64,000 nucleotides of DNA from positions 1 to 64,000 of the IMG/VR virus record IMGVR_UViG_3300043438_000518. One strand, given 5' to 3'. The stretch is from a virus (lineage: Duplodnaviria > Caudoviricetes). The translations under genes and the position numbers were made by a program. Shown here piece by piece: positions 1 to 64,000 of the stretch (positions within the stretch are counted from its first letter, which is position 1; each line of letters starts with the position of its first letter). Below the pieces are notes generated by a model. That model was not told where the DNA came from and made no database searches. It saw only the letters and a program-made list of their open reading frames with translations.

Positions 1-1389
1 GATCCCTGTACACAAGAGCTTAAATTTATTAATGCTGACATGTCTAGTCCTATAGTAATTGCTTACTATGGACAGGTTAAAACATTCTCTTATACAGAAT
101 TACAAGACGGAACATTTGACAATTGGATAAATAGTGTATATTTGAAGTATAAAAATACATCACCCTGTCAAGGAGTTGGAGTAACTACTACTACAACTAC
201 CACAACAAATACGACTCTAAACATTGTAAGTAATGTAATGAACTTAGGGGCTATTTCAAATGTTGGTAGTGTAAATATAGATGTAGGATCTAGCACCTCT
301 TCAGGAACTAACGTAGGAACAACCAATAAAACAAATAATAATGACAGCAGAACTAATTCTCGGAATCGTACTAGTAACAGCTCTAGTAATTCTAATTCTT
401 CTAGCGGCTCGTCAGGAGAAACTGGAAGCAACAGCAGTGGAGGAAATCCACCAGAAAATCAAAGCGGGGATAACTCCGGATCCAACCCCAGTACCGGAAG
501 TGGTAGTGGCAGCGGAGAAGGTAATGGAGGAAGCAGTGGCTCCGGCTCCAGTGGAAGTTCCAGTGGAAGTAGTAGTGGAAGTTCCAACAGTAGCGGAAAT
601 GGTGGCGGCTCAGGAAGCGGAGGTAAAACCGAAGAAAAAACGCAAGTACAAGAAGAAAAACCCACAGACCAACAAGTAGAAGAAACTAAGACTGAGCAAC
701 AAAAGACTCAGTCTAGTGGTACTGCGAAAGCAGCCAATAAAGCTAAAGCCGAAGTTGCTAAGCCCGCAATATTAGTAACTGGTGATTTAGTTGGTATTCA
801 GACTAAGTCTGATGGAGCACAAGATGCAAGAGGTACTGCCTCCTTTACAAGAGTAAAAGGAGATGGTACTTCTTCTCTTGGGTTTTCAGCTGATTACATG
901 CTTAATGCTAGAATCGGTAATATCTCGTGCGTACGCTCGTGGATAGGAGCAAATAAAAAAGGCAACAAACACATTAGTGTTGTTTCAGATGGTCTAAGTC
1001 TGATGCCTAAATCAATATCAAACACACTCTTGTTTGTAAGAGTAAACTCAGTTAAGAACTTTACAGCACTTTACGGAGCAGCTGGAACCTATGGTAAGTT
1101 ATTTGGAGAAGAGATGATTTCTACAATTGCTATAGGTGGATTTATGTACAAGGGAAAACTTACTAAGAATATAGATGCTACAATTATTGCAGCAGGAATC
1201 TATTCTCCCTACTCTAAATATTATACAGAGTCTTTATTTGAAGCTAAGCCTATTGTAATTCCTTTCTTTAACTTTACCTACAAAATGACCAAGACTTTTG
1301 GCTTAGGTATTACTGGAGGAGGAACTTACGTAGCAGGACAAGATATCTTAAACTTTCAAATCTTAATGGGAGCTAAGTTACTGATATGA
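1..1389 (+). CDS. Secreted/outer-membrane-type protein (5'-truncated) with a Ser/Gly/Asn low-complexity linker and a beta-strand-rich C-terminal domain
   Basis: Frame is open from base 1 (DPCTQELKFINAD-MSSP), so the true start lies upstream. S/G/N/T-rich tract at about 290-730. The last ~200 aa alternate hydrophobic and polar residues like a beta-barrel. Confidence 0.55.
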   Translation, partial: DPCTQELKFINADMSSPIVIAYYGQVKTFSYTELQDGTFDNWINSVYLKYKNTSPCQGVGVTTTTTTTTNTTLNIVSNVMNLGAISNVGSVNIDVGSSTSSGTNVGTTNKTNNNDSRTNSRNRTSNSSSNSNSSSGSSGETGSNSSGGNPPENQSGDNSGSNPSTGSGSGSGEGNGGSSGSGSSGSSSGSSSGSSNSSGNGGGSGSGGKTEEKTQVQEEKPTDQQVEETKTEQQKTQSSGTAKAANKAKAEVAKPAILVTGDLVGIQTKSDGAQDARGTASFTRVKGDGTSSLGFSADYMLNARIGNISCVRSWIGANKKGNKHISVVSDGLSLMPKSISNTLLFVRVNSVKNFTALYGAAGTYGKLFGEEMISTIAIGGFMYKGKLTKNIDATIIAAGIYSPYSKYYTESLFEAKPIVIPFFNFTYKMTKTFGLGITGGGTYVAGQDILNFQILMGAKLLI

Positions 1390-2537
1390 GGTGGATCATT
1401 GTTTTACTCTTCTTTGTGAACCCACTGAGTGCACAATTCACTTACTCAGGATATATGTACAGTGCTAATGGAGGTGCTGCTATAAACGTTCCTGTGAAGC
1501 TTTATAAAAGAACAACAACTACTACAGGAAATAACTCTACTACAGTAAAGGTTTATAGAACTCATAATGGAACTGGTGCTACCACACAGTACTCTACTTA
1601 TCCTTCTACGAGATCAGAAATGGATAGGTGTTTTAACACAAGTTACTCTCACACTAGTTTGTGGTCAACAACTACAATGTCGGGTAACTCTTCTTTAAAT
1701 TTTGGAACTTATAGTACATTAACTTCTGCAGGTGCTAGTGTTCCTAGTAGTGGGGATTACTATGCTACAGAAGTAAGTTTTACTTTTACCCCTGCAGAAA
1801 CTGGCACTTATTCTTTTGGTATGACTTCTGATGATGGATCAGATCTTTGGCTAGTAAACACAGGAAGTATTATTGAATACTATGGAGGTAAAGGAGTAGG
1901 TACTTACAAATACGGCAGTGTGAGTTTAACCGCAGGTACTTCTTATACGTTTATTGCACGCATGCAAGAATACTCTGGCGGAGATGGATTATATCTTATC
2001 TGGAGAAGACCTTCTCAATCTGCACATTCTTATCAATCTTCTGAAGTAGGGACAGTAACTACTACAACCTCTTCTTGGACTTTAGATGCTACAGCGTATA
2101 CTAACTCTTCAGGATACTATGCTTTCTCTAGAACCACTACTGCAAGTACGCAATGGTATATACAAGTAGATGTACCTACAAGAATTCAGGCTTACACTAG
2201 CACAGATATTCAAACAGTATCTAATATTATCTTAGGTAAGTCTACAGTCAATGGATTATCTTATCACAGATTTGATGTTAATGATGACGGAAGATTAAAC
2301 ATTGCAGACAAGTATTACGTAGCTGCTAGGAAGTCAGGAAGATTTACTAGATGGAGGTTAGCCTCTGATGTAAGAATATTTACAGCTACTGAGTACAATA
2401 CAATCTCTTCTTCTACTGGTAATGTGCGTACTACATATCCAGGAATAACTACCTTCTCAACTTCTACTTTAACTAGTGGAGGAACCCTTAATCTATATTT
2501 AATAGCTCCTGGATACTCTGGAGCAGTAACTTACTAA
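1386..2537 (+). CDS. Secreted protein with a PA14 carbohydrate-binding domain and a dockerin/EF-hand-like repeat
   Basis: Signal peptide MRWIIVLLFFVNPLSAQ; PA14 motifs FTPAETGTYSFGMTSDDGSDLW and MQEYSGGDGLYLIW; dockerin-like FDVNDDGRLNIADKYYV. Confidence 0.7.
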   Translation: MRWIIVLLFFVNPLSAQFTYSGYMYSANGGAAINVPVKLYKRTTTTTGNNSTTVKVYRTHNGTGATTQYSTYPSTRSEMDRCFNTSYSHTSLWSTTTMSGNSSLNFGTYSTLTSAGASVPSSGDYYATEVSFTFTPAETGTYSFGMTSDDGSDLWLVNTGSIIEYYGGKGVGTYKYGSVSLTAGTSYTFIARMQEYSGGDGLYLIWRRPSQSAHSYQSSEVGTVTTTTSSWTLDATAYTNSSGYYAFSRTTTASTQWYIQVDVPTRIQAYTSTDIQTVSNIILGKSTVNGLSYHRFDVNDDGRLNIADKYYVAARKSGRFTRWRLASDVRIFTATEYNTISSSTGNVRTTYPGITTFSTSTLTSGGTLNLYLIAPGYSGAVTY

Positions 2538-2538
2538 C

Positions 2539-2985
2539 ATGAAAAAACTATTTATACTTTCTGCCCTAGTCACTATGATGACTTCTCTGAGTGCTCAATG
2601 CTACAAAGTTGACACTGTAACTTCAATTGCTTCTGTAACAGAGATAGGAGGAAGGCCTATCATCTTCGGAGCACAGACAACTCTAGAAGAGATCGCTTCT
2701 TCAAAGTACCAATTATGTAATGAGGGCAGTCCTATTTCAGGAGAAATCAAATCCATTGCTATGCCTGAACAACTCTTAAACATTGTAGGCTTACAGTTTC
2801 TTAAGCGTGAGTACATTGTAATTACACAGATCAATGTCAATGGAACTGTTGTAACAGGAGAAGCAAAGAAGATTGTCTATGTAAATGCAATGTTTGTTTC
2901 TGTAGAAGGGATTCCTCACAACAGAAAAGCTTACTCTAAGGCCTTGGAGAAGTCGTTTAAGAATGGATTTGAAAACTTGAAATAG
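2539..2985 (+). CDS. Small secreted hypothetical protein
   Basis: Signal peptide MKKLFILSALVTMMTSLSAQ; tightly coupled to the upstream gene. Confidence 0.6.
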   Translation: MKKLFILSALVTMMTSLSAQCYKVDTVTSIASVTEIGGRPIIFGAQTTLEEIASSKYQLCNEGSPISGEIKSIAMPEQLLNIVGLQFLKREYIVITQINVNGTVVTGEAKKIVYVNAMFVSVEGIPHNRKAYSKALEKSFKNGFENLK

Positions 2986-3059
2986 GATAATATCCTTCTC
3001 AAATGAGAAGTTGTCTATTTTGACTTTCTATTCTAACTTATATTACAGCAGTTTTTAAC

Positions 3060-3264
3060 CAAATAGCTCTCGGAGCTAAGTCTCTGTTCTGTCCACTTAT
3101 TGCCTACGGTCTATTAGTTGTAGGTCAGAGCACTGTAAACTTCGTAAGAACATTTCGACACTATCGGAGAAAACCAATTTCACCTCTGAGGGCTACTCTC
3201 ACAATCCGACTTCTAGCAGATTACTTTCTAATCCTCATCTGCGAACACTAAGAAGTGGTGTCAG
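3060..3264 (-). ncRNA. Candidate structured non-coding RNA
   Basis: Intergenic region with no ORF in the track. Nested helices GACAC/GUGUC, ACUUCU/AGAAGU, GCAGAU/AUCUGC, UCGGA/UCCGA, CUCUG/CAGAG, CCUAC/GUAGG. 3' hairpin UAGCUC-CGA-GAGCUA followed by UUUGGUU. TACATTTG (-7 box) immediately upstream. Confidence 0.45.
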
Positions 3265-3325
3265 TCTACAAATGTAATAGCATTTGTAGGTCAGAAGTCT
3301 GGTGTGTTGAAAATTTGTGGATTTT

Positions 3326-3598
3326 TTAGAGTCCTGCAGCCTGCTGACCCTTTAGATAGTCAGTCTGTTGCATTGGAGGATCATCGTCTACAAGAGAGTC
3401 CATAGCCATTTCTATGTATTCCCACAACATTTCTTCTGTGTATCTCTTTCTGTAGGTAAAGTCTTTGAAGCCTTCGTACAAAGCATTTTTAAATCCTTCT
3501 ATATCCCCTGCTATCTTAATCTCTTCGTCTTGCAAGGCTAACAGGAATATGTCAAACACTTCCTGAGCTGTGGGTCTTTTAATCTTTTCCATCGACAT
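3326..3598 (-). CDS. Hypothetical acidic protein
   Basis: ORF track gives 3326..3619, but the ATG at 3598 (MSMEKIK) is more likely because the promoter -7 box overlaps 3619-3626. Confidence 0.6.
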   Translation of the reverse strand: MSMEKIKRPTAQEVFDIFLLALQDEEIKIAGDIEGFKNALYEGFKDFTYRKRYTEEMLWEYIEMAMDSLVDDDPPMQQTDYLKGQQAAGL

Positions 3599-3618
3599 AG
3601 CAGTGTTTTTAGTTAACA

Positions 3619-3648
3619 CAAATATAAGTTTAAATCTTTTTTTGTCTA
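3619..3648 (-). promoter_or_regulatory. Bacteroidota-type promoter for the 3326..3598 gene
   Basis: Minus strand reads TAG-N19-TATATTTG, matching the TAnnTTTG -7 consensus. Confidence 0.55.
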
Positions 3649-3708
3649 TAGTGTTTGTCTAATACTTACAAACTAATAAAATAATTATCTAGATTAAAAT
3701 TTCTCTTA

Positions 3709-3737
3709 ACACGTGTAATATAAAATGTTACACGTGT
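3709..3737. promoter_or_regulatory. Inverted repeat between divergent promoters (operator candidate)
   Basis: ACACGTGTAA-N9-TTACACGTGT; each arm contains the palindrome ACACGTGT. Confidence 0.5.
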
Positions 3738-3757
3738 CTTTAGACTTAACATTTAAC

Positions 3758-3787
3758 TTGACTTTTTTTGCTATAATGGTATATTTG
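3758..3787 (+). promoter_or_regulatory. Bacteroidota sigma70-type promoter for the packaging/head operon
   Basis: TTG(AC)-N19-TATATTTG, 24 nt upstream of the ATG at 3812. Confidence 0.75.
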
Positions 3788-3811
3788 TTTAAGTAAAAAC
3801 AAACCAAACCA

Positions 3812-4168
3812 ATGAAAGTAGCACGTAGATATGAAGAAGGAGTCAAGTTACATCAAGCATATATTGATGTATTGCTTAGACTTGCAGGGTATAGATTGTC
3901 AGATCTATACACTAGTATATTAGCCCATAGTTCTTACTACGGTACTTTAGACAAGGAAGTAAAAGAAAGAATCGCAAGTGAGTTTAGCACATCAGTCCAA
4001 GTAATTTCTAACGGGATTACTAGACTAAGAAAAATGGGCATCTTAGAAAAAAACACAGTCAACAGAAGATTGTGTCCTACTAGCAAGCAAGACGTTACAC
4101 TCACTTTGATTCTTTCTACAGGAGAAACTAAAAAGGTAGAACCCCAGTTGGAAGCTGCACAAGCATGA
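3812..4168 (+). CDS. Putative winged-HTH DNA-binding protein
   Basis: KERIASEFSTSVQVISNGITRLRKMGILEK is a helix-turn-helix pattern. Confidence 0.55.
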   Translation: MKVARRYEEGVKLHQAYIDVLLRLAGYRLSDLYTSILAHSSYYGTLDKEVKERIASEFSTSVQVISNGITRLRKMGILEKNTVNRRLCPTSKQDVTLTLILSTGETKKVEPQLEAAQA

Positions 4169-4719
4169 GAACTGTAAAGGATAAATACGACAACATCGAA
4201 ATAAAAACCTATGCAGCTTACTCCGAGGTTGCTAAGGAAATGGATATGACTATAGACCAAGTAAGCACAGTCTACGAGTGGTATCTTAAAAAAACCATCG
4301 AAGAGATTAAAGAGCTACCCACAGTTAAAGTAAGATTGTCTGGATTAGGAGTTCTAGTATTTAATCCTAACAAGGCAATGAAGACTATAGCTACTAAACT
4401 TAAGTCTGAAACTTTGCTTACAGATTCTCCTAGAGAAGATCTTACAGCACTCAGAGGATATAATAACTACTACTTGCTAGAGAACTGGATTAAGTTATTT
4501 GAAGACAGATATGAAAGAGGAAAATCTAAAAAACTATACGCACCTGTAGTAGTTGATTACTTTGATAGAACTGTTATAACCTTAAAACAAAACCACAAAA
4601 AATTATATGAATCCTTACAAAGAGTATATGGCCCTGAGCCTGAAGGGTCTAAAGAATTTGAACAAAGTACTGGAGGGAGTGGCAACGAAGACAGCGAACC
4701 AATTCAAACTATTGAATAA
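4165..4719 (+). CDS. HU/IHF-like DNA-binding protein
   Basis: N-terminal EVAKEMDMTIDQVSTVY...VKVRLSGLGVL resembles the HU/IHF fold; such genes are typical of crAss-like phages. Confidence 0.6.
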   Translation: MRTVKDKYDNIEIKTYAAYSEVAKEMDMTIDQVSTVYEWYLKKTIEEIKELPTVKVRLSGLGVLVFNPNKAMKTIATKLKSETLLTDSPREDLTALRGYNNYYLLENWIKLFEDRYERGKSKKLYAPVVVDYFDRTVITLKQNHKKLYESLQRVYGPEPEGSKEFEQSTGGSGNEDSEPIQTIE

Positions 4720-4981
4720 TGAAAAACAGAACATTATCGCAGAGCGAATGGATATTTGTCTCAAGTGTCCCTACAATTCAACAAACGCAGTATCTTCCCC
4801 TGAGTACTTACAACTCACGGGCGAACACTACAGCACTACCAGGTCAGAACTACACTGTTCGTTTTGTGGGTGTATCTGCACCTTCAAAACAGCATCTCTA
4901 TCTTCGAATTGTGGAGTAGAGAGTTGGAACGCATCTAAACCAGATAAACAAATAGAACTATTATGGCACAAAGTAGAGTAA
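4607..4981 (+). CDS. Cys-rich Zn-finger-like protein
   Basis: RMDICLKCP...HCSFCGC...KT.S...CG...W. Confidence 0.65.
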   Translation: MNPYKEYMALSLKGLKNLNKVLEGVATKTANQFKLLNNEKQNIIAERMDICLKCPYNSTNAVSSPEYLQLTGEHYSTTRSELHCSFCGCICTFKTASLSSNCGVESWNASKPDKQIELLWHKVE

Positions 4982-5094
4982 AGAAACTCACAATCAAGAA
5001 TGGTTGTGACAAGAAACCAGGAAGTAAGTGTGGAGTACAGATTTACTTCTTGCCTGCTGACAAACCTTTAACACAGGTTTCTTCTAAAAAATAA
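4963..5094 (+). CDS. Small basic hypothetical protein (43 aa, not in the ORF track)
   Basis: MAQSRVKKLTIKNGCDKKPGSKCGVQIYFLPADKPLTQVSSKK fills the gap between 4981 and 5099. Confidence 0.45.
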   Translation: MAQSRVKKLTIKNGCDKKPGSKCGVQIYFLPADKPLTQVSSKK

Positions 5095-5098
5095 GATT

Positions 5099-5305
5099 AT
5101 GGAAAACCACCAAGCCCCTAGTCAACAACCCTACGTATCTAAGACTTTACAGGATAACTTATTCGAGACGTTTAAGATTTTCTGGAAAGCAGGATACTCG
5201 TACGGAAAGACTGGAAGAGATGAAGACTTCTATGCACGTGTTCTTGAAGACATCATGAACATGAACCAGTCAGACTTCTTAAAAAAATACAACAATGGCA
5301 ACTAA
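5099..5305 (+). CDS. Hypothetical protein
   Basis: Lies within the operon and overlaps the next start. Confidence 0.55.
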   Translation: MENHQAPSQQPYVSKTLQDNLFETFKIFWKAGYSYGKTGRDEDFYARVLEDIMNMNQSDFLKKYNNGN

Positions 5306-5612
5306 AAAACTATCCTATATATCAGCAGAACTTGAATGGGCAGAACAACGCTTAACTGAGTGGAGAGCATATATAGATAACAATCCTATCAATGGATTGA
5401 AAGACAGAATTGAATGGAAGCCTACAGCCAAAGGAGGAACAATGCCTATGGTTATTGCTAGCCAAGAATCACAAATCAAATCTCTTAGAGATACTATGAA
5501 AGAATACTTAGCTTTACTTGAAGTAGTAGATCGTCTTAGAGAGAAAGAAGAACAAAAAGCAGAAGCCCGTGGATCTCAAGAGATTAACGGTAAGATGAAA
5601 CAATTTAGTTAA
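5295..5612 (+). CDS. Putative terminase small subunit
   Basis: 105-aa helical protein coupled to TerL through a TAATG overlap; function assigned by position only. Confidence 0.45.
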   Translation: MATKKLSYISAELEWAEQRLTEWRAYIDNNPINGLKDRIEWKPTAKGGTMPMVIASQESQIKSLRDTMKEYLALLEVVDRLREKEEQKAEARGSQEINGKMKQFS

Positions 5613-7624
5613 TGATACATCCTAATCTAGATAGTCCAGAGTTCCTAATTAACGTAAGGAATTTCCCTGATACTGATTCAGAGGAATATACTGCGTTTTG
5701 GGAAAACGAGGATAAGAAGATTACAGAAGGTATTACTATTAATGGATTTTACTTTTCTCCTTTCATTTATTGGCATTTAAACTATTGGTCTATTTATATA
5801 GACACTATAGTAGGTAAGCGTCAAGTTCGTAAACTAGATAAACCTCAACTTTGGGACACCTACCTAGCTGTAGATGAAACCATTCACAAGGCAGAGAATC
5901 ACGAGGATGGAAAGAAAGGAGTTGTTATGGTAGGATCCAGACGTATCTCTAAGTCTGTTTTGACTTCTTCTTATATGGCTCACAAAGCCATTACACAGAA
6001 GGGTTCTGATAACTTGATATCTGCACTTAACCAACCTGACTTAAAAGTAATTACAGATTACGTAGACTTAGGTATTCGTAATCTTCCTGACTACTTTAGA
6101 TTTCCTCGTATTGAGGATGACTGGAAGAAGCAGGTTACTTTAGGTTTTAAAGATAAAAAGACCAATGCTCGTAATGAGTGGTCTAAATTTCACGTACGTA
6201 ACTTTGATGAAGGCAACAATACGGAAGCAGCTGCTGGTCTTACTCTGTCTTCTTTTCTTTTGGAAGAAGGAGGAAAGGGTAAGATTCTTAGTTGCTTAGC
6301 GGCAACTACTCCGTGTTTCGATAGTCCTTATGGATGGCGTTGTTCTCCATTTGTTATCGGAACTTCGGGAGACATGAGTAAAGCTGCTGACCTAGAAGAA
6401 TTATTTAATAACCCAGAAGCTTACAACTTCCTACCTGTAGAGGCAAACGAAACAGGTAAGAGTTATGGATTGTTTATTCCAGGAACTAAATCTCTAAAAG
6501 TACCAAAGGAAGAAAAATCCTTAGGACTTTATCTAGGCAAAGAAGAGGCTTCTGAGTTAGACTTAATTAAGATTTGGGTAGCAGACGAAGAGAAGGGTAA
6601 AGAACTTATCTTAAAGTCTAGAGAACAGATTAAAAAGTCTAGTGGATTAGAGACTTACTTAAAAGAAGTAATGTACTATCCTCTCACGCACGAGGAGTGT
6701 TTCTTAGAGTTATCTCAGAACATTTTCCCAGTAGATTTACTTCAAGAACAACTACAGAAGTTAACTGCCCAAGAGATTGTAGCAGACAACGTAGAACTCT
6801 ACATGTCAGCAGACGGAACAGTACGTCACAAGTTTACCGAGAAAAAGGCTGTTACGAACTTCCCTGTTAAACCAACAGATAATATTGAGGGTTGTGTACA
6901 GATTTGGGAATATCCTCTGTCAGAAGCCCCCTATGGACTTTATACAGCAGGAACGGATCCATACAAACAGTCACAGGCACATTACTCAACTTCTTTGGGG
7001 TCTACTTACATTTATAAGCGAGTACATAATCTTAACGGAGAAGGCTGGCAGAATATGGTAGTAGCTTGTTATACAGGTCGTCCTAAGAAGATTGAAACCT
7101 GGTACGATACTACTAAGATGCTTCTTAAGTATTACAATGCTAAGACTCTTTGTGAGAACATGGACTATGGTTTTATTCAGCACTGTGTAGATAAGCAAGA
7201 GTCTCCTAGAGTTTTAGAGAAGACACCTAAGTTTCTTAACGACATCCACCCTAACTCTACAGTTAATCGTGACTATGGAATTCACATGACCAAGGATATT
7301 AAAAACTATTTAATGTCGCTTATCATTGAGTACATCACAGAAGTAGTAGATATAGAAAGAGATGCAGATGGTAACACTATAAAAGAACGTCTAGGAGTTA
7401 CTAGAATCTTAGATCCTGTTCTAATTAAGGAATTAATTAAGTTCACACCTAAGTTAAACGTTGACCGAGTTATTTCATTTGGTCTTACTTTAGCTATGGC
7501 TAAGTCTTTAAACACTCAAGTAATTATTTCTGATGCAAGTCAGGATACTAGAATGCAAGCATACTTTAGAGAGAAGAAAGGTTCGTCTCTTTTTCGTACA
7601 ACTTCATCACCTTTTCGCTATTAA
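5612..7624 (+). CDS. terL: Terminase large subunit
   Basis: Walker A-like GSRRISKS, Walker B FLLEEGGK, nuclease motifs AGTDPY and VDRVIS; directly upstream of the portal. Confidence 0.93.
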   Translation: MIHPNLDSPEFLINVRNFPDTDSEEYTAFWENEDKKITEGITINGFYFSPFIYWHLNYWSIYIDTIVGKRQVRKLDKPQLWDTYLAVDETIHKAENHEDGKKGVVMVGSRRISKSVLTSSYMAHKAITQKGSDNLISALNQPDLKVITDYVDLGIRNLPDYFRFPRIEDDWKKQVTLGFKDKKTNARNEWSKFHVRNFDEGNNTEAAAGLTLSSFLLEEGGKGKILSCLAATTPCFDSPYGWRCSPFVIGTSGDMSKAADLEELFNNPEAYNFLPVEANETGKSYGLFIPGTKSLKVPKEEKSLGLYLGKEEASELDLIKIWVADEEKGKELILKSREQIKKSSGLETYLKEVMYYPLTHEECFLELSQNIFPVDLLQEQLQKLTAQEIVADNVELYMSADGTVRHKFTEKKAVTNFPVKPTDNIEGCVQIWEYPLSEAPYGLYTAGTDPYKQSQAHYSTSLGSTYIYKRVHNLNGEGWQNMVVACYTGRPKKIETWYDTTKMLLKYYNAKTLCENMDYGFIQHCVDKQESPRVLEKTPKFLNDIHPNSTVNRDYGIHMTKDIKNYLMSLIIEYITEVVDIERDADGNTIKERLGVTRILDPVLIKELIKFTPKLNVDRVISFGLTLAMAKSLNTQVIISDASQDTRMQAYFREKKGSSLFRTTSSPFRY

Positions 7625-7646
7625 CTAAAACTAAATAACAAATACA

Positions 7647-10100
7647 ATGATTATTGAATCTCTCAAAGAGTACACTGATCCAGTCAATCACGCCTACTTT
7701 TATCCTGAGCAGTTTGTAAGCTTATCGGATAAAGAAAAGGAGAGCTGGATTAAGTCTACTATGGACTACTTTGCAAATATTGCATTTGCACAGTACAAGC
7801 AGAATATCACCTTTAGAAAAAACTATAGGTTGCTTAACGGAGAATTTAACTTCTCTGACTACACAAACATCCCTGAGATGCAGGAACTAATCAGTTACTT
7901 AAATGATGTACCTGATCAAGAGCCTGAAGTACCTCAGCACTTAAAGCACTATCCTATTGTTAACCCTCCTATCAATCAGTTGAAGGGAGAGTTAATTAAC
8001 CGTCCTCACAAGTACAAGGTTAAAGCAGTAGATGACGAAGCTGTAAACGAGACTATTGATTTCCGTACAGAGTTAATTAAAGAACATTTCTTAAAGAAGT
8101 TAGAAGCTCAGTTAGAAGGTCAACCTGTTGATCCCGAACAAGAAGCTCAGATGCAACAAGAAATCCAGAACAAAATTTTGGATTATACTTCTGTTGCAGA
8201 AGAGTGGGGTAACAAAACTTTAAATGCTCTTAAGTACCACTTTAACTTTAGAGAGAAGTCTCAGCAAGCTTTCTTAGATTTCTTGGTAACAGGTAAAGAG
8301 TTTCACCACTTCTACCCAGATAATTCTCGCTTAGGATTTACCTATAAGACAGAGAACCCATCTAACGTATGGTACTTAGCTAATCGTAATGCTCAGTACA
8401 CATCTGACTGTTGGGCTTTAGGTTTGATTGAAGTTCTTTCTATGAGTGAAATCGTAGAGAGATATAATCTTACAGGAGAAGAAGTAGAGCATTTGAAGAA
8501 TCGTTCTTTACAGAACTTAAGAAACAACGAATACTCTCCCTTAGCTCCAGCTTTGCCAGATCCTAACGATCCTTTGTGGCAGTTAACCTTCGAGAACGTA
8601 GGTGACTTTGCTAACGGAGGTATTGATCATAACGTATTCTCATTTAACTCTCAGCACTCTTACACAGTTGTTACTTCTTACTGGCAGTCTAAGAAACGTA
8701 TCTTCAAACGTACCTACTTAGATGAGGAAGGATTCCAACAAGAGATGTTTGTATCTGAAGATTACAAGATGGATAAAACCTTAGGTGATATTACTCTTGA
8801 GGAACTTTGGATCAACGAATGGTGGAGAGGTATTAAGATTGGTGCAGACATCTACGTAAATGTAGAACCTTTAGAGTTTACTCAGAGTGCTCCTATTGTA
8901 GGTATTATTAATACCACTCGTAACACTCAAGGTAAGTCTTTGTTAGATCTTCTTAAACCCTATCAGGTTCTTTACAACATCTGTATGAATCAGTTGTGGG
9001 AATTGCTTGAGAAAGAAATTGGTGTTGTATTCTTGGGTGACTTGAAAGTAGTTCCTAAGAAAGACTCTCAGGATCCTATCGAGACAATGCTATGGAATGC
9101 TAAGAACAGAGGAACTCTTTTGATTGATACTTCAATTGAGAACACAGGAGGAGCTGTACAGTTCAACCAATTCTCTCGCCTTGATCTTACTCGTTCACAA
9201 GAGATTCAAGCACGTATCCAATTAGCTCAACAACTTCGCTTAGAAGCTTATGAGTTAGTAGGTCTTACTCGTCAACGTCTAGGTAACTCTCAAGCATCAG
9301 ATACAGCTACTGCTGCTAACAATGCTTTGATTCAATCCTTTGCTCAAACAGAAACTTGGTTTGCTTGGCATGATAACATCTTACAGAAAGTTTATCAGAC
9401 TATCTTGGATATGGCTCAGTATATTGAATTACAGAAGCCTACTTCTACTTTAAACTATCTAAACTCTGAACTAGAGACTGTATTCTTACAGGTATCTAAG
9501 AATGAATTACTTCATGAGTTGTTTGTATTTGTTTCTTCTTATGCAGAAGACAAAGTTACTCTTGAACAGTTAAAGCAGTTGGCTCAACCTGCGATGCAGA
9601 ATGGAGCAGAGCTTTCTGAAATGGTAGATTTGTTTACTGCTAACTCTGAAAGAAGCTTACGTAAGACTTTGTCTGATGTACAGAAACGTAAAGAAGCTAT
9701 CCGTCAACAAGATCAAGCGCTTAAGCAACAACAGTTGGAGCAACAACAAGCACAGTTTGAACAGAAGATGCAAATGGATGCAGCTCAGAAAGCAGAAGAT
9801 GCTAGAAGAGATGACATGAATAAGCAGCTTGATCGTGAGAACAGACTGCAAGTAGTTCAACTCCAAGGTATTGCTAACGAAGGTTCTTATAGTCCTGACG
9901 TAGATACTACAGGTCTCTTAATTGAACAGACTAAGATAGCTCAAGACATCTCTAAACAAACCTTTGAAAAAGTAACTAAGAATAAAGAGTTAAATTTAAA
10001 GGAGAAAGAGTTGGCACTGAAGGAAAAGGATATCGACACTAAGCTTAAAATAGCACAAACAAATAAAAACAAGTACGATTCAGGCTCAAAAAAGAAATAA
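7647..10100 (+). CDS. Portal protein
   Basis: 817 aa after TerL; HYPIVNPPINQLKGE, WINEWWRGIKIG, VGLTRQRLG and a Gln-rich coiled-coil C-terminus, as in crAss-like portals. Confidence 0.9.
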   Translation: MIIESLKEYTDPVNHAYFYPEQFVSLSDKEKESWIKSTMDYFANIAFAQYKQNITFRKNYRLLNGEFNFSDYTNIPEMQELISYLNDVPDQEPEVPQHLKHYPIVNPPINQLKGELINRPHKYKVKAVDDEAVNETIDFRTELIKEHFLKKLEAQLEGQPVDPEQEAQMQQEIQNKILDYTSVAEEWGNKTLNALKYHFNFREKSQQAFLDFLVTGKEFHHFYPDNSRLGFTYKTENPSNVWYLANRNAQYTSDCWALGLIEVLSMSEIVERYNLTGEEVEHLKNRSLQNLRNNEYSPLAPALPDPNDPLWQLTFENVGDFANGGIDHNVFSFNSQHSYTVVTSYWQSKKRIFKRTYLDEEGFQQEMFVSEDYKMDKTLGDITLEELWINEWWRGIKIGADIYVNVEPLEFTQSAPIVGIINTTRNTQGKSLLDLLKPYQVLYNICMNQLWELLEKEIGVVFLGDLKVVPKKDSQDPIETMLWNAKNRGTLLIDTSIENTGGAVQFNQFSRLDLTRSQEIQARIQLAQQLRLEAYELVGLTRQRLGNSQASDTATAANNALIQSFAQTETWFAWHDNILQKVYQTILDMAQYIELQKPTSTLNYLNSELETVFLQVSKNELLHELFVFVSSYAEDKVTLEQLKQLAQPAMQNGAELSEMVDLFTANSERSLRKTLSDVQKRKEAIRQQDQALKQQQLEQQQAQFEQKMQMDAAQKAEDARRDDMNKQLDRENRLQVVQLQGIANEGSYSPDVDTTGLLIEQTKIAQDISKQTFEKVTKNKELNLKEKELALKEKDIDTKLKIAQTNKNKYDSGSKKK

Positions 10101-10131
10101 GAGATACAAATAAGTAATAGATTATAGCACT

Positions 10132-10169
10132 AAAGTAGGGGGTTTTTGAGCCTAAAAATCCCCTATTTT
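10132..10169 (+). terminator. Intrinsic terminator after the portal gene
   Basis: AAAGTAGGGGGTTTTTG-AGCC-TAAAAATCCCCTATTTT hairpin. Confidence 0.7.
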
Positions 10170-10207
10170 AACTTATTGTGCATATCGTAACCTAATTTAT
10201 TAATCTC

Positions 10208-10237
10208 TTGTGTTAATTTTTTAAAATATTACTTTTG
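10208..10237 (+). promoter_or_regulatory. Bacteroidota-type promoter for the scaffold/MCP genes
   Basis: TTG-N19-TACTTTTG. Confidence 0.65.
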
Positions 10238-10257
10238 AATTAAACCAAACTAACCTT

Positions 10258-11382
10258 ATGACAACCAATAGTCCATTAGAGAATTTAGAGTTCTTTGACA
10301 GTTTTTCCGTAGATGATCCACTAGATTTGGATACCCCTACAGAAGATCCTAATGCCCACATTAAACCAGATATTTTAGGAGGAGAAGACTTTGATCCCCT
10401 AGAAGAAGATGAAAATCCTGAACCTATAAATCCTCCTAAAGCTCCAGCACCTGTTGAAGAAGAAGAGGAAGAAGAGGAAGAAGTAGATTTAGAAGGAGAT
10501 GAAGACGAAGAAGATAATTACTTTGAAGTCTTTGGTAAGGGTCTTGCTAAAGCAGGAATGCTTAACGTAGAAGAAGGAGAAGAAATAGAGTGGAATGAGC
10601 AAACATTCTTAGCTAAGATGAACGAGACTATCGAAGATAGAGCTTGGAATCAATTAGAAGAACTTGCTACTGAAACTTACGGAGAAGCAGGAGTACAGAT
10701 GATTGAAGATATCTTCATCAATAAAGTGCCTGTGCAAGAATACTTACAGATGTTCTCAAACGAACAAGTAGTCGAGAATGTAGACTTATCTGTAGAAGGA
10801 AACCAAGAAAGAGTTTTCCGTTTGTATTTAGCTAAGACAGGAATGGATGAAGATGAAATCGAAGATCAACTGAACTACGCTAGAGATAATGATCGCTTAG
10901 AAGCATACTCTCAAAAGTACCAAGTTAAGTTGGTAGAGAAGATGCAACAGGAAAGAGCACTACTTGCAGAACAAAGTGAAGCTCGTGTACAAGCGATGAG
11001 ACAGAAAGAAGAAGAAAGAGAGCAACTCTACGCTGATGTATTAGATGGAGCAATTGCTTCAGGTGCTATTGAAGGGTATCCTATCAACGAGCAATCAGCT
11101 ACAGAGTTATTTGACTTCGTTCTTTCGAGACCACACGTTCTTCCAAACGGTCAGCGTATTAGTGAGTTTGAATACAAACTTGCTAAGATGCGTCAAGAGG
11201 ATCCTTCTAAGTTTTTAGCTGTAGCTAGATTAGTTCAAAATGATTTAGATCTAACTCCTGTAAAAAGAAAAGCTGTAACAGAAGAGACCAATTCTCTATT
11301 CAATGATTTAAAGACCAAGAGTAAAAAGTCTGGTAAGACTTCAAAATCTAACGATGACTTATTCTCACGGTACTTCAAATAA
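10258..11382 (+). CDS. Acidic scaffold-like protein (crAss gene-77 position)
   Basis: Very acidic N-terminus and coiled coil; lies between portal and MCP. Confidence 0.7.
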   Translation: MTTNSPLENLEFFDSFSVDDPLDLDTPTEDPNAHIKPDILGGEDFDPLEEDENPEPINPPKAPAPVEEEEEEEEEVDLEGDEDEEDNYFEVFGKGLAKAGMLNVEEGEEIEWNEQTFLAKMNETIEDRAWNQLEELATETYGEAGVQMIEDIFINKVPVQEYLQMFSNEQVVENVDLSVEGNQERVFRLYLAKTGMDEDEIEDQLNYARDNDRLEAYSQKYQVKLVEKMQQERALLAEQSEARVQAMRQKEEEREQLYADVLDGAIASGAIEGYPINEQSATELFDFVLSRPHVLPNGQRISEFEYKLAKMRQEDPSKFLAVARLVQNDLDLTPVKRKAVTEETNSLFNDLKTKSKKSGKTSKSNDDLFSRYFK

Positions 11383-11413
11383 AACATAAAAACAAAAATA
11401 ATAAATTACTACT

Positions 11414-12937
11414 ATGCCTAATCAAAGTATTCCAAGGGTTAACGGGAGAGTTATAGCTAACGCTCACATGACCAGCTCATTCTATTCTAAAAATGGTTTG
11501 GGTAAATTGACAGACAAGAACTTCGTTGAAACCATGCTGCGCACTAAGCCTGATCAGTATGACAAAATGATGATTCGCCTTTTCACCGACACTAAATTGT
11601 ACAAGAACGACTTGTTGGATTTGGTAATGAAGACTGGTAAGCCTTTTATGGTTAACGATCCTAACGGAGTTTTCACCTACAAAATCAAGAAGCGTGCTGA
11701 GTTACCTAAGATCATTGTATCTACTGCTGCTACCTATCCAGGTCGTGATGGTTCTACTTTCGAATTGGTATTTGACAAGAACGTGTTTGTTGTTAACGAC
11801 ATTATCACCGGCCACCGCTATGAGCAAGAAACTCAAATCCAAATCGTTTCTGAAGGTGAAAAACACCAGAACGGTTTCAAGTACAAGTGTACTGCAGTAG
11901 GTGCTTCTTCTAGCGACTACGTAGCTGCTACTTTCTTGGCTGTAGGTGTTGAGTACTTCAAGATCGGTAACGTATTGGGTGAGTACACCACTTCATTCTC
12001 TAGCTTGGGATTGTTCGATGGTAACTTAGAAGTTATGGCTGATGTATTGCAACAGTATGGTGTTGAACACACTATCACTGACTGGGCTGATGCAACCAAA
12101 TTGGGTATGCAGACAGACGCTTCAGGCAATCCTATGGACATCACTTACTACTCTGTAAGCGATCCTATGGCTGAAGGTGAGAAAACCAAAATCGTTGGTT
12201 GGGAGCCTACAGTATCTCGTTTGCTCCGTATGGAGATGATGCGCATGAAAGCTAACACTTTGATGTGGGGTCGTCAAGGTAACGGTAAAGATGAAAAAGG
12301 TCGTCCTACTCGTGCTAAGCAAGGCTTATGGCAGCAATTGCACTTGGGTAACGTTATCTACTACGATCGTGGTCAGTTCTCTTTGAACTTGATTCGTACT
12401 GCTATCGGTGACTTGTTCTACAACCGTGTGTTGTTGAAAGACCGTAGCGTGAAGATCTACACCAACCGTTCTGGTATGGAGTTGGCTTCTACTGCTATCC
12501 GCAAAGACTTCAACGGTCAGAACTTCATGGTATCTGCTGATAAGTTCTTGGATGGTAAAGATCGTACTAAGCAAGGTTATGCTTTCCAATTCGATCACTT
12601 TATGACTACTGAGACTGGTCCAGTTGAATTCGTAGAATTAGAGCAATTGAATGAGCATGCTACTTTCTTGGAGTTGGGTCCTAACAAGAAGACTCCTCCA
12701 ATCTTCATCATCTTGGATGTAAGTGGTCAAGATGACGCAGGTATCCGTGAGGTAAAATTGTCTACTCGTCCTAACATGTACTATCAGTACATTGCAGGTT
12801 CAGTAGGATTCGGTGCTCAACAGACATCAATCGCTAGCAAAGATCCTTATTCTACCTACATCATGAAAGACTTCGCAGGTATCTTCTTGGAAGATCCTAC
12901 CAAGACTGTGATCATTAAAGAATTCCCTCGCATCTAA
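11414..12937 (+). CDS. Major capsid protein
   Basis: 507 aa in the canonical position; KQGLWQQL and IFLEDPTK near the C-terminus; strongly biased high-expression codon usage (TTC, ATC, CGT, GGT). Confidence 0.9.
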   Translation: MPNQSIPRVNGRVIANAHMTSSFYSKNGLGKLTDKNFVETMLRTKPDQYDKMMIRLFTDTKLYKNDLLDLVMKTGKPFMVNDPNGVFTYKIKKRAELPKIIVSTAATYPGRDGSTFELVFDKNVFVVNDIITGHRYEQETQIQIVSEGEKHQNGFKYKCTAVGASSSDYVAATFLAVGVEYFKIGNVLGEYTTSFSSLGLFDGNLEVMADVLQQYGVEHTITDWADATKLGMQTDASGNPMDITYYSVSDPMAEGEKTKIVGWEPTVSRLLRMEMMRMKANTLMWGRQGNGKDEKGRPTRAKQGLWQQLHLGNVIYYDRGQFSLNLIRTAIGDLFYNRVLLKDRSVKIYTNRSGMELASTAIRKDFNGQNFMVSADKFLDGKDRTKQGYAFQFDHFMTTETGPVEFVELEQLNEHATFLELGPNKKTPPIFIILDVSGQDDAGIREVKLSTRPNMYYQYIAGSVGFGAQQTSIASKDPYSTYIMKDFAGIFLEDPTKTVIIKEFPRI

Positions 12938-12952
12938 TTGCGAATCTATGAC

Positions 12953-12976
12953 GGAGGGGGTTTAATAGCCCCCTCC
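12953..12976 (+). terminator. GC-rich hairpin after MCP (weak terminator or mRNA stabiliser)
   Basis: GGAGGGGGT-TTAATA-GCCCCCTCC with no U-tract. Confidence 0.6.
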
Positions 12977-13018
12977 TAAATAGATAAAGTTAGAACCAAA
13001 AATTAAACCAAACCAAAA

Positions 13019-13957
13019 ATGAGTAAAGAAATAGCACAGGGAGTGCGAATTATTCGTCCCTACAAAAGACAACCTTCTAGCATGCGCACATTAGAAGGAT
13101 CATTGTACCAGAATGGATATAACTTCATTCCAGGAACAGTAAGAAAGTTTTTCCCACGAGTTGATTCACGTGGAGTAATTAGAACAGGATTAGATGAGAA
13201 CTCTCCGAAGTTCCGTGGAATCTTGGACACAAAAGCTAGAGAGCAAGAGATGCAGAGAGTTAAGCAACTTAGAGAATACTATGAGTCGCTTCTTGATGAA
13301 TCATTACTGCCTGCTAGTACGTTCTATGACGAAATTAAAGAAAACGGATATACCCTAGAAGATGGAGATAACATCTTCAATATGGAGAATCCTAGAGAAG
13401 CAATTAACTTTTATTGGTTAATGGAAACCGAAATGGTTGCTCACTCTATGGATGATATAGAAAGTGGTAAGATAGATACAGCTATTGTAAAGTTCTACGT
13501 TTACAATGGTGACGTAGAAACTAAGACTACTTTTGAACGTAAGAAACGCATTAACAGTGCAATTGCATCTTTAGATAAGATGACTGCAACTAAGCGTAAA
13601 AAAGTTCAAAAGCTTATTGGCTTAGGATTACCCATGGATGCTACAGAAGAAGAAGTTTACAATGCAGTAGATGAGTTCTTACGTACACCAGCATCAGCTC
13701 TTGATCGAGATCCTATTGATCAGTTTAACAAGATTATGTCATACAGTGACGACTTGTTAGATGTGAAGGCTCTTGTAAAAGATCTAGTAGATAAAAACAT
13801 CATTAGAATTAAAGGTTCTATTGTATACGAAGGAGAGCATGTATGGGCTAAGTCAATCGAAGAGTTTGAATTATTCCTTGCAGATCCTAAAAATACAGAA
13901 GAGTATACATCCTTTAAGGATAAGTTGAAAAACAAAGCACGAATTGACGCTCTATAA
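13019..13957 (+). CDS. Conserved crAss-like structural-module protein (gene-75 position)
   Basis: First gene after MCP; assigned by synteny. Confidence 0.6.
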   Translation: MSKEIAQGVRIIRPYKRQPSSMRTLEGSLYQNGYNFIPGTVRKFFPRVDSRGVIRTGLDENSPKFRGILDTKAREQEMQRVKQLREYYESLLDESLLPASTFYDEIKENGYTLEDGDNIFNMENPREAINFYWLMETEMVAHSMDDIESGKIDTAIVKFYVYNGDVETKTTFERKKRINSAIASLDKMTATKRKKVQKLIGLGLPMDATEEEVYNAVDEFLRTPASALDRDPIDQFNKIMSYSDDLLDVKALVKDLVDKNIIRIKGSIVYEGEHVWAKSIEEFELFLADPKNTEEYTSFKDKLKNKARIDAL

Positions 13958-13973
13958 AAACTAAATATATAAC

Positions 13974-14690
13974 ATGATCCCTGTTGAGGAACTCATCTAT
14001 GAGTTTAAACTAACTTTAAATAAAATCAATCGTCAGGATAATATAGATATCCCGATTGAAGATATTATAGTTTACCTCAACAAGGCTCAGGTTAGTTGGA
14101 TTAAAACTAAACTTAATCCTAACAATATTTATAAAGTAGGCTACGATTCAATCAGAAAGCGTATTGATGATCTCCAGATATTGAAGACCAGTAATGTGCC
14201 TCTGAATCCCGTAAAAACAAATGATCTCTTTCACGTTGGCTATGATTGTCCTCTGAAAGACGCAGCAAACTATATGTTTTATATTTCGTCTTACGCAATA
14301 GCAAAGAATGGAACCTGTTCTGAGCCCATTACTATAGACTTAGTTAGACATGGAGAACTTACTACTAAGTACCTTGACAACAATTACAGCCCTTCGTTTG
14401 AGTGGAGAACAACTTTAGCCACACTGGGGAATGATAACTTGACAGTCTACACTGATAGTAAGTTTAAGATCGAAAAAGTGTTTGTAACATACTTACGTTA
14501 TCCCTTAGATATAGATGTAGAGGGCTACGTTAAGTTTGATGGAACAAACTCTAAGAATCAAGACTCAGAACTCCCTGAGTATGCTCAGTCAGACATTGTC
14601 GACTTAGCTGTTAAGTTCGCTGCTCAATCAACTGATAATCAAGCACAAGCTGTGTTTGCTGAAGATCGTTTAAACAAAAACTCTGAATAA
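13974..14690 (+). CDS. Head-tail ring/adaptor protein (gene-74 position)
   Basis: YLNKAQ...TYLRYP...SELPE...DIVDLAV pattern typical of crAss-like ring proteins. Confidence 0.7.
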   Translation: MIPVEELIYEFKLTLNKINRQDNIDIPIEDIIVYLNKAQVSWIKTKLNPNNIYKVGYDSIRKRIDDLQILKTSNVPLNPVKTNDLFHVGYDCPLKDAANYMFYISSYAIAKNGTCSEPITIDLVRHGELTTKYLDNNYSPSFEWRTTLATLGNDNLTVYTDSKFKIEKVFVTYLRYPLDIDVEGYVKFDGTNSKNQDSELPEYAQSDIVDLAVKFAAQSTDNQAQAVFAEDRLNKNSE

Positions 14691-14701
14691 TATATAAAAC
14701 T

Positions 14702-15778
14702 ATGAATCACAAGATCACACAAATCTTCGTACCTAGCGCAGTAGATGCTGCTTATGTACCCTCCTCAACTGCAACTCCAATGGTTACAAAAAGTATTTCT
14801 GCTTTAAATGCTGATGGTACTGCAAACTTAGGAGCTACTCCATCTGTTCCTGCTTCTTTTAAATTAGCTTTTGGAACTGGTACCAATAACAAATTTGGTA
14901 ATTTTCAAACTAGTATTATCAAGCAAAGCAATATTTTGTCTGTAACCAAGACTAACGCTGACTTGACTGTAACCCAGCAAGTTTCTTACATTGGTTGGGA
15001 TGAAGCTTCTGCTGCTACTCCTGTTTTCAAATGTGACGAAGAATACGTTGTTACTTTGAAAATTGACGAGTACTGGAGCAAAGGCATTTACCAGCCAATG
15101 ATTCAAGAGTCTGTAGTTGTTAAAACTGCATGCTGCTCTGAATGTGGTGGTGACTGCGATGCTTTGTCTGCTTCTACCTACATGACTGCTATCGTTACTA
15201 AGATCAATGCTTCTCCTTTGTTGAGCAAGTATGTTGTTGCTTCTTTGGTATCTAGCGGATCTAACTACGGTGTTAAATTGGTAGGTAAGGCTTTGGATGA
15301 ATTCGGTAACGCTTGTGTTCCTGATGCAGTTCCTTACGTATTCAACTTGGTACGTTTCAAAGTAAAAGTTCACGAAGGTCCTTACAACACTCAAGACTTC
15401 GATATCGAAGATGCTTGTGCTGCTTGGACTATCACCTATGCAACTAACGTTAAGTATCCTATCGGTGTTAAAGCTGCTATGGCTGAAATGGAACGTCACT
15501 ACTTCCGTAACAACTTGCCTAACGTAGCTGAAGCTCGCTACTACTGGAATCCTATTTACAACGAAGATGTAAATCAATTCTTGTACGTACCTACTTATAC
15601 CGCTGCTACTGGTTTTGAAATGTACGAAATCACTTACTTGGAAGATTCTCCAGTAGGTTTTGAGAAGAAAACACAAAACACTCACTCTATCATTATCTTG
15701 AGTGAAGAAGGTGGAGCAGGTGAAGCTGGCATCCGTGCCTTCATCAATAATTTGACTGGTTCCTCTTTCGTAGACTAA
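14702..15778 (+). CDS. Abundant virion protein, probable auxiliary capsid protein (gene-73 position)
   Basis: Synteny; same high-expression codon bias as MCP; followed by a terminator. Confidence 0.6.
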   Translation: MNHKITQIFVPSAVDAAYVPSSTATPMVTKSISALNADGTANLGATPSVPASFKLAFGTGTNNKFGNFQTSIIKQSNILSVTKTNADLTVTQQVSYIGWDEASAATPVFKCDEEYVVTLKIDEYWSKGIYQPMIQESVVVKTACCSECGGDCDALSASTYMTAIVTKINASPLLSKYVVASLVSSGSNYGVKLVGKALDEFGNACVPDAVPYVFNLVRFKVKVHEGPYNTQDFDIEDACAAWTITYATNVKYPIGVKAAMAEMERHYFRNNLPNVAEARYYWNPIYNEDVNQFLYVPTYTAATGFEMYEITYLEDSPVGFEKKTQNTHSIIILSEEGGAGEAGIRAFINNLTGSSFVD

Positions 15779-15790
15779 TCAAGAGATTAT

Positions 15791-15820
15791 GTGGGGGATT
15801 AATCTCCCCCACTTTTTCTT
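15791..15820 (+). terminator. Intrinsic terminator
   Basis: GTGGGGGA-TTAATC-TCCCCCAC-TTTTTCTT. Confidence 0.85.
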
Positions 15821-15840
15821 ACCTATTAACTTAAAATAAA

Positions 15841-16143
15841 ATGAAAGATATCAATCTCAAACCTGGAACATTCAGTGAAACCTTGGAAAATGCTTCTGGC
15901 AAAGGTCCTGGGAAATCACTTGTAAAATTTATCTTGGGAGTTTTATCTAGCAACTCAACTTGCTGCGATAAAACTTTTGCTTACGGTACAGTTAACAACT
16001 CTACTATTACTTTAAAAGTATATACAGCTCCAGAAATTGCTGCCTTAACTGGTATGACTGCTGGTACATTGGTATATGATAGTACTAATACAGCCCTTAA
16101 GTTCTACAATGGAACTGCATGGGAAACCGTAACTTCTGCCTAA
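15841..16143 (+). CDS. Small virion/fibre-like protein
   Basis: C-terminal GTLVYDSTNTALKFYNGTAW motif common in phage fibre proteins. Confidence 0.55.
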   Translation: MKDINLKPGTFSETLENASGKGPGKSLVKFILGVLSSNSTCCDKTFAYGTVNNSTITLKVYTAPEIAALTGMTAGTLVYDSTNTALKFYNGTAWETVTSA

Positions 16144-16156
16144 TCTCTAAATAAAT

Positions 16157-16182
16157 GGGGGAGATAACACTCCCCCTTTTTT
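16157..16182 (+). terminator. Intrinsic terminator
   Basis: GGGGGAG-ATAACA-CTCCCCC-TTTTTT. Confidence 0.85.
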
Positions 16183-16190
16183 AAAAAACT

Positions 16191-16697
16191 ATGAACGTAC
16201 AACTTAACTTAGAAGCACTTAAAGCAAAGGATTGCTCTTACTTGTCTATCCTTGATACATCAGTATACCCATTAGCTCCTGATACTGCAGAGATTTCTAT
16301 CTCAGTACCTGGCTATGATAATCCTTTTACTTTCAATTACACTATTGGCGAAGTAAACATATTCAACTCTTATAACTTTGGATTCACTACTTCTTCTACC
16401 AGTGGCTTTACTGCTTTACCTGATGGCGTTTATACTTTAACTATTACCACTTGTCCTGATACTGGTATCAACACTCGCTACCACTTGAGGACTTGTAAGA
16501 TTGATTGTCGTCTTGGAGTACAGTGGGCTAAGTATGTAGACTGCTGTGATGACGAGAAGACTCTTATTTACTTGGACAAAATTGAGTTTTTGCTTAAGGG
16601 TGCTGAAGCACATGCTGATTTATGCAACCCTGCAAAAGCTACTGAATTATATAGAAAAGCCGATGACTTACTCAGAAGACTTGAGTCTGACTGTTAA
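16191..16697 (+). CDS. Virion protein (tail hub/fibre-attachment-like)
   Basis: Ig-like LPDGVYTLTIT segment plus a Cys-containing helical C-terminus. Confidence 0.5.
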   Translation: MNVQLNLEALKAKDCSYLSILDTSVYPLAPDTAEISISVPGYDNPFTFNYTIGEVNIFNSYNFGFTTSSTSGFTALPDGVYTLTITTCPDTGINTRYHLRTCKIDCRLGVQWAKYVDCCDDEKTLIYLDKIEFLLKGAEAHADLCNPAKATELYRKADDLLRRLESDC

Positions 16698-16851
16698 GAA
16701 GAAACTTGCTCATGCTGCTTACAAAGAGTTACAGCATATCAAGTACTTAACAAAGCCCTATTACAAAAAGTCTAAAGCACTAGCACGCTTCTTGAAGTAT
16801 GCTGACTGCATAGACTGCGATACAAAAGCAACTCTGAAAATTAAACTTTAA
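16663..16851 (+). CDS. Small hypothetical protein with CxxC
   Basis: Likely start at ATG 16663 (MTYSEDLSL) within track ORF 16546..16851. Confidence 0.5.
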   Translation: MTYSEDLSLTVKKKLAHAAYKELQHIKYLTKPYYKKSKALARFLKYADCIDCDTKATLKIKL

Positions 16852-16855
16852 AACA

Positions 16856-17383
16856 ATGACTAACTGCTGCCCTAATAACAACTGCGTAGAAATCGTTCCT
16901 TCTGGGTGCGTAAAGTATACAGGTACTCCTACTGAAGGAGGTCTGATTGATTCTTTTAATTCCTGTGACCCTTATCTGAATGACTTGCTTAAGTTATTGG
17001 ACGATAAAGTAGTTAACTTAGACACCCGTCTAGGATTAGATAAAACTACTTTTGATGCAGCAAACAATGCATGTGGTACTAATCCTGTAATTTCTATGAC
17101 AGGAGTTACTGTACAAGATGATAAGTACTATTCTGCACAAGTAGTTATTAAGTTGGTAGGAGTTATTTGTGAGTTGCGTTCTCGCTTAAACTATTTGTCT
17201 GCAAAAGACATCAACGTAAATTCTGGAAATATTCACTGGTTAGATCTTCCTTTAGATTCTTCTTTTAAGGTATGGTTAGCTGATCAGTGCCTTGGCGATA
17301 ATCCTTGCTCTGGAGACGAGATTCAAAATCTTCGTGGTTTACTTCAGGCTATCATTGTTAAACTTTGTACTTGCTGCGCATAA
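16856..17383 (+). CDS. Cys-rich virion/fibre-associated protein
   Basis: MTNCCPNNNC...CVKYTG...CTCCA; the N-terminus resembles the CITYSG motif of the next gene. Confidence 0.55.
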   Translation: MTNCCPNNNCVEIVPSGCVKYTGTPTEGGLIDSFNSCDPYLNDLLKLLDDKVVNLDTRLGLDKTTFDAANNACGTNPVISMTGVTVQDDKYYSAQVVIKLVGVICELRSRLNYLSAKDINVNSGNIHWLDLPLDSSFKVWLADQCLGDNPCSGDEIQNLRGLLQAIIVKLCTCCA

Positions 17384-17385
17384 CC

Positions 17386-19251
17386 ATGTCTACTTGTCTT
17401 GATTGTTTCGGAACATATACAAACACTCCCTGCGATTCTGTAGGATGTTTGTCAACTAATTACGCTAAATGTATTACCTATTCTGGACTTCCTTTGTACT
17501 GCGGTACAGGAGCAGTAGGTAGTGTTAGCAAAGCAGGTTTAGCTTTAAGTCCTACAGTTGTTACTGAATACACTGTATCTCCTACAGGAGGATCAGGTTC
17601 TGGAGTTTCTGTTAAAGTTACTCGTACTCCAGGTTCTAATGTTTATACTGTAGTAGTATTATCAGGTGGAAGCGGATACACAGTAGGAAACTTCTTAACT
17701 GTAGCTGGTAGTGCGTTAGGGGGTGCTTCTCCTGCAAATGATTTGACTTTGCAAGTAACTACTCTTGCAGCTATCATTGCTAACGGAGCTAACTTAGATA
17801 CAGTTATTGCTAATCTACACCAACGTATCTGTTTGTCTACTGCAAGTGGTGCAGACTACTCTACATTTGATTATGGATGTTTGAGATTAGGTGGTGCATT
17901 AACTAGCTTAGGTACTCCTATTACAACTGTAGAAGGATTTGCTGAATCAGCTTCTGCTGCTTTGTGTGCATTAAACATTCGTACTCTTGCATTAGAGACT
18001 CCTGCATTCACAGTCCCTGGTTGTATCTCTTTAACTTCAGGTGTATCTACTATTAGTCAAATCTTAACTGCTTATGGAGCTAAGATCTGTTCTATCAATA
18101 CTCAGTTAGATTTAAGCGGAGTAACTGCAGGTTGCTTTACTACTGCTCCTTCTTCTACTGCTGACTTACAAGTTTGGTTTGATTGGGTAGTAACTAACGT
18201 TTGTTCTATTAAGACAACTACAGATGCTAACGTAACTTCAGTAACTACTAACGCTAACAACTTAAAGACTTATATCTCAGGTGGAAGTGCAGTACCTGCT
18301 TCTATTGATACTTCTTGTATCACAGGAGGATCTAGCACTAGTACTTTAAGTGCAGCTGCTATCTTGTTTACAAGTCAGATCTGTGCTATCAATACTACCT
18401 TAGCGACTATCCCAGCTACAAACTACACTTTAACTTGGGCTACTAACTTTGGAACTACTCCTTACTACGGATATACTTTTAACTATACAAATACTTCTGA
18501 TACTCTTTCTAACCAGCTAACTAAGATTGTTGCTGCATTGGGAAGAATGAAGATGAAGTTAAATGCTTCTGACTTTACAGCATCAAGCGACTCTGATGGA
18601 TTGAATGTATCCTTGGCTTCAGGAGTTCGCTTTACTTGTTCTCAATTAAACTCTTGTTCAATTACTAGCTTAGCAGATGTAACCTCTACCTCACCTGCAG
18701 CTTATCATAGTTTGTTCTGGAATGGATCTGAGTATGTAAACAAAGAATTGATCTTTACTTCTACTGCAGGTACAGTAGCAATCACACGTGCAAACAATGC
18801 AGGAAACATTACCGTAAACTTAGAAGTAGCAGGTGCAAGTATCACTACAGCAGTAACTACTCCTAGGACTGTTTCCAATATGAGTGTTGTCCCTTCAACT
18901 AGATACTCAATTGGATCTCTTCCTAAGTTACATAGGGCAAATGGTATGGTAACCATTTCTGGAACATTTGCAATACAAATTACTGGATCTACTACTTGGG
19001 CACATCATCAGTTGATTGACTTCTTGGATATCCCTACAGGATATCTGAACGCTAATCCTGAGTATTTCCACGTAGCAATCTACACCTACACTGCAGCCTC
19101 TCCTTCAATTCCTACAGCAGTTGCTCAAGGTCTTGCAGCTTTATCTGGAGGTAGTGTATTGATTTACTTAATCAATCCTGCAGGAACTTTGAGTTTCTCA
19201 GCAGGTGATTCTTTAGAAATTGTACTAGGCGGCAACACCTATAAAGTATAA
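17386..19251 (+). CDS. Putative tail fibre / receptor-binding protein
   Basis: Thr/Ser/Cys-rich; GGSGYTVG repeat, short coiled segments and a beta-rich C-terminal domain; ATG at 17386. Confidence 0.65.
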   Translation: MSTCLDCFGTYTNTPCDSVGCLSTNYAKCITYSGLPLYCGTGAVGSVSKAGLALSPTVVTEYTVSPTGGSGSGVSVKVTRTPGSNVYTVVVLSGGSGYTVGNFLTVAGSALGGASPANDLTLQVTTLAAIIANGANLDTVIANLHQRICLSTASGADYSTFDYGCLRLGGALTSLGTPITTVEGFAESASAALCALNIRTLALETPAFTVPGCISLTSGVSTISQILTAYGAKICSINTQLDLSGVTAGCFTTAPSSTADLQVWFDWVVTNVCSIKTTTDANVTSVTTNANNLKTYISGGSAVPASIDTSCITGGSSTSTLSAAAILFTSQICAINTTLATIPATNYTLTWATNFGTTPYYGYTFNYTNTSDTLSNQLTKIVAALGRMKMKLNASDFTASSDSDGLNVSLASGVRFTCSQLNSCSITSLADVTSTSPAAYHSLFWNGSEYVNKELIFTSTAGTVAITRANNAGNITVNLEVAGASITTAVTTPRTVSNMSVVPSTRYSIGSLPKLHRANGMVTISGTFAIQITGSTTWAHHQLIDFLDIPTGYLNANPEYFHVAIYTYTAASPSIPTAVAQGLAALSGGSVLIYLINPAGTLSFSAGDSLEIVLGGNTYKV

Positions 19252-19297
19252 TAAAAATCTTGGCAGGGTTTTTTTGGTTGGTTTTCCTGTCATCTTG

Positions 19298-19335
19298 CTA
19301 GTAGGAGCCTGCGAAAGTGGGCTCTTCTAGTTCTT
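19298..19335 (+). terminator. Intrinsic terminator
   Basis: CTAGTAGGAGCCTGC-GAAA-GTGGGCTCTTCTAG-TTCTT with a GNRA loop. Confidence 0.75.
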
Positions 19336-19345
19336 AAATAAACAC

Positions 19346-19376
19346 TTGACTTAAAGTTAAAATTAATTTATATTTG
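19346..19376 (+). promoter_or_regulatory. Bacteroidota-type promoter for the tail module
   Basis: TTG(AC)-N20-TATATTTG. Confidence 0.75.
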
Positions 19377-19410
19377 TAATAAGCCTTAAATTAACCCAAA
19401 CTATATACTA

Positions 19411-20052
19411 ATGTATACTAACTCAGACTTAATCGCTAGGGTAAAGAGCGCTAACAAGTTCATCAGTGATGATGATATGATTAGTGACCGCTATATTTAC
19501 GGCTTATTAAAAACTAAAGCTTCTACACTATTACGTAGAGAAATCAACTTACGAAGACTTCTTACTTCAGATAATGTGTATCAAGCATATGAGTGTTTAC
19601 ATTTAATTGAGGCTCCCGGTTCTGAATGTGATCTTAACTGTCCTATACGTAGAAGCAAAAACAAACTACCAAAAATAGATGAGGGGTTGTATTCGTACTT
19701 TATTCAGGGGGTGTTCAACACTTCTAACTCGCAGGAACTTTTTCCTACTACTATTAGAGATTTTATTAATCATAATTCTTTACGTTTTAAGACCCCTAAA
19801 AAGTACTATACTATCCGCAATGGATATCTTTACGTTTTAGATCCAGATGTAGAGTGTGTGAATATGTACGCTTACTTTACTGAGTCTATCGAAGATCTTG
19901 ATGGCTCACAGTGTATGAGTATGTATGATAAACAATTTAAGTTTCCTGGCTACTTGCTGGATACTTTGATTGAAATGTGTAATCAGTCTTTAATCAACTA
20001 TCATAAGTTGCCTTACGAGACTGAAGACAACAACAGGGATGAACCCAACTAA
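19411..20052 (+). CDS. Tail ring/adaptor protein
   Basis: Synteny; ISDRYI...KYYTIRNGYLY...FPGYL pattern of crAss-like ring proteins. Confidence 0.55.
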   Translation: MYTNSDLIARVKSANKFISDDDMISDRYIYGLLKTKASTLLRREINLRRLLTSDNVYQAYECLHLIEAPGSECDLNCPIRRSKNKLPKIDEGLYSYFIQGVFNTSNSQELFPTTIRDFINHNSLRFKTPKKYYTIRNGYLYVLDPDVECVNMYAYFTESIEDLDGSQCMSMYDKQFKFPGYLLDTLIEMCNQSLINYHKLPYETEDNNRDEPN

Positions 20053-20054
20053 TT

Positions 20055-20543
20055 ATGTCGAAAGACTTTATAAAACCAAACCCAAGAAAACAAGTTAGGA
20101 AAAAAGAGAAGGATACAACTTCGGATACGAACTATCTTTCCCTTAGAGCCTACCATCTGTTCTTAAAAGAAACTAAACGCAAAGACATTACCTATAAGCA
20201 GTTTTGTGGCATTCCTAAAAAGATTCACATTAAACTTATAGAGAGGTTATTACGTGGAAGATACTCACTGCGGTTTCCAAACTTCGGATCAATTAAAATT
20301 GTAAAGACTGAAAATGCGATTAAAGAAGGTAAACATACAATTATTAACTGGAAGCTCTACAATGAAACTGGCATCAAGGTGCCTTATAGAAATTCACATA
20401 CCGATGGTGCAGTCTATAAATTTCATTTGTATCCATATTCTAAACGAATAGTTGAGTTTGGTTTCTACGATCTAAGAATGTCTAACAGACATAAAACAGC
20501 CTTAGCTCAAGCAATCAAAGACAACAAACTAAATATAAGGTAA
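20055..20543 (+). CDS. Basic HU/IHF-like protein
   Basis: LIERLLRGRYSLRFPNFGSIKIVK; the position before the tail tubular gene is conserved in crAss-like phages. Confidence 0.65.
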   Translation: MSKDFIKPNPRKQVRKKEKDTTSDTNYLSLRAYHLFLKETKRKDITYKQFCGIPKKIHIKLIERLLRGRYSLRFPNFGSIKIVKTENAIKEGKHTIINWKLYNETGIKVPYRNSHTDGAVYKFHLYPYSKRIVEFGFYDLRMSNRHKTALAQAIKDNKLNIR

Positions 20544-20554
20544 ACTAAAATAAA

Positions 20555-21397
20555 ATGAAATACGATAACACTAACTTTATTTCCTCTGAGCCTTTAGTTG
20601 CTGAAGTAAAGCAAGAGCTCAAGTCGTACTTTGAAGCTGGTGCTATCAGTGAGGTTCTTATTCCTACTTTCATTGATCAGGCTTTACGCAAACTTCGTGT
20701 AATGGTATTGAAGCCTGAAGAAGCTGTACTTACTTTCTCTAATTATAAATCTGAATTACCCTGTGACTTTTCTTTGTTAGACTATGCTTTGATTTACGAA
20801 GCAGATGTACAATGGACTTCAGGTGTTAATTCTATGCAGGGATACTGGTGGCAGAATCTAGAATGTACTGGAGGTTGTGATGCAGGAGACTGTGTCAAGC
20901 AAGAAAACTATTACGAGACTATCAGTGTACCTACACCCGGTTTTAAGATTACTATGCAACACCCTAAGATGCTTAGAGTGTATCATGGTTCTAAGACTAT
21001 GTGTATTGAGGGTTGTGAAAACCTCAATGTGTCGTCAGCTGATGTATTACAAATTTATCCAAATAAAACAGTTAGTGCAACGTTTGAAACAGGTTGTGTT
21101 TTCCTTAGATATTACTCACGTCCAATGGACGATGATAACATACCTATGGTGCCAGAAATTCTTGAGATTGAAGAGTATGTCAAGTCTTATCTTAAGTTTA
21201 AATTTTTTGAGCAGCTTTGGCATTCAGTAGTAGACGAAAGTCAACGTCAAGTAGAGTCTAAGTTTCAGTACTACAGACAAGATCAATTAAATAAGTTACA
21301 AGCTGCTAATGGTTACTTGTTAACCTACACTAAACAGCAGATGGCTGATAACGTAGCCCGTACTAAAAATCGCTTTACTAAGTTCCATATCTCCTAA
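20555..21397 (+). CDS. Tail tubular/ring protein
   Basis: ELPCDF and DDDNIPMVPE motifs; directly upstream of the stabilisation protein. Confidence 0.7.
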   Translation: MKYDNTNFISSEPLVAEVKQELKSYFEAGAISEVLIPTFIDQALRKLRVMVLKPEEAVLTFSNYKSELPCDFSLLDYALIYEADVQWTSGVNSMQGYWWQNLECTGGCDAGDCVKQENYYETISVPTPGFKITMQHPKMLRVYHGSKTMCIEGCENLNVSSADVLQIYPNKTVSATFETGCVFLRYYSRPMDDDNIPMVPEILEIEEYVKSYLKFKFFEQLWHSVVDESQRQVESKFQYYRQDQLNKLQAANGYLLTYTKQQMADNVARTKNRFTKFHIS

Positions 21398-21402
21398 GTT
21401 TA

Positions 21403-24400
21403 ATGGATAACAAGATCAATCAAAATATAGCAGGTTTAAACCTTGATTCGGTTAATTACCAGATCAAGGAGAACATGATTACGTTTGCTCTAAACGCAAA
21501 CATTCAGTCTCATGATGGTAACTCTACCACATACACTAACGAATCTTCTAACCAGTTATGTTTTGATTTTACTTCTCAGTATCCAGGGTATAAGATTGTA
21601 GGTAACCTCAGTATCTTAGAACAATCTAAACTTATTGTTTTCTTAGCTCATCCTGATGGAAGATCCTTAATAGGCGAAATAACTAACTTAGATAAAGATT
21701 GTACAACATTAACTGAAACTGAAAAGGATTGCGGTTGTGTATCTGGTACAGTAGTTACTAGTACGGTAGGTTCACAATTAGGGGAGTCTTTAGATACCTG
21801 TTGTACCTTCACCCCTTTAATCGTAGATGATTGCTGCCAAGAAACAGGTGGTTGTTATTTCTATTCAGTAGAATCAACTGAAGAAACAGGAGAGTCAAAT
21901 CAAGCTTATACAGTTAACTGGACAGACTGTAGTGGTCAACCACAGAGTCAAACTTTTTTTGGTATAGGCTTCTTCTTAGCTCGTAGAGGTGAGTATGTAC
22001 TTCCACCTAACGTAAGACTGATTAGTGAAGTATACGAAGGGGGAGAAACTCCTTGTGAACCAGGAGGAGGATGTTGCTTAAAGTTATCAGTAGACTTTCC
22101 TGTGTATGCAGAGTATCGTATAGATAACTGTGAAACTAAAGTATACTTTGTTGCTCGTAACATACAACCTCGTTATTTCTCATTAGAGGAACCTTTGGGT
22201 AGGGATCAATGTGGTGAACCCATTACATCTCTTTCAAACGCTTGTGAGCGCTTAAAACTATTCCCAGACTTCTGTCAGCCTGAAGTGTATCCTACTGCAG
22301 TTGATTCAGGAGGAAGACTTAAGGGTGGTGTATATTCTTTCTCTGTAGCTTATGCAGATGAGAACGGTAAGGAACTTACAGACTATATTGATTTCTGTAA
22401 CCCTATTCCAATCTTTGAGAGAGCTATTACTGAACAAACTGAATACGAAACTTCTAAATCTATTAGAGTCTCTATAGATCATAAAACTGCAATCTTTGAT
22501 TACTTTAACTTAACTGTTGCAGAAAACATTAACGAAGTAACTACATACCACTTGGTAGGTACTTACAGAGTGAATCAAAGTTCTTTATCTGATTCTATTA
22601 TTTATACAGGAGATTACTCTTCTACCTTCTCTTCTATTACTCCTTTAATCCGTAGTCCTCATTACGAGCATGCTGAGATTATCGAGAAACAGAATGACAT
22701 TTTAATATTAGCTGATTTAGTAGAGACTCCTAAGTACAACTTCCAACCTATTGCAAATCAGATCCAACTTAGGTGGGAAACTGTACAGATGCCAGTAGAT
22801 AAGAAGTTTGACTACTCTAATCCAGAAGTTGCTTATTTCTTCCGCACTTATCAGAGAGATGAGGTTTATCCATTTGGTATTAAGTTTAAACTAAAGAACG
22901 GTAAGTATACAGATGTATTTCATATTCCTGGAAGACTTGCTAACAGTACAGACTTTGATCCTATGGATCCTGCTAACAAAGACGTGTTTCATATTGTTAA
23001 CGATTGTATAGCAGAAGAACAGTCTTTACGTTGGCAAGTATACAATACAGGATCTAAGGGTTTAATGTACTCTCAAAATCCTGCAAACAAACAAGAAGAA
23101 CAATACTCTTGTGCTATAGTACCAGGAGAAGCAGGACAGTTTGCTTATTGGGAATCTACAGAAACTTATCCTTGTTATGAAGAAGTATGGGGAGACTTAG
23201 CAGGTCAACCTATTCGTCACCATAAGTTTCCTGATAGTGCTATTACACACATCCACAAGAATGATGAACCAATCATCTATCCTATAGGAGTACGTGTACA
23301 GGAAACAGTATTTGAATCTATAGTAAATAACACCACTGTTTACGATCCCTTAAACACTTATGGTAATCATCAGATTCCTGTTAAGGAACTTATCTGTGGA
23401 TATGAGTTGGTAAGGGGTAACCGTGTAAATAACAAATCAGTTATTGCTAAGGGACTTGTGTATGATGTAGGAACCTTTCACGATGAAGATACTGGTAAGA
23501 ATTACTACTACCCTAACTATCCTTATAACGATAGAGGTCCTGATGCTTTTATTAAAACAGATTCTAAGTTTTACGACAAAGGAGATAGAGGAGAGTTTGA
23601 CTTCCCTATGCACAGTGGATTTGTAAATCCTGTTTTATATGGAACAGAAAGATTTACTTTTCATTCACCTGATACTCACTTCCAGTATCCTAAGATTGGT
23701 ACAGAACTTAAACTAGAAACCTTAGAACACGGAATTGTAAAAGGTCACTTTGTTCCTGTATTAGATCATCCTAAATATAAAATAATAGGTAAGGGTACTA
23801 ATCTTCTATCTGCATCAATTGCTACGCTTTTATCTTACGTTACAAGTTCTGAGTCTGATCTCGGTGTCACAGCAGGTTCTAGATCTGTTTTTGAGGGTAG
23901 AGTAACAGAAATTATTACTAACACTTCTATTATGAAAGACTTAATTGAAAAGTCTCTTTCTTATAGAGAGTTAGCATGGCAATACAATTCAGTAGGTAAC
24001 TATACTAAATACGAGTCTATTCCTAATACTGGAAACAAACGAAGAGTATTAGATATCGGACTTTATGCTAATGATAAGATAGTTGAGTTAAATGATAATT
24101 TTCCTCTACATAACAGACTTAGAGAAACTTCTGTTTATCTAAAGACAAACGAGCCTCTAGAAAATAACTTTTTATTAATTAGAGATACTACAAGGTTTAC
24201 AATTTCTCAAGCAGGATTAGAAGATAATCCTTCTAAGATTGTAGAGTCAAATACTAGAGCCTACTATTCTTCAATTAAAAGAAACTTTCCTAATCAGTAC
24301 GGTCCTATAGAAAATATTAAATACGTTTCTACTGGATACAGTGCTGATGTAAGTTTAGATGATTCTGGATACTTAAAAGTAGAAAGAACTTTCTATCCTG

Positions 24401-26493
24401 CATTTGGAGGAGACACTTATATTAATCAGTTTGCACTTAAACGTAAACACTCGTTCTTTACTCGTAACTTAGCTAACTTACCAGCTAAGGTAGATAATGT
24501 TCCTTTTGATTACTGGTTGTTTCCTAACTTAGGATATCCTACCTATTATGCAGGTAACTCCTCGGAACCTATTACTGCAGGAGATATAGCTGGATCTTTA
24601 ACTGCTCTTGGATTAGCTATAGCAGCAAAGAAAGCTCCTGCTTTACTTAACTTAGGATCACAAGCTGCAGCAGCTGCAGACCTCGCAGCTAATGCTGCTT
24701 TTGTAACTGCTTTTGCTTCTGTGTTAAATGATTATATTCCAAAAATTAATCTTGACTCAGCAAATAGTACTGCAGATGTAGACCGAGATGGATTCTTCTA
24801 CACAGCTTCTTATGGTATACCAGTATTCTATGTAGAGTCTGATATTAACGTAGACTTGCGTCATGGAAGAAATGACTTAGAAGAGAACTTCTATCCTAAC
24901 GTAGGAGATGGTATCCCAGATGACTGGTTGCATGAAGTAAACGTACCTATTAAGTTTGACAACTTCTATAGCTACAATGCTACTTACTCTGCACAGAACT
25001 TAAGTCCTAACTTACCTTATAGATTAAAGTATCCTTCTTTAGAGTGTTTGTCTATTCACCATAACCGTGTAATCTATTCTGATCCTGCAAACTCTTCTAA
25101 CTATCTTTCAGATGCTTGGAGAGTATTTCGTCCAGGTAATTTCTATGACTTCCCTAAGCAAGGAGGACGCTTAGTTGACTTAAATGCAGGAGAGAACGAA
25201 AGAGTATATGCTAGGTTTGAAAATACTACTAAGGTTTACAACTCTCGTATTACTCTAAGCACTACTTCTCCTTATCAGTTAGAGATTGGTAATGCAGAGA
25301 TGTTCAAACAGAAGCCTGTTGACTTGGCTAAGAGTGATCTAGGTTATATTGGAACTCAACACAAAGCTTATGTTAAGTGTGAGTACGGAACATTCTGGGT
25401 AGACGCTAAACGTGGGCATATCTATCAAATTACTGGAGACGGGTTTAACGAGATTAAAACAGAAAACAATTACAACTGGTTTAAGCAAAACTTACCTTTC
25501 CAAATCCTTAAAGATATTCCCAATGCAGACATTGACAATCCTCCTATTGGATTAGGTATTGTTATGGGATGGGATGAAAGATACGAGAGAGTGTTTATTA
25601 CTAAGTTAGATTACAGAGTCAAGCCTGAGTATAGACCTGGAAGTGCGTCAGTTGTACGATATATTACAGACGTGGCAGATAGTAATTATCTTAAGTATGT
25701 AGTAGATAGTGGAAGTATACAGATAGTAATTTCTTTTGGAGATCCAGCTTTCTTTGAGAACAAGTCTTGGACAGTAGCTTACTCCCCTAAGTTAAAGAAC
25801 TTTATTTCTTTTTACTCTTTCCTTCCTAACTTCTTTGTTCCTTTACTTGGTCATTTCCAAACTTTGATTAATACTTCTACAGGAGCATCTACTTGGAATC
25901 ATAACTTGTCTATCTATACTTATCAGAATTACTACAACAAGTTGTATCCTTATATTCTAGAGTATAATGTAAACTCTTTCCCGCAAGTATCTACAATTAA
26001 CTCTGTTACTTTGATGCAGGACATTCAGGAATACTATTCTGATTACGAGTACTATTCTTTGTCTACTGCTAACAAGAAAAACTTAGCAAACTTTACTAAG
26101 GCTATTATTTATAACAAAGAACAGTCTACTGGTATCATTAAGTTGATTCCTGAAGAGTTTGGTAACACAAGACAGAAGATTACCTATCCTAGAATGACAG
26201 CAACAGGCATAGAAGCTCTTATCTCTCGTAGAGAACACTTGTATACCTTTAATGGATTTTGGAACGTTGCAGCTCAAGGAAATGGTCAACCTCTATGGTC
26301 GACTCAGTGGAGTGACTTAGTTACTCAATACCCTATAGACAAAGTACCTAATACTAAGAGTGTAAGACCTGTGTCTGTATCTTATCAAAAGTCTAAGATC
26401 AAATCTGATTTTGCTAAAGTAAGATTGATTCAAGATCAGTACTCTAGATTTAAGTTTATTAACACCATTCAAATAACCCAAACCAACCCATAA
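21403..26493 (+). CDS. Tail stabilisation (muzzle, P22 gp10-like) protein
   Basis: 1696 aa; GLNLDS start, YQRDEVYPFGI, IRHHKFPD, FGGDTYI, SWTVAYS...FISFYSFLP. Confidence 0.8.
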   Translation: MDNKINQNIAGLNLDSVNYQIKENMITFALNANIQSHDGNSTTYTNESSNQLCFDFTSQYPGYKIVGNLSILEQSKLIVFLAHPDGRSLIGEITNLDKDCTTLTETEKDCGCVSGTVVTSTVGSQLGESLDTCCTFTPLIVDDCCQETGGCYFYSVESTEETGESNQAYTVNWTDCSGQPQSQTFFGIGFFLARRGEYVLPPNVRLISEVYEGGETPCEPGGGCCLKLSVDFPVYAEYRIDNCETKVYFVARNIQPRYFSLEEPLGRDQCGEPITSLSNACERLKLFPDFCQPEVYPTAVDSGGRLKGGVYSFSVAYADENGKELTDYIDFCNPIPIFERAITEQTEYETSKSIRVSIDHKTAIFDYFNLTVAENINEVTTYHLVGTYRVNQSSLSDSIIYTGDYSSTFSSITPLIRSPHYEHAEIIEKQNDILILADLVETPKYNFQPIANQIQLRWETVQMPVDKKFDYSNPEVAYFFRTYQRDEVYPFGIKFKLKNGKYTDVFHIPGRLANSTDFDPMDPANKDVFHIVNDCIAEEQSLRWQVYNTGSKGLMYSQNPANKQEEQYSCAIVPGEAGQFAYWESTETYPCYEEVWGDLAGQPIRHHKFPDSAITHIHKNDEPIIYPIGVRVQETVFESIVNNTTVYDPLNTYGNHQIPVKELICGYELVRGNRVNNKSVIAKGLVYDVGTFHDEDTGKNYYYPNYPYNDRGPDAFIKTDSKFYDKGDRGEFDFPMHSGFVNPVLYGTERFTFHSPDTHFQYPKIGTELKLETLEHGIVKGHFVPVLDHPKYKIIGKGTNLLSASIATLLSYVTSSESDLGVTAGSRSVFEGRVTEIITNTSIMKDLIEKSLSYRELAWQYNSVGNYTKYESIPNTGNKRRVLDIGLYANDKIVELNDNFPLHNRLRETSVYLKTNEPLENNFLLIRDTTRFTISQAGLEDNPSKIVESNTRAYYSSIKRNFPNQYGPIENIKYVSTGYSADVSLDDSGYLKVERTFYPAFGGDTYINQFALKRKHSFFTRNLANLPAKVDNVPFDYWLFPNLGYPTYYAGNSSEPITAGDIAGSLTALGLAIAAKKAPALLNLGSQAAAAADLAANAAFVTAFASVLNDYIPKINLDSANSTADVDRDGFFYTASYGIPVFYVESDINVDLRHGRNDLEENFYPNVGDGIPDDWLHEVNVPIKFDNFYSYNATYSAQNLSPNLPYRLKYPSLECLSIHHNRVIYSDPANSSNYLSDAWRVFRPGNFYDFPKQGGRLVDLNAGENERVYARFENTTKVYNSRITLSTTSPYQLEIGNAEMFKQKPVDLAKSDLGYIGTQHKAYVKCEYGTFWVDAKRGHIYQITGDGFNEIKTENNYNWFKQNLPFQILKDIPNADIDNPPIGLGIVMGWDERYERVFITKLDYRVKPEYRPGSASVVRYITDVADSNYLKYVVDSGSIQIVISFGDPAFFENKSWTVAYSPKLKNFISFYSFLPNFFVPLLGHFQTLINTSTGASTWNHNLSIYTYQNYYNKLYPYILEYNVNSFPQVSTINSVTLMQDIQEYYSDYEYYSLSTANKKNLANFTKAIIYNKEQSTGIIKLIPEEFGNTRQKITYPRMTATGIEALISRREHLYTFNGFWNVAAQGNGQPLWSTQWSDLVTQYPIDKVPNTKSVRPVSVSYQKSKIKSDFAKVRLIQDQYSRFKFINTIQITQTNP

Positions 26494-26497
26494 TATC

Positions 26498-26878
26498 ATG
26501 AAAGAAAAAGAACTCTTCACAACAGTTAAACCCGAAATAGTACTGGGACAGTTATTCCAGTCTAGGGACATCATTCACTTAGCTCACTTACAAACAACTT
26601 CGTTTAGTGAGCACAAAGCTTTAGACGGTTACTACTCAGAAGTAATTGGTCTATTAGATGATTTAGTAGAAGCATACTTCGGAACTATTGGAAAACGCTT
26701 AAACTTTAAGATTCCTGGATCAGAGTATATGAATGCTAAAGCTCATCTTACTTACATGAAAGACTATGTAATGAAGCATCGTAATGTATTCGGAAACGAA
26801 AACACCCATCTACAAAATATCGTAGATGAGATCATTGCTTTGATTACTTCTACTTTATATCAATTGACACTAAACTAA
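26498..26878 (+). CDS. Ferritin/Dps-like protein (DUF5856-like)
   Basis: HLAHLQTTSFSEHKALDGYY...DDLVEAYFG...LQNIVDEI four-helix pattern. Confidence 0.7.
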   Translation: MKEKELFTTVKPEIVLGQLFQSRDIIHLAHLQTTSFSEHKALDGYYSEVIGLLDDLVEAYFGTIGKRLNFKIPGSEYMNAKAHLTYMKDYVMKHRNVFGNENTHLQNIVDEIIALITSTLYQLTLN

Positions 26879-26896
26879 ATAACTAAATTAAACTAT

Positions 26897-27703
26897 ATGA
26901 ACCGTTTAAAGAAATCTTATTCTACCTGCATGAGTTGCGGAGGTAAGAAAATGAAATCAGGAGGCAAGTGGATCCAGTCTGCTATTAAAAAGCCAGGATC
27001 TTTTACTGCACAAGCTAAGAATGCTGGTATGTCTGTACCTGCATTTCGTGATAAAGTATTAAGCAACAAAGAAAAGTTTTCTAGTACCACTGTAAAGAGA
27101 GCTAACTTAGCTAAGACTCTTGCAGGAATGCGTAAAGGAGCAGATGGTATGGAAATGGATATGCCTAGAGAAATGGATATGCCTACAGTAAAACCAATTG
27201 ATCCATTAAACATGGCGGCTAAGAGTACTTTAAACCAGTTAGAAGGTTCAAATCTTTCTCCTGAAAGACAGAAGGTAATGAAGTATCAGCAAATGCTTAA
27301 GAGTAAAGGATATAATATTGCTGCTGATGGAGCTTGGGGACCACAAACACAGAAGGCTTATGAGTCTTATATTAAGACTAAAACCTCTACAACTGCTAGT
27401 AAATCCAAGTTAAGTCCTGACTTAGAAGCTATTCATGGAACTCAGAATAAGCCAGTACGTATGCAAGAAATTTCTATTAAAGCTAAGAAGCCTATGAGTA
27501 CAGCTTCTAATTTAAAACAGATGCCAAATACCAGAATGGAACCTGCATATGTTACTAGTGCATTCAACAACCTTTCTAAGTATAAGAAAAACTCTCCTAA
27601 GCAAAACTCTTCTAAGATGTCTCCTTACAAGGGAGTATCTGCTAATGAGAAGTTAGTATTGGATCGCTTAGCTAAATACAAAGCAGGTAAACCACTTCGT
27701 TAA
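26897..27703 (+). CDS. Basic modular protein with a peptidoglycan-binding domain
   Basis: Lys-rich; WIQSAIKKPG...RANLAKTL module; PG_binding_1-like YQQMLKSKGYNIAADGAWGPQTQKAY. Confidence 0.65.
   Translation: MNRLKKSYSTCMSCGGKKMKSGGKWIQSAIKKPGSFTAQAKNAGMSVPAFRDKVLSNKEKFSSTTVKRANLAKTLAGMRKGADGMEMDMPREMDMPTVKPIDPLNMAAKSTLNQLEGSNLSPERQKVMKYQQMLKSKGYNIAADGAWGPQTQKAYESYIKTKTSTTASKSKLSPDLEAIHGTQNKPVRMQEISIKAKKPMSTASNLKQMPNTRMEPAYVTSAFNNLSKYKKNSPKQNSSKMSPYKGVSANEKLVLDRLAKYKAGKPLR
27152..27185 (+). repeat. In-frame tandem duplication with an 18-nt period (EMDMP x2)
   Basis: GAAATGGATATGCCTA occurs twice. Confidence 0.8.
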
Positions 27704-27706
27704 ATT

Positions 27707-28390
27707 ATGTTTGTCCCAGGAGTAAACGGTTCTATAATTCCCAGTGCACCCTCAGGTTCTAAGCTTAAGGGTGCATATAAGAATTCTAAAAAACGTAAGA
27801 TGCCTAATGGCGGAATAGAACTTGCTTTAGATGCAGCTTCTTACATTCCACCACCAGTAGGTACAGTGGCTTCACTTCTTGGTGCAGGTTTGAATGCCTA
27901 TCAGGGGGATTATACAGGAATGAGTCTAGACTTAGCTAGTGCTGCTAGTGGTGGAGCATCTAAGTGGTTTGGTGCAGCTGCAGATGCTGCAAAGATGGCT
28001 AATTCTGCGAGACTTGCTTCAAGTATGGCATCTAAAGCTAAAACATTTCAAACTTTTTCTAATCCAGTAATATCTAAGACAGCATCAACAGTTAGAGATT
28101 TTAGTTCAGCTACGCAAAACTCTCCTTATAACTCAACTATAAGAACTCCCCAGAGGGATAATGCTCAAGTACAATTTAGACCTAATCCTAATTTACGTAG
28201 GATGGAAGAAGGCGGAGAAGTAGAAGGTGATGATAAAGAGATGGTAGATGGAGTAGCTGCTATCTTAAGAGGAGTTAAAAGTAAATCAAATAGACTACAG
28301 TTAGCAAATAAACTTGCTAAACAATTTAATAGAGAAAAAGTAAACTATGACTTATCTTCTTTCCTAAAAAAATCTAAAGTAAAGAAATAG
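27707..28390 (+). CDS. Putative internal virion protein with a glycine-zipper / pre-toxin-TG-like segment
   Basis: LDAASYIPPPVGTVASLLGAGLNAYQGDYTG hydrophobic motif; contains MxxGG motifs. Confidence 0.5.
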   Translation: MFVPGVNGSIIPSAPSGSKLKGAYKNSKKRKMPNGGIELALDAASYIPPPVGTVASLLGAGLNAYQGDYTGMSLDLASAASGGASKWFGAAADAAKMANSARLASSMASKAKTFQTFSNPVISKTASTVRDFSSATQNSPYNSTIRTPQRDNAQVQFRPNPNLRRMEEGGEVEGDDKEMVDGVAAILRGVKSKSNRLQLANKLAKQFNREKVNYDLSSFLKKSKVKK

Positions 28391-28391
28391 T

Positions 28392-29012
28392 ATGTTGTCT
28401 TTAACAGAAGATCAGGTAACTAAGTACATCACTAACAAGAGTCGTAGTGGAGTTATTTATAAAATCACCAACCTAGTTAATGGTCATTTTTACATAGGAA
28501 GTAGCCAGAACTTTATTAAAAGATATTATACACACCTTAATCATATAAGAATAAATAAAAGCTCTTGTACTGTTCTAATTCGTGCAGTTATTAAATACGG
28601 AGAGGACAATTTTAAATTAGAGATAATAGAAGAATGTGAAACTCAAGACCTACTTGCAAGAGAACAACATTACTTAGATACTTTATTGCCTGAGTATAAC
28701 GTGGCAAAGATTGCAGGAAGTAACACTGGAATAAAGAGAAGTAAAGAAACCAAGGAAGCAAAGTCTGCGCAACAAAAACAAAACTGGCAAAATACAGAAT
28801 ACAAAAACAAACACTTAAAACTATTATCTAAGAATTGGAAATCTGGAGAAGCACACAGTATGGCAAAATTGACCGAGTCAGACGTAGTTAAGATAAAAAC
28901 AAAACTACAATTGGGACATAAGCCAAAAGAAGTTGCAGATATGTTAGGACTTAGTTACTATTCTGTAAAAGACATCCATAGAGGTAAAACTTGGAAAAAC
29001 GTAATAATATGA
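28392..29012 (+). mobile_element. Freestanding GIY-YIG homing endonuclease
   Basis: SGVIYKITNLVNGHFYIGSS...REQHYLD...YNV catalytic domain, NUMOD-like GIKRSKETK and a C-terminal HTH (AKLTESDV...GKTWK). Confidence 0.9.
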
Positions 29013-29572
29013 AAAAGAAATTAAATAAACTGGGTGTAGAAAATTCTTTATGGAATAACATCCGTGCTAAGAGAGGTTCTGGAAAGAAGCCTACTCCAGA
29101 GATGCTTAAACAAGAACGCAAGATTAAAGCTAAGATGGCTGACGGTGGTAAGATGCCTACCTCAGTAGCTAAAGCAAGATTTGTAGCAGCTAATAGTGGA
29201 AACGTATCTGAAGCTAGACAAGATGCTTCTAAGTATGGTTACAAATTTATGGCAGGCGGCAGACTTAAAGCTGCTTACATGGCTAAGGGAGGAAACATTG
29301 CTAAGACTACTAAAGGTCCAGGAGCAAACTATCGTCCTACTAAACAAGGAGCAGGTATGACTAAGAAAGGTGTAATGGCTTATCGTAGAGCAAACCCTGG
29401 ATCTAAACTAAGTACTGCTGTTACAGGTAAGGTAAAGCCAGGTAGCAAAGCAGCTAATCGTAGAAAGTCCTACTGTGCTCGTTCATTAGGTCAATTGCGT
29501 AGATCCTCTCAGGCTACACAGAATGATCCTAATAGCAGAATCAGACAAGCACGTAGGCGTTGGAAGTGCTAA
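29009..29572 (+). CDS. Very basic modular protein (DUF6321-like C-terminus)
   Basis: ATG at 29009; LWNNIRAKR module; GAGMTKKGV.AYRRANPGSKL...RRKSYCARS...RRWKC module. Confidence 0.65.
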   Translation: MKKKLNKLGVENSLWNNIRAKRGSGKKPTPEMLKQERKIKAKMADGGKMPTSVAKARFVAANSGNVSEARQDASKYGYKFMAGGRLKAAYMAKGGNIAKTTKGPGANYRPTKQGAGMTKKGVMAYRRANPGSKLSTAVTGKVKPGSKAANRRKSYCARSLGQLRRSSQATQNDPNSRIRQARRRWKC

Positions 29573-29598
29573 TAACTAAATAAACTAAAACTAAATAT

Positions 29599-29754
29599 AT
29601 GGCCGCTAAAGCATCTAAATCAAAATCAACTTCTACTGCTTCTAAGTTTAAAGTTAAACCAAAGATTCGCAGAAAGGGAGTAGTAGCAAAAACTAAAGCT
29701 TCAAAGTTAAAGTCTAGTAAGAACTACTTAAAGAAATCACGAGGTCAGGGGTAA
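29599..29754 (+). CDS. 51-aa Lys/Ser-rich histone/protamine-like protein (not in the ORF track)
   Basis: MAAKASKSKSTSTASKFKVKPKIRRKGVVAKTKASKLKSSKNYLKKSRGQG; A-rich leader upstream and a terminator at its end. Confidence 0.7.
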   Translation: MAAKASKSKSTSTASKFKVKPKIRRKGVVAKTKASKLKSSKNYLKKSRGQG

Positions 29755-29777
29755 GCAATTACCCCTTGCTTTTTTTT
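29747..29777 (+). terminator. Intrinsic terminator
   Basis: AGGGGTAA-GCAA-TTACCCCT-TGCTTTTTTTT. Confidence 0.85.
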
Positions 29778-29795
29778 ATTAATCTTGTATATTTG
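29766..29795 (+). promoter_or_regulatory. Bacteroidota-type promoter for the cargo genes
   Basis: TTG-N19-TATATTTG, overlapping the terminator. Confidence 0.75.
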
Positions 29796-29858
29796 TATAA
29801 CTAGCTTATTCTCAAGCACTTATTAACATACTAAGTTAATAACATTAATCATTAAAAC

Positions 29859-32219
29859 ATGTTAAGAAACAATCTTTTTAAGAGATTTGGTCAATCAGGT
29901 ATGAAAGAACCTGTAGACAAAATATCTGGAGCAGGTCTAGAGCCTATTCAAGACTATCCTACTATAGAAGAGATAGCTAGTAAGATTAAGCCTATCACTA
30001 AAGATATGATGGGATTAGGCAAACCTAAGAATGAAGGAGAGTATGAAAAGGCATATGGAGAGTTGGAAATCTCTCCTGCTAAAAAATCTTCTATTGCTCC
30101 TATTACAGAACGTCAAGGTATAGGAGATAGAATGTCTGCAGATATACGTAATCAAGATCAAACCTTAGATGAAGCAGAATATTTTACTACTACTCCTGAA
30201 AGTATACAAGATGCTCAAGATGTAAGTAATGAAGTAGCTTCTCAGTATAATCCTAAAACAAAAAAGAAACTTCCTAAATTTGGAGAGGACTTTGGAGATG
30301 CATTAAATCTTGGATTACTAGGATTAGATGCAGCTCTTACATATAATCAAGACTTAGAAAATCAACGTAAATTAACTGAATCAATTCAACAAAAAAACTC
30401 TAAACCTCTTTACGACTATAACTTTATGTATGGTCCTACTACTAGTGGTGGAACAGAGTATCAACCTACAATCAAAGCCGAAATGGGTGCAAAAATAAAT
30501 AAACGTTATGCTAGTGATGGCATGAACGATGTAGAGATCGAAGGAGGAGAGTTTATCCAACTTCCAAACTTAGAGACAGAAATAGCTGAAGGACCCTCTC
30601 ATGAGAATGGAGGTATCCCTACAAACCTTCCTGATGAAACTCGTGTTTACTCTAACAACTTAAAGCCAGAAGGCTCTAAGAAAACCTTTGCTCAGATTGC
30701 TAAGAACTACGATACTACTTCATATAAGAAAACCTTAGAGAATCCTTTTGCTAAACAAGTAGATAAGGATACTGCAGGTATTATGATGCAACGTAATCAA
30801 AAGATTCTTGATGAACTCTTCAGAGACCAGCAGATTATGAATGGTAATTCTAACGGGGAAGTAGAAGCTAAGAATGGAGCAGGTATCAATAACCCAGGAT
30901 TTAAATCATTACCTGGTTATGTACAAGCTAAAATTACTGCTAATATGAAAGACGGAGGTAAAAAGAATCCTCAACCAGATGTTACAAGTCTTCCTCCACA
31001 ACTTCGAAACTACGCTAAATGGGATCCCGGATTTCAAAAGAAAGATGGTTCTATTGGAGCTTATAGATTAGAAGTACCTGCAGGTTTAGATCAAGATGCA
31101 CTTACTAGTGTAGCAAGGGCAGCTGAGTCTTACGGAATCAGCAACTTAGTTCAAACATCTAATACAAGAATGCAAGGAGCTCCTGGTATTAAAGGATTCC
31201 ATTCAGGACTTTCTCCTCAAGACTTCGAAAAGAAAATTGTAGCAGAAAGTATAGGTAAAGAACAGGCAGGAAAATTAAATGAATTAGAGACTCGTCAAAA
31301 AGCTTTTGAGTTAATGGGGGTGGATACTGAAGGGTATGATGTAAACGATGCTTCTAAATTATATGCTGATGACTACTTTAGAGAAAAAGCATTCTATCCT
31401 GCATTTCAAAAATACTTACCTGAAAATAAATTTAGGGCACAAGAAGGCGATGATAAAATGTTTGGCTTTGAGCATTATGATGCAATTAAAGCTAAAACTC
31501 CTCCAGGAGAAACCCCAGAAGAAACCCCTAAACAGGATGTAACTGGAGGAACTCCTGTTGGTGAAGTGGGAAAACCAGTAACAGGTAAATACACTAGAGG
31601 ACAGTTTCCTTTGTATCAAGCTATTCCTGAAGCTATGGGATTAGCTCAAGCACAAGAAATCTACTCTTATGCTATTCCTGAAGTAGACGCTCCTTACGTA
31701 CGTCCTCAGACTTTAAACATTCAGAGTGAGTTACAAGACATTGATAATATGGGAATGGCAGCTATGAGATCAGGAGCAGATCCTAACATGGCTTACATCG
31801 CAGGATTAGACGCTAAACAAAAAGCTTTTCAGTCTAAGCAAAACTTCGATGCTCAGGGACGTTCTCAAGCTGATATGGCTAATGCACAAATGAGTATGCA
31901 AGCAGATCAGTTTAATGCTCAGGCTTTTGATCGTGTATACAATAACTTAGTAGGCCAAGCTAGAGATGCTCAGTCTGGAGAAAAGTTAGCAGCAGTTGCT
32001 AGTTTAACAGAGAAAAGAGGTAAATTTGAACAAGACGAAAACCTTAAAGCTATGGGTATTCCTATTGTTGCTCCTGGCTATGATGTTAATTCTACAGGTG
32101 ATATGAGTTTACCTGCAAATATGAAAGCTGCTTTTGACTATTATAATTATATGAAAGATCAAGATGCTAAAGCAACTAAGACAGCTAAAAAAGGAATGTA
32201 CAAAAAATCTAAAAAGTAA
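29859..32219 (+). CDS. Internal virion / ejection (cargo) protein 1
   Basis: VEIEGGE...GPSHENGGI motif typical of crAss-like cargo proteins; Ala/Gln-rich C-terminus; upstream of the vRNAP. Confidence 0.7.
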   Translation: MLRNNLFKRFGQSGMKEPVDKISGAGLEPIQDYPTIEEIASKIKPITKDMMGLGKPKNEGEYEKAYGELEISPAKKSSIAPITERQGIGDRMSADIRNQDQTLDEAEYFTTTPESIQDAQDVSNEVASQYNPKTKKKLPKFGEDFGDALNLGLLGLDAALTYNQDLENQRKLTESIQQKNSKPLYDYNFMYGPTTSGGTEYQPTIKAEMGAKINKRYASDGMNDVEIEGGEFIQLPNLETEIAEGPSHENGGIPTNLPDETRVYSNNLKPEGSKKTFAQIAKNYDTTSYKKTLENPFAKQVDKDTAGIMMQRNQKILDELFRDQQIMNGNSNGEVEAKNGAGINNPGFKSLPGYVQAKITANMKDGGKKNPQPDVTSLPPQLRNYAKWDPGFQKKDGSIGAYRLEVPAGLDQDALTSVARAAESYGISNLVQTSNTRMQGAPGIKGFHSGLSPQDFEKKIVAESIGKEQAGKLNELETRQKAFELMGVDTEGYDVNDASKLYADDYFREKAFYPAFQKYLPENKFRAQEGDDKMFGFEHYDAIKAKTPPGETPEETPKQDVTGGTPVGEVGKPVTGKYTRGQFPLYQAIPEAMGLAQAQEIYSYAIPEVDAPYVRPQTLNIQSELQDIDNMGMAAMRSGADPNMAYIAGLDAKQKAFQSKQNFDAQGRSQADMANAQMSMQADQFNAQAFDRVYNNLVGQARDAQSGEKLAAVASLTEKRGKFEQDENLKAMGIPIVAPGYDVNSTGDMSLPANMKAAFDYYNYMKDQDAKATKTAKKGMYKKSKK

Positions 32220-32222
32220 ACC

Positions 32223-33941
32223 ATGCCAATTTCAGCACAACATACAAAGTTTGAATATCCAGATTATATTTCTCCTTTACCAGCAGACGACCTATTAAAG
32301 TTTGCTCAGAAAAAGCAAGAAATGTATGATGAAGGTGTAGCTAAAGTACAACAGAACATTGACAGTTATCATAACTTACGTTCTTCTATTCTTACTGACG
32401 TAGAGAAAGAGTACTTTGATAAGAGTATGGGTAACCTAGTAAAGGCTATTAGTTCAAGCGCAGGATTAGACTTCTCTAACAAAGCAAATGTACAAGCAGT
32501 TTTAAACGTAGGTAAACCCTTAGAAAGAGATCAATATATCTTAACAGCTATCTCTAACGGTAAAGAAGTATCTCGTAGGCAAGAACAATTGTCTAAGATG
32601 AAGCCTGGAGAACGTAGTGCAGTTAATGACTACTTCTATATGAAGGACGTTAACGACTATATGCAAAGTGGTAAGTTAGGTCAAAAGATCGGTTACGGCA
32701 AAGACTATACTCCTTACGTAGATCTTTCTAAAGATTGGATGGAGTTTATGAAGACTCAAAAGCCTAATCAAAACGAGACTTTTAATATGCAATCTGGTAT
32801 GGGACCTGCTTATATTGAAAAGGTAACCGTAGAAGGATTTAACACAGCAGACTTAGCAGAGAAGTTTAAAGCTTTCATTGCAACTGATCCTAACAAGTTA
32901 CGTCAGTTTCAAATGGATGCTGGTTATAGTCTAGACCAAATAGGTAAAGATAATGCTTATACAGGTTACGTAGAAGATATGCAGTCTAAGGCTACTACAG
33001 CAGCACAGAATGCACAGATGTTTAGGAATGAGGCAAACAGATTAGAAAGAGCATACGCTACTACTAAGTCTCCTACTGTTAAATCACAATTAGAACAGGC
33101 TAAACAAAAAGCAACTTACTACGAACAATCTCGTTTGTTAGCAGAACAAAAAGCTTCTACTACCTTAGAAGACTTTGACTTAGGTGAGTACATGGAAATC
33201 TACCAAGACAAGTTTGCTACAAACATGGGTAACATGTATGCTAGTCAAAAAGTAAGTAGAGATCTTATCAGCAACGAATACTGGAAAGAAGCTAGAGCAG
33301 ATGCTAGACAAATGCAAAAGATTAACGCTGATAGACAGACTGCAATTGATATTAATAACTTAAATCAAAAAGTAAGTTTCCAAGCTGACACTTCTGTAAT
33401 CAAACCTTTGTTACAGAACTTTAGTAAAGTTCAAAGTAGCTTGGCTGTTATTGCAGAACAAGCAAGACAAGATGGAAATGCTGGAGCTGCTTCTAACCTT
33501 AATGAAGCTGTACAGAATTTTAGAAGAGCTGAGAAGGCTACAGGAAAAGATCAACTATTCTACATTGAACAAGCACTTGCTAAACTTCCAAAGAGAGGTA
33601 TCAATTCTAAATATCAAAATGCAATCTCAGCAATCCTTTCAGGTTCTGAAGGCACAGACTACGAGTCTACTAATACCAGACTAAGAGAAGACCTTAGAAA
33701 CATTAGAACTGCTATAGATAAGTACGGTGAGGGAGAAGATATTAATTTACCTGTAAGTGTAAACGGTATCTTCGATAGAACCTTAGGGGGTATGACATCT
33801 TTTGACTTTATTAGAAATGCTCCTAATTTAAATAACTTTTATATAGGTGCAGCTGATATTAGTACCTCTACTACAGATGATGGAGGAACTACTAAGACTA
33901 CTAGATCTGTGAAGTATTCTTCCGATATAGATAAGAAATAA
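32223..33941 (+). CDS. Internal virion / ejection (cargo) protein 2
   Basis: YISPLP...KQEMYD...GLDFS helical protein directly upstream of the vRNAP. Confidence 0.65.
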   Translation: MPISAQHTKFEYPDYISPLPADDLLKFAQKKQEMYDEGVAKVQQNIDSYHNLRSSILTDVEKEYFDKSMGNLVKAISSSAGLDFSNKANVQAVLNVGKPLERDQYILTAISNGKEVSRRQEQLSKMKPGERSAVNDYFYMKDVNDYMQSGKLGQKIGYGKDYTPYVDLSKDWMEFMKTQKPNQNETFNMQSGMGPAYIEKVTVEGFNTADLAEKFKAFIATDPNKLRQFQMDAGYSLDQIGKDNAYTGYVEDMQSKATTAAQNAQMFRNEANRLERAYATTKSPTVKSQLEQAKQKATYYEQSRLLAEQKASTTLEDFDLGEYMEIYQDKFATNMGNMYASQKVSRDLISNEYWKEARADARQMQKINADRQTAIDINNLNQKVSFQADTSVIKPLLQNFSKVQSSLAVIAEQARQDGNAGAASNLNEAVQNFRRAEKATGKDQLFYIEQALAKLPKRGINSKYQNAISAILSGSEGTDYESTNTRLREDLRNIRTAIDKYGEGEDINLPVSVNGIFDRTLGGMTSFDFIRNAPNLNNFYIGAADISTSTTDDGGTTKTTRSVKYSSDIDKK

Positions 33942-33971
33942 ATTTATCTATCTTTATTAATTACAATTAAT

Positions 33972-33979
33972 TATATTTG
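33972..33979 (+). promoter_or_regulatory. -7 promoter box upstream of the giant RNAP gene
   Basis: TATATTTG 29 nt before ATG 34009; no clear TTG at -33. Confidence 0.5.
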
Positions 33980-34008
33980 TTTACACAGTAATTTTAACTA
34001 ACTATTAG

Positions 34009-37000
34009 ATGCCACAAGATCCTATAATTGCATTACTTCAGAATCAAGGACTAGATCCATTTACACAATCTAAGCCAGTATCTCGTCTACAGGCTGCTAG
34101 TATATCTACATCAGCTGCCGAAATAAGTAGAGCAGCTGCAGCACCTTTTCAAGCACAGTTGACTATTGGTAAAGGAGTAAATGATATTTTAGCAGGAGGA
34201 GCTAAAGCAGAGATGCTTAGCCCTTATGAAAACGTATCTAGTTCTATGCTTAAGGGAATTGAGATTCCTCAGATAAGTTTAGACAAAGGAATACAACAAG
34301 AGATTAAAGTATCTGCCGATGTATTGAGTAGGACTTTAAGAGAAGGAAGTCTTGAAGAAAGTCAAGCGGCATTAAAAGAACTACGTGATAAGTATAATAA
34401 TATTTCTAAGTCTGTTTTAAGTAACAAAGAAAAAGAAAACTTAAGACAAGCTTATGCAGGTTTAGTAGAGCAGGTTAACCAGATCAATACGTTTAAATTA
34501 GCTAAACAACAGACTGATTCTTTCTTTTCTGAAAATGCTTTAGAGGACAGAGAAAAGGGACTTAAAGACTTTAATGCTAACTCACGTCTTCCTCTTTCAC
34601 TTAAATCTAAACAAACTAAGAACTCTGACATTATCAATAGTCTTGCAGATTTAGAATCTAATAGAATAGGATCTAGACTATATAACGAAGAAGACTTATC
34701 TACTTTTAAATCTACCTATGTAGATACTGATAAGGATCTTTATGCTGGTATGGAAATGCAGTATAATTATGCTGTTAAGCAATCAGTAGATGAAAAGATC
34801 AACGACTATCAGAAACAAATCCAAGATTTAGATTCTCAAATTAAGCAGTCATATGATCAAGGTCAGAAGAATGCGTTAGCTATGCAGAAAGCAGGTGTAG
34901 TAAAAGAACTTAACTACGCTAATAACCTTTCTCAGAAACTTAAGCCTTACACTAATGAAGATACTTACCTAAAGAACTTCTACCCAGAAGAGTATACTAA
35001 GAAAAAAGATAGACAAAAACAGGAAGTATATCGTAATGAAATGCTTGCTGAAGGTGATCAAGGATCTTGGTCAGAAACTCTATATAGAAGTGCTCAGAGT
35101 ATAGGTTCAAATTTTACCAAACAAATTTCAGGTGCAGCTTATTTTTTTGGAAACAAAGAACTTGGATACAGACTTAAGTCTGCTGCAGAGTCTATTGCTC
35201 CTCCTACTTACTTTGTAGGTAAAGATCTAAACAAGAATAGTAAAATAGACGATTCTGAAATTACTAGAGACATTCATGGTAACCGAGTTACTATGAGTCA
35301 AGTAAGATGGATAGATAAAAGCGGAGAGTCTCATTGGAACCTATGGGCTCCTGTAGAACAAACTCTTCCTATCTTAACAGACGTACTTACTACTATTGCA
35401 ATTTCTAAAGGATTAGGTGCAGTAGGTAGAGGTGCAGGATTAACTTATGGTAGGATGGGTGCTGCTGCAGGATTAGGTGAAGCTGCAAATGCTAGCTTTG
35501 TAAAAAACTGGGCTCCACGTATTTCTACTATGGGTATAGTAAGTGCTACAACTTTCCCTAGATTTTATGCAGAAGAACGCTCTAACTTTAAGAACTCTGA
35601 TGATGCATTTAAAGTAGCTACTATGCGTGCGGCTGTAGAAGGTCTTACAGAATCTATTGTACCTGATGTAAACATGTTTAGTGGCAAGATTGCTTACGGT
35701 GCTTTAGATCCTGCATTTGCTAAACTAGGTAAATTAGATCCTGCTAGTCTGAGTCGCTTAACAGTTAAGAGAGATGTTCTATTAGGACTATTACCTAAGG
35801 GAGCTATATCACCTGCTAAGGCTGCTTTGTTAATGGCTCCTGCAGCTCTAAGAAGAACTCTAACAGGAGCTTCTCAAGAAGCTATAGAAGAACTAGGTTC
35901 TTTAGTAGGTAACTATGTTGTAGATCAGTATGCTTCTAATCAAAACTTTGAAGTAGAAGAAACTAATCAACTAACAGGTGAGGCTTTCTTAGATACTTTT
36001 GTAGAAGGTTTTATTCCTTCTTTGTTTATTTCAGGGGGTTCTACTTTACTTGCTAAAGGAGCAATGAAAAAAGAACGCTTAGATCAAGCAAGATGGAACA
36101 TAGCAAACAACCCTGAAAAGTATAAACAGTTAATCGCTAACCAAGTTCAAAACCAAAAGATCACCAAAGACGAAGGTTTAAAAAGAACTGTTGCAATTGA
36201 TAGACTAGCTAAACAGTTAGACGTTATTCCTGAAATTCAAAACATCAAGAGTCTAACTACCTTATTGGATGACAAAGAAGCTCAGTATAACTTCTTTAAT
36301 AATGTTCTTTTTCAAGAAGATCTTCTTACTGTAGATACTACACAGTTAAGTGAAGAACAAGTAGAGCAACATAAAGAGTCTTTGGCTAAAGTAAGTAAAG
36401 ACATTCTTACTACGAAAAATCTAGCTGATAAGTATGCTGGACTAGAGGAGAACGATAAGAAAGCAATCATATCTAAACTGTTTGATAAGCAAGCTCAGGC
36501 TGCAACCTCAGAGGATGCTACTCTTTCTTCTATTATGTTTACTGCAGAGCAAACTAAACAAATGATGGTTACTGCTCCTGTAAACGATCCTAGATACGAA
36601 TTTATTAACGAACAGTATAAGAACTTTCAAAGCAAGGTAGATGCTAATATTAGAACTAGGGTTGAGAACTTTGCTTCTAGATTAGAAAACACTCCAGAGC
36701 AAGTAACTCTACTTGAGTTGCAGATGGCACAAGATACCTTCTTACCTGCATTAGAACGCTTAGATGCTTTAGATAAAGGTATGCAGGTAGAGAACTCTCC
36801 TATGGCTCCAGAGATAGGGCCTATGCCTGAGAATACTCCTGAGTTAATGCAGGCTATTAAAGATGAATTAGCTTCTAGAAAAATAATATCAGCAGAAGAT
36901 TTTAATCGTGAAGTAAGTCAGAACTTAAAGAATCCAGAAACCAAACAAGTACAAGAAGCTCAGTTAAGTGTAGCAGAGTTGTCTGAAGAAGAACTTGCTA

Positions 37001-40000
37001 CTGGAGAGCTGAGTGAAACAGCTCACGAACATTTAAGTGATACACAAAAATTTTCTTTAGCGACTAGTTTACAAAATCACAAAAAACAAAAAGATCAGTC
37101 TCCTAGTGAGTTAACTGACTTAGAAGAGTTTAGAAACAGAACTCTGTTTAATATATACAAAAGTAGTTTAGAAGGTCTTACTCCTGAAAATCAGGTAGCA
37201 AAGATTATAGAGATGAACAAAGTTGCTTTGGGCATAGCTGTAGATACTCCAGCGGTTAATAACTTCTCTGCTAATCCTACTAACACTGCTGTTCCCGTAA
37301 CTCCTGCACCTGTAGTAAACATACCAGGTCAATTAGACGAAGTAGACAGAGAGGTTTACACTGAGTATGCTAATTACTTGGCTGAGTTTAATCAACAGTT
37401 AGCAGACTTCGATCCAACTGCTGATGAGACTCGTACAATGGTAGCTGAGTTTAACAAGAATCTTTTTGACAGTCTTTTATCCTTAGATTCTTTAAACGCA
37501 GTTAGGTCTGCTTTGTTGGCTGTTTATCCTGAGAATGTATTAGGAATTGAAGCTATGTATGAAGCAGCTAAGCAGGGTAATATAAACTTAGATTCAATAC
37601 AATTTAGCCCAAAGAAGAAAGAAAGATTTATTGCTCGTTTAAAAACTCTTATGGGTGAAGCAGACTCTACTCCTGAAACTCCTGTAGTTGAAACACCAAC
37701 TAATGAAGTATTAGAAGAAGCACCAGAGATTGCAGAAGATGGAGAAAATAATCAAACAGATAATTATGACTCAGCACAAAAGTCAACTGAATTAAGTCTG
37801 ACAAATCTTCTTAAAGGAACTAAAGGATTAGAACTTCAGTTAATATCTGTAACAAAAGAAGACGTATCCCTTAACGATCCAGCAGTAAATCTTGCTTATA
37901 GCATTATGGAGTTTTACTCTGAAGCAGAGCGTTTAGGAAAGAGTCTTGCTATGAAAGTTAGAATTCAAAGCATGATGGGTATTTATGAGTTCGTACTGCC
38001 TGCAGGATCTGTAGAAAGATTAAACGAATTAAAACAACTTAAGTCTTTGTCTCCTGAAGAGAAAATAGAGTTAAGAGATTTATTATCTGTAAACAATCGT
38101 CCTATTCATAATGAAGGAATGTTGTCTTTCTTAGAAGAGAATCCTTCTGAAATAGGTACTGGAGTAGGTACTGCGTTTGTAAACTCTGACAATAACTTGC
38201 TTAAGTTTACAGCTAAAGGAAAACCATCTACTGCTAAGACTGCTTTTGTTTTCATTCCTGCTATAAAGAAAACAGGAATACAATCAGAGAAAGAGATTAG
38301 AGAAAGAGTTGGCAGAGGAGAAATTTTAGTATCACCAATTTCAGGAATTGTATCAGGAGTGGATAAAACTTCTCCCTTAACTAACGCAGTAGGTGAAAAC
38401 ATTTATGTACACACAGGACCTGCGACTACTATTAAAGGGGCACAAAAAGTCTATACACTTAAACCTGGGGTTGTGTACTTACAGAAGGAAGATGCTCGTT
38501 ATCAGTACACAGGTATAAACATTCCTACTAACGGAAGTGATATTCAAATTCTTGTTAATGCTTTTAACAATGGTACTCTTCCTCAAAATATAGATGAGTC
38601 TATCAGACAAGATGCTAGTCTATTCTTAAACTACTTAAACAGACAGATAAACTCTACCAAAGTAGGCAAGGAAGAAACTTTAAAGATTAGATTCTTTAAA
38701 GGGGCTAATCTATTCCTCTCAACTACTAATGATAATAAACTTATAGTAAAGTATCAAGTAGAAGGTAAGGATGGTAAAAAGTATTTAAAGCCATCTAAGA
38801 ACCAAGACGAAGACTTGCTTAAGATTGGACAATCTTCTTACAAATTAGTAGATGCAAGATTCTTAGAAGATAACAAGCCTTACACTGCTTTAGTAGTAGA
38901 TGCTAAAGGTAAAATAAGCACTAAGCAATTTAACTCTTACTCTGACTTTATTAAGAGTCCTGAGTTTGGAGCAAACTACGTAAGAGAAGAGAATAGAACA
39001 TTCTCTTTTAGTCCTGAGCTTGAGTCTCTGAATACATCTTCAGTTGCTGTGGATGAAATAGATACAACTCCTATTGCACCTATTAGTGAAGTACCGACTA
39101 CTCCTACTCAACCTGCAGATGCTAGAGCTGATATAGAAAAAAGAACTACAAAAATAATATCTTCTGAAATTGTAGAAAAAGGAAATAGAAAAGGTCAAAC
39201 AAGAATCGTAAGTCAGACTAATTCTATTACAGATTTAGAGGGTACACTAGTAAGTGTCACAGAGTATGAAGCAAAAGTGGGAGATACTACAGTTGGACTT
39301 GGAGGTAAATCCATGACTCTTAAACAATTTAAAGAAGAGTTTCCATTAGACGAGGATTATGTAGGAATATTTGAAGGATTAGATGATGACTCAATTATTA
39401 CAGTAATAAAAGTAAAAAGAGTTCCTACTAGTTCAAGATTTAATAGTGTAGTAAGTATTTATACTGTCCAGTATGGTAAAATGGATGCAGGCATTAAAAA
39501 TGATGATGTAAAATATAACGCAGAACTGGCTGCTTTAGAACAGCCTACTCCCCAACCTGCAAAAGGACCTAAAAGACTTAGTAGAAGACCTACACTTTAT
39601 AAGGATCCATCAGAAGACTCTCTTATTGATCCAGACTTTTTCTTTAGAGCAAAAGCTTTAAGCAACTCTATCACAGGTAGGCAGAATACTTTAGCAAAAG
39701 CTTGGGTAGCTAATCATCCTATATTTAAAAATACTCCTTTCATCTTTGATGAGACTATCAGTCATCCTGAAGCTTATGCTGTATGGTCAAAGGCAGGTAT
39801 CTTCTTATACGAAGGAGCTAACTATGCAGAAGCGTATCATGAAGCATGGCATGAATTCTCTCAGTTGTATTTAACTCCTGAACAGAAAGCTGCTTTGTAT
39901 GCAGAAGCAAGAGAATTGTATGGAGATTTAACGTTTGTACAACTAGAAGAAAGATTAGCAGACGACTTCCGTGCTTACGCTTTAAGCGAAGGCAAAGAGT

Positions 40001-43000
40001 TTCCTGCTCTTATCCAACAAGCAAGAAAGAGTAAATCTATCTTTAAAGAGATCTGGGACTTTATCTCTAATCTATTTTTAAATAAGAAAACAGTTGACCA
40101 CTACTTCAGTCGTTTGTACAAAGGAAATCTTAATGGTTTTAAACGTAGAGAGTCTAATCAATACTTTAAACAACTCTACTCTGGTAAGTACACTTACAAT
40201 GACGCTGAAGGAGTAAGTCATGCACTTTCTTATGTAGACTCTAAAAAGTACCTAGACGACTTAGACAGTCTTTATGTAGCTACTACTAGTGCTATGTCTA
40301 AAGACAAAGGAGTTACGTTTGTAAACATACTAGCTAATCCTAAGCAAGCAAATCTAGTCTACTCTATGATGGCTAAGCGATTAGACTCTGAATATACTCA
40401 GTTGTTAGAATCATACGAACAAACTGATAATGTAGAATACGTTCCACGTATTGATGCTATTGTAGACCTTTTAGAAAACTTTGAAGCTACAGTAAAATTC
40501 CATAAGCAAAACTCTTTCTTATTTGAAGATAAAGTTAGAAAGGCACTTTTAAATAATCAGATAGTTGAACAAGAAAGTGTCAATGCTGAGTTTGCTTCGT
40601 ATGAAGCTAGCGTAAACGAAATGTCCCAGAAGCAGTTGGCTTCACAAACTTTAATTAGTGCTCTTAGAACGCTTCCTAGATATGAAAACGGGGTACAAGT
40701 ATTTCATCCTGTATTTGGAACTCCTCTGTTGAGCGACTTTAGTTCTAACTGGAATATCCTACAACGCAGGTTGTCAGGAGTAAACTCTTACTCAGAACTA
40801 TTTAGTAGGGTAGAAAACATTGCTGAAGTGTATCCTCAATTTACTGAGTTTCTATCTTATTTGCCTACACCAGAAGAAGACTTAACTTTTACTAGTGACT
40901 TAAACTTTAAGAATGAATTCTATCGTATCTTTAGTATGCCTTACATTGAAGGCTACACTACAGACATCAAGAGAGATGAAGATGGAAATATTGAAGACGT
41001 AAGAGTATTCCAAGCACAATCATTAGATGCTCAAAACATTAGGCGTTCTTTTGACTCAGCTTTTTCTCTTAACCCTTCTGAGTATTCTTTGACTAATGCA
41101 GAGACAGGTACAGCATACTTAAATACAACAAAGTACTTTAATACTTTCCCTGGTATCCCTGCAGTACCTATTGACGAAGAAGAATTTGAAGACTACAATC
41201 GTTCTTTGTATAATATGTTAACTCCATTAGGATTTAACTTAAGTCCTAACTCTATTGAGTTGTTTGTTAAGGAAGATCCAACTGTACAGTCTGCTAGAGT
41301 ATCTTTAATTTATAATAAACTTAAATCTTTATCTCAGGTACAGGCTTACATTGCAACTCCTTTAGCAAGTATTTCTAGTTCTCATATGATTGAAGATAAA
41401 GGATCTAAGATTAAAGTAGAAGGAGAAAATACTAGTATATCAAATATTATACAATATGAGGTAGAGGCTAACCCTCAGTATGTTAATGACATGAGGTATA
41501 ATGCAGTACAGAAACAAATCTGGTCTGTAAACCAACATACATTAATGACTAGAGTTCTTGGAGTATTAAACGATGAGGTATCTTATCCTACATTAGAAGA
41601 TGTTTACAGAGAACTTCCTCATCTAGATCCCACAAATAATCCCAACACAATAGGTTCTTTTGTATTGTCTTACTTGTTTAATACAGCAGGTAACCGAATT
41701 ACAGATAAGATGCAGAACCAACAAGTCTACAGAAAAGTAGAACTTGGTAACTTGTTAGGAATTAAAGATAGAGGAGAAGGCGAAAAGACAATTGACTCTA
41801 ATGAAGCTAAGAAACACTATGCTGATATTTTAGGATTAGTTAAGTCAGGTGTAGAAGAGATTAACCGTCTTAGTGGTAAGTCAACTACTAGGGGATTAAT
41901 CATGGATCTTCGCTTAAGAAAGTTCTTGGGCTTTAACAACTCTACTAACCAAGTAGATGAGTTCATTGCTTATGGGCCAGCGCAAGTTCCTTACAGTTTG
42001 TTTGTAAGTAGAATTCTTCCTCTTATTAAGTCTGAAGTTGAAGTTACTCTTAAGGATTCTGATAAATATAAAATTAGTCCTTTAGACGGAGATGGTTCTC
42101 CTAAACTTACATACTTCCATAAAATCTTTACTCCTGAACAACGTACTGCTTTATACGCAGCATACACATCAGCAGACTCTACAAAGTCTTTAGAGGACGT
42201 ATTTAAAGAAATGCCTGAGGCACAAGCAGTATTTAATAAGTTTCAAGAATACATTGCAAGTAATGTAAAAGGATCAGAAGCTATCTTAGGTACGACTTAT
42301 CCTGTAGATAAAGTAGATTTATTTAAGTATCATTTCTTCTCTTTTGTTTCTCGTATTGAACAACATAAGATATTCTTTAACCATCCTTACTACTACAAGA
42401 ATCCTAAAGATATCGAAAAGCGTTTGAGTATGTGGAATGCTTTTGGTTCTTATGCTATAATTGATCAACAGAATATAGATTACTTATTATCTGATAGGTC
42501 TGGTTTAAGTATGTATTCTCACAGAGATGCTTTCCATGCACATGCAGGTCAAGTAGGAATTAAAATAAATGCTAATAGAGCTGCAGTAGATCAAATCTCT
42601 TACCTCGTTTTAAAGGATGAGCCAATTAAATCCCCTACAGCAAAAGCAAGTAAATTCTACGGTAAGTACAAAGATGCTTATACAAATGATCCTAAATCAG
42701 AAAAACAAAATGCTGCAGCTTTCTGTACATTAGATTTCTATCGTAAGTTCTATTCTTTGTCTACAGGTATTACTCTTCCAATGAAGCAAGAGTTTGATCG
42801 TCAAGATAAGATCTATAAAAAATACCTAGAGTTACAAAGAGCAGACGAGTTTACTAGAGACCAGCTCAGTAAGGAATTAGAGGAAGAATTAAATAAAGGT
42901 CCTTTCTATAAGTTTACTATTAAGAAACTACAGTACGCAGGTCATAACAAAATAGAAAGTGGAGAGTCAGTTCCTGTAGGTCACAAGTATTCTATGAAGC

Positions 43001-46000
43001 CTATTCTTCCTTCTGAGATTATAGGTGATCCTAAACTCGCTTCTATTCTTCAGAAACTTCATGCTTCTTCTGCAGAGTATGCAGTATTTGAATCAGGCAC
43101 TAAGTTGTCTGAGACTGTTAAGCCTGTAAGTTTATTTAATGCTAAAGGAGAAGTACAAGACAAAGCAGTACCTGTAGGATTGATTGATCTTAAGAACCTT
43201 AAAGAGCAGGTATTAATTGAAAACAAAGAAGACTTTAACAACATCTTCAGTACTCAGTTCCGTAAACTTGTATATAAGGATATCACTACTCCTGACGGAG
43301 AAGCTTTGTATGAGTCTTACAAATCTATCATTGAGAATCTTACTAACTTTGATAAACTTAATTTCTTAGAACAGTTAGACGACAAAGAGAAACTTGTAGA
43401 GTTCTTGATTCGTGAGATTTCTAAAAAGAATGCAGCAGAGTCTACTAAAGATCTTCTTAGATTAAAAGAAGATGGTACTTTAACTCACAGCCTTGATAGT
43501 ATGATTGATCGTACTGTTATGGAGAGTGCAGTTGTATCTAGTGTTAAGAATCAAATCATTAAACAAAAGCTTCCTGGTGCACAGAGAGTACAGTATCCTG
43601 TATCTTTGATTAGACCTTCAAGGAAGTTAAGATTCTATGATATAGTAGATGGAAAGATTACTAAGGCCGAAGCTATGGTCTCTTTCTCAAAAGGATATTA
43701 CCCTTTGCTTAATCTTCTTTCACCTGTAGACAAACAACCTATTGGTCAACTAGACAATGAGGGTAATGTAATAAACCCACATACTGCGCTTACTCGTTTG
43801 AATGAAGCACTTGCTAATCCTAAGTTTAGAAGTCGTTATGCTAATCAACTTACCATGGAAGCTATTCGTATTCCTGGAGAGAAGCATCGTTCAATGGAGA
43901 ACTACGAGATAGTAGAATTCTTACCCGAAGAAAGTGGAGAAATTATTTTAGTTCCTGACGAGATTGTAATTAAGTCTGGTGGTGACTTTGATATTGATAA
44001 GTTGTTCTGTTATGATCCTGTATTGAATGCAGACGGAAGTTTTACATACGGACCTGAGATTACCTCACAAGAAGCTTTTGAGTTAAAGAAAGATCTTATA
44101 AATAGATTACAAGAAAATAAAGAATTGTTTAGAGAGTTCTACCAGGATAAACAAGACCTTATTCAAGACTTACAAGATATCCTTGTTAGTCGTGGTATTG
44201 CTGCAGACACTAGAGTATCTGCTTTGTATAAAGAACTTCGTTCCTACAAGTATGTAAACGAACAAGAACTTGTAGACGAAGGTGCTATTACCGAGACAGA
44301 TCAAGAAAGATTAAGGAAGTGGGCAGCAGGAGAAGTATCTACTGAAAAGAAAGACCTCTCTAAAGACATTAAAAATAGGATTAAGGTACTCAGAGCCACC
44401 TTATCAGAGATATCGGATGAAGGACTCTCTCAAGAAATCATAAACATTAATACTAGACTTAGTGTTATTGCAAAAGAAGGAAGAGATATCAAGAACGAAT
44501 TAAAGAATCTTAGAGGTCGCTTTACAAATAGACTACTTCTTAACATCTCTAATCGTTTATCTCAGCCTGAAATCTTCGAAGACTTAATTGCCCCTAACGA
44601 CATTGCTAAAGTTACAGAAGCAGTAGAGTTGTTTGGTAGTTCATCAGATATTACTACAGCGTCTCTTACTAACCTTGTCAGTCCTTTATACCAGTTGTAT
44701 GTATTCTCTTTGAATACTTATAAGACTTCTTTGGGTACAGATGCTAAGAATAACGTATTCCACGCATTGTTACAAAGAACTACCTTCTACAGAGAAGATA
44801 AGAACGGTAACAGAAAGTTTCTTTTAGATGCAAATAGAACTGTAGATGGATTCTTAAACTTTAGTGGTGTATTTAACATAGACGGAGATAAGATATCGAA
44901 CATATCAGGTGAGATGATTAGTGCTCACGTAGATATTGAAAAGAACGATGGTATTGCTAAAATTGGACTTAACAACGTAATCACTCCTGTAGTTAACTAT
45001 GCTAACATGGCAGGTGTTAGATTCTTTGATATGGTTAAGCTAATTAACTTAACTGACGGAATTAGAAAACAATCTTCTATTATACGATACTCTAGAGGAA
45101 AGTCTATAGAGGAAGTTTTAGATGTTATGTACAAGAATGCTTCTGAAGGAAGTGTAGTTAAGTCTTTGATTGATACTTCTAAGAATGAATTTGGAAGAGT
45201 TATTCGTGGCAAACTGATTAACAATGTATTTAACCAAATGCTAAAAAACACTACATCAGAAACTTCTAAGGAGTTAATGCTTAGTGTTGAAGACCCTTTA
45301 CAGGATCTTAGAAGATTTGCACAGTTCCTTGAGCTAGAAGACCAAACAAGAGACTTAGCTACTATTTCATTGGCTACAGATTATGATACATTCTCTCCTC
45401 AAAACTTTGAATCATTCAGATCTAACATCTTAAGTTTGATTCCTTACATAAAAGAAGGTGGAGAGAAAGCAGGTATCTTTAACAAGAAAGGTCTGGACGA
45501 TATCATAAACAACTCAATCATTGCTCCTTTCCAAGTACAACAAGATGTTTTAGATAAGTTTGTTCAAGTATTTCCTATCTCTGCTAATCCTAAGATTACA
45601 AATACTATTCTCAGACAGTTTGCAGTAGTCCAGAAGATAAATAGAAAACTAGACTATGATAAGTTCTCCCGTACGTTTAAGAATGATTTGCTTTATGCTT
45701 TGTACATTAATAACGTACCACAGGTGGTTCAGTTTGAAGCTTACTTAGATAAAACAAGTCCTGCAAACTTAGCAACTATGCTTACTAACCTTAAGAGTAG
45801 ACTGCGTAATAGAGGAATTGCTGCTGATAATATTATGTTTGATATTATGAGTGCAACTACAGATGTTGACTCTAAGTATATTAGAACAGGTATCTTGGAT
45901 ACAGACTTAGACTATTCAGTTGATATGTATAAGGAAGAGTTTGAGAGAGGATTCAATTGGTCTCACTCAGAGCTAAATCCTGACAACGCTTTAGACTCTG

Positions 46001-47700
46001 AACTTATCGGAGATATGCAAGCTTTCTTTAAGGCATTTGCTTACGCTGGTATTATGGGAAGTCAATTAAATAAGAAGTTTGATTCTTACTTGCCTTTGAT
46101 TCCTGAGTCTATCTACACCCTTCCTATGACTTCTGTTATTGAAAACTTTAGTAGGGAGTTAGATGCTTCAGAAAGTGCAGTTGTAGAAAGAGAGTATACT
46201 CCTGAAAAGGTTACTAAGTCTAATTTACCTGATAATGGTTTCTTTGTATTTGGTTCTAATGATAGAGGTGTACATGGACTAGGAGCAGCAAAAGATGCAG
46301 TTAAAAACTTTGGAGCAGTTAAAGGTCAGGCAACAGGAAAACAAGGTCAAGCATTTGCAGTAAGAACAAAAATGTATCAGAACGGTAAACTTACTAAGTA
46401 TAATGACTTAACTGAGGACAATAAGAAAGTAATGGATAGAATGACTGTAGAAGATCTTAATGCATTAAGAATGGAGGCTATAGATAATCCTGACAATAAG
46501 TATTATGTTACAGTAATAGGAACTAAGTTAGCAGGAAGAAGTGTTGAACAGATGAAAGATTTCTTTAGTAGAATGAACAGTAAGGTTGGTATTCCTGATA
46601 ATATAATTTTGCCTGAAGAATTTGAAGTAAGAACAGAATCTGTTAGTGTTCCTTCTGAGTTTAATTTCTTTAAAAACTTCTTAACTCGATTTACTGAGAA
46701 TCATCCAGAGTTCCGTAATGCAGAAGCGCCTAAGACTATGACCTACTACAAAGACTATCTTTTGTCTAGGGATAACATTGTAGCTCAGTATGAAGCTTCT
46801 ATAGAGAGTATTACTAAGAGTACTAATGCCGGTTCTAAACAGATGATTTTAGGAACAAAAGTTAAAGATGGGATATACGTAAATCAATCTGCTTTAACTA
46901 AAGAAGAACAATTAGAGTTATTTGACTACTTAAAACCTTTCTTAGAGGAACAGGCAGCTAAAACTAATAAAGGGAAGTCCGCAAGTAAGATGATTGGTTT
47001 AGGATTAAGGTGGGATTATAAATCGAACAATCCTGGAAAACAAGCAATGAATATTCCAGATGTTATTAATCCTGCAAATAAGACTAAGTATGGGTATTAT
47101 GATTCTTCTATAAATAACCTACCTCTGGCTCCTATTACTAGTCGTTTCAGGGAGTTGATGCAGAAAGCTTCAGGAGTAGATATGACTAACTATGATGGAG
47201 CAATTATTAATTTATACGAGGAAACTACTTTTATTAGTTTACATAATGACGTAGATGAGAGTAGATCTGCTATTGGTTATCCTGTTATAGGAGTCAATCT
47301 TGGAGGTACAGGAAACTTCTCTATTGAACCCAGAAATAGTAGCCCTGAACAAATTAATCTTAAGGCAGGTACTGCTTACATTTTTGGAGTTGATGGTGTA
47401 AACAGAGAAGTTTGGCATAGAACATTGCCTAAGCCTCAAGACAGTTTCTTACCTGAATTAACCACCAACATAGATGGTAAGACTTACGAACCTGGTTCTT
47501 ATAGAGTTACGATAACTATGAGAAGAGTAATGCCTTTGGAAGAAGGAATGAATGCTACTCCTTTTATAGAAGAGACTCAATTGCCTAGTCCTGTATCCCA
47601 ACAGTTAACTTTAGAGTTACCAGTAGACAACAGTTTTGCACTGAAAGATTCCTTCAACAGTCTACGTGAGATCAATAACAACCTAAGTAAAAACTGTTGA
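34009..47700 (+). CDS. Giant virion-packaged RNA polymerase (polyvalent: zincin + RNAP + macro-like + AlkB domains)
   Basis: Catalytic RIP...SGGDFDIDKL (43981-44001), as in crAss-like vRNAPs; HEAWH zincin (39838); FVFGSN..G.HG.GAA (about 46240); HxD...H...RxxxxxR 2OG-Fe(II) motif (47242-47529). Confidence 0.9.
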   Translation: MPQDPIIALLQNQGLDPFTQSKPVSRLQAASISTSAAEISRAAAAPFQAQLTIGKGVNDILAGGAKAEMLSPYENVSSSMLKGIEIPQISLDKGIQQEIKVSADVLSRTLREGSLEESQAALKELRDKYNNISKSVLSNKEKENLRQAYAGLVEQVNQINTFKLAKQQTDSFFSENALEDREKGLKDFNANSRLPLSLKSKQTKNSDIINSLADLESNRIGSRLYNEEDLSTFKSTYVDTDKDLYAGMEMQYNYAVKQSVDEKINDYQKQIQDLDSQIKQSYDQGQKNALAMQKAGVVKELNYANNLSQKLKPYTNEDTYLKNFYPEEYTKKKDRQKQEVYRNEMLAEGDQGSWSETLYRSAQSIGSNFTKQISGAAYFFGNKELGYRLKSAAESIAPPTYFVGKDLNKNSKIDDSEITRDIHGNRVTMSQVRWIDKSGESHWNLWAPVEQTLPILTDVLTTIAISKGLGAVGRGAGLTYGRMGAAAGLGEAANASFVKNWAPRISTMGIVSATTFPRFYAEERSNFKNSDDAFKVATMRAAVEGLTESIVPDVNMFSGKIAYGALDPAFAKLGKLDPASLSRLTVKRDVLLGLLPKGAISPAKAALLMAPAALRRTLTGASQEAIEELGSLVGNYVVDQYASNQNFEVEETNQLTGEAFLDTFVEGFIPSLFISGGSTLLAKGAMKKERLDQARWNIANNPEKYKQLIANQVQNQKITKDEGLKRTVAIDRLAKQLDVIPEIQNIKSLTTLLDDKEAQYNFFNNVLFQEDLLTVDTTQLSEEQVEQHKESLAKVSKDILTTKNLADKYAGLEENDKKAIISKLFDKQAQAATSEDATLSSIMFTAEQTKQMMVTAPVNDPRYEFINEQYKNFQSKVDANIRTRVENFASRLENTPEQVTLLELQMAQDTFLPALERLDALDKGMQVENSPMAPEIGPMPENTPELMQAIKDELASRKIISAEDFNREVSQNLKNPETKQVQEAQLSVAELSEEELATGELSETAHEHLSDTQKFSLATSLQNHKKQKDQSPSELTDLEEFRNRTLFNIYKSSLEGLTPENQVAKIIEMNKVALGIAVDTPAVNNFSANPTNTAVPVTPAPVVNIPGQLDEVDREVYTEYANYLAEFNQQLADFDPTADETRTMVAEFNKNLFDSLLSLDSLNAVRSALLAVYPENVLGIEAMYEAAKQGNINLDSIQFSPKKKERFIARLKTLMGEADSTPETPVVETPTNEVLEEAPEIAEDGENNQTDNYDSAQKSTELSLTNLLKGTKGLELQLISVTKEDVSLNDPAVNLAYSIMEFYSEAERLGKSLAMKVRIQSMMGIYEFVLPAGSVERLNELKQLKSLSPEEKIELRDLLSVNNRPIHNEGMLSFLEENPSEIGTGVGTAFVNSDNNLLKFTAKGKPSTAKTAFVFIPAIKKTGIQSEKEIRERVGRGEILVSPISGIVSGVDKTSPLTNAVGENIYVHTGPATTIKGAQKVYTLKPGVVYLQKEDARYQYTGINIPTNGSDIQILVNAFNNGTLPQNIDESIRQDASLFLNYLNRQINSTKVGKEETLKIRFFKGANLFLSTTNDNKLIVKYQVEGKDGKKYLKPSKNQDEDLLKIGQSSYKLVDARFLEDNKPYTALVVDAKGKISTKQFNSYSDFIKSPEFGANYVREENRTFSFSPELESLNTSSVAVDEIDTTPIAPISEVPTTPTQPADARADIEKRTTKIISSEIVEKGNRKGQTRIVSQTNSITDLEGTLVSVTEYEAKVGDTTVGLGGKSMTLKQFKEEFPLDEDYVGIFEGLDDDSIITVIKVKRVPTSSRFNSVVSIYTVQYGKMDAGIKNDDVKYNAELAALEQPTPQPAKGPKRLSRRPTLYKDPSEDSLIDPDFFFRAKALSNSITGRQNTLAKAWVANHPIFKNTPFIFDETISHPEAYAVWSKAGIFLYEGANYAEAYHEAWHEFSQLYLTPEQKAALYAEARELYGDLTFVQLEERLADDFRAYALSEGKEFPALIQQARKSKSIFKEIWDFISNLFLNKKTVDHYFSRLYKGNLNGFKRRESNQYFKQLYSGKYTYNDAEGVSHALSYVDSKKYLDDLDSLYVATTSAMSKDKGVTFVNILANPKQANLVYSMMAKRLDSEYTQLLESYEQTDNVEYVPRIDAIVDLLENFEATVKFHKQNSFLFEDKVRKALLNNQIVEQESVNAEFASYEASVNEMSQKQLASQTLISALRTLPRYENGVQVFHPVFGTPLLSDFSSNWNILQRRLSGVNSYSELFSRVENIAEVYPQFTEFLSYLPTPEEDLTFTSDLNFKNEFYRIFSMPYIEGYTTDIKRDEDGNIEDVRVFQAQSLDAQNIRRSFDSAFSLNPSEYSLTNAETGTAYLNTTKYFNTFPGIPAVPIDEEEFEDYNRSLYNMLTPLGFNLSPNSIELFVKEDPTVQSARVSLIYNKLKSLSQVQAYIATPLASISSSHMIEDKGSKIKVEGENTSISNIIQYEVEANPQYVNDMRYNAVQKQIWSVNQHTLMTRVLGVLNDEVSYPTLEDVYRELPHLDPTNNPNTIGSFVLSYLFNTAGNRITDKMQNQQVYRKVELGNLLGIKDRGEGEKTIDSNEAKKHYADILGLVKSGVEEINRLSGKSTTRGLIMDLRLRKFLGFNNSTNQVDEFIAYGPAQVPYSLFVSRILPLIKSEVEVTLKDSDKYKISPLDGDGSPKLTYFHKIFTPEQRTALYAAYTSADSTKSLEDVFKEMPEAQAVFNKFQEYIASNVKGSEAILGTTYPVDKVDLFKYHFFSFVSRIEQHKIFFNHPYYYKNPKDIEKRLSMWNAFGSYAIIDQQNIDYLLSDRSGLSMYSHRDAFHAHAGQVGIKINANRAAVDQISYLVLKDEPIKSPTAKASKFYGKYKDAYTNDPKSEKQNAAAFCTLDFYRKFYSLSTGITLPMKQEFDRQDKIYKKYLELQRADEFTRDQLSKELEEELNKGPFYKFTIKKLQYAGHNKIESGESVPVGHKYSMKPILPSEIIGDPKLASILQKLHASSAEYAVFESGTKLSETVKPVSLFNAKGEVQDKAVPVGLIDLKNLKEQVLIENKEDFNNIFSTQFRKLVYKDITTPDGEALYESYKSIIENLTNFDKLNFLEQLDDKEKLVEFLIREISKKNAAESTKDLLRLKEDGTLTHSLDSMIDRTVMESAVVSSVKNQIIKQKLPGAQRVQYPVSLIRPSRKLRFYDIVDGKITKAEAMVSFSKGYYPLLNLLSPVDKQPIGQLDNEGNVINPHTALTRLNEALANPKFRSRYANQLTMEAIRIPGEKHRSMENYEIVEFLPEESGEIILVPDEIVIKSGGDFDIDKLFCYDPVLNADGSFTYGPEITSQEAFELKKDLINRLQENKELFREFYQDKQDLIQDLQDILVSRGIAADTRVSALYKELRSYKYVNEQELVDEGAITETDQERLRKWAAGEVSTEKKDLSKDIKNRIKVLRATLSEISDEGLSQEIININTRLSVIAKEGRDIKNELKNLRGRFTNRLLLNISNRLSQPEIFEDLIAPNDIAKVTEAVELFGSSSDITTASLTNLVSPLYQLYVFSLNTYKTSLGTDAKNNVFHALLQRTTFYREDKNGNRKFLLDANRTVDGFLNFSGVFNIDGDKISNISGEMISAHVDIEKNDGIAKIGLNNVITPVVNYANMAGVRFFDMVKLINLTDGIRKQSSIIRYSRGKSIEEVLDVMYKNASEGSVVKSLIDTSKNEFGRVIRGKLINNVFNQMLKNTTSETSKELMLSVEDPLQDLRRFAQFLELEDQTRDLATISLATDYDTFSPQNFESFRSNILSLIPYIKEGGEKAGIFNKKGLDDIINNSIIAPFQVQQDVLDKFVQVFPISANPKITNTILRQFAVVQKINRKLDYDKFSRTFKNDLLYALYINNVPQVVQFEAYLDKTSPANLATMLTNLKSRLRNRGIAADNIMFDIMSATTDVDSKYIRTGILDTDLDYSVDMYKEEFERGFNWSHSELNPDNALDSELIGDMQAFFKAFAYAGIMGSQLNKKFDSYLPLIPESIYTLPMTSVIENFSRELDASESAVVEREYTPEKVTKSNLPDNGFFVFGSNDRGVHGLGAAKDAVKNFGAVKGQATGKQGQAFAVRTKMYQNGKLTKYNDLTEDNKKVMDRMTVEDLNALRMEAIDNPDNKYYVTVIGTKLAGRSVEQMKDFFSRMNSKVGIPDNIILPEEFEVRTESVSVPSEFNFFKNFLTRFTENHPEFRNAEAPKTMTYYKDYLLSRDNIVAQYEASIESITKSTNAGSKQMILGTKVKDGIYVNQSALTKEEQLELFDYLKPFLEEQAAKTNKGKSASKMIGLGLRWDYKSNNPGKQAMNIPDVINPANKTKYGYYDSSINNLPLAPITSRFRELMQKASGVDMTNYDGAIINLYEETTFISLHNDVDESRSAIGYPVIGVNLGGTGNFSIEPRNSSPEQINLKAGTAYIFGVDGVNREVWHRTLPKPQDSFLPELTTNIDGKTYEPGSYRVTITMRRVMPLEEGMNATPFIEETQLPSPVSQQLTLELPVDNSFALKDSFNSLREINNNLSKNC

Positions 47701-47725
47701 TTAAATTTTAAATAAACTATATTTG
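47697..47725 (+). promoter_or_regulatory. Bacteroidota-type promoter
   Basis: TTG-N18-TATATTTG. Confidence 0.65.
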
Positions 47726-47741
47726 TATTAAGCCATTAACT

Positions 47742-50700
47742 ATGTTTTGTCCTAACCTATCAGATCCTACTATAAAAGCTCAGTTTGAGTCTCTCCAATC
47801 TATAGTCCCAGAGTATGCTTATTATCTCTGGGATAAGTATCAGGGAGATGTTCCTGCTAAGTACTATAACCTATCTACTGCATTTATAAGAGATGGAGTG
47901 TCTGAATTGTTTGAGTCTAACCCTGAGTTAGTTAACATAGGTACACCTCAACAATACTCTCAGTACTTAGATTCTATCTTTCCTGGAAGTAAAGTAAAAG
48001 ATATTCTTTATCACAGTAGATTTACTATTGATAACATTAAAAATAAAGATAGGTGGAAAAATGGTTTCTACTCTGGTACTAGAGATCAAGCAGACTTGAT
48101 GGCTGAAATGGCAGAAGACGGCAGTAATGACCTGATGACAACTGTTGCTTTATTAATTAATATGCAAAATCCTAAAGTAACTGATTTCGTAGATAGAAAA
48201 GTTGAAAATTATAAAAACACAAATGATGGTTTTATTATAGAAGCTACTCAAGAAGATGCTTTACAATTAATTGGAGACAGGGATGGGTATAATCCAGAAA
48301 ACTTTAAAAAAGAGTATGTAGTATTTGAACCAGAACAGATACATATATTAGGAAACAAACAAGACATAGATGGGTTTAAAAAGTTTGTAGCTACTTCTAC
48401 TATGCCTATTAGTATGCCTACTACTATGTTTAGTAGGAAGGATGCTAAGTTTGTATCTGACAGATTTATTCGCTTAGAGAGACAGTATGACTTCCTTAAA
48501 GAGTCTCAAATGGATCCTGAGTACTGGAAACTTAATAGTATCGCAGATAAGAAACAATACGTAGCTAAGAAACAGTTTGATACTGTAGTAAAAGCAATAG
48601 AAGGTAGAGAGTCTGTAAGAGTAGCTGATAACAAAATTTACTTATCATCTACCAAAACAGTTAAAGGAGGTAAAGTTCTTTATGGTTATGCGGCAGGTTT
48701 AGCTTCAGACATAAATAAAATGTATCCTTTAGTAACTGATGCTTCTCCTGCTTATGCAAGAGAAGATTCTAATGGAGAAGTCTACGTAGAATTTGACTTA
48801 AGTGGTCGTTATGCTACCTTACTAGTAGAGGGAGTAGAGTTCCTAGAAGAAGAATCTATGAGAGCAGAGATAGAACTAATGGATATTCATGATGCTATTC
48901 GTAGAGAGAAGGCTGCTATCATGGAGAAATTAGAATCTGCAAACGAGGTAGTCATTGACGGAGAAGTTTATGCTTACACAGGATCAATGTTCCAAAAAGG
49001 ATTTGCATTAACTCAAGCCCTTAAAGACCCACAGATTAAAAACTATACTAAGTTACTAAATAGATTGGTTTCTAAATTTCCTGGAGTTACTTGGAAGTGG
49101 AACACTGAAATACCTGAGGTAGCAAAAGTAAACTTAGCTACAGGACAGATAGAAATTAATCCTACTCTTATACAAGAAGATACTCCTTGGCATGAGTTCG
49201 GGCACTTTGTAGTTAGAGGAATCAGAGAATCTAATCCTGAACTATTTGAACAGCTTAAGAAAGAAGTAGAAACTTTACATAATGAAACTCCTAATTCTTC
49301 TTCGTATTCTCATGTAGAAGCTTCTTATCCTGAGTACTTAGGAACAGATTCATTCTGGGAAGAAGTTATCGTAACTGAGTTAGGAAGACAAGCTGCTAGA
49401 AAAGAAAACAGAAGTTTGTTTGACAAGGTACTTGATTGGTTTAAATCTCTTATTAAAGACCTAGGAGGAAGAAGTACTGAACAGTTAGCTATGTCTAGTT
49501 TAGTAGACTCTTTAGTAGATCCTAGTGTTGCTTTTGAGACAGAGTTCAACGAAGAAGCAGTAAGTGATTATATGTTCCAAAGGATTGTTCCTGCAGAAGA
49601 AGTTGATGCACTTACTAGCTATGTAAAGATTTCGCCTAATGATCCTTTTGTATTCCAAGACTACGCAGAAAAAGTACAAGTAATCGCTAATGCTATTAGT
49701 GAGACTGAATTTAAAAAGATCTTAGACACAAACAAATACTTAGGCTTAGGTAGTGAGTCTCTCCAAAGAGCATTAGCTGCTATCAAAGAAGTTAAGAACA
49801 TTGTAACTAAAGAAGATGTAGCCGCCTCTGTATTAGAACTTGCAGATTACTTACAGTACAATGCACTTTACTTAACAGGAGTTGTTCGTCACTTAAACAA
49901 CATTCTAGAAGATCCTACTATCCCTTCTGGTAAAAAGCTAGGAGACTTGCATAGAGGTTATAAGCAAGCTTTAGCTATTGAGAAACATGTTAAGAAGATA
50001 GAAGCCTTGTTTACTACTCGTGCTTTAGATGAGATGATGCGTAGTGAAGTCCAGAAGGATGCTTTCCTTAAGAACCTTTCTTGGATGCGTACAGCAATTG
50101 CTACTATTAAGAATGGTCATAACAATAAGATTGTTGATCCTGTAATAACTGAACTTGCTGATACCTTTAAGGCACAGTCTAAAGACATTGAAGATTCTTT
50201 CAATAGAGATATAGAAAAGTTAAAGTCAAGGACACAAACTGCTACTATTACTAAGAGAATCAAAGAGTTAGAAAAAGAAAAGCAAGATAGTTTGCTTACT
50301 CCTGAGAACATTAAAAAGTTCTTAGCAGACACTAACTCTCCTTGGTACTTAGCTATTGACTCTGCAATGGGAACAAAGAACCCAGGAGTTCAGTTGATTG
50401 CTAACTACATAAGAAGTATTAATAACGAGTTTCAAGAAAACTTAAAGCCTATAGCTAGTGAGTGGCAAGATCTTATGGATGATGTTGCTGCTAGTGAAGG
50501 AGGATTTATAGGTTCTGCATTAGATACTAAAAAGTTTTTTGAACCTTTCATTAGAGAAACAGTTCTTTATGAAATCATTGATGGTCAATTAGTTAAAGAC
50601 AAAAAAGTTCTTTCGCTTAACACAGAAGTTAAAACAGTTGAGTTAGGTAACAGAATTACTGAGTTAAAGCATACAATTGATTTTGGAGCAACCGAAGAAA

Positions 50701-53700
50701 TCAGAGAACAAGCAGAAGAAGATCTTAAGAAATTCTACGAGGAATACACAGAGCGTCCATTTACAGACGACTACTACGAGATTCAAAAACTTCTTCCAGA
50801 TGATATTAAGTTTAAACGTAATCAAATCTACCAAGAACTTGCAGCAATTAGAGAAGAGTTTGGTACAGGTATCATTGAGGACGAAATCTTAGAACGCTTA
50901 AGAGACAAAGAACAAGAGCTTTACGAGTTAGAAAGACTTTATACAGAAGATGGAACTCTTAAAGAGGGAAAACCTTTAGAAGATGCTTTAGCTATTCAGG
51001 CTTGGAAAGAAGGTAAAAGATCTGCTAACGTTGTAAGTTTTGTTCTTACTTCCGACAGTAAAGCTGTGTTTGAAAGGATGCTAGTAGATAAGAAAGCACA
51101 GTTAGCTAAATCTTTAGCAGCAGCAAAGACTACTCAACAAAGAGATGATGCACATAAAGCTTACAATAACTGGGCGAGTATCTACACAAGAACTGTTTAC
51201 ACTCAAGAGTTCTACGATACAAGAAAAGATATTTTAGACGAAATTCAGCGATTACTTAGCGACAGAGGTTCTCTAAGTGATATGTACTCTGAGTTGTTTA
51301 ATCTTTTATTAGGAACAAGAGATACTAATGGGGTTTACAATCCTGTAAGTATTACAGACAAACAAGTAAAGAAAGCAAAAGAAGTAGAAGAACAGATCGA
51401 AGAGATTAAAGCTTTGCTTAAGCAAGATAGTCCTTTAAGTGATGCTGTAAAGGGAAGACTAGGAGAACTAATACAGGATTTACAAGCCCTTCAAAGCAAT
51501 GTAAACTCTGAATACTATACTAACGCTGTAGACAATCAATTAAAAGCAATCAGAACTAGAGTATTTACAGAACACACTGATTGGGATGTAGACTCTGTTG
51601 AACGTGAGACTAACATTAGATTTAAAAACTCTGACTGGTATAAGAATAACCACATTACTAAGTATAGATATGACCCTGAGATTAGAGGTGTAGTAGCAGT
51701 ACAAGAGCCTATATTTATGTGGAGAGTTACTAGACCTAACGATCCTAAATATATTGAGACTGATGCTCCTTCTTCTTTGTGGTATAAGTCTGTAGTTAGT
51801 CCTAAATACAAAAACGATAACTATAAGCCAGGAGAAGTTACTTTTAAATCAGTAACAGGTGGTCCTTACTATAACTCTGCTTACAATAATTTATCAAACA
51901 ATCAGAAAGCTTTACTTGGTAGAATGAGAGAACTCCACTACCGTAGTCAAGAAGGTCTGTATCAAAAAGATAAGTTAGGAGATTTGATTCCTGGTATGAG
52001 AAAGACTAGGGGAGAGTTTATAGACTTAGTTAAACTTAAAGCAAACACCATCAAACAATTCTTTAAAGGAATTAAGAACTGGTTTACAGGTGATCGTGAG
52101 GCTTTCTCTGAGGAAGAAGATATCTACGGAGACGCTTATCAAACAGATGCGTTTGGTGATCCCGTAGTAAGAGAGTCTAGAAGACTATTCAATCGTTATG
52201 CTCGTACTCTTCCTATAGAAGAACAGTCTTATGATATTATGACTTCTATGGCTTCTTACGCTACTTCTTCTGAAAGATTTAAAGTAATGCGTAAGTATCA
52301 GTCTACAGTCCTTACTATGGAAGAAGTGTTTAACCAAGGTAAGTCTGAGTCTCTTTCTTCTAAAGTAATTAGAGATTTAGTAGACAGAGAACTTTATGGT
52401 AAAGTACTTGAAGACAAAAATGATTCTAAGCTTTTACGTAGAACCAATAGTATTATTAGTGGTGTTTCTAGTTTAGCAGGATTTAAAACTCTTGGTTTTA
52501 GTCTTTTAACTTTACCACAAAACTGGATAAACGGTTATCTTAAGATATTCTCTCAGCTTGGATTTTATCATATCACAGCTAAGGATATGGCAAAAGCCTT
52601 TGGAGATACTCTAGGAGTTAGTAAAGAGTTTTATTCAACCTATAATCAATTTGGTAATAAGAGTTATAGAGTTTCTTTAGTGGATTACTTTACAGGTACT
52701 CAGTCTATGGCTAACCAAGCAAGTGAAATTAACAACAAAGGTTTGGTTAAGTATGGTAAAGCATGGAAAGCAATTTCTACGCTTAGGGATTTTACTGAAT
52801 TTGACATATCAGCTGTAACGACTTATGCTTTCTTAAACAAGTACAGAGTGCCCTTAAAAGGATCAACTACTACAATACCACTAAAAGATGCATTCGAGTT
52901 AGTAAATGGCGTTATACAGCCTAAAAACAACGTAGACGTAGATCCTAACTTTATTCAACAAGTAAGAATGAATATTCAGTTGGCTAACGAAAGGGCACAA
53001 GGTATTTATTCTGTTGAAGCTCAGCCTACTGCAATGAAGAATGCTTGGTTTAGGTCTCTTATGTTCTTGAAGAAGTGGGTTATACCTGATTTAAAAACTA
53101 CTTGGGGATCAGACACTGTACATTATGGTGCAGGTATTCGTACAATAGGTTCACACCAAGCAGCAATGAGATTTATCAGAGATGTTGTATTGTTGGATAA
53201 AGGAAACTTTGTTAGGACTTGGTCAACTAGTTCAGAAGTACAACAGGCAGGTCTAAAACAGTTTGCAGTTTCTTTAGGTACTTACACAGTTCTTGCTAAC
53301 TTAATTATTCAGATGTCTCTTGCAATGGATTGTGAAGAGGATTCTGAAGCAGATTGGAAAGACTATGTTTGTTTAGGATTAAAGAGAACTACAAACGAAG
53401 CTGAAGGTGTCTTCACTCTTTGGGGTATGAATGAAATGAAGTTTACTTACATTTCTGAACAAGCAAACGGTGTATCTATCTTTGAGAAGATTGGTTGGGC
53501 AGCTTTAGGTCCTTTTAGTGTATGGAAAAAATTCTGGACAGATGAAGATTTGTGGACTTCAGATCCTTACTATCGTTATAAGTCTAACTCTAATCAAGTA
53601 GATTGGGATAAAACTCATCCTATGCAAGCAGGACAGATTGGATTAGCCGTTTTAGGTATGGAATTTTTAGGACTTAGAGGATCGTTTATTGGTCCTAAGT

Positions 53701-54077
53701 CTATAGAGTTTCAGAACAGAGCATTTAATGATTATGCTCCTAAAACTTATACCAAAGAACTTAGGACTAGATACACTAAAGATCACGAGGGTCTTGAGAT
53801 TATGCCTACAAGAACTCGCTTAGCTCAAGAAAAGAAATTCTTTAAGAAACAACTTAAAGAAATTCAAGAAGAGATAAGAGGATATAAAGCAAAAGGAGAA
53901 CCTGTACCTGCAAGTCTAGAGAATAAGTTAGTTAAACTTAGAGACTCTTACAGAAGTAGAGTAGAAGATATTAAGGAAGGAAATACAGAAGAAGGAATTT
54001 CTATTGCTTATCCTTTCATGGATATAATTGGAAACAGAAGAGGACTAGATATTACCCCTGAGCCTGAGGAAGAATAA
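47742..54077 (+). CDS. Large ejection/cargo protein with an N-terminal ADP-ribosyltransferase-like module and a zincin HEXXH
   Basis: MFCPN start; LYH...GFY...NP...DG.I...EYVVFEPEQI module; PWHEFGH at 49191; hydrophobic C-terminal helices. Confidence 0.7.
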   Translation: MFCPNLSDPTIKAQFESLQSIVPEYAYYLWDKYQGDVPAKYYNLSTAFIRDGVSELFESNPELVNIGTPQQYSQYLDSIFPGSKVKDILYHSRFTIDNIKNKDRWKNGFYSGTRDQADLMAEMAEDGSNDLMTTVALLINMQNPKVTDFVDRKVENYKNTNDGFIIEATQEDALQLIGDRDGYNPENFKKEYVVFEPEQIHILGNKQDIDGFKKFVATSTMPISMPTTMFSRKDAKFVSDRFIRLERQYDFLKESQMDPEYWKLNSIADKKQYVAKKQFDTVVKAIEGRESVRVADNKIYLSSTKTVKGGKVLYGYAAGLASDINKMYPLVTDASPAYAREDSNGEVYVEFDLSGRYATLLVEGVEFLEEESMRAEIELMDIHDAIRREKAAIMEKLESANEVVIDGEVYAYTGSMFQKGFALTQALKDPQIKNYTKLLNRLVSKFPGVTWKWNTEIPEVAKVNLATGQIEINPTLIQEDTPWHEFGHFVVRGIRESNPELFEQLKKEVETLHNETPNSSSYSHVEASYPEYLGTDSFWEEVIVTELGRQAARKENRSLFDKVLDWFKSLIKDLGGRSTEQLAMSSLVDSLVDPSVAFETEFNEEAVSDYMFQRIVPAEEVDALTSYVKISPNDPFVFQDYAEKVQVIANAISETEFKKILDTNKYLGLGSESLQRALAAIKEVKNIVTKEDVAASVLELADYLQYNALYLTGVVRHLNNILEDPTIPSGKKLGDLHRGYKQALAIEKHVKKIEALFTTRALDEMMRSEVQKDAFLKNLSWMRTAIATIKNGHNNKIVDPVITELADTFKAQSKDIEDSFNRDIEKLKSRTQTATITKRIKELEKEKQDSLLTPENIKKFLADTNSPWYLAIDSAMGTKNPGVQLIANYIRSINNEFQENLKPIASEWQDLMDDVAASEGGFIGSALDTKKFFEPFIRETVLYEIIDGQLVKDKKVLSLNTEVKTVELGNRITELKHTIDFGATEEIREQAEEDLKKFYEEYTERPFTDDYYEIQKLLPDDIKFKRNQIYQELAAIREEFGTGIIEDEILERLRDKEQELYELERLYTEDGTLKEGKPLEDALAIQAWKEGKRSANVVSFVLTSDSKAVFERMLVDKKAQLAKSLAAAKTTQQRDDAHKAYNNWASIYTRTVYTQEFYDTRKDILDEIQRLLSDRGSLSDMYSELFNLLLGTRDTNGVYNPVSITDKQVKKAKEVEEQIEEIKALLKQDSPLSDAVKGRLGELIQDLQALQSNVNSEYYTNAVDNQLKAIRTRVFTEHTDWDVDSVERETNIRFKNSDWYKNNHITKYRYDPEIRGVVAVQEPIFMWRVTRPNDPKYIETDAPSSLWYKSVVSPKYKNDNYKPGEVTFKSVTGGPYYNSAYNNLSNNQKALLGRMRELHYRSQEGLYQKDKLGDLIPGMRKTRGEFIDLVKLKANTIKQFFKGIKNWFTGDREAFSEEEDIYGDAYQTDAFGDPVVRESRRLFNRYARTLPIEEQSYDIMTSMASYATSSERFKVMRKYQSTVLTMEEVFNQGKSESLSSKVIRDLVDRELYGKVLEDKNDSKLLRRTNSIISGVSSLAGFKTLGFSLLTLPQNWINGYLKIFSQLGFYHITAKDMAKAFGDTLGVSKEFYSTYNQFGNKSYRVSLVDYFTGTQSMANQASEINNKGLVKYGKAWKAISTLRDFTEFDISAVTTYAFLNKYRVPLKGSTTTIPLKDAFELVNGVIQPKNNVDVDPNFIQQVRMNIQLANERAQGIYSVEAQPTAMKNAWFRSLMFLKKWVIPDLKTTWGSDTVHYGAGIRTIGSHQAAMRFIRDVVLLDKGNFVRTWSTSSEVQQAGLKQFAVSLGTYTVLANLIIQMSLAMDCEEDSEADWKDYVCLGLKRTTNEAEGVFTLWGMNEMKFTYISEQANGVSIFEKIGWAALGPFSVWKKFWTDEDLWTSDPYYRYKSNSNQVDWDKTHPMQAGQIGLAVLGMEFLGLRGSFIGPKSIEFQNRAFNDYAPKTYTKELRTRYTKDHEGLEIMPTRTRLAQEKKFFKKQLKEIQEEIRGYKAKGEPVPASLENKLVKLRDSYRSRVEDIKEGNTEEGISIAYPFMDIIGNRRGLDITPEPEEE

Positions 54078-54078
54078 C

Positions 54079-54108
54079 TTGACTTTATTTTTAATTAAAG
54101 TATTTTTG
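54079..54108 (+). promoter_or_regulatory. Bacteroidota-type promoter for the lysis module
   Basis: TTG(AC)-N19-TATTTTTG. Confidence 0.7.
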
Positions 54109-54154
54109 TTATACGGACTAAGGTCGGACTTAACAGTCGTAAAGATAAATATTT

Positions 54155-54493
54155 ATGGAAACACATGACATTCTCAGAGAGCAATCAAAGAAACTTCGTC
54201 ACATCGAAGGTCAACTTTGTTGCATCAACGCTAGCGTAACTGCGGAAGCAGGTATGAACGGCAGTAAAGTAATCTCAGGCACATCACCAGTTACAGGTAC
54301 TTTTCAGTACTTTGTTGTTAACGCATCAGCTGTAGTTAGTGCTATCTTGGATCAGAACGCAGCTAGTCTTATGACAAGCTTAGGTCTTTCAGGAGTTACT
54401 TTGGCACCAGGAATGAAGATTAGCGTAGCTAAAGGAACAACTATCTCTTCTATAACACTTGCTTCAGGATCTATTATTGCTTACAACGCTTAA
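54155..54493 (+). CDS. Small beta-rich hypothetical (possibly virion) protein
   Basis: Ends in ITLASGSIIAY; Ser/Ala/Gly-rich. Confidence 0.55.
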   Translation: METHDILREQSKKLRHIEGQLCCINASVTAEAGMNGSKVISGTSPVTGTFQYFVVNASAVVSAILDQNAASLMTSLGLSGVTLAPGMKISVAKGTTISSITLASGSIIAYNA

Positions 54494-54496
54494 TTG

Positions 54497-54922
54497 ATGA
54501 AGACCCTTTTAGTAACTATCACCACAGTATGTGCCTTTTTGGGCACATATTTTTTAAATCTAACTGCAGATAACGCAGAACAATACTTAGCGATTGTTGC
54601 TGTTGTATTTGTAGATGGATTTTTTGGTGTATGGGCAGGTACTAAGAAGATTGGTTTTCAAACAAGAAAAGCAGTTAAAGTACTTCAGACTTTGTTTGCT
54701 TGGGTAATGATTCTTTCTGCTATCTTAATGGTAGAGAAAGGATTTGATGGTACGTTCTGGCTTTCAGAAACTTTCTGTGCTCCTTTTATTGTTTTCCAAC
54801 TTATTAGTGCTCTTAAAAATGCTAACACAGTAGGAGTAATAAACAACAGTGTACTATCTCAGATCTTAGCAAAGATAGATCAACATAAATTTAACCACGA
54901 TAATGAAAAACCTCTCGATTAA
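54497..54922 (+). CDS. Holin
   Basis: Three hydrophobic segments; DGFFGVWA and QLISALKNA match the phage holin family 4 pattern. Confidence 0.75.
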   Translation: MKTLLVTITTVCAFLGTYFLNLTADNAEQYLAIVAVVFVDGFFGVWAGTKKIGFQTRKAVKVLQTLFAWVMILSAILMVEKGFDGTFWLSETFCAPFIVFQLISALKNANTVGVINNSVLSQILAKIDQHKFNHDNEKPLD

Positions 54923-55220
54923 ACTTAATATTATCTTTTTCTTCATCATTGCTTACTTACTTTTTAAGTATGAGTATGTACAGGAACAAGATACTAACCA
55001 AGTAATATCTTTTATTGATTCTATAGATAAACAAAACGATACCTACTTTGAAAAGATTGACTCTCTAGAACATATAAAGCACGAAGAGTATTTCCGTTAC
55101 GAACAAATCACCCTAAAGTATGACACAATTCAGATTGCTATTGACACTATGCCTGATATTGACGGCACAAAATTCTTACTCACAATCAGTAGACAGCTTA
55201 CCCTTAAAGGAGTTGAATGA
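54903..55220 (+). CDS. Membrane-anchored coiled-coil protein (spanin-like)
   Basis: N-terminal TM segment followed by a coiled coil; directly after the holin. Confidence 0.5.
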   Translation: MKNLSIKLNIIFFFIIAYLLFKYEYVQEQDTNQVISFIDSIDKQNDTYFEKIDSLEHIKHEEYFRYEQITLKYDTIQIAIDTMPDIDGTKFLLTISRQLTLKGVE

Positions 55221-55479
55221 TGAGTTCCTAAAAGGAATTCAAGCACGTGAGAGAGTAGTAAGTCTTAAGAAGATTATCAAGACAGATAGCGTTCAGTTAT
55301 CCTTGTATAAAGATTCTATTATCCCTAACTATAAAAAGGCTTTAGATACCGCTAAAGTAGAGATAGTTCGCTTAGATACTAAAGTTAGGTCTCAAGCAGA
55401 AACAATTAAAACTTTAAAGAACGTTTTGAAAGGCGGGTTATTTGCTATAGCTTTGTTAACCATAGGGTTAATACTTTAA
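55120..55479 (+). CDS. Secreted coiled-coil protein with a C-terminal TM (spanin-like)
   Basis: Signal peptide, coiled coil and C-terminal GGLFAIALLTIGLIL; overlaps the previous gene by 101 nt. Confidence 0.5.
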   Translation: MTQFRLLLTLCLILTAQNSYSQSVDSLPLKELNDEFLKGIQARERVVSLKKIIKTDSVQLSLYKDSIIPNYKKALDTAKVEIVRLDTKVRSQAETIKTLKNVLKGGLFAIALLTIGLIL

Positions 55480-55490
55480 CCTACCAGCCT

Positions 55491-56810
55491 ATGATGCCAA
55501 TCTCAAAACAGATTATCCAACACTACATGGATAATCCAAATACGGATGAGTCAGCTTTAGAAGTTGCTATTCGTTTCAACTACCAACCAGAAGTATATAA
55601 TGAACTAAGAGCTAAGCGAGTTCGTGACTTAAAAAGAACTGCTATGTATAAGTTGGGTGCAGATAAACCTTTAACGCCTAACGATCAACCTACACAAATT
55701 ACAGGAACTTATGATGAGAATCTAGATAAAGGTACCCTTGAGGTATCTAAACTAGTTTCTACTCAGCCTAGATCTTCTGAAGAAATCATCGAAATCCACA
55801 AAATAGATAGATCTAAGTGGAGATTAGTACAATATTGGAGTAAAGAAAAACAATCAGGTTGGCTAGTGTCAGCCTTATTTGCTTCTATAAAGCCTGAGGA
55901 TACTTTTCCTCAAGACATAGAGAACGTTCTCAGAGAGGTTTTTCTAGAATCTAATATAACTCCGTACCCAACACCTAGAAAGTCTCCTATAGCGTCTAAG
56001 AGAGGCTTATTCGTCTACATGAGTGACAAACACGTAGGTGCTCTTACTCATCCTAACTCTATTTTCAACAATCAGTACAACGAAGATGTCTTCGAAGTAC
56101 GTATGATGAGAGTATTAGAAGAGATAGAGAAGCAAGTAAAGACCTATGGAAGGTTAGAAGATCTTTTTATTTGTGATTTAGGAGATTCATTAGATGGTTG
56201 GAATGGTCATACTACTAGAGGAGGACATGCACTTCCCCAGAACATGAACAATAAGGAGTCTTTTATGACTTATCTTTATGCTCATAAGCGATTCTTTGAT
56301 CTTTTAGTAGAAAAAAACCTAGCTAATAACATTCATGCTATTATGCAGACAGAAGATAACCACTCAGGTTCTTTTGGCTACATAACTAACCAAGCACTAA
56401 CTCTTTATTTAAATACGGCTTATCCTTTTATCAAAGTAACGATAATGGAGAAGTTCTTAGAACATTTTGACTATGGAAAACATACATTTATTTTTACTCA
56501 TGGAAAAGACTCTGAGGATCTTAAGCATGGTCTTCCCCTTTTCTTAACTGAGAAAGCAGAAAATTTCCTTAACAAGTATATAGATCACCACAATTTAGGA
56601 GAGAATAAAAACATCTCAATAGTAAAAGGTGACCTACATACAGAGAGCATGCAGCAAGTTTACAAGTTTAGATATAGGAATGTATTGTCTATGTACGGCT
56701 CTTCTAAGTGGATAATGAATAACTTTGGTCCTGGTTATCCAGGAGTTTCGTTTGATTTAGTAGAAAAAGATACGGATTTAATATATTCGTTTTATATTCG
56801 CTTTAAATAA
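55491..56810 (+). CDS. Calcineurin-like metallophosphoesterase
   Basis: SDKHVG, DLGDSLDG, DNH, THG and GDLH motifs. Confidence 0.85.
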   Translation: MMPISKQIIQHYMDNPNTDESALEVAIRFNYQPEVYNELRAKRVRDLKRTAMYKLGADKPLTPNDQPTQITGTYDENLDKGTLEVSKLVSTQPRSSEEIIEIHKIDRSKWRLVQYWSKEKQSGWLVSALFASIKPEDTFPQDIENVLREVFLESNITPYPTPRKSPIASKRGLFVYMSDKHVGALTHPNSIFNNQYNEDVFEVRMMRVLEEIEKQVKTYGRLEDLFICDLGDSLDGWNGHTTRGGHALPQNMNNKESFMTYLYAHKRFFDLLVEKNLANNIHAIMQTEDNHSGSFGYITNQALTLYLNTAYPFIKVTIMEKFLEHFDYGKHTFIFTHGKDSEDLKHGLPLFLTEKAENFLNKYIDHHNLGENKNISIVKGDLHTESMQQVYKFRYRNVLSMYGSSKWIMNNFGPGYPGVSFDLVEKDTDLIYSFYIRFK

Positions 56811-56817
56811 AATTAAG

Positions 56818-57048
56818 ATGATTAAGATAGCAGATATAGATAAACTTATAAACCAGTTCTATTTAGACTCAGAGAAGGATGGGTTAGCAGTAAGACCTAA
56901 TGTGGTACTGCTTACAGAGGATCAGTTTGAGGATCTATTAAAAGAAATGGGAGTAGAGGAAGAAGACGATGTTGTGATAGAAAGTATACTAGGATTAGAT
57001 GTCGTCATAGCAAACGGGATAGAACATCCAAGAGTAATAAGATTATAA
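56818..57048 (+). CDS. Small acidic hypothetical protein
   Basis: Last + strand ORF before the terminator. Confidence 0.55.
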   Translation: MIKIADIDKLINQFYLDSEKDGLAVRPNVVLLTEDQFEDLLKEMGVEEEDDVVIESILGLDVVIANGIEHPRVIRL

Positions 57049-57082
57049 AAAAAGGGGCCCTATTAAGAGCCCCTTTTCTTTT
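57047..57082. terminator. Bidirectional intrinsic terminator at the strand switch
   Basis: AAAAAAAGGGGC-CCTATTAAGA-GCCCCTTTTCTTTT between convergent operons. Confidence 0.85.
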
Positions 57083-57088
57083 GGTTGG

Positions 57089-57133
57089 TAAACTAAATAA
57101 CTAAAAACTAAAACTAAATAAACTAAAACTATG
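57089..57133. repeat. Array of five ACTAAA units plus ACTATG
   Basis: TAAACTAAATAACTAAAAACTAAAACTAAATAAACTAAAACTATG. Confidence 0.85.
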
Positions 57134-57134
57134 A

Positions 57135-57458
57135 TTACATCGCTTGTGGTCCTCCTGTAGCAGCTAAGAAAGCAAGAACTTCTTCTTTTACTTTCAGCTC
57201 TACTACGATTGGCTCACTTGTGATTTCAAATTTAGTGATTTTTACTGGAACTTTTTGCTTAGTTGCAGGATCAATTTTGTATTGATAGTCTACAGGGTTA
57301 AGTTTATCAGCGTTACCTTCTAAGACAACGGCTAAACCATTCTCTGTAGGGTAAGTCATAAGAACCTTGTGGATGTTAAAAGAGAAACCTTTCTTGATGA
57401 TCAATTCCATCTCTTCACCGTTCTCTACTTTTTCTTTTTCTGTGTAATAGAATAACAT
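57135..57458 (-). CDS. Hypothetical protein
   Basis: Likely start at ATG 57458 (MLFYYTEK); last gene of the minus-strand operon. Confidence 0.6.
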   Translation of the reverse strand: MLFYYTEKEKVENGEEMELIIKKGFSFNIHKVLMTYPTENGLAVVLEGNADKLNPVDYQYKIDPATKQKVPVKITKFEITSEPIVVELKVKEEVLAFLAATGGPQAM

Positions 57459-57472
57459 ATTTGTCTTTTTAA

Positions 57473-57754
57473 TTACCAAACGATAGCAATGTCTCGATCA
57501 CTTACCATGATCTTTTCTTCTCCTTCTACTTCAACTAACTCTGCTGATTGAAGGTACATGATGTTTACATAAACGAAGTCTCCTACTTTTACGTTGGTTA
57601 CTTCTTCTCCGAGAGCGTATACTTCTAAACGCTTAAGGTTAGCCAACTCTTTCATGTTCAACTCTTCTTCCATCTCTGGTGTAAGTTGAATGAGTCTTTC
57701 TTCTCTCTTAGGACGGTTGAGTAATACTCGGTGTCCTTTTACTGTGATTGCCAT
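57473..57754 (-). CDS. groES: GroES/Cpn10-like co-chaperonin
   Basis: GHRVLL...EVYALGEEVTNVKVGDFV...EVEGEEKIMVSDRDIAIV. Confidence 0.8.
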   Translation of the reverse strand: MAITVKGHRVLLNRPKREERLIQLTPEMEEELNMKELANLKRLEVYALGEEVTNVKVGDFVYVNIMYLQSAELVEVEGEEKIMVSDRDIAIVW

Positions 57755-57760
57755 ATTGTT

Positions 57761-58201
57761 TTAATTTGTTTTTGCTTTGATTACATCTAGACCTGCTGCT
57801 ATTAATAGTTCTAATCCTGTTCTATCTCTATAATCTTCTAGATATACAAATGTAGTGATTCCACTTTGAATAATCAACTTAGCACAATGCACACAGCATG
57901 CATGAGTACAGTACATAACGGCTCCTTCTGTACTGATAGGACTCTTGCATGCTTTAGTAATTGCATTGGATTCTGAGTGGAGTACGTATTCAAAGGTTGT
58001 ATCATTCTCTTCACATACATTTGGAAACCCTGAAGGAGTTCCATTATACCCAAAAGAGATAATGTTTCCGTTCTTTACGATTAAAGATCCTACCTGGAGT
58101 CTCTTACAGTAAGATTCTTGAGCGATTCTTACAGCTAAATCTAAGTAAAGTTCAGACTTATCAGTCTTAGGCATGTTATATATGATAGGTATTTTATACA
58201 T
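57761..58201 (-). CDS. dCMP deaminase
   Basis: SYCKRLQVG, GYNGTPSG, HSESNA and CVHCAKLIIQSGI motifs; the start may be the second ATG (MPKTDK). Confidence 0.92.
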   Translation of the reverse strand: MYKIPIIYNMPKTDKSELYLDLAVRIAQESYCKRLQVGSLIVKNGNIISFGYNGTPSGFPNVCEENDTTFEYVLHSESNAITKACKSPISTEGAVMYCTHACCVHCAKLIIQSGITTFVYLEDYRDRTGLELLIAAGLDVIKAKTN

Positions 58202-58652
58202 TATTGTTTATTAAAAATTGTTCAGGTGGTACAAATCTACAAAGTTCTCTTGGTATTCTGTAGAAATAATCTTCTCCAGATCTTTCTCTCGTATTAATAT
58301 ATAACCTCTCTAAGTACTCTTTTTTAAAAATCTTATCAGATCTTACAATTAGAGCTGCATATGTTTTACTGCTTATAATTATATAAAAGAACAAATGATC
58401 TTTACTAAATTTTTTCTTTCTATCTAAAAAAGAAACAGTAGAATATGGAAAACTATTCATATCAGTAAAAGCGGTATTTTTCATTTCTACTTCAAAGAAG
58501 TATCTTTTACCGTCTTTGTAGGCTACAATGTCTATGTTGTAATCTTCTTCCTCCTTTGGCTCAATTGTATAACCATGACTTTCTAAGAAGGAACATGTAA
58601 GTTTCCTTCCTAGAGCGTCATATCGGTCATATTGATCTTTTACAAATTTCAA
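58194..58652 (-). CDS. PD-(D/E)xK-family nuclease-like protein
   Basis: IDIVAYKDG...FEVEMK motif. Confidence 0.65.
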   Translation of the reverse strand: MKFVKDQYDRYDALGRKLTCSFLESHGYTIEPKEEEDYNIDIVAYKDGKRYFFEVEMKNTAFTDMNSFPYSTVSFLDRKKKFSKDHLFFYIIISSKTYAALIVRSDKIFKKEYLERLYINTRERSGEDYFYRIPRELCRFVPPEQFLINNNV

Positions 58653-58654
58653 AA

Positions 58655-59113
58655 CTATCTTAAACTGAGTTCAAATCTAAAGATTTCTTTTGGAATATCT
58701 ACAACTACGTCTTTAAAATTTATATCACGATGTAAAAGAGATTTATAATCTTTGGACATGTCATTAAACCTACCTTGCTTAAACAATTCAATGTCTCTAT
58801 GATATAAAGAACTAGGTCTAAAGACATACATAACCATGTTATCTACTTCATAATAGTCGTAGAAAGAGTCAAATCCTGTAATTTTAGTTTCAAACATCTC
58901 AAAAGCATCTTTGTCTGTAGGCTTAAACAAAAAGAACAAACAGTTAGTGTACTTACTTTTATACCCGTAATCATCTATGTAAACATTAACTAACCCAAAG
59001 TTAGCAAGTAAACGAGCAGCATTAGCCCCTGATGTAAATATCATGGGGCTAAGAAACTTGGTGGTATTGTTTGTAGTATCTGAGTACACTTTACACAATT
59101 CTAAGTCCGTCAT
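58655..59113 (-). CDS. Conserved phage hypothetical protein
   Basis: In operon; DIELFKQGRFNDMSKDYK. Confidence 0.6.
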   Translation of the reverse strand: MTDLELCKVYSDTTNNTTKFLSPMIFTSGANAARLLANFGLVNVYIDDYGYKSKYTNCLFFLFKPTDKDAFEMFETKITGFDSFYDYYEVDNMVMYVFRPSSLYHRDIELFKQGRFNDMSKDYKSLLHRDINFKDVVVDIPKEIFRFELSLR

Positions 59114-60059
59114 TCCAGTAGTCCTCCATTGTATATGCCCACATATCGTTTTCTGAGTGCCATTTTAAGCGTTGAATTGCTTGGTGGAACCCTTCATACT
59201 CCTTACCTAAGTAAGTGCCTCCCATCTTTCCTAAATCCATTAGCTTGTCTGACATCTCATAGATCAAAGGACTACCTGGATACTTCTGACTTTCTACGAT
59301 AAATCTAAAGTTATGTATAGTCAAGTTCTCTCCGTAGATACTTAGGTCTGTCTGCTTAAGAGCTTCTGTGTAGAAAGCTGCTTGGAAATCATATCTGTGC
59401 TTAAGCAACATCTCTACCCAATAGTTTAAAGAAGTTGTGGTTGTTTTAAGGTCAATAGGATATAAGATGTTGTTCACTGTGTCAACTACCACTAAATCCA
59501 AAAGACCCTTACAAGCAATTCCTTCGTATTCAAACTGAAGAGACTGTTGGGTAAATACTTTAAACTGTGAATTCCCTACTACGTACTTAGAAGTAAAGGA
59601 ACTCATCTTAAGAGTGTTGGCTACGTTCTGAATGGTTGCATACTGAATAGGACTTACTACTTTCTTTCCTTCTCCAGCAATCAAGTCATCATAATAGGCT
59701 TTACCCTCTTTCTCGAATCTCTCTCTCACCTTAGCAAGAGTATCACGCTTAAATCCTGCTAATTCGTAGGCTATGTTTTCTGCCATAGTATCATTACGAT
59801 TAGCAAATAGATGCCATACAAAGTCTCCCATCTGTCCTGTAGGTCTTTCTACAGTACTAAAATAGAATTGCTCCATGAAAACATCCTCTCCTTGAGTTAA
59901 TAATAAATCTACTCCGTCACCTATAACTGTTACTTCTGCTGGTTCATCCATGTCAGAATTAGGATCGTAGTTAATATAAAGATTAGGGTGTAAAAGTATT
60001 TTCTTTAGCCTACTCTGGCTTTGTGCTGTGTTGGATAAATAATCCTCGTCTAAAATCAT
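59091..60059 (-). CDS. PD-(D/E)xK exonuclease (RecE/DUF3799-like)
   Basis: SQSRLK, CKGLLDLV, IDLKTT and YDFQAAFY motifs. Confidence 0.85.
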   Translation of the reverse strand: MILDEDYLSNTAQSQSRLKKILLHPNLYINYDPNSDMDEPAEVTVIGDGVDLLLTQGEDVFMEQFYFSTVERPTGQMGDFVWHLFANRNDTMAENIAYELAGFKRDTLAKVRERFEKEGKAYYDDLIAGEGKKVVSPIQYATIQNVANTLKMSSFTSKYVVGNSQFKVFTQQSLQFEYEGIACKGLLDLVVVDTVNNILYPIDLKTTTTSLNYWVEMLLKHRYDFQAAFYTEALKQTDLSIYGENLTIHNFRFIVESQKYPGSPLIYEMSDKLMDLGKMGGTYLGKEYEGFHQAIQRLKWHSENDMWAYTMEDYWNDGLRIV

Positions 60060-60232
60060 TGCTTCGTAAATTTAATAGTTAGTGTAAACCATAAGAACCC
60101 TAAATGAATACTAAACCTCTCTCTAGAGTTAGTGCGACTAAAAGTTAATATGGGTAAAGGATAGAAGAACCAATAAGGATAATTCCTTTGGCCTTTGGTT
60201 AGTTTGGAAAAGTTACTTACTTGGATCTTCAT
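60056..60232 (-). CDS. Small hydrophobic hypothetical protein (58 aa, not in the ORF track)
   Basis: MKIQVSNFSKLTKGQRNYPYWFFYPLPILTF...FSIHLGFLWFTLTIKFTKQ; ATGA overlap with the next gene. Confidence 0.6.
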   Translation of the reverse strand: MKIQVSNFSKLTKGQRNYPYWFFYPLPILTFSRTNSRERFSIHLGFLWFTLTIKFTKQ

Positions 60233-60572
60233 GGGTCAAATCATTAAACTCAGGCTTCTCCCTTAAGATATAGGCAATAAACATAGCATTACATTGTATG
60301 TGTCCTATATGGTGGATAAGAGATTCTTTGTCGTGAGACTCTCCTGATAACAAACTAAAAGTATGTCTCAACATACTCTCTAATACTTCGCTAGCTGGCA
60401 TTCCTTTCTTCCAATTATCTTTAGCGTATTTCTTAGCTCCGAACTCTAGTACTTCTACCATAGGTTCTAAAGACTTAAAATCTACTAAAGACCACTGAGC
60501 CTTACCTTTGTTGTAGCGTAGTGCTTGACTACCCTCATTATAGTCTTCCATAGCAGGAAAATCGTTAGCCAT
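60213..60572 (-). CDS. dATP/dGTP diphosphohydrolase domain protein (DUF5664-like)
   Basis: RYNKGK..WSL...VLEFGAKKY..NW.KG...S.LRH...E..D.ES..HH..H...N. Confidence 0.85.
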   Translation of the reverse strand: MANDFPAMEDYNEGSQALRYNKGKAQWSLVDFKSLEPMVEVLEFGAKKYAKDNWKKGMPASEVLESMLRHTFSLLSGESHDKESLIHHIGHIQCNAMFIAYILREKPEFNDLTHEDPSK

Positions 60573-60574
60573 AG

Positions 60575-60847
60575 TTAACGTTTTAAAGCACCTGTAGTAG
60601 TTTTAGAAATAGGATAAGCAGGAACTACTGTAAGAACAACTCTTCCAAATTTCATAGGAAGAACATTAGTTACAATAGACATTACTTCATTACAGTTTAC
60701 TATAGTTCCTAATTGGATAGTTTGACTGTACTCATCTCCATAGTAAGTGACCATGTTTTCTCCATAAGCGTAGGAGTGTGCGACATCAGGGGAGCCAACA
60801 GCTTCCACTTTGTCTGATTCTGTGCGGGGTTCTATAATATATAACAT
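60575..60847 (-). CDS. Hypothetical protein
   Basis: Tightly packed within the operon. Confidence 0.55.
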   Translation of the reverse strand: MLYIIEPRTESDKVEAVGSPDVAHSYAYGENMVTYYGDEYSQTIQLGTIVNCNEVMSIVTNVLPMKFGRVVLTVVPAYPISKTTTGALKR

Positions 60848-60852
60848 AATTT

Positions 60853-61290
60853 TTAGTCTAGTTCTGGTACTTCCACTCCCAGGATTTCTCTTGCAAATAA
60901 AATCACATCTTGTATAAACTTATGTACTTCGTCCTTCTTACCGTTAGATAACGATAGAGGAGTTTTAATAAACTGTCCTTGGAACATAGTCTCTTCGTAG
61001 AAGTACTTGTCTTTAAGGAATGTTACTACGTCCTCTTTGCTATATACTTCGCCTGTAAGCGACTCAAAGCCTGCTTTTACTATAGGTACTAGGGTACTAT
61101 AGAAATAAGCTAACTGAGGGTTTGTTTTCTTAGAATCTATTCTAGTAATACAAACTTCTACATCTATACTCGGATCTTGTTTCATAAGTTCTTTAAAGTA
61201 TGATTGCATTAACTCTTTATCTCCCTTAAGATAAACGTTACCATCTATATTAAGGGAGAGAGTTGCAGGTATGTAAACTCTATTTATCAT
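60853..61290 (-). CDS. NinB/Orf-like recombination protein
   Basis: KTNPQLAYFY...V..FLK......SLS..KKDE..KFI..V..FA...LGV.VP pattern. Confidence 0.6.
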   Translation of the reverse strand: MINRVYIPATLSLNIDGNVYLKGDKELMQSYFKELMKQDPSIDVEVCITRIDSKKTNPQLAYFYSTLVPIVKAGFESLTGEVYSKEDVVTFLKDKYFYEETMFQGQFIKTPLSLSNGKKDEVHKFIQDVILFAREILGVEVPELD

Positions 61291-61540
61291 TAGTTCTCTT
61301 TTCTATTTCTTCCAAAAGCAAAAATGCCAACTCTTCGTCTTCTTCTATCTGGTTACTTACGTTTCTCTTCTGCAAATATCCGTCTAAAATTTTAATAAAG
61401 TAAGCATTTTTTGCTTTTGCTTCGTTAATTGCTTTCCGTAAATCGTCATTAACAAACTCACGGATAAACTGATACTGTGTGTTAACTGCTCTAGCAAGAA
61501 GATAAGTTCTTCTTACTTCTTTTAATTGTTCATCTGTCAT
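61280..61540 (-). CDS. Hypothetical protein
   Basis: Within the operon. Confidence 0.55.
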   Translation of the reverse strand: MTDEQLKEVRRTYLLARAVNTQYQFIREFVNDDLRKAINEAKAKNAYFIKILDGYLQKRNVSNQIEEDEELAFLLLEEIEKRTNDK

Positions 61541-61560
61541 TACACTACTGCTATCATAGT

Positions 61561-61707
61561 TTATTTTTTCTTAAGAGATTTAATAATCATTCTAATCTGT
61601 TGACCTTCAAGTCTCAATTTATGAATTTTTTTATCTATGGTAACCAATCTTTGGTGTAAATACTCTGGGGTTAACTCTCTTAGTTTTAAAATTTCTTCTT
61701 GTTTCAT
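61561..61707 (-). CDS. Small basic coiled-coil protein (48 aa, not in the ORF track)
   Basis: MKQEEILKLRELTPEYLHQRLVTIDKKIHKLRLEGQQIRMIIKSLKKK; starts 2 nt after the PolA stop. Confidence 0.55.
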   Translation of the reverse strand: MKQEEILKLRELTPEYLHQRLVTIDKKIHKLRLEGQQIRMIIKSLKKK

Positions 61708-61709
61708 AA

Positions 61710-63680
61710 TTACTTTTTCCAAAATTTTTCTATGCAAGGATCTGCTTTGAGAGGAACTCTCTTACAAAACTTAGCACCTGCATCTACCATTGCTTTTTCT
61801 AATTGTGCAGCAGCCTGTTGCGCAATTTCCTCAGGTGTTTCTATTAATATCTCATCGTGTATTATATTGACTATCAATACTTTAAACAATAAGTTATTAG
61901 GTACTAGATACTTAGTCCAGAAATACACACAAGCTAACTTAGTAATCTCTGCGGATTCACCTTGGATAGGATAGTTCAAAGACATGCGTTCAATGTCTCC
62001 ACGCTTTCTAAAGAATTGACTTACCTTTTCTTTCATCTCTCTAGCCGTAGGTGTGTTTGCATTCTTCATCTGCTTGTACCTGTCCCAGAAATCTTTGTTC
62101 ATCTCGTTCTTAAGTTTAGAAAACTCATCGTAGTAATCTACGTAAGACTTTTTACCTGTTACGGGTGAGATAAGAACATAGCCATTCTCTACACCAAACT
62201 TCTTTGCTTCAGTAAAGTAAGCTGCTAATCCTGGGAAGGCTCTAAAGTATGCATCATAGATAGACTGACCTTGTTCTACATTTAGTCCTAGTTGATCTGC
62301 AATACCAATACCTGAGCCACCGTAGTTAATAGCAAAGCCTGCAACCTTAGCTGATTGACGCTTATCTTTGTGTTTCTTTTTGATGTCATTAAGATCCATA
62401 CCATCTAACTCAGGATACATCTTGCTCGCAATAAAGCTGTGCATATCACCCAAGTCATTATCATAGAACTCTAAGAGGTTTTTATCTAGACACTTGTTAA
62501 CTAATACAATTTGTTCTTGGCCTGTATAGTCACAACCTACTAGAGTGTTTCCTTCTGATGCTACAAAGCAAGATCGAGTTTCTTGGTCTGAGGGAATGTT
62601 CTGAAAGTTAAAGTTCTTTACGTCTCCTGATTTACCACCACTAGATAAGCGTCCTGTGTTCATCAACTGCTTAAACTGTGTGTGAATTCTTCCGCTTACT
62701 GGATTAATTTGATCTATCCAGTTCTGTCCGTAAGTCCCTATGTCTTTTTGAGCTCCTTTAAACTTTAAATAAGTCTCAATAATGGGGTATTTTGAGCTGT
62801 ATTTTACTAGATGGTTAGCTTCAATGGTGTCTTTAGTCTTTCCTTTCTCTACTACTTTAGTGTTTACACCTAGTGCCTGAAAGAATTCTACTACCTGTGA
62901 AGGTGAGTTCCAATTCACATTAACCTTAGTCGAAGAAGAGAAGAGGTCAAGTTGAGAGTCGATAAACTTTTCCATCTTATTATCTAGGATGAATTGGTTT
63001 AACTGTGCTTCAGCTTCATCTGCTATGGCTTGTACTTTGTTTATCTTAGCTGTCCATTGCTCTACGTCTAGTTTCATTCCTGAATACTCGATGTAGGCTA
63101 GTACTAATACAAACTTATTGTCCAAATCAATGGACACTGAGGTACCATCTGCTAGCTGTAAGAATTCTTGTTTGTCCTTTAATTCGTGTAGATACTTTAC
63201 GTCATACGCAGAGTACTTTACGAAACCTTCAGTAAGTCTACCTGTAATATTTAGTCGCTCTTCTTTGCTTAGTATGATTCCACAATGACGTAGTACACAA
63301 GCAGCAAGTGAGCATCTATGGCTTTCTATACCTAGGCGAGATGTTTTTTCTCCTAAGAAGGTATCGTATACCTTTGTTGGAATTACCCTATAATGATAAA
63401 GGAATCTTAGGTCAAACTTTAAGTTATGACCAATAAGACCCTTAGTCTCTAATAACTCTTTGTATTCGTTGATGTCAATCGTAGTTAAGTCTATTACGTA
63501 TTGAACATCGTTATCTCCTAACTGAAGAGTATACAGTTTAGTAGTGTAAGGATCGAAACCTGAGGTCTCTGTGTCCAAACCTATCCACTCTAACTTGTTT
63601 AAGTATTCGAGGGACTCTTGTACTGTAGTAAGGGTAATGTCGGGTAAGGAGATATCTTGTTTGGTAACTAGATATATCAT
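61710..63680 (-). CDS. polA: DNA polymerase family A with 3'-5' exonuclease
   Basis: LDTETSG, GHNLKFD, YSAYDV exonuclease motifs; TGRLSS, NFQNIP, DYTGQE, RQSAKVAGFAINYG, NYPIQG and IIHDEI polymerase motifs. Confidence 0.96.
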   Translation of the reverse strand: MIYLVTKQDISLPDITLTTVQESLEYLNKLEWIGLDTETSGFDPYTTKLYTLQLGDNDVQYVIDLTTIDINEYKELLETKGLIGHNLKFDLRFLYHYRVIPTKVYDTFLGEKTSRLGIESHRCSLAACVLRHCGIILSKEERLNITGRLTEGFVKYSAYDVKYLHELKDKQEFLQLADGTSVSIDLDNKFVLVLAYIEYSGMKLDVEQWTAKINKVQAIADEAEAQLNQFILDNKMEKFIDSQLDLFSSSTKVNVNWNSPSQVVEFFQALGVNTKVVEKGKTKDTIEANHLVKYSSKYPIIETYLKFKGAQKDIGTYGQNWIDQINPVSGRIHTQFKQLMNTGRLSSGGKSGDVKNFNFQNIPSDQETRSCFVASEGNTLVGCDYTGQEQIVLVNKCLDKNLLEFYDNDLGDMHSFIASKMYPELDGMDLNDIKKKHKDKRQSAKVAGFAINYGGSGIGIADQLGLNVEQGQSIYDAYFRAFPGLAAYFTEAKKFGVENGYVLISPVTGKKSYVDYYDEFSKLKNEMNKDFWDRYKQMKNANTPTAREMKEKVSQFFRKRGDIERMSLNYPIQGESAEITKLACVYFWTKYLVPNNLLFKVLIVNIIHDEILIETPEEIAQQAAAQLEKAMVDAGAKFCKRVPLKADPCIEKFWKK

Positions 63681-64000
63681 TTTAAAATGGGTCCTACTAT
63701 CTTGTTATAATCATTTAAAGCCTGTTTAAGCTTTTCATACTTCTGTTCTTGTGAGTAGTTGCCTTGTTCAATATCGGTAAGGCAGGTTCTGTACACATCG
63801 TAGATAAGCTTTCTATCGTGGTTACTTAACTTAAGAATCTTATTCGAAAGTTGTAGCATGTCTTCTGTGGTATCTTCTCCCCATATCTTGTTTAGGGATT
63901 TACCTAAGTTCCATACGTGATGAGGGGTATAAAGATTGCACTTAGGGCAAGCTGGCAATAAGTTAGTTAAGTGATAACGAGTAGATACTTTAGTTCTACC
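63677..64000 (-). CDS. NinG/Rap-like HNH endonuclease (5'-truncated by the window)
   Basis: Frame is open to the window edge: GRTKVSTRYHLTNLLPACPKCNLY matches the NinG TR...N...C..CN pattern. Confidence 0.7.
   Translation of the reverse strand, partial: GRTKVSTRYHLTNLLPACPKCNLYTPHHVWNLGKSLNKIWGEDTTEDMLQLSNKILKLSNHDRKLIYDVYRTCLTDIEQGNYSQEQKYEKLKQALNDYNKIVGPILK

Follow-up and report, generated by a model that had tools for sequence, protein, structure and literature searches.

The window, by which we mean the whole 64,000-nucleotide stretch of DNA analyzed, contains four neighboring genes, g1 to g4, at positions 26897 to 32219 (Table 1), between the muzzle protein gene (21403 to 26493) and the giant ORFs that start at 34009. 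Given the muzzle protein gene at that place, the block corresponds to the post-muzzle cargo region. In phage crAss001, according to the text of the structure paper, the genes for cargo proteins C1 (gp45) and C2 (gp46) lie 3′ of the muzzle gene and 5′ of the giant RNA-polymerase-associated genes (Bayfield et al. 2023, PMC10172136). A previous sequence-only reading of this DNA had called the products cargo proteins, and the crAss_MUZ match and the gene order place the four genes where crAss-like phages encode virion cargo. The best reading is that an uncultured marine crAss-like phage encodes its virion cargo, the ejected proteins, in this block, a putative assignment made by gene position. g4 occupies the position of C1, and a phmmer search of g4 against PDB chains gave no similarity and no gp45 match. 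A conserved domain at residues 219 to 296 of g4 (phrog_15413 match, 1.5e-8) is also encoded 3′ of the muzzle gene in Flavobacterium phage FpV4. In Cellulophaga phage phi4:1, gp040, a counterpart by position only, is annotated as a virion protein from MS/MS. Two other genes lie within the block: a GIY-YIG homing endonuclease, present at the same site in 2 of 24 related loci, which is outside the motif system described below, and a 51-aa ORF, in whose place the relatives carry an ORF of 50 to 54 aa.

Table 1. Genes, seam motif copies, and protease candidates in the window
Feature	Coordinates	Strand	Description
Muzzle protein	21403-26493	+	crAss_MUZ match, 2.4e-36
g1	26897-27703	+	268 aa, pI 10.2
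Tandem pair MSCGG-KK-MKSGG	26930-26965	+	g1; MSCGG at 26930, MKSGG at 26951; directly upstream of the first helix of the g1 module
g2	27707-28390	+	227 aa, pI 10.1
MPNGG	27800-27814	+	g2, leader/cargo seam
MEEGG	28202-28216	+	g2, seam between cargo and constant C-terminal module
GIY-YIG homing endonuclease	28392-29012	+	Between g2 and g3; GIY-YIG match, 3.6e-12
g3	29009-29572	+	187 aa, pI 11.4
Three g3 seams	29135-29293	+	MADGG at 29135, FMAGG at 29246, MAKGG at 29279
51-aa ORF	29599-29754	+	pI 11.8; 18 K+R, zero acidic residues; motif absent
g4	29859-32219	+	786 aa, pI 5.2; one seam motif
MKDGG	30945-30959	+	g4
HExxH candidate	39838-39852	+	Residue 1944 of 4,563-aa giant protein; by motif only
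HExxH candidate	49191-49205	+	Residue 484 of 2,111-aa giant protein; by motif only

Eight copies of an [M/F]-x-x-G-G motif had been claimed in these genes, and all eight were found. Enrichment relative to the rest of the proteome, proposed at the same time as a check, was also evident. Counts were made on ATG-initiated ORFs ≥50 aa long, with overlaps removed, across the whole 104,260-bp genome. M-x-x-G-G occurred 7 times in the four genes (1,468 aa) compared to once in the remaining 30,479 aa, and [MF]-x-x-G-G occurred 8 times compared to 4 times in the other ORFs. Among Gly-Gly pairs, 7 of 13 in the four genes had M at position −3 compared to 1 of 118 elsewhere (Fisher p = 1.2e-7), and none of 20,000 within-protein shuffles reached seven M-x-x-G-G (mean 0.37, maximum 5). 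Elsewhere in the window, the pattern [MF]xxGG is limited to FANGG, encoded by the portal-like ORF, and FISGG, part of the 4,563-aa protein. The motif scan of the window ORFs found no GG in the capsid protein and no motif in the scaffold-position ORF. This makes a head-maturation protease of the classical kind, one that would trim the shell as well, unlikely; in contrast to T4, the motif is not used for shell maturation.

Some features ascribed to the motif and its proteins required correction. The [RK]LKxxY strings upstream are present and conserved in relatives. However, "most copies preceded by K/R" comes down to just five of the eight. AEMG, AKNG, and AKKG do occur at the places given for them, but nothing supports their being variants of the same motif, and the proteins are basic in three cases (pI 10.1 to 11.4) but acidic in the fourth, the 786-aa g4. 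The consensus at the seams is hydrophobic-x-x-Gly-Gly (hxxGG), mostly with K/R or Y just upstream and with a polar or basic residue followed by a hydrophobic one downstream. It forms a strictly conserved pattern of 7 to 8 residues amid otherwise disordered, fast-changing sequence.

Each gene shows the motif at borders. The g1 leader contains RLKKSY, C-x-x-C-G-G, and then the tandem pair (residues 12 to 23), followed by a helical "WIQ" module at residues 24 to 82 (phrog_20603 match, 5.8e-18, on residues 24 to 80) and by a weak peptidoglycan-binding repeat near residues 124 to 156 (PG_binding_1, E 0.001, below cut-off). In the AF2 model, leader residues 1 to 22 have pLDDT <50 and helices 24 to 82 have pLDDT 70 to 90. 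At least one hxxGG was present in 119 of 120 g1 relatives among the matches listed, and the motif lay within the first 50 aa in all 14 distinct g1 proteins from 24 related loci plus the window. In g2, a constant leader of 31 aa, with KKRK-MPNGG at its end, is followed by cargo that is variable and rich in Ala/Gly, then by RR-MEEGG, and finally by a constant C-terminal module of ∼57 aa. The g2 relatives range from 92 to 642 aa, with the leader and C-terminal module kept throughout and with LKDGG, LKKGG, LKNGG, or FEKGG as counterparts of MEEGG at the same seam. The 92-aa forms have a single motif. Among the cargo-bearing forms shown, the window included, the leader-side motif was present in 6/6 and the full C-module-side motif in 5/6; the relative L005 has QKNGG at the latter seam, with Q in the hydrophobic place. 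The motif lay within the first 50 aa in all 15 distinct g2 proteins.

g3, whose ATG start at 29009 agrees better with the relatives than the TTG at 28991 does, consists of four pieces: the LWNNIR module, MADGG, a 37-aa piece, FMAGG, RLKAAY-MAKGG, and a DUF6321 module (PF19846; residues 121 to 191), which passes the gathering score (40.9 bits versus a cut-off of 28.5; E 3.3e-10). Residues 42 to 97 have pLDDT <50 in the AF2 model. Among 6,970 g3 relatives, N-terminal modules are swapped at the motifs, and L, I, Y, or F may take the place of M at the same seams. A leader ending in the motif within the first 50 aa was found in 12 of 15 distinct g3 proteins. In g4 relatives the motif is kept as M[AK][DN]GG.

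These patterns agree with the earlier description of the motif as conserved punctuation at the borders of self-contained modules, and the same modules are found as separate genes in other phages. Across relatives, the seam motif stays put and the intervening modules are swapped, inserted, or lost. One of the separate genes is Pelagibacter phage HTVC027P gp52, which is DUF6321 alone and starts one residue past the GG position. Stand-alone representatives start MPARNKKNF and the fused ones read KKGG-MPARNKKNF; likewise, the start of g2 aligns with the residue after YGMGG of a fused g1 relative. Since the end of the seam coincides with the start of the stand-alone genes, a cut there would yield the same products as the separate genes. 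In both AF2 models the motifs lie in low-confidence linker, with GG at helix ends or in coil and the module helix beginning immediately after it. Leaders of 4 to 35 aa ending in the motif, one of which is found in crAss001 gp45 (residue 17), look like propeptides. No description of this motif was found in print.

A different code was seen where DUF6321 and three more of these modules occur in long proteins of T4-like cyanophages; 313 of the 394 phage records that matched these proteins by tblastn are Synechococcus phages. Their seam is [LIVMF]-x-Glu, found in 48/48, 24/25, 16/16, and 27/28 unique contexts compared to 1.7% of background tripeptides, and hxxGG is rare (93 in 78,399 aa), with none in S-SM2 SSM2_109. 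Synechococcus phage S-SM2 encodes gp21, annotated as "prohead core scaffold and protease," and T4-type head proteases are described as cutting C-terminal to Glu after a short motif (PMC5694885, PMC9026906). The seam code thus follows phage lineage, which speaks for a reader specific to the lineage rather than for a passive hinge. By analogy, the T4-like parallel may also support cutting. Propeptides of giant phages are described as containing several redundant cut sites (PMC9026906), a precedent for tandem motif copies.

From the sequence comparisons, the motif probably marks where particle-carried proteins are cut or handled. Our preferred reading, to which we give a probability of about 0.45, is that it is a putative lineage-specific processing site. 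The cargo proteins would be strings of small, independently mobile modules, with the seam peptide in disordered linker that directly precedes folded modules and follows short N-terminal leaders. Cleavage by a protease at Gly-Gly, or immediately past it, would strip off the leaders and release modules such as LWNNIR, WIQ, and DUF6321, whether inside the particle or once injected. Cutting of the seam, as well as its exact site, timing, and enzyme, is what we infer.

As stated previously, no prohead protease was recognizable: Pfam and PHROGs searches over the ORFs and six-frame family searches were all empty. Six-frame searches of the genome for C48, C5, S77, S78, ClpP, and C39 gave no match, including 0 matches at E ≤ 1 for PF00770 and PF02902 (adenain-/Ulp1-type, clan CE) and 0 for PF03420 (S77 prohead protease), in a record estimated to be 88% complete, so that a gene could be missing. 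The zincin candidates suggested before are present as two HExxH motifs in giant proteins, identified by motif only; neither region gave a PDB sequence match or a Pfam peptidase match. HExxH is also found in crAss001 gp47. These motifs in the co-encoded giant virion proteins are the only protease candidates left. The one "peptidase," at 71523 to 72971 of the genome, was rejected as a reader: it is similar to the M42/M28/M20 aminopeptidases, a group of exopeptidases, and its gene is located in the replication block. HTVC027P also carries the motif, on small proteins. By tblastn it has only DUF6321 and PolA in common with this phage, and in its first 50 kb HExxH occurs only in the polymerase; no common phage-encoded reader is apparent from the two sequences.

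Some observations run against processing. In phi4:1 gp040 and HTVC027P gp46, the motif lies 2 to 3 residues from the C-terminus, where a cut would release nothing useful. The text of the structure paper treats crAss001 C1 as one chain from tail to capsid (PMC10172136). No matching protease was found among the families searched, nor a reader shared with HTVC027P.

Four other explanations were weighed. First, the motif might be an uncut docking handle, a linear peptide that binds the capsid interior, portal, scaffold, or DNA and so loads or positions cargo. It would resemble the T4 capsid targeting sequence in its targeting role; encapsulin cargo-loading peptides are a similar loading device. 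The strict 7- to 8-residue pattern in disordered, fast-changing surroundings would fit, as would its presence on every g1 and g2 protein, the location of the motif proteins in the cargo block, and the occurrence of the motif at either protein terminus and as tandem copies, an arrangement suited to avidity. We nevertheless regard docking as unlikely. Stand-alone modules without the motif exist (HTVC027P gp52; 29 of 87 anchored representatives), and therefore the motif is not needed per module; no conserved partner is common to HTVC027P and this phage; and the text of the crAss001 paper describes no ordered density at the motifs, the linker motifs at 17, 260, and 559 being outside the resolved parts of C1 (PMC10172136). 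Second, the motif might be a passive joint that nothing reads, a helix stop plus flexible hinge for module-wise folding and tail threading. GG at helix ends or in coil, with the next helix immediately after, is what such a joint would look like, and cargo is described as having to be partly unfolded to traverse the tail (Bayfield et al. 2023, PMC10172136). However, a hinge could do without strict GG and without a hydrophobic residue fixed three positions upstream of it, is unexpected after 4-aa leaders or 2 to 3 residues from a C-terminus, and would not vary by lineage for the same modules (hxxGG versus hxE), which makes this explanation rather doubtful.

Third, the motif might be a fusion scar, the old C-terminal tail of separate genes left by stop-codon loss and cassette exchange, with no present role. 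The downstream initiator Met is retained directly after GG in fused forms, certain separate proteins have the motif and 2 to 3 basic residues as their C-terminus, and module exchange occurs between unrelated phages, as with DUF6321, which has 87% identity to a pelagiphage copy. A scar is improbable, however, as the motif is under purifying selection across relatives (49 to 100% identity in g4) with diverging flanks, first-position substitutions remain hydrophobic, and the motif also follows leaders that are not modules. Finally, an RNA-level signal, with the conserved ATG as an internal start or GGAGG as a Shine-Dalgarno-like element for separate translation of modules, is hardly credible: M is first in 71% of 397 unique contexts, often with K codons upstream, and GGAGG makes up 57% of motif Gly pairs (68/119), but F, Y, L, or I stands at the same seams in relatives, GGAGG is equally common at other GG pairs (74/123), and there is no downstream start codon at a constant spacing. 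Since the Gly codons at the motifs vary among relatives and follow genome usage, selection on the motif is judged to act at the protein level.

With processing as the preferred reading, the closest known systems can be compared. The adenovirus adenain consensus is h-x-G-G/x or h-x-G-x/G (cut at the slash), with the hydrophobic residue at P4. Adenain and African swine fever virus (ASFV) pS273R, to which the motif had been likened, share with it a Gly-Gly-centered site, an upstream hydrophobic residue, and basic proteins that travel with the genome. The adenovirus analogy is nonetheless off by one in register: all eight copies and their relatives read h-x-x-G-G, with the hydrophobic residue one place further from GG. 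Moreover, no C5 or C48 family match was found in this record, estimated to be 88% complete, and the virus realm and capsid lineage differ. Polyvalent proteins are likewise multi-module and delivered with DNA, and zincin-like peptidase (HExxH) domains in virion RNA-polymerase-type giant proteins are described as predicted to process them (Iyer et al. 2017, PMC5512222); the words "glycine" and "linker" do not occur in the main text of that paper. Here, the motif-bearing proteins and the HExxH-bearing giants are separate genes, and HExxH is identified by motif only.

crAss001 has its cargo genes in the same position as the g1 to g4 block. Its gp45 has F-x-x-G-G at residues 17, 260, and 559, flanking both resolved parts of C1 (described as residues 214 to 245 and 425 to 552; PMC10172136), and F and GG at position 559 are invariant in 34/34 distinct C1 homologues. 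It differs in having no equivalents of g1 to g3 in that place and in that C1 is described as a single continuous chain, the main text of the structure paper having 0 occurrences of "cleav*," "proteoly*," or "protease" (PMC10172136).

The T4 internal proteins IPI to IPIII and Alt, which carry a capsid targeting sequence cut by gp21, are described as small, mostly basic, and particle carried, with a short N-terminal leader, then a short recognition motif, and variable cargo behind the tag (PMC9026906, PMC5694885); conserved leaders ending in the motif are found on g1 and g2. The differences are that the motif here ends in Gly-Gly rather than Glu, that the window genes have no hydrophobic-x-Glu seams, and that the motif is absent from the capsid protein and from the scaffold-position protein. 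The modular proteins of T4-like cyanophages differ in their [LIVMF]-x-Glu seam, the rarity of hxxGG, and an encoded gp21 protease. However, they string the same module families (DUF6321, the "PSAYA" module, and others) in one gene, for example, S-SM2 SSM2_109, located between gp16 and gp17, and "gp114" of S-RIM8 and S-SSM7. They are annotated as "structural" or "virion protein" in some records and, as here, have a short conserved peptide at every seam.

All eight [MF]-x-x-G-G pentapeptides that the sequence-only reading had placed in four neighboring genes (g1 to g4) are present, each at its claimed position, and their enrichment there was confirmed. Among non-overlapping ATG-initiated ORFs of at least 50 aa in the whole 104,260-bp record (a single contig, estimated to be 88% complete, of which the window is a part), M-x-x-G-G occurs 7 times in the 1,468 aa of g1 to g4 compared to once in the remaining 30,479 aa. 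With Phe also allowed, the counts are 8 and 4, respectively. A Met three places before the glycine pair was found at 7 of 13 GG pairs in g1 to g4 compared to 1 of 118 elsewhere (Fisher p = 1.2e-7), and none of 20,000 within-protein shuffles reached 7 copies of M-x-x-G-G (mean, 0.37). When any hydrophobic first residue was permitted, 45 matches appeared in the genome outside these genes, which means that the contrast depends on Met or Phe plus context. The looser variants AEMG, AKNG, and AKKG found no support as forms of the same motif. A preceding Lys or Arg, claimed for most copies, is present in five of the eight and absent from the other three, and the description of the cargo as basic holds for g1 to g3 (pI 10.1 to 11.4) and not for g4, which is acidic (pI 5.2).

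Features of the record and of the motif-bearing gene row
Feature	Coordinates	Remarks
Crassvirus major capsid protein	11414-12937	Pfam 2.4e-31
Muzzle protein	21403-26493	Pfam 2.4e-36
DUF5856 gene	26498-26878	First ORF 3' of the muzzle gene; PHROG label 'starvation-inducible transcriptional regulator'
g1	26897-27703	268 aa
g2	27707-28390	227 aa
GIY-YIG homing endonuclease	28392-29012	Between g2 and g3
g3	29009-29572	187 aa; C-terminal DUF6321
DUF6321 module of g3	29294-29569	
Very basic ORF		51 aa; between g3 and g4
g4	29859-32219	786 aa
ORF of 572 aa		3' of g4
Giant ORF of 4,563 aa	34009-47700	3' of g4, after the 572-aa ORF
Giant ORF of 2,111 aa		3' of g4, after the 572-aa ORF
Peptidase-like protein of 482 aa	71523-72971, minus strand (L027:7523-8971)	Outside the window; phrog_4191 'peptidase' 5.6e-27
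Weak match to ATE_C, the C-terminal domain of arginine-tRNA-protein transferase	94002-94673, minus strand	Outside the window; 4.2e-5, just below the cut-off

Tail ring proteins 1, 2, and 3/4 were also matched by Pfam in the window. In crAss001, the genes 3' of the muzzle gene encode C1 (gp45), C2 (gp46), and then the RNA-polymerase-associated giant proteins, and gp45, gp46, and the giants were all detected in virions by mass spectrometry, according to the text of Bayfield et al. 2023 (PMC10172136). Since these post-muzzle genes encode cargo, the motif in g1 to g4 falls in the cargo block of a crAss-like phage. Around the row, a 126- or 131-aa ORF occupies the DUF5856 position in 9 of 9 related loci inspected. 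Only 2 of the 24 related loci have a GIY-YIG endonuclease at this site; where the insertion is missing, the end of g2 overlaps g3 by 4 nt. The 4,563-aa protein has a DFDID string at residue 3326 in addition to an HExxH (residue 1944) and carries a C-terminal 2OG-Fe(II) oxygenase domain (residues 4290 to 4505, 4.9e-14).

The same gene row was found in 24 related viral contigs, and several patterns emerged. First, the motif positions are constant in the nine contigs inspected, in which the length of g1 varies between 80 and 357 aa and that of g2 between 92 and 642 aa. Counting distinct proteins from the 24 loci and the window, the motif lies within the first 50 residues in 14 of 14 g1, 15 of 15 g2, and 12 of 15 g3 proteins. 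The N terminus of g1 has 124 relatives of 147 to 469 aa, with at least one motif in 119 of the best 120. Second, the motif sits at seams, the borders of modules and leaders, and the clearest case is the g2 family, where both the leader and the C-terminal module are constant. In the 92-aa forms the leader abuts the C-terminal module with one motif. The larger forms have as much as ~550 aa of unrelated cargo between the two and a motif at either end of it (one of the six larger forms inspected reads QKNGG at the second seam, with Gln at the hydrophobic place). Third, 6,970 proteins of similar length are related to g3; in the 40 inspected from the best 120, the N-terminal modules differ and meet DUF6321 at the same seams, with L, Y, F, or I sometimes in place of M. 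Finally, across 397 unique contexts, which are kin by descent and not independent, the first position of this hydrophobic-x-x-Gly-Gly peptide (hxxGG) is M in 71%, L in 10%, F in 10%, and Y in 6%, the residue before GG is never Pro, and GG is followed by K, T, S, R, or N and then a hydrophobic residue in 66%. In the same lineage, the capsid protein is 81 to 100% identical across 43 related loci, whereas the lengths of g1 and g2 (26897-28390) vary 4- to 8-fold; a very stable shell goes with fast-changing cargo.

The motif also occurs in other phages. In Pelagibacter phage HTVC027P, nine small genes in a row 3' of the portal gene encode the same kinds of modules, single or paired, and contain 6 hxxGG in 760 aa compared to 15 in 12,782 aa of 45 other coding sequences (54 of the 82 annotated were tabulated, from the first 50 kb). 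One of them, gp52, is DUF6321 alone and starts one residue past the GG position. It shares 87% identity with the g3 module over 91 aa; in tblastn, DUF6321 and PolA are the sole proteins common to the two phages. The likeness of the two modules could reflect either recent transfer between phages whose hosts belong to different phyla or extreme constraint. In Cellulophaga phage phi4:1, post-muzzle genes carry the motif: six copies are found in gp040, whose annotation as a virion protein comes from MS/MS, and one of the six lies three residues short of the C terminus; the adjoining gp041 combines a tail-lysozyme domain with a single copy and two HExxH. Flavobacterium phage FpV4 has few copies. 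The crAss001 protein gp45 carries copies of the form F/I-x-x-G-G at residues 17, 260, 444, and 559; at the last site, F and GG are invariant in 34 distinct homologues, which carry 3 to 6 copies per protein. The parts of C1 described as resolved by Bayfield et al. 2023 (PMC10172136) are residues 214 to 245 (tail barrel) and 425 to 552 (on the portal), and from these ranges, three of the gp45 motifs flank structural units.

A different peptide was found at the seams of T4-like cyanophages. DUF6321 is also C-terminal in many long proteins (649 matches, 329 to 2,000 aa), whose relatives in tblastn lie mostly in these phages (Synechococcus phages account for 313 of 394 matching phage records) and are annotated 'structural protein' or 'virion protein' in some records. 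In 118 of the best 120 (P0244 to P0361), [LIVMF]-x-Glu (hxE) precedes every anchorable module type. It stands just before DUF6321 in 48 of 48 unique contexts, the 'GLRDWF' module in 16 of 16, and the 'PSAYA' module in 24 of 25, and for the 'CWKGY' module the Glu is 1 to 4 residues before in 27 of 28, against a background of 1.7% of tripeptides. The two proteins left out of the set (P0242 and P0243) are of the g3 type, with an insertion of ~245 aa that splits a small basic module, starts with Cys, and ends just before a Ser; by eye it is intein-like, and no Pfam intein family matched. Copies of hxxGG are rare in the long proteins (93 in 78,399 aa); in the ten inspected, the one that recurs is internal to a single module. 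A good example is the 708-aa SSM2_109 of phage S-SM2 (L033:19998-22124), encoded between the two terminase genes gp16 and gp17, which has hxE at its seams and no hxxGG. The cut motif of T4 is worded L/I-x-E. S-SM2 gp21 is annotated 'prohead core scaffold and protease', and the N terminus of gp23, as well as gp22, also carries hxE. According to the accounts in PMC5694885 and PMC9026906, T4-type head proteases cut C-terminal to a Glu that follows a short motif. Among 150 DUF6321 representatives (50% clustering), 63 were missed by the anchor pattern and excluded; of the 87 anchored, hxE lies upstream in 33 and hxxGG in 14, another 4 show GG but lack the hydrophobic residue, 29 stand alone, and 7 fit none of these classes. 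In the fused hxxGG forms, the downstream Met is often kept directly after GG. On this comparison of sequences, the peptides that join the shared mobile modules differ from one phage lineage to another, and the seam of one lineage is the known protease motif of that lineage.

Structure models placed the motifs in low-confidence linker. The AF2 model of g3 is poor (mean pLDDT 54.8, residues 42 to 97 below 50), and in that of g1 residues 1 to 85, the leader (1 to 22) is below 50 and a four-helix module (24 to 82) is at 70 to 90, its first helix beginning directly after MKSGG. Foldseek against the PDB gave no match for the g1 module at E <= 0.001 (best E, 2.5) or for g3 at E <= 10, and the wider VIA-align search (best Z, 4.7) is uninformative for a helical bundle. 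In Pfam, NCBIfam, and PHROGs, g2 has no match and g4 matches phrog_15413 only; no meaningful match to a PDB sequence was obtained with g4, with either HExxH region, or with the 482-aa peptidase.

Several explanations of what the seam does were weighed. A passive hinge is not expected to change by lineage, and something lineage-specific therefore probably reads the seam. A tag needed by every module fits less well, because modules that stand alone lack the motif, their products begin at the seam end, and short leaders end in the motif. The same three points favor a role at joints and leaders, for which cutting is the simplest explanation. A DNA-level recombination signal is without support, since the Gly codons of the motif vary and match genome usage, so that the constraint acts on the protein. 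An internal start or a Shine-Dalgarno element was rejected on this codon variation and on the replacement of M at seams. Taken together, it is close to an even bet, though short of one, that the seam is a processing site. Some copies lie at the very C terminus, which counts against cutting. So does the crAss001 model of Bayfield et al. 2023 (PMC10172136), in which C1 is one chain, with cleavage absent from the main text. The text of Shkoporov et al. 2018 lists SDS-PAGE bands and does not assign one to gp45, a protein of 90.8 kDa by prediction.

The search for a protease agreed with the earlier statement that no prohead protease is recognizable: Pfam and PHROGs found none over the ORFs, and C48, C5, S77, S78, ClpP, and C39 gave no six-frame match in the 88%-complete record. 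The proposed analogy with adenovirus fails on both site register and protease family, and neither the capsid protein nor the ORF at the scaffold position has the motif. A reader common to the window phage and HTVC027P was not found among their shared proteins. All of these points weigh against cutting. The 482-aa protein, the sole 'peptidase' hit, has atlas neighbors in viral M42/M28/M20 aminopeptidase clusters (0.97), two C-terminal CxxC pairs, and relatives in Cellulophaga phages phi38:1 and Calle; being M42/M28/M20-like and located among replication genes, it was set aside as the seam protease. At the level of motif only, HExxH is present in the 4,563-aa and 2,111-aa proteins (residues 1944 and 484, respectively) and at residue 2157 of crAss001 gp47. 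Zincin-like peptidase domains were predicted to process such proteins in the text of Iyer et al. 2017 (PMC5512222), and these sites fit domains of that type. A bolder reading, to which we give a probability of roughly one in three, is that hxxGG encodes the cleavage specificity of a crAss-like cargo-processing protease yet to be discovered, possibly the zincin-like domains packed alongside the virion RNA polymerase, which would strip leaders and dismantle cargo polyproteins as [LIV]-x-Glu presumably does for the same modules in T4-like cyanophages.

In oceans and guts, few viruses are as abundant as crAss-like phages, which carry megadaltons of injected protein. The seam peptide marks cargo genes and the starts and ends of functional units, it shows where processing should be sought, and its presence in the cultured crAss001 makes it a directly testable handle on cargo biology. 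We did not find a description of the motif in the literature on DUF6321, Crassvirales proteolytic processing, and crAss cargo proteins. If hxxGG is a cut code, seam codes would track the protease of each lineage, and the sequences of uncultured phages, including C1 of gut Crassvirales, could then reveal their cargo repertoires, mature products, and protease specificity. What is new is that the hxxGG and hxE systems are linked through shared modules, and the use of hxxGG here compared to hxE in T4-like cyanophages suggests a rule by which mobile cargo modules are adapted to the particle machinery of each phage.

What the first reader, a model, noticed from the sequence alone, without database searches (positions are those of the whole stretch)
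57089..57133. 3' UTR of the replication transcript is antisense to the translation-start regions of several structural genes
Seen: between the last minus-strand stop codon (57135) and the bidirectional terminator lies an ACTAAA array with no real gene behind it on the + strand. Parts of it are exact copies of + strand 5' leaders located 27-50 kb away. 57112-57131 = 29574-29593 (20 nt, histone-like gene). 57089-57105 = 26871-26887 (17 nt, basic protein 26897). 57106-57121 = 7623-7638 (16 nt, portal). There are also 10-nt matches to the leaders of 13974 and 20555. The minus-strand replication mRNA therefore ends in UAGUUUUAGUUUAUUUAGUUUUAG..., complementary to these initiation regions and protected by a terminator hairpin. 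Inference: a 3'UTR-derived multi-target antisense RNA could hold late genes translationally silent during replication, even though they have host-type promoters. Caveat: the motif is low-complexity, so long matches arise more easily than their length suggests.
Basis: partly seen in the sequence, partly recalled or inferred. Interest (0 to 1): 0.85.

Follow-up and report, generated by a model that had tools for sequence, protein, structure and literature searches.

The report
Anti-leader repeat tail of phage mRNA
The last gene of a phage's replication arm is followed by a conserved run of short repeats that mirror the start regions of a few virion genes; this may be a built-in antisense brake on their translation, but nothing yet shows that it works that way.

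Summary
57089-57133 is an ACTAAA repeat array between the stop of the last minus-strand gene (57135) and a bidirectional terminator. The 20-, 17- and 16-nt identities to the leaders of 29599, 26897 and the portal gene 7647 are exact.

The lengths of these matches are not special. 26 of 59 other orders of the same units also reach 20 nt. Arrays from relatives match these leaders equally well. Only the shared unit is non-random.

For a function:
- All 48 related loci with a close homologue of the upstream gene keep the array, in the same place and orientation, as 18 alleles with 3-7 perfect units. This holds even where tail-fibre cassettes are inserted beside it.
- The + strand mini-ORF is not conserved.
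- As minus-strand RNA the array is an unpaired tract ahead of a strong terminator hairpin.
- RNA-library contigs join it to the upstream gene, strand unknown.

Against a tuned antisense regulator:
- There is no within-genome co-variation.
- ACTAAA leaders also occur on the replication arm and in relatives that lack the array.

An anti-leader 3'UTR RNA is the best single reading (about 0.35) and is unproven. It would be a new variant of a known kind.

The parts
57089..57133 (-). ACTAAA/TTTAGT repeat array. It has 5 perfect ACTAAA units plus degenerate ones. Read as minus-strand RNA it is (UUUAGU)n, starting directly after the stop codon of the upstream gene.
   Evidence: TRF period 6, 5.8 copies, score 36; unpaired in the minus-strand fold; present in 48 of 48 close relatives
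57083..57088 (.). GGTTGG word between the terminator and the array, often extended to GGTTGGTTGG in relatives. On the minus RNA it reads CCAACC, which is itself a leader-type word.
   Evidence: kept in all 18 alleles; CCAACC/AACCAA are enriched in leaders of relatives
57047..57082 (.). Bidirectional intrinsic terminator: A7, the GGGGCCC...GAGCCCC hairpin, then TTTTCTTTT.
   Evidence: The stem has 15 pairs on the minus RNA (MFE -24.5 kcal/mol, z -2.8).
57135..57458 (-). Last gene of the replication arm ('m114', 107 aa from the ATG at 57458; the ORF is open from the TTG at 57479). Function unknown; predicted all-beta with a C-terminal helix.
   Evidence: pLDDT 74; no PDB match with E <= 0.001; no Pfam or PHROG hit
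56818..57048 (+). Last gene of the + arm ('p76'), convergent with m114.
29574..29598 (+). Leader of a 51-aa very basic protein gene (29599-29754). It is the best predicted partner (-30.4 kcal/mol).
   Evidence: Its homologues keep ACTAAA arrays in 5 of 5 close genomes.
26869..26896 (+). Leader of the 268-aa gene 26897-27703 (-26.6 kcal/mol).
   Evidence: The 17-nt match depends on a 10-nt duplication absent from relatives whose protein is 94-99% identical.
7623..7646 (+). Leader of the portal gene 7647-10100 (-24.3 kcal/mol).
   Evidence: portal PHROG, E 1.7e-101. The ACTAAA leader is kept in all 21 fetched loci whose portal is >=89% identical and whose start was recovered; none of the loci at 75-80% has it.

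Best explanation
Proposed mechanism: the array is transcribed from the minus strand as the unstructured 3' tail of the last early (replication-arm) mRNA. It reads stop codon, (UUUAGU)n, CCAACC, strong terminator hairpin. It then acts as a multivalent 'anti-leader': its repeats pair with ACUAAA-type, G-free, Shine-Dalgarno-less start regions. The main partners are the internal cistrons for the 51-aa basic protein, the 268-aa protein and the portal. Pairing would turn a start region that must stay single-stranded into a duplex, damping translation while early transcripts are abundant.

Shown: the anatomy, the conservation, the complementarity, the absence of a + strand coding role, and presence in RNA libraries.

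Inferred: the transcription strand, the timing (by analogy with crAss-like phage phi14:2), any pairing in vivo, and any effect on translation.
For: 1. Position and orientation are kept in 48 of 48 loci whose m114 is >=80% identical. These form 18 alleles with 3-7 perfect units. This includes 15 loci where 1.7-4.3 kb cassettes and a different, one-directional terminator lie next to the array. In those loci + strand transcripts cannot reach it, so a + strand RNA role is excluded there.
2. The + strand ATG is absent from at least 13 of 18 alleles.
3. The minus-strand fold is a 44-nt unpaired array followed by a 15-bp hairpin and U7.
4. Three start regions pair at <= -24 kcal/mol. In 100 shuffles the mean count was 0.18 and the maximum 1. 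The duplexes lie at about -26 to -6 from the AUG (coordinates).
5. ACTAAA arrays in leaders are always sense to the downstream gene. The leader motif is therefore an RNA-level feature, and this array is its only antisense copy and the largest.
6. In Flavobacterium johnsoniae, initiation depends on upstream adenines and low structure in the start region (Baez 2019, PMC6847099; abstract and passages).
7. In crAss-like phi14:2 the whole replicative module is early and the opposite arm is middle/late and read by host RNAP (Drobysheva 2020 bioRxiv; passages). Here the + arm carries TTG...TAnnTTTG promoters and the giant ORF carries DFDID.
8. Contigs from two RNA libraries span 57086/7 to 57601/3, joining the array to m114.
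Against: - No co-variation. Within-genome longest array-leader matches (20, 17, 17, 14, 13, 11 nt) are no longer than between-genome ones, which reach 22 nt. Unit-order permutations match as well as the real array.
- The array is dispensable. G002 keeps the same p76 > terminator < m114 layout with only about 13 nt of tail. G001, G005 and 4 of 4 distant loci also lack the array. Yet ACTAA leaders are as frequent there: 13-29 of 108-128 leaders.
- Only three start regions stand out. The rest equal the mid-gene background (median -12.8 against -12.3 kcal/mol).
- The motif also leads replication-arm genes (72996, 76105, 87315).
- The RNA evidence is unstranded contigs and could be DNA carry-over. 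Contig ends also coincide at 57601-57614, which suggests assembly-graph breaks rather than RNA ends.
- No processing site or convincing internal promoter was found. The TAAATTTG at 57234 has no -33 TTG.
Confidence: 0.35

Rival explanations
1. Slippage-born low-complexity spacer with no sequence-specific role. A leader-like ACTAAA stretch landed inverted behind m114. It now expands and contracts by replication slippage, which also keeps the units uniform.
For: - Copy number varies from 3 to 7 with many spacer variants, and some units are decaying (L015, L026, L031).
- TRF scores it only 36.
- The array is absent from G001, G002, G005 and 4 distant loci with the same genes.
- The leader of 26897 shows a fresh 10-nt duplication, so this motif does slip.
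- The long matches are explained by unit vocabulary alone.
Against: - It was never lost and never fell below 3 perfect units in 48 of 48 loci (18 alleles). Over the same span p76 falls to 62% and m114 to 81% amino-acid identity, and the neighbouring terminator was replaced.
- Compact phage genomes rarely keep 25-65 nt of idle DNA. G002 shows that about 13 nt is enough here.
- The orientation is fixed.
- The unit is exactly the complement of the most enriched specific leader word.
Confidence: 0.25
2. Cis-acting tail of the early transcript. The U-rich unpaired tract, together with the hairpin, forms an insulating end of early transcription (for the virion or host polymerase). Alternatively it sets the stability of the m114 message or binds a protein. 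Either way it keeps early transcription out of the late genes that lie convergent or, in insert-bearing relatives, directly downstream on the same strand.
For: - The array always sits with a terminator at the early/late boundary.
- In 15 of 48 loci the next thing downstream on the same strand is a host-type promoter (read in L022) and a tail-fibre-like operon.
- The tract contains several U3-U5 runs.
- The orientation is fixed.
Against: - Other terminators inside the minus arm (near 64.3, 67.7, 75.1, 88.3 and 90.5 kb) are plain hairpins with no array. I saw this in the upstream stretches printed, by eye only.
- This reading does not explain why the unit is the complement of the leader word rather than any U-rich sequence.
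- G002 ends the same gene without it.
Confidence: 0.2
3. DNA-level site: tandem ACTAAA hexamers or heptamers are bound by a phage or host protein, as short direct repeats are by ribbon-helix-helix partition or repressor proteins. The copies in leaders and at the arm junction would serve the same DNA-binding factor.
For: - The same double-stranded word recurs at several gene starts and at the junction of the two arms, where cumulative GC skew peaks.
- The neighbouring GGTTGG is also conserved.
Against: - Arrays in leaders are strictly sense-oriented and sit between a stop and a start codon inside operons, far from promoters. This fits an RNA or translation role.
- No candidate binding protein was identified. 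m114 gave no fold match.
- The comparison with ribbon-helix-helix operators is recalled, not tested.
Confidence: 0.08
4. Leader of a translated + strand mini-ORF (MITSLVVLL).
For: In this genome the array ends in ...ACTAAAACT-ATG, with spacing like real leaders.
Against: - The ATG is missing in at least 13 of 18 alleles (26 of 48 loci), which read ACTACTTAACC, ACTATTAGATCG or AAACTGGTATC instead.
- Where present, it is only the complement of m114's last codons.
- The array lies downstream of the + strand terminator. In insert-bearing relatives it is 1.7-4.3 kb from any + strand gene.
Confidence: 0.02

Closest known systems
3'UTR-derived trans-acting small RNAs of enterobacteria (CpxQ, SroC, DapZ class; recalled, not searched here)
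   Same: The regulatory tract sits at the 3' end of a coding mRNA and shares its intrinsic terminator. A single-stranded seed lies ahead of the hairpin. Several predicted targets are paired at their start regions.
   Different: The seed is a tandem repeat rather than a unique sequence. The host type is Bacteroidota, where no Hfq-type helper is known to me. No processed fragment, chaperone or validated target is shown.
P1/P7 c4 and P22 sar antisense RNAs (c4 as described in the review PMC12197685, passages seen; sar recalled)
   Same: A phage RNA blocks translation of another phage gene by pairing around its ribosome-binding region.
   Different: c4 acts on one target (ant) in its own transcript through two short unique sequences, and sar is a cis-antisense RNA. 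Here the partners lie 27-50 kb away on the other arm, and the pairing element is a generic repeat.
C-rich 'anti-Shine-Dalgarno' small RNAs of Firmicutes (RsaE/RoxS type; recalled)
   Same: Repeated short motifs complementary to the generic ribosome-recruiting word of many mRNAs give one RNA several targets.
   Different: Those motifs are C-rich and target GGAGG. Here the word is UUUAGU against an A-rich, SD-less leader, and the RNA is an mRNA tail rather than a free-standing gene.
A-rich, unstructured start regions of Flavobacteriia (Baez 2019, PMC6847099; abstract and passages)
   Same: The ACTAAA leaders of this phage are G-free and A-rich, and sit within 30 nt of the start codon, as that model expects.
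   Different: The array at 57089-57133 has this sequence only on the strand that is not used for any gene. It is the mirror image of a leader, not a leader.

Membership tests
3'UTR-derived trans-acting sRNA | Lies at the 3' end of an mRNA and ends in that mRNA's intrinsic terminator | tested here: met
   The stop is at 57135-57137, the array follows directly, then the hairpin and U7.
3'UTR-derived trans-acting sRNA | Accumulates as a discrete stable RNA, by processing or from an internal promoter | not testable with these tools
   Only unstranded contigs of RNA libraries were available. The one -7-like box upstream (57234) lacks a -33 TTG.
3'UTR-derived trans-acting sRNA | Conserved single-stranded seed | tested here: met
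   The array is unpaired in the MFE and centroid folds. The ACTAAA unit is kept in 18 of 18 alleles.
3'UTR-derived trans-acting sRNA | Pairing with targets supported by co-variation or experiment | tested here: not met
   Within-genome matches are no longer than between-genome matches in six genomes. Unit permutations match as well.
Neutral tandem repeat (minisatellite-like) | Head-to-tail copies with copy-number polymorphism among relatives | tested here: met
   TRF gives period 6 and 5.8 copies. Relatives have 3-7 units in 18 alleles.
Neutral tandem repeat (minisatellite-like) | No constraint on presence or orientation (lost or flipped in some lineages) | tested here: not met
   It is present and co-oriented in 48 of 48 close loci. 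It is absent only outside the clade.
Translation-initiation leader of a + strand gene | Followed by a conserved start codon and open reading frame | tested here: not met
   The ORF is 9 codons long. The ATG is absent in at least 13 of 18 alleles.
Cis-antisense RNA (sar/OOP type) | Transcribed opposite to, and overlapping, its target gene | tested here: not met
   The predicted partners lie at 7.6, 26.9 and 29.6 kb, 27-50 kb from the array.
Intrinsic bidirectional terminator | GC-rich hairpin with a U tract on both transcribed strands | tested here: met
   In insert-bearing relatives only the minus direction has the T run (L022, by eye).

The most novel reading that the evidence does not exclude
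A crAss-like phage of a Shine-Dalgarno-less host uses the tail of its last early mRNA as a multivalent 'anti-leader'. This is a tandem array of UUUAGU units that zips onto ACUAAA-type start regions of selected virion genes. In insert-bearing strains the targets would include newly acquired tail-fibre genes. The array would time or dose their translation, and slippage in the array would tune the valency. That would be a repeat-based, evolvable translational timer with no described counterpart in Bacteroidota or their phages.
Probability: 0.2. Interest if true: 0.8.

Novelty: new variant of a known kind. Interest (0 to 1): 0.45.

Why it matters
Translation control is poorly understood in Bacteroidota, which ignore Shine-Dalgarno sequences, and no phage RNA regulator is known for crAss-like phages. 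The long early non-coding RNAs of phi14:2 are still unexplained (Drobysheva 2020, passage). A repeat array complementary to the generic A-rich leader word would be a simple way to repress SD-less start regions. It is also directly testable with existing Flavobacterium johnsoniae reporters. If it proves to be only a retained repeat or a terminator accessory, the result still stands as a caution: in low-complexity leaders, exact matches of 16-20 nt carry little information by themselves.

Tried and rejected
- **Rfam**: only sub-threshold hits driven by the terminator hairpin (best L20_leader, 33 bits against a gathering score of 58.7). Rejected.
- **DNA search of the phage collection**: no match. 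Protein search found only distant Cellulophaga and Lacticaseibacillus phage homologues of p439 (at most 34% identity), of no use for the array.
- **m114 function:** no Pfam or PHROG family. The AlphaFold model has pLDDT 74. Foldseek against PDB gave no match with E <= 0.001. So there is no support for an RNA- or DNA-binding role of the neighbouring gene.
- **Unit-permutation sub-test:** faulty, because a regular expression split the array into 3 pieces and gave only 2 permutations. Discarded and redone.
It showed only that the motif is common low-complexity DNA. I did not classify those loci.
- **Co-variation across clades:** I looked for a different anti-leader array behind the m114 homologue of G001, G002 and G005 to match their different leader words. 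There is none, so that test could not be made.
- **RNA contigs**: contig ends at 57086/7 in two runs looked like an RNA end. However, all runs that cover that stretch (X1, X2, X11) also break at 57601-57614, so I read these as assembly-graph breaks. The uncovered hairpin stretch 57030-57085 is not evidence of anything. Only contigs were available, so strand, ends and level are unknown.
- **PHROGs on the giant ORF**: no polymerase family. tblastn of 2,500 of its 4,563 residues gave only weak hits in crAss-like records.
- **Literature:** searches, and passages of the review PMC12197685, showed no repeat-array anti-leader in a phage mRNA tail. These were three searches of an open-access library only.

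Full report
**Setting**

The window is the first 64 kb of a 104,260-bp virus record. Genes run on the + strand from 40 to 57048. They include the large terminase (5612-7624), portal (7647-10100), major head protein (11414-12937) and ORFs of 4563 and 2111 aa. From 57135 to about 94.7 kb they run on the minus strand. That arm includes a family-A DNA polymerase (61710-63680), a dCMP deaminase (57761-58201), an exonuclease (59091-60059) and a weak GroES-like protein (57473-57754, PHROG E 5e-4).

The + arm operons start with TTG...TAnnTTTG promoters of Bacteroidota type. The 4563-aa ORF has one DFDID word, the catalytic word of the virion RNA polymerase gp66 of the crAss-like phage phi14:2 (Drobysheva 2020 bioRxiv, passage). 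In that phage the whole replicative module is early and is read by the virion enzyme. The opposite arm is middle/late and is read by host RNAP (passages). I use this only as an analogy. PHROGs did not name the giant ORF, and tblastn of part of it gave only weak hits in crAss-like records.

**The observation**

All three long identities are exact. The 11-nt matches to the 13974 leader were computed. The 10-nt match to the 20555 leader I read off the print; I did not compute it. The minus ORF 57135-57479 ends at 57135, and a hairpin with A and T runs on both sides lies at 57047-57082.

The array is the largest ACTAAA cluster in the genome. It is also the strongest 'anti-leader' intergenic element: 20 nt, against 14 nt for the next one that is not just the back of a real leader.

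**Is it more than chance?**

Three null models give three answers.
- Mononucleotide shuffles almost never match as well (longest >=20 in 0.2% of 500).
- Random arrays built from ACTAAA plus A/T spacers match nearly as well (mean longest 15 nt; >=20 in 3%; 4 matches of >=16 nt in 0.4%).
- Permuting the array's own units matches just as well. Of 59 other orders, 26 reach 20 nt and 21 reach 4 matches of >=16 nt (the first attempt inside one search was faulty and is discarded).

The arrays of five relatives match this genome's leaders at 16-22 nt. So the long identities follow from a shared unit vocabulary.

That vocabulary is itself non-random. ACTAA stands in 24 of 119 leaders against about 0.066 expected per window. 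AACTAA is 10.5-fold enriched in leaders. Arrays of two or more units elsewhere sit almost only just upstream of start codons, in the sense orientation, on both arms. They are internal cistron junctions (stop codon, ACTAAA units, start codon). Promoter-proximal genes use AAACCAAAC-type leaders instead.

**Relatives**

A search with the 439-aa neighbour gave 64 viral contig loci. Of these, 52 contain an m114 homologue; the other 12 end too early or lack one in the fetched DNA.

- All 48 loci with m114 >=80% identical carry the array directly after the m114 stop. Orientation is the same in every case. GGTTGG and then a terminator follow. There are 18 distinct alleles with 3-7 perfect units.
- In 15 of the 48, an insert of 1.7-4.3 kb separates m114 from p76.
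- In L022 the insert is three minus-strand tail-fibre/virion-like genes. It has its own host-type -7 box. The 666-aa gene has an (ACTAAAta)x3 leader. The terminator beside the array is a different hairpin, with a T run only in the minus direction.
- There the array still follows m114. It belongs to the end of the m114 transcript, not to the convergence point, and a + strand RNA role is excluded in these genomes.
- The ATG of the proposed mini-ORF is absent from at least 13 of 18 alleles. One search counted it in 3 alleles (19 loci) under a 9-nt rule. The print adds two alleles (3 loci) where it lies slightly further on.
- The 4 loci with m114 at 50-61% identity have no array.
- Three array-less complete or near-complete relatives (G001, G002, G005) have none either. 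G002 keeps the same p76 > terminator < m114 layout with about 13 nt of tail.
- Those genomes still have ACTAA-rich leaders: 13-29 of 108-128. These include an ACTAAA leader before a 53-aa ORF in G001 that I take, from its similar upstream sequence only, to be the basic-protein gene; its homology was not tested.

The leader word is therefore older than, and independent of, the array.

**RNA-level anatomy and pairing**

As minus-strand RNA the tail is a 44-nt unpaired tract followed by a 15-bp hairpin and U7.

Duplex predictions of the 59-nt tail against 119 start regions single out three: 29599 at -30.4, 26897 at -26.6 and portal at -24.3 kcal/mol. In 100 shuffles the mean number at <= -24 was 0.18 and the maximum 1. 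The remainder equal the mid-gene background (median -12.8 against -12.3). Two replication-arm start regions reach <= -20.

In five close genomes the 51-aa-gene leader keeps 2-4 units. The portal leader keeps them in all 21 fetched loci with >=89% portal identity whose start was recovered, and in none at 75-80%. The 26897 leader mostly has one unit. The 17-nt match here comes from a 10-nt duplication shared only with L107.

Within-genome longest matches (20, 17, 17, 14, 13, 11 nt) do not exceed between-genome ones. There is no sign that array and leaders are tuned to each other beyond the unit.

**Expression**

Two freshwater metatranscriptome runs from different studies each hold a contig spanning 57086/7 to 57601/3, that is the array plus m114. 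Other contigs cover p439 and p76. These are contigs: the strand is unknown and DNA carry-over is not excluded. Their coincident ends look like graph breaks, because all runs that cover that stretch also break at 57601-57614.

**Reading**

The mini-ORF is out. A + strand RNA role is out for a third of the clade.

What remains is a minus-strand 3' tail or a DNA site that is clearly retained. In all 48 loci it was never lost and never fell below 3 perfect units, while p76 drops to 62% identity and the terminator is swapped. Its unit is the exact complement of the phage's most specific leader word.

That coincidence, the sRNA-like anatomy, and the known dependence of Flavobacterium initiation on unstructured A-rich start regions (Baez 2019; abstract and passages) make an anti-leader RNA the best single explanation. 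I put it at about 0.35.

The rivals, and why each falls short:
- A slippage-maintained repeat with no specific role (0.25) fits the copy-number variation and the array's absence outside the clade. It fits the universal retention poorly.
- A cis-acting insulating or stabilising tail at the early/late boundary (0.2) fits the position. It does not explain the identity of the unit.
- A DNA-binding site (0.08) is disfavoured by the strictly sense orientation of the motif in leaders.

**Novelty and score**

If the anti-leader reading holds, it would be a new variant of known kinds: mRNA-tail-derived regulators, phage antisense RNAs that block ribosome binding, and repeat-motif anti-SD RNAs. It would be the first for an SD-less host and for crAss-like phages as far as my three literature searches and one review show. 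These covered an open-access library only, and supplements were closed.

Without stranded RNA data or a reporter test it remains a well-framed hypothesis. Interest 0.45.

Noticed in passing
L022:7579-11220 (and 14 other loci); window equivalent 57049-57082: The gap between p76 and the terminator beside the array is a hot spot for cassettes of 1.7-4.3 kb (15 of 48 loci). In L022 the cassette holds three minus-strand tail-fibre/virion-like genes. It has its own host-type -7 box, and an (ACTAAAta)x3 leader precedes the 666-aa gene.
   Followed up: partly
window 3750-3790, 10200-10240, 19340-19380, 29760-29800, 47690-47730, 54070-54110: The + arm operons start with a strongly conserved extended promoter, CTTGACTT - spacer - TA(t/a)(a/t)TTTGT. 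Genes next to these promoters use AAACCAAAC-type leaders, whereas ACTAAA units mark internal cistron junctions.
   Followed up: partly
window 26869-26896: The leader of gene 26897 carries a 10-nt duplication (ACTAAAttaa) found only here and in L107. Relatives whose protein is 94-99% identical lack it, so leader repeats slip on short time scales.
   Followed up: yes
G000 78.3-82.0 kb (beyond the window): About eight small minus-strand genes are preceded by GGAGG-like words (GGAGGT is 9.7-fold enriched in leaders). This is unexpected for a phage whose promoters point to an SD-blind Bacteroidota host. The words may instead be shared C-terminal coding sequence of overlapping upstream genes.
   Followed up: no
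G000 87183-87271 and 89334-89408 (beyond the window), minus strand: ARAGORN finds two tRNA genes, tRNA-Leu(UAA) and tRNA-Glu(UUC), and no suppressor tRNA.
   Followed up: no
window 34009-47700: The 4563-aa ORF has a single DFDID word at residue 3326, the same catalytic word as gp66 of phi14:2. PHROGs names only a 130-residue stretch of unknown function near the C-terminus, and tblastn of residues 701-3200 finds only weak hits in crAss-like records.
   Followed up: partly
window 57135-57458 (minus): The gene before the array encodes a well-conserved 107-aa protein (41 invariant positions among 12 homologues). It is predicted all-beta with a C-terminal helix, has no family and no PDB fold match, and always sits next to a GroES-like gene.
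   Followed up: partly
window 57083-57088: GGTTGG (often GGTTGGTTGG) is kept between the terminator and the array in all 18 alleles, although the hairpin beside it differs. On the minus RNA it reads CCAACC, which is a sense leader-type word, so the tail joins an anti-leader tract to a leader-like tract.
   Followed up: no
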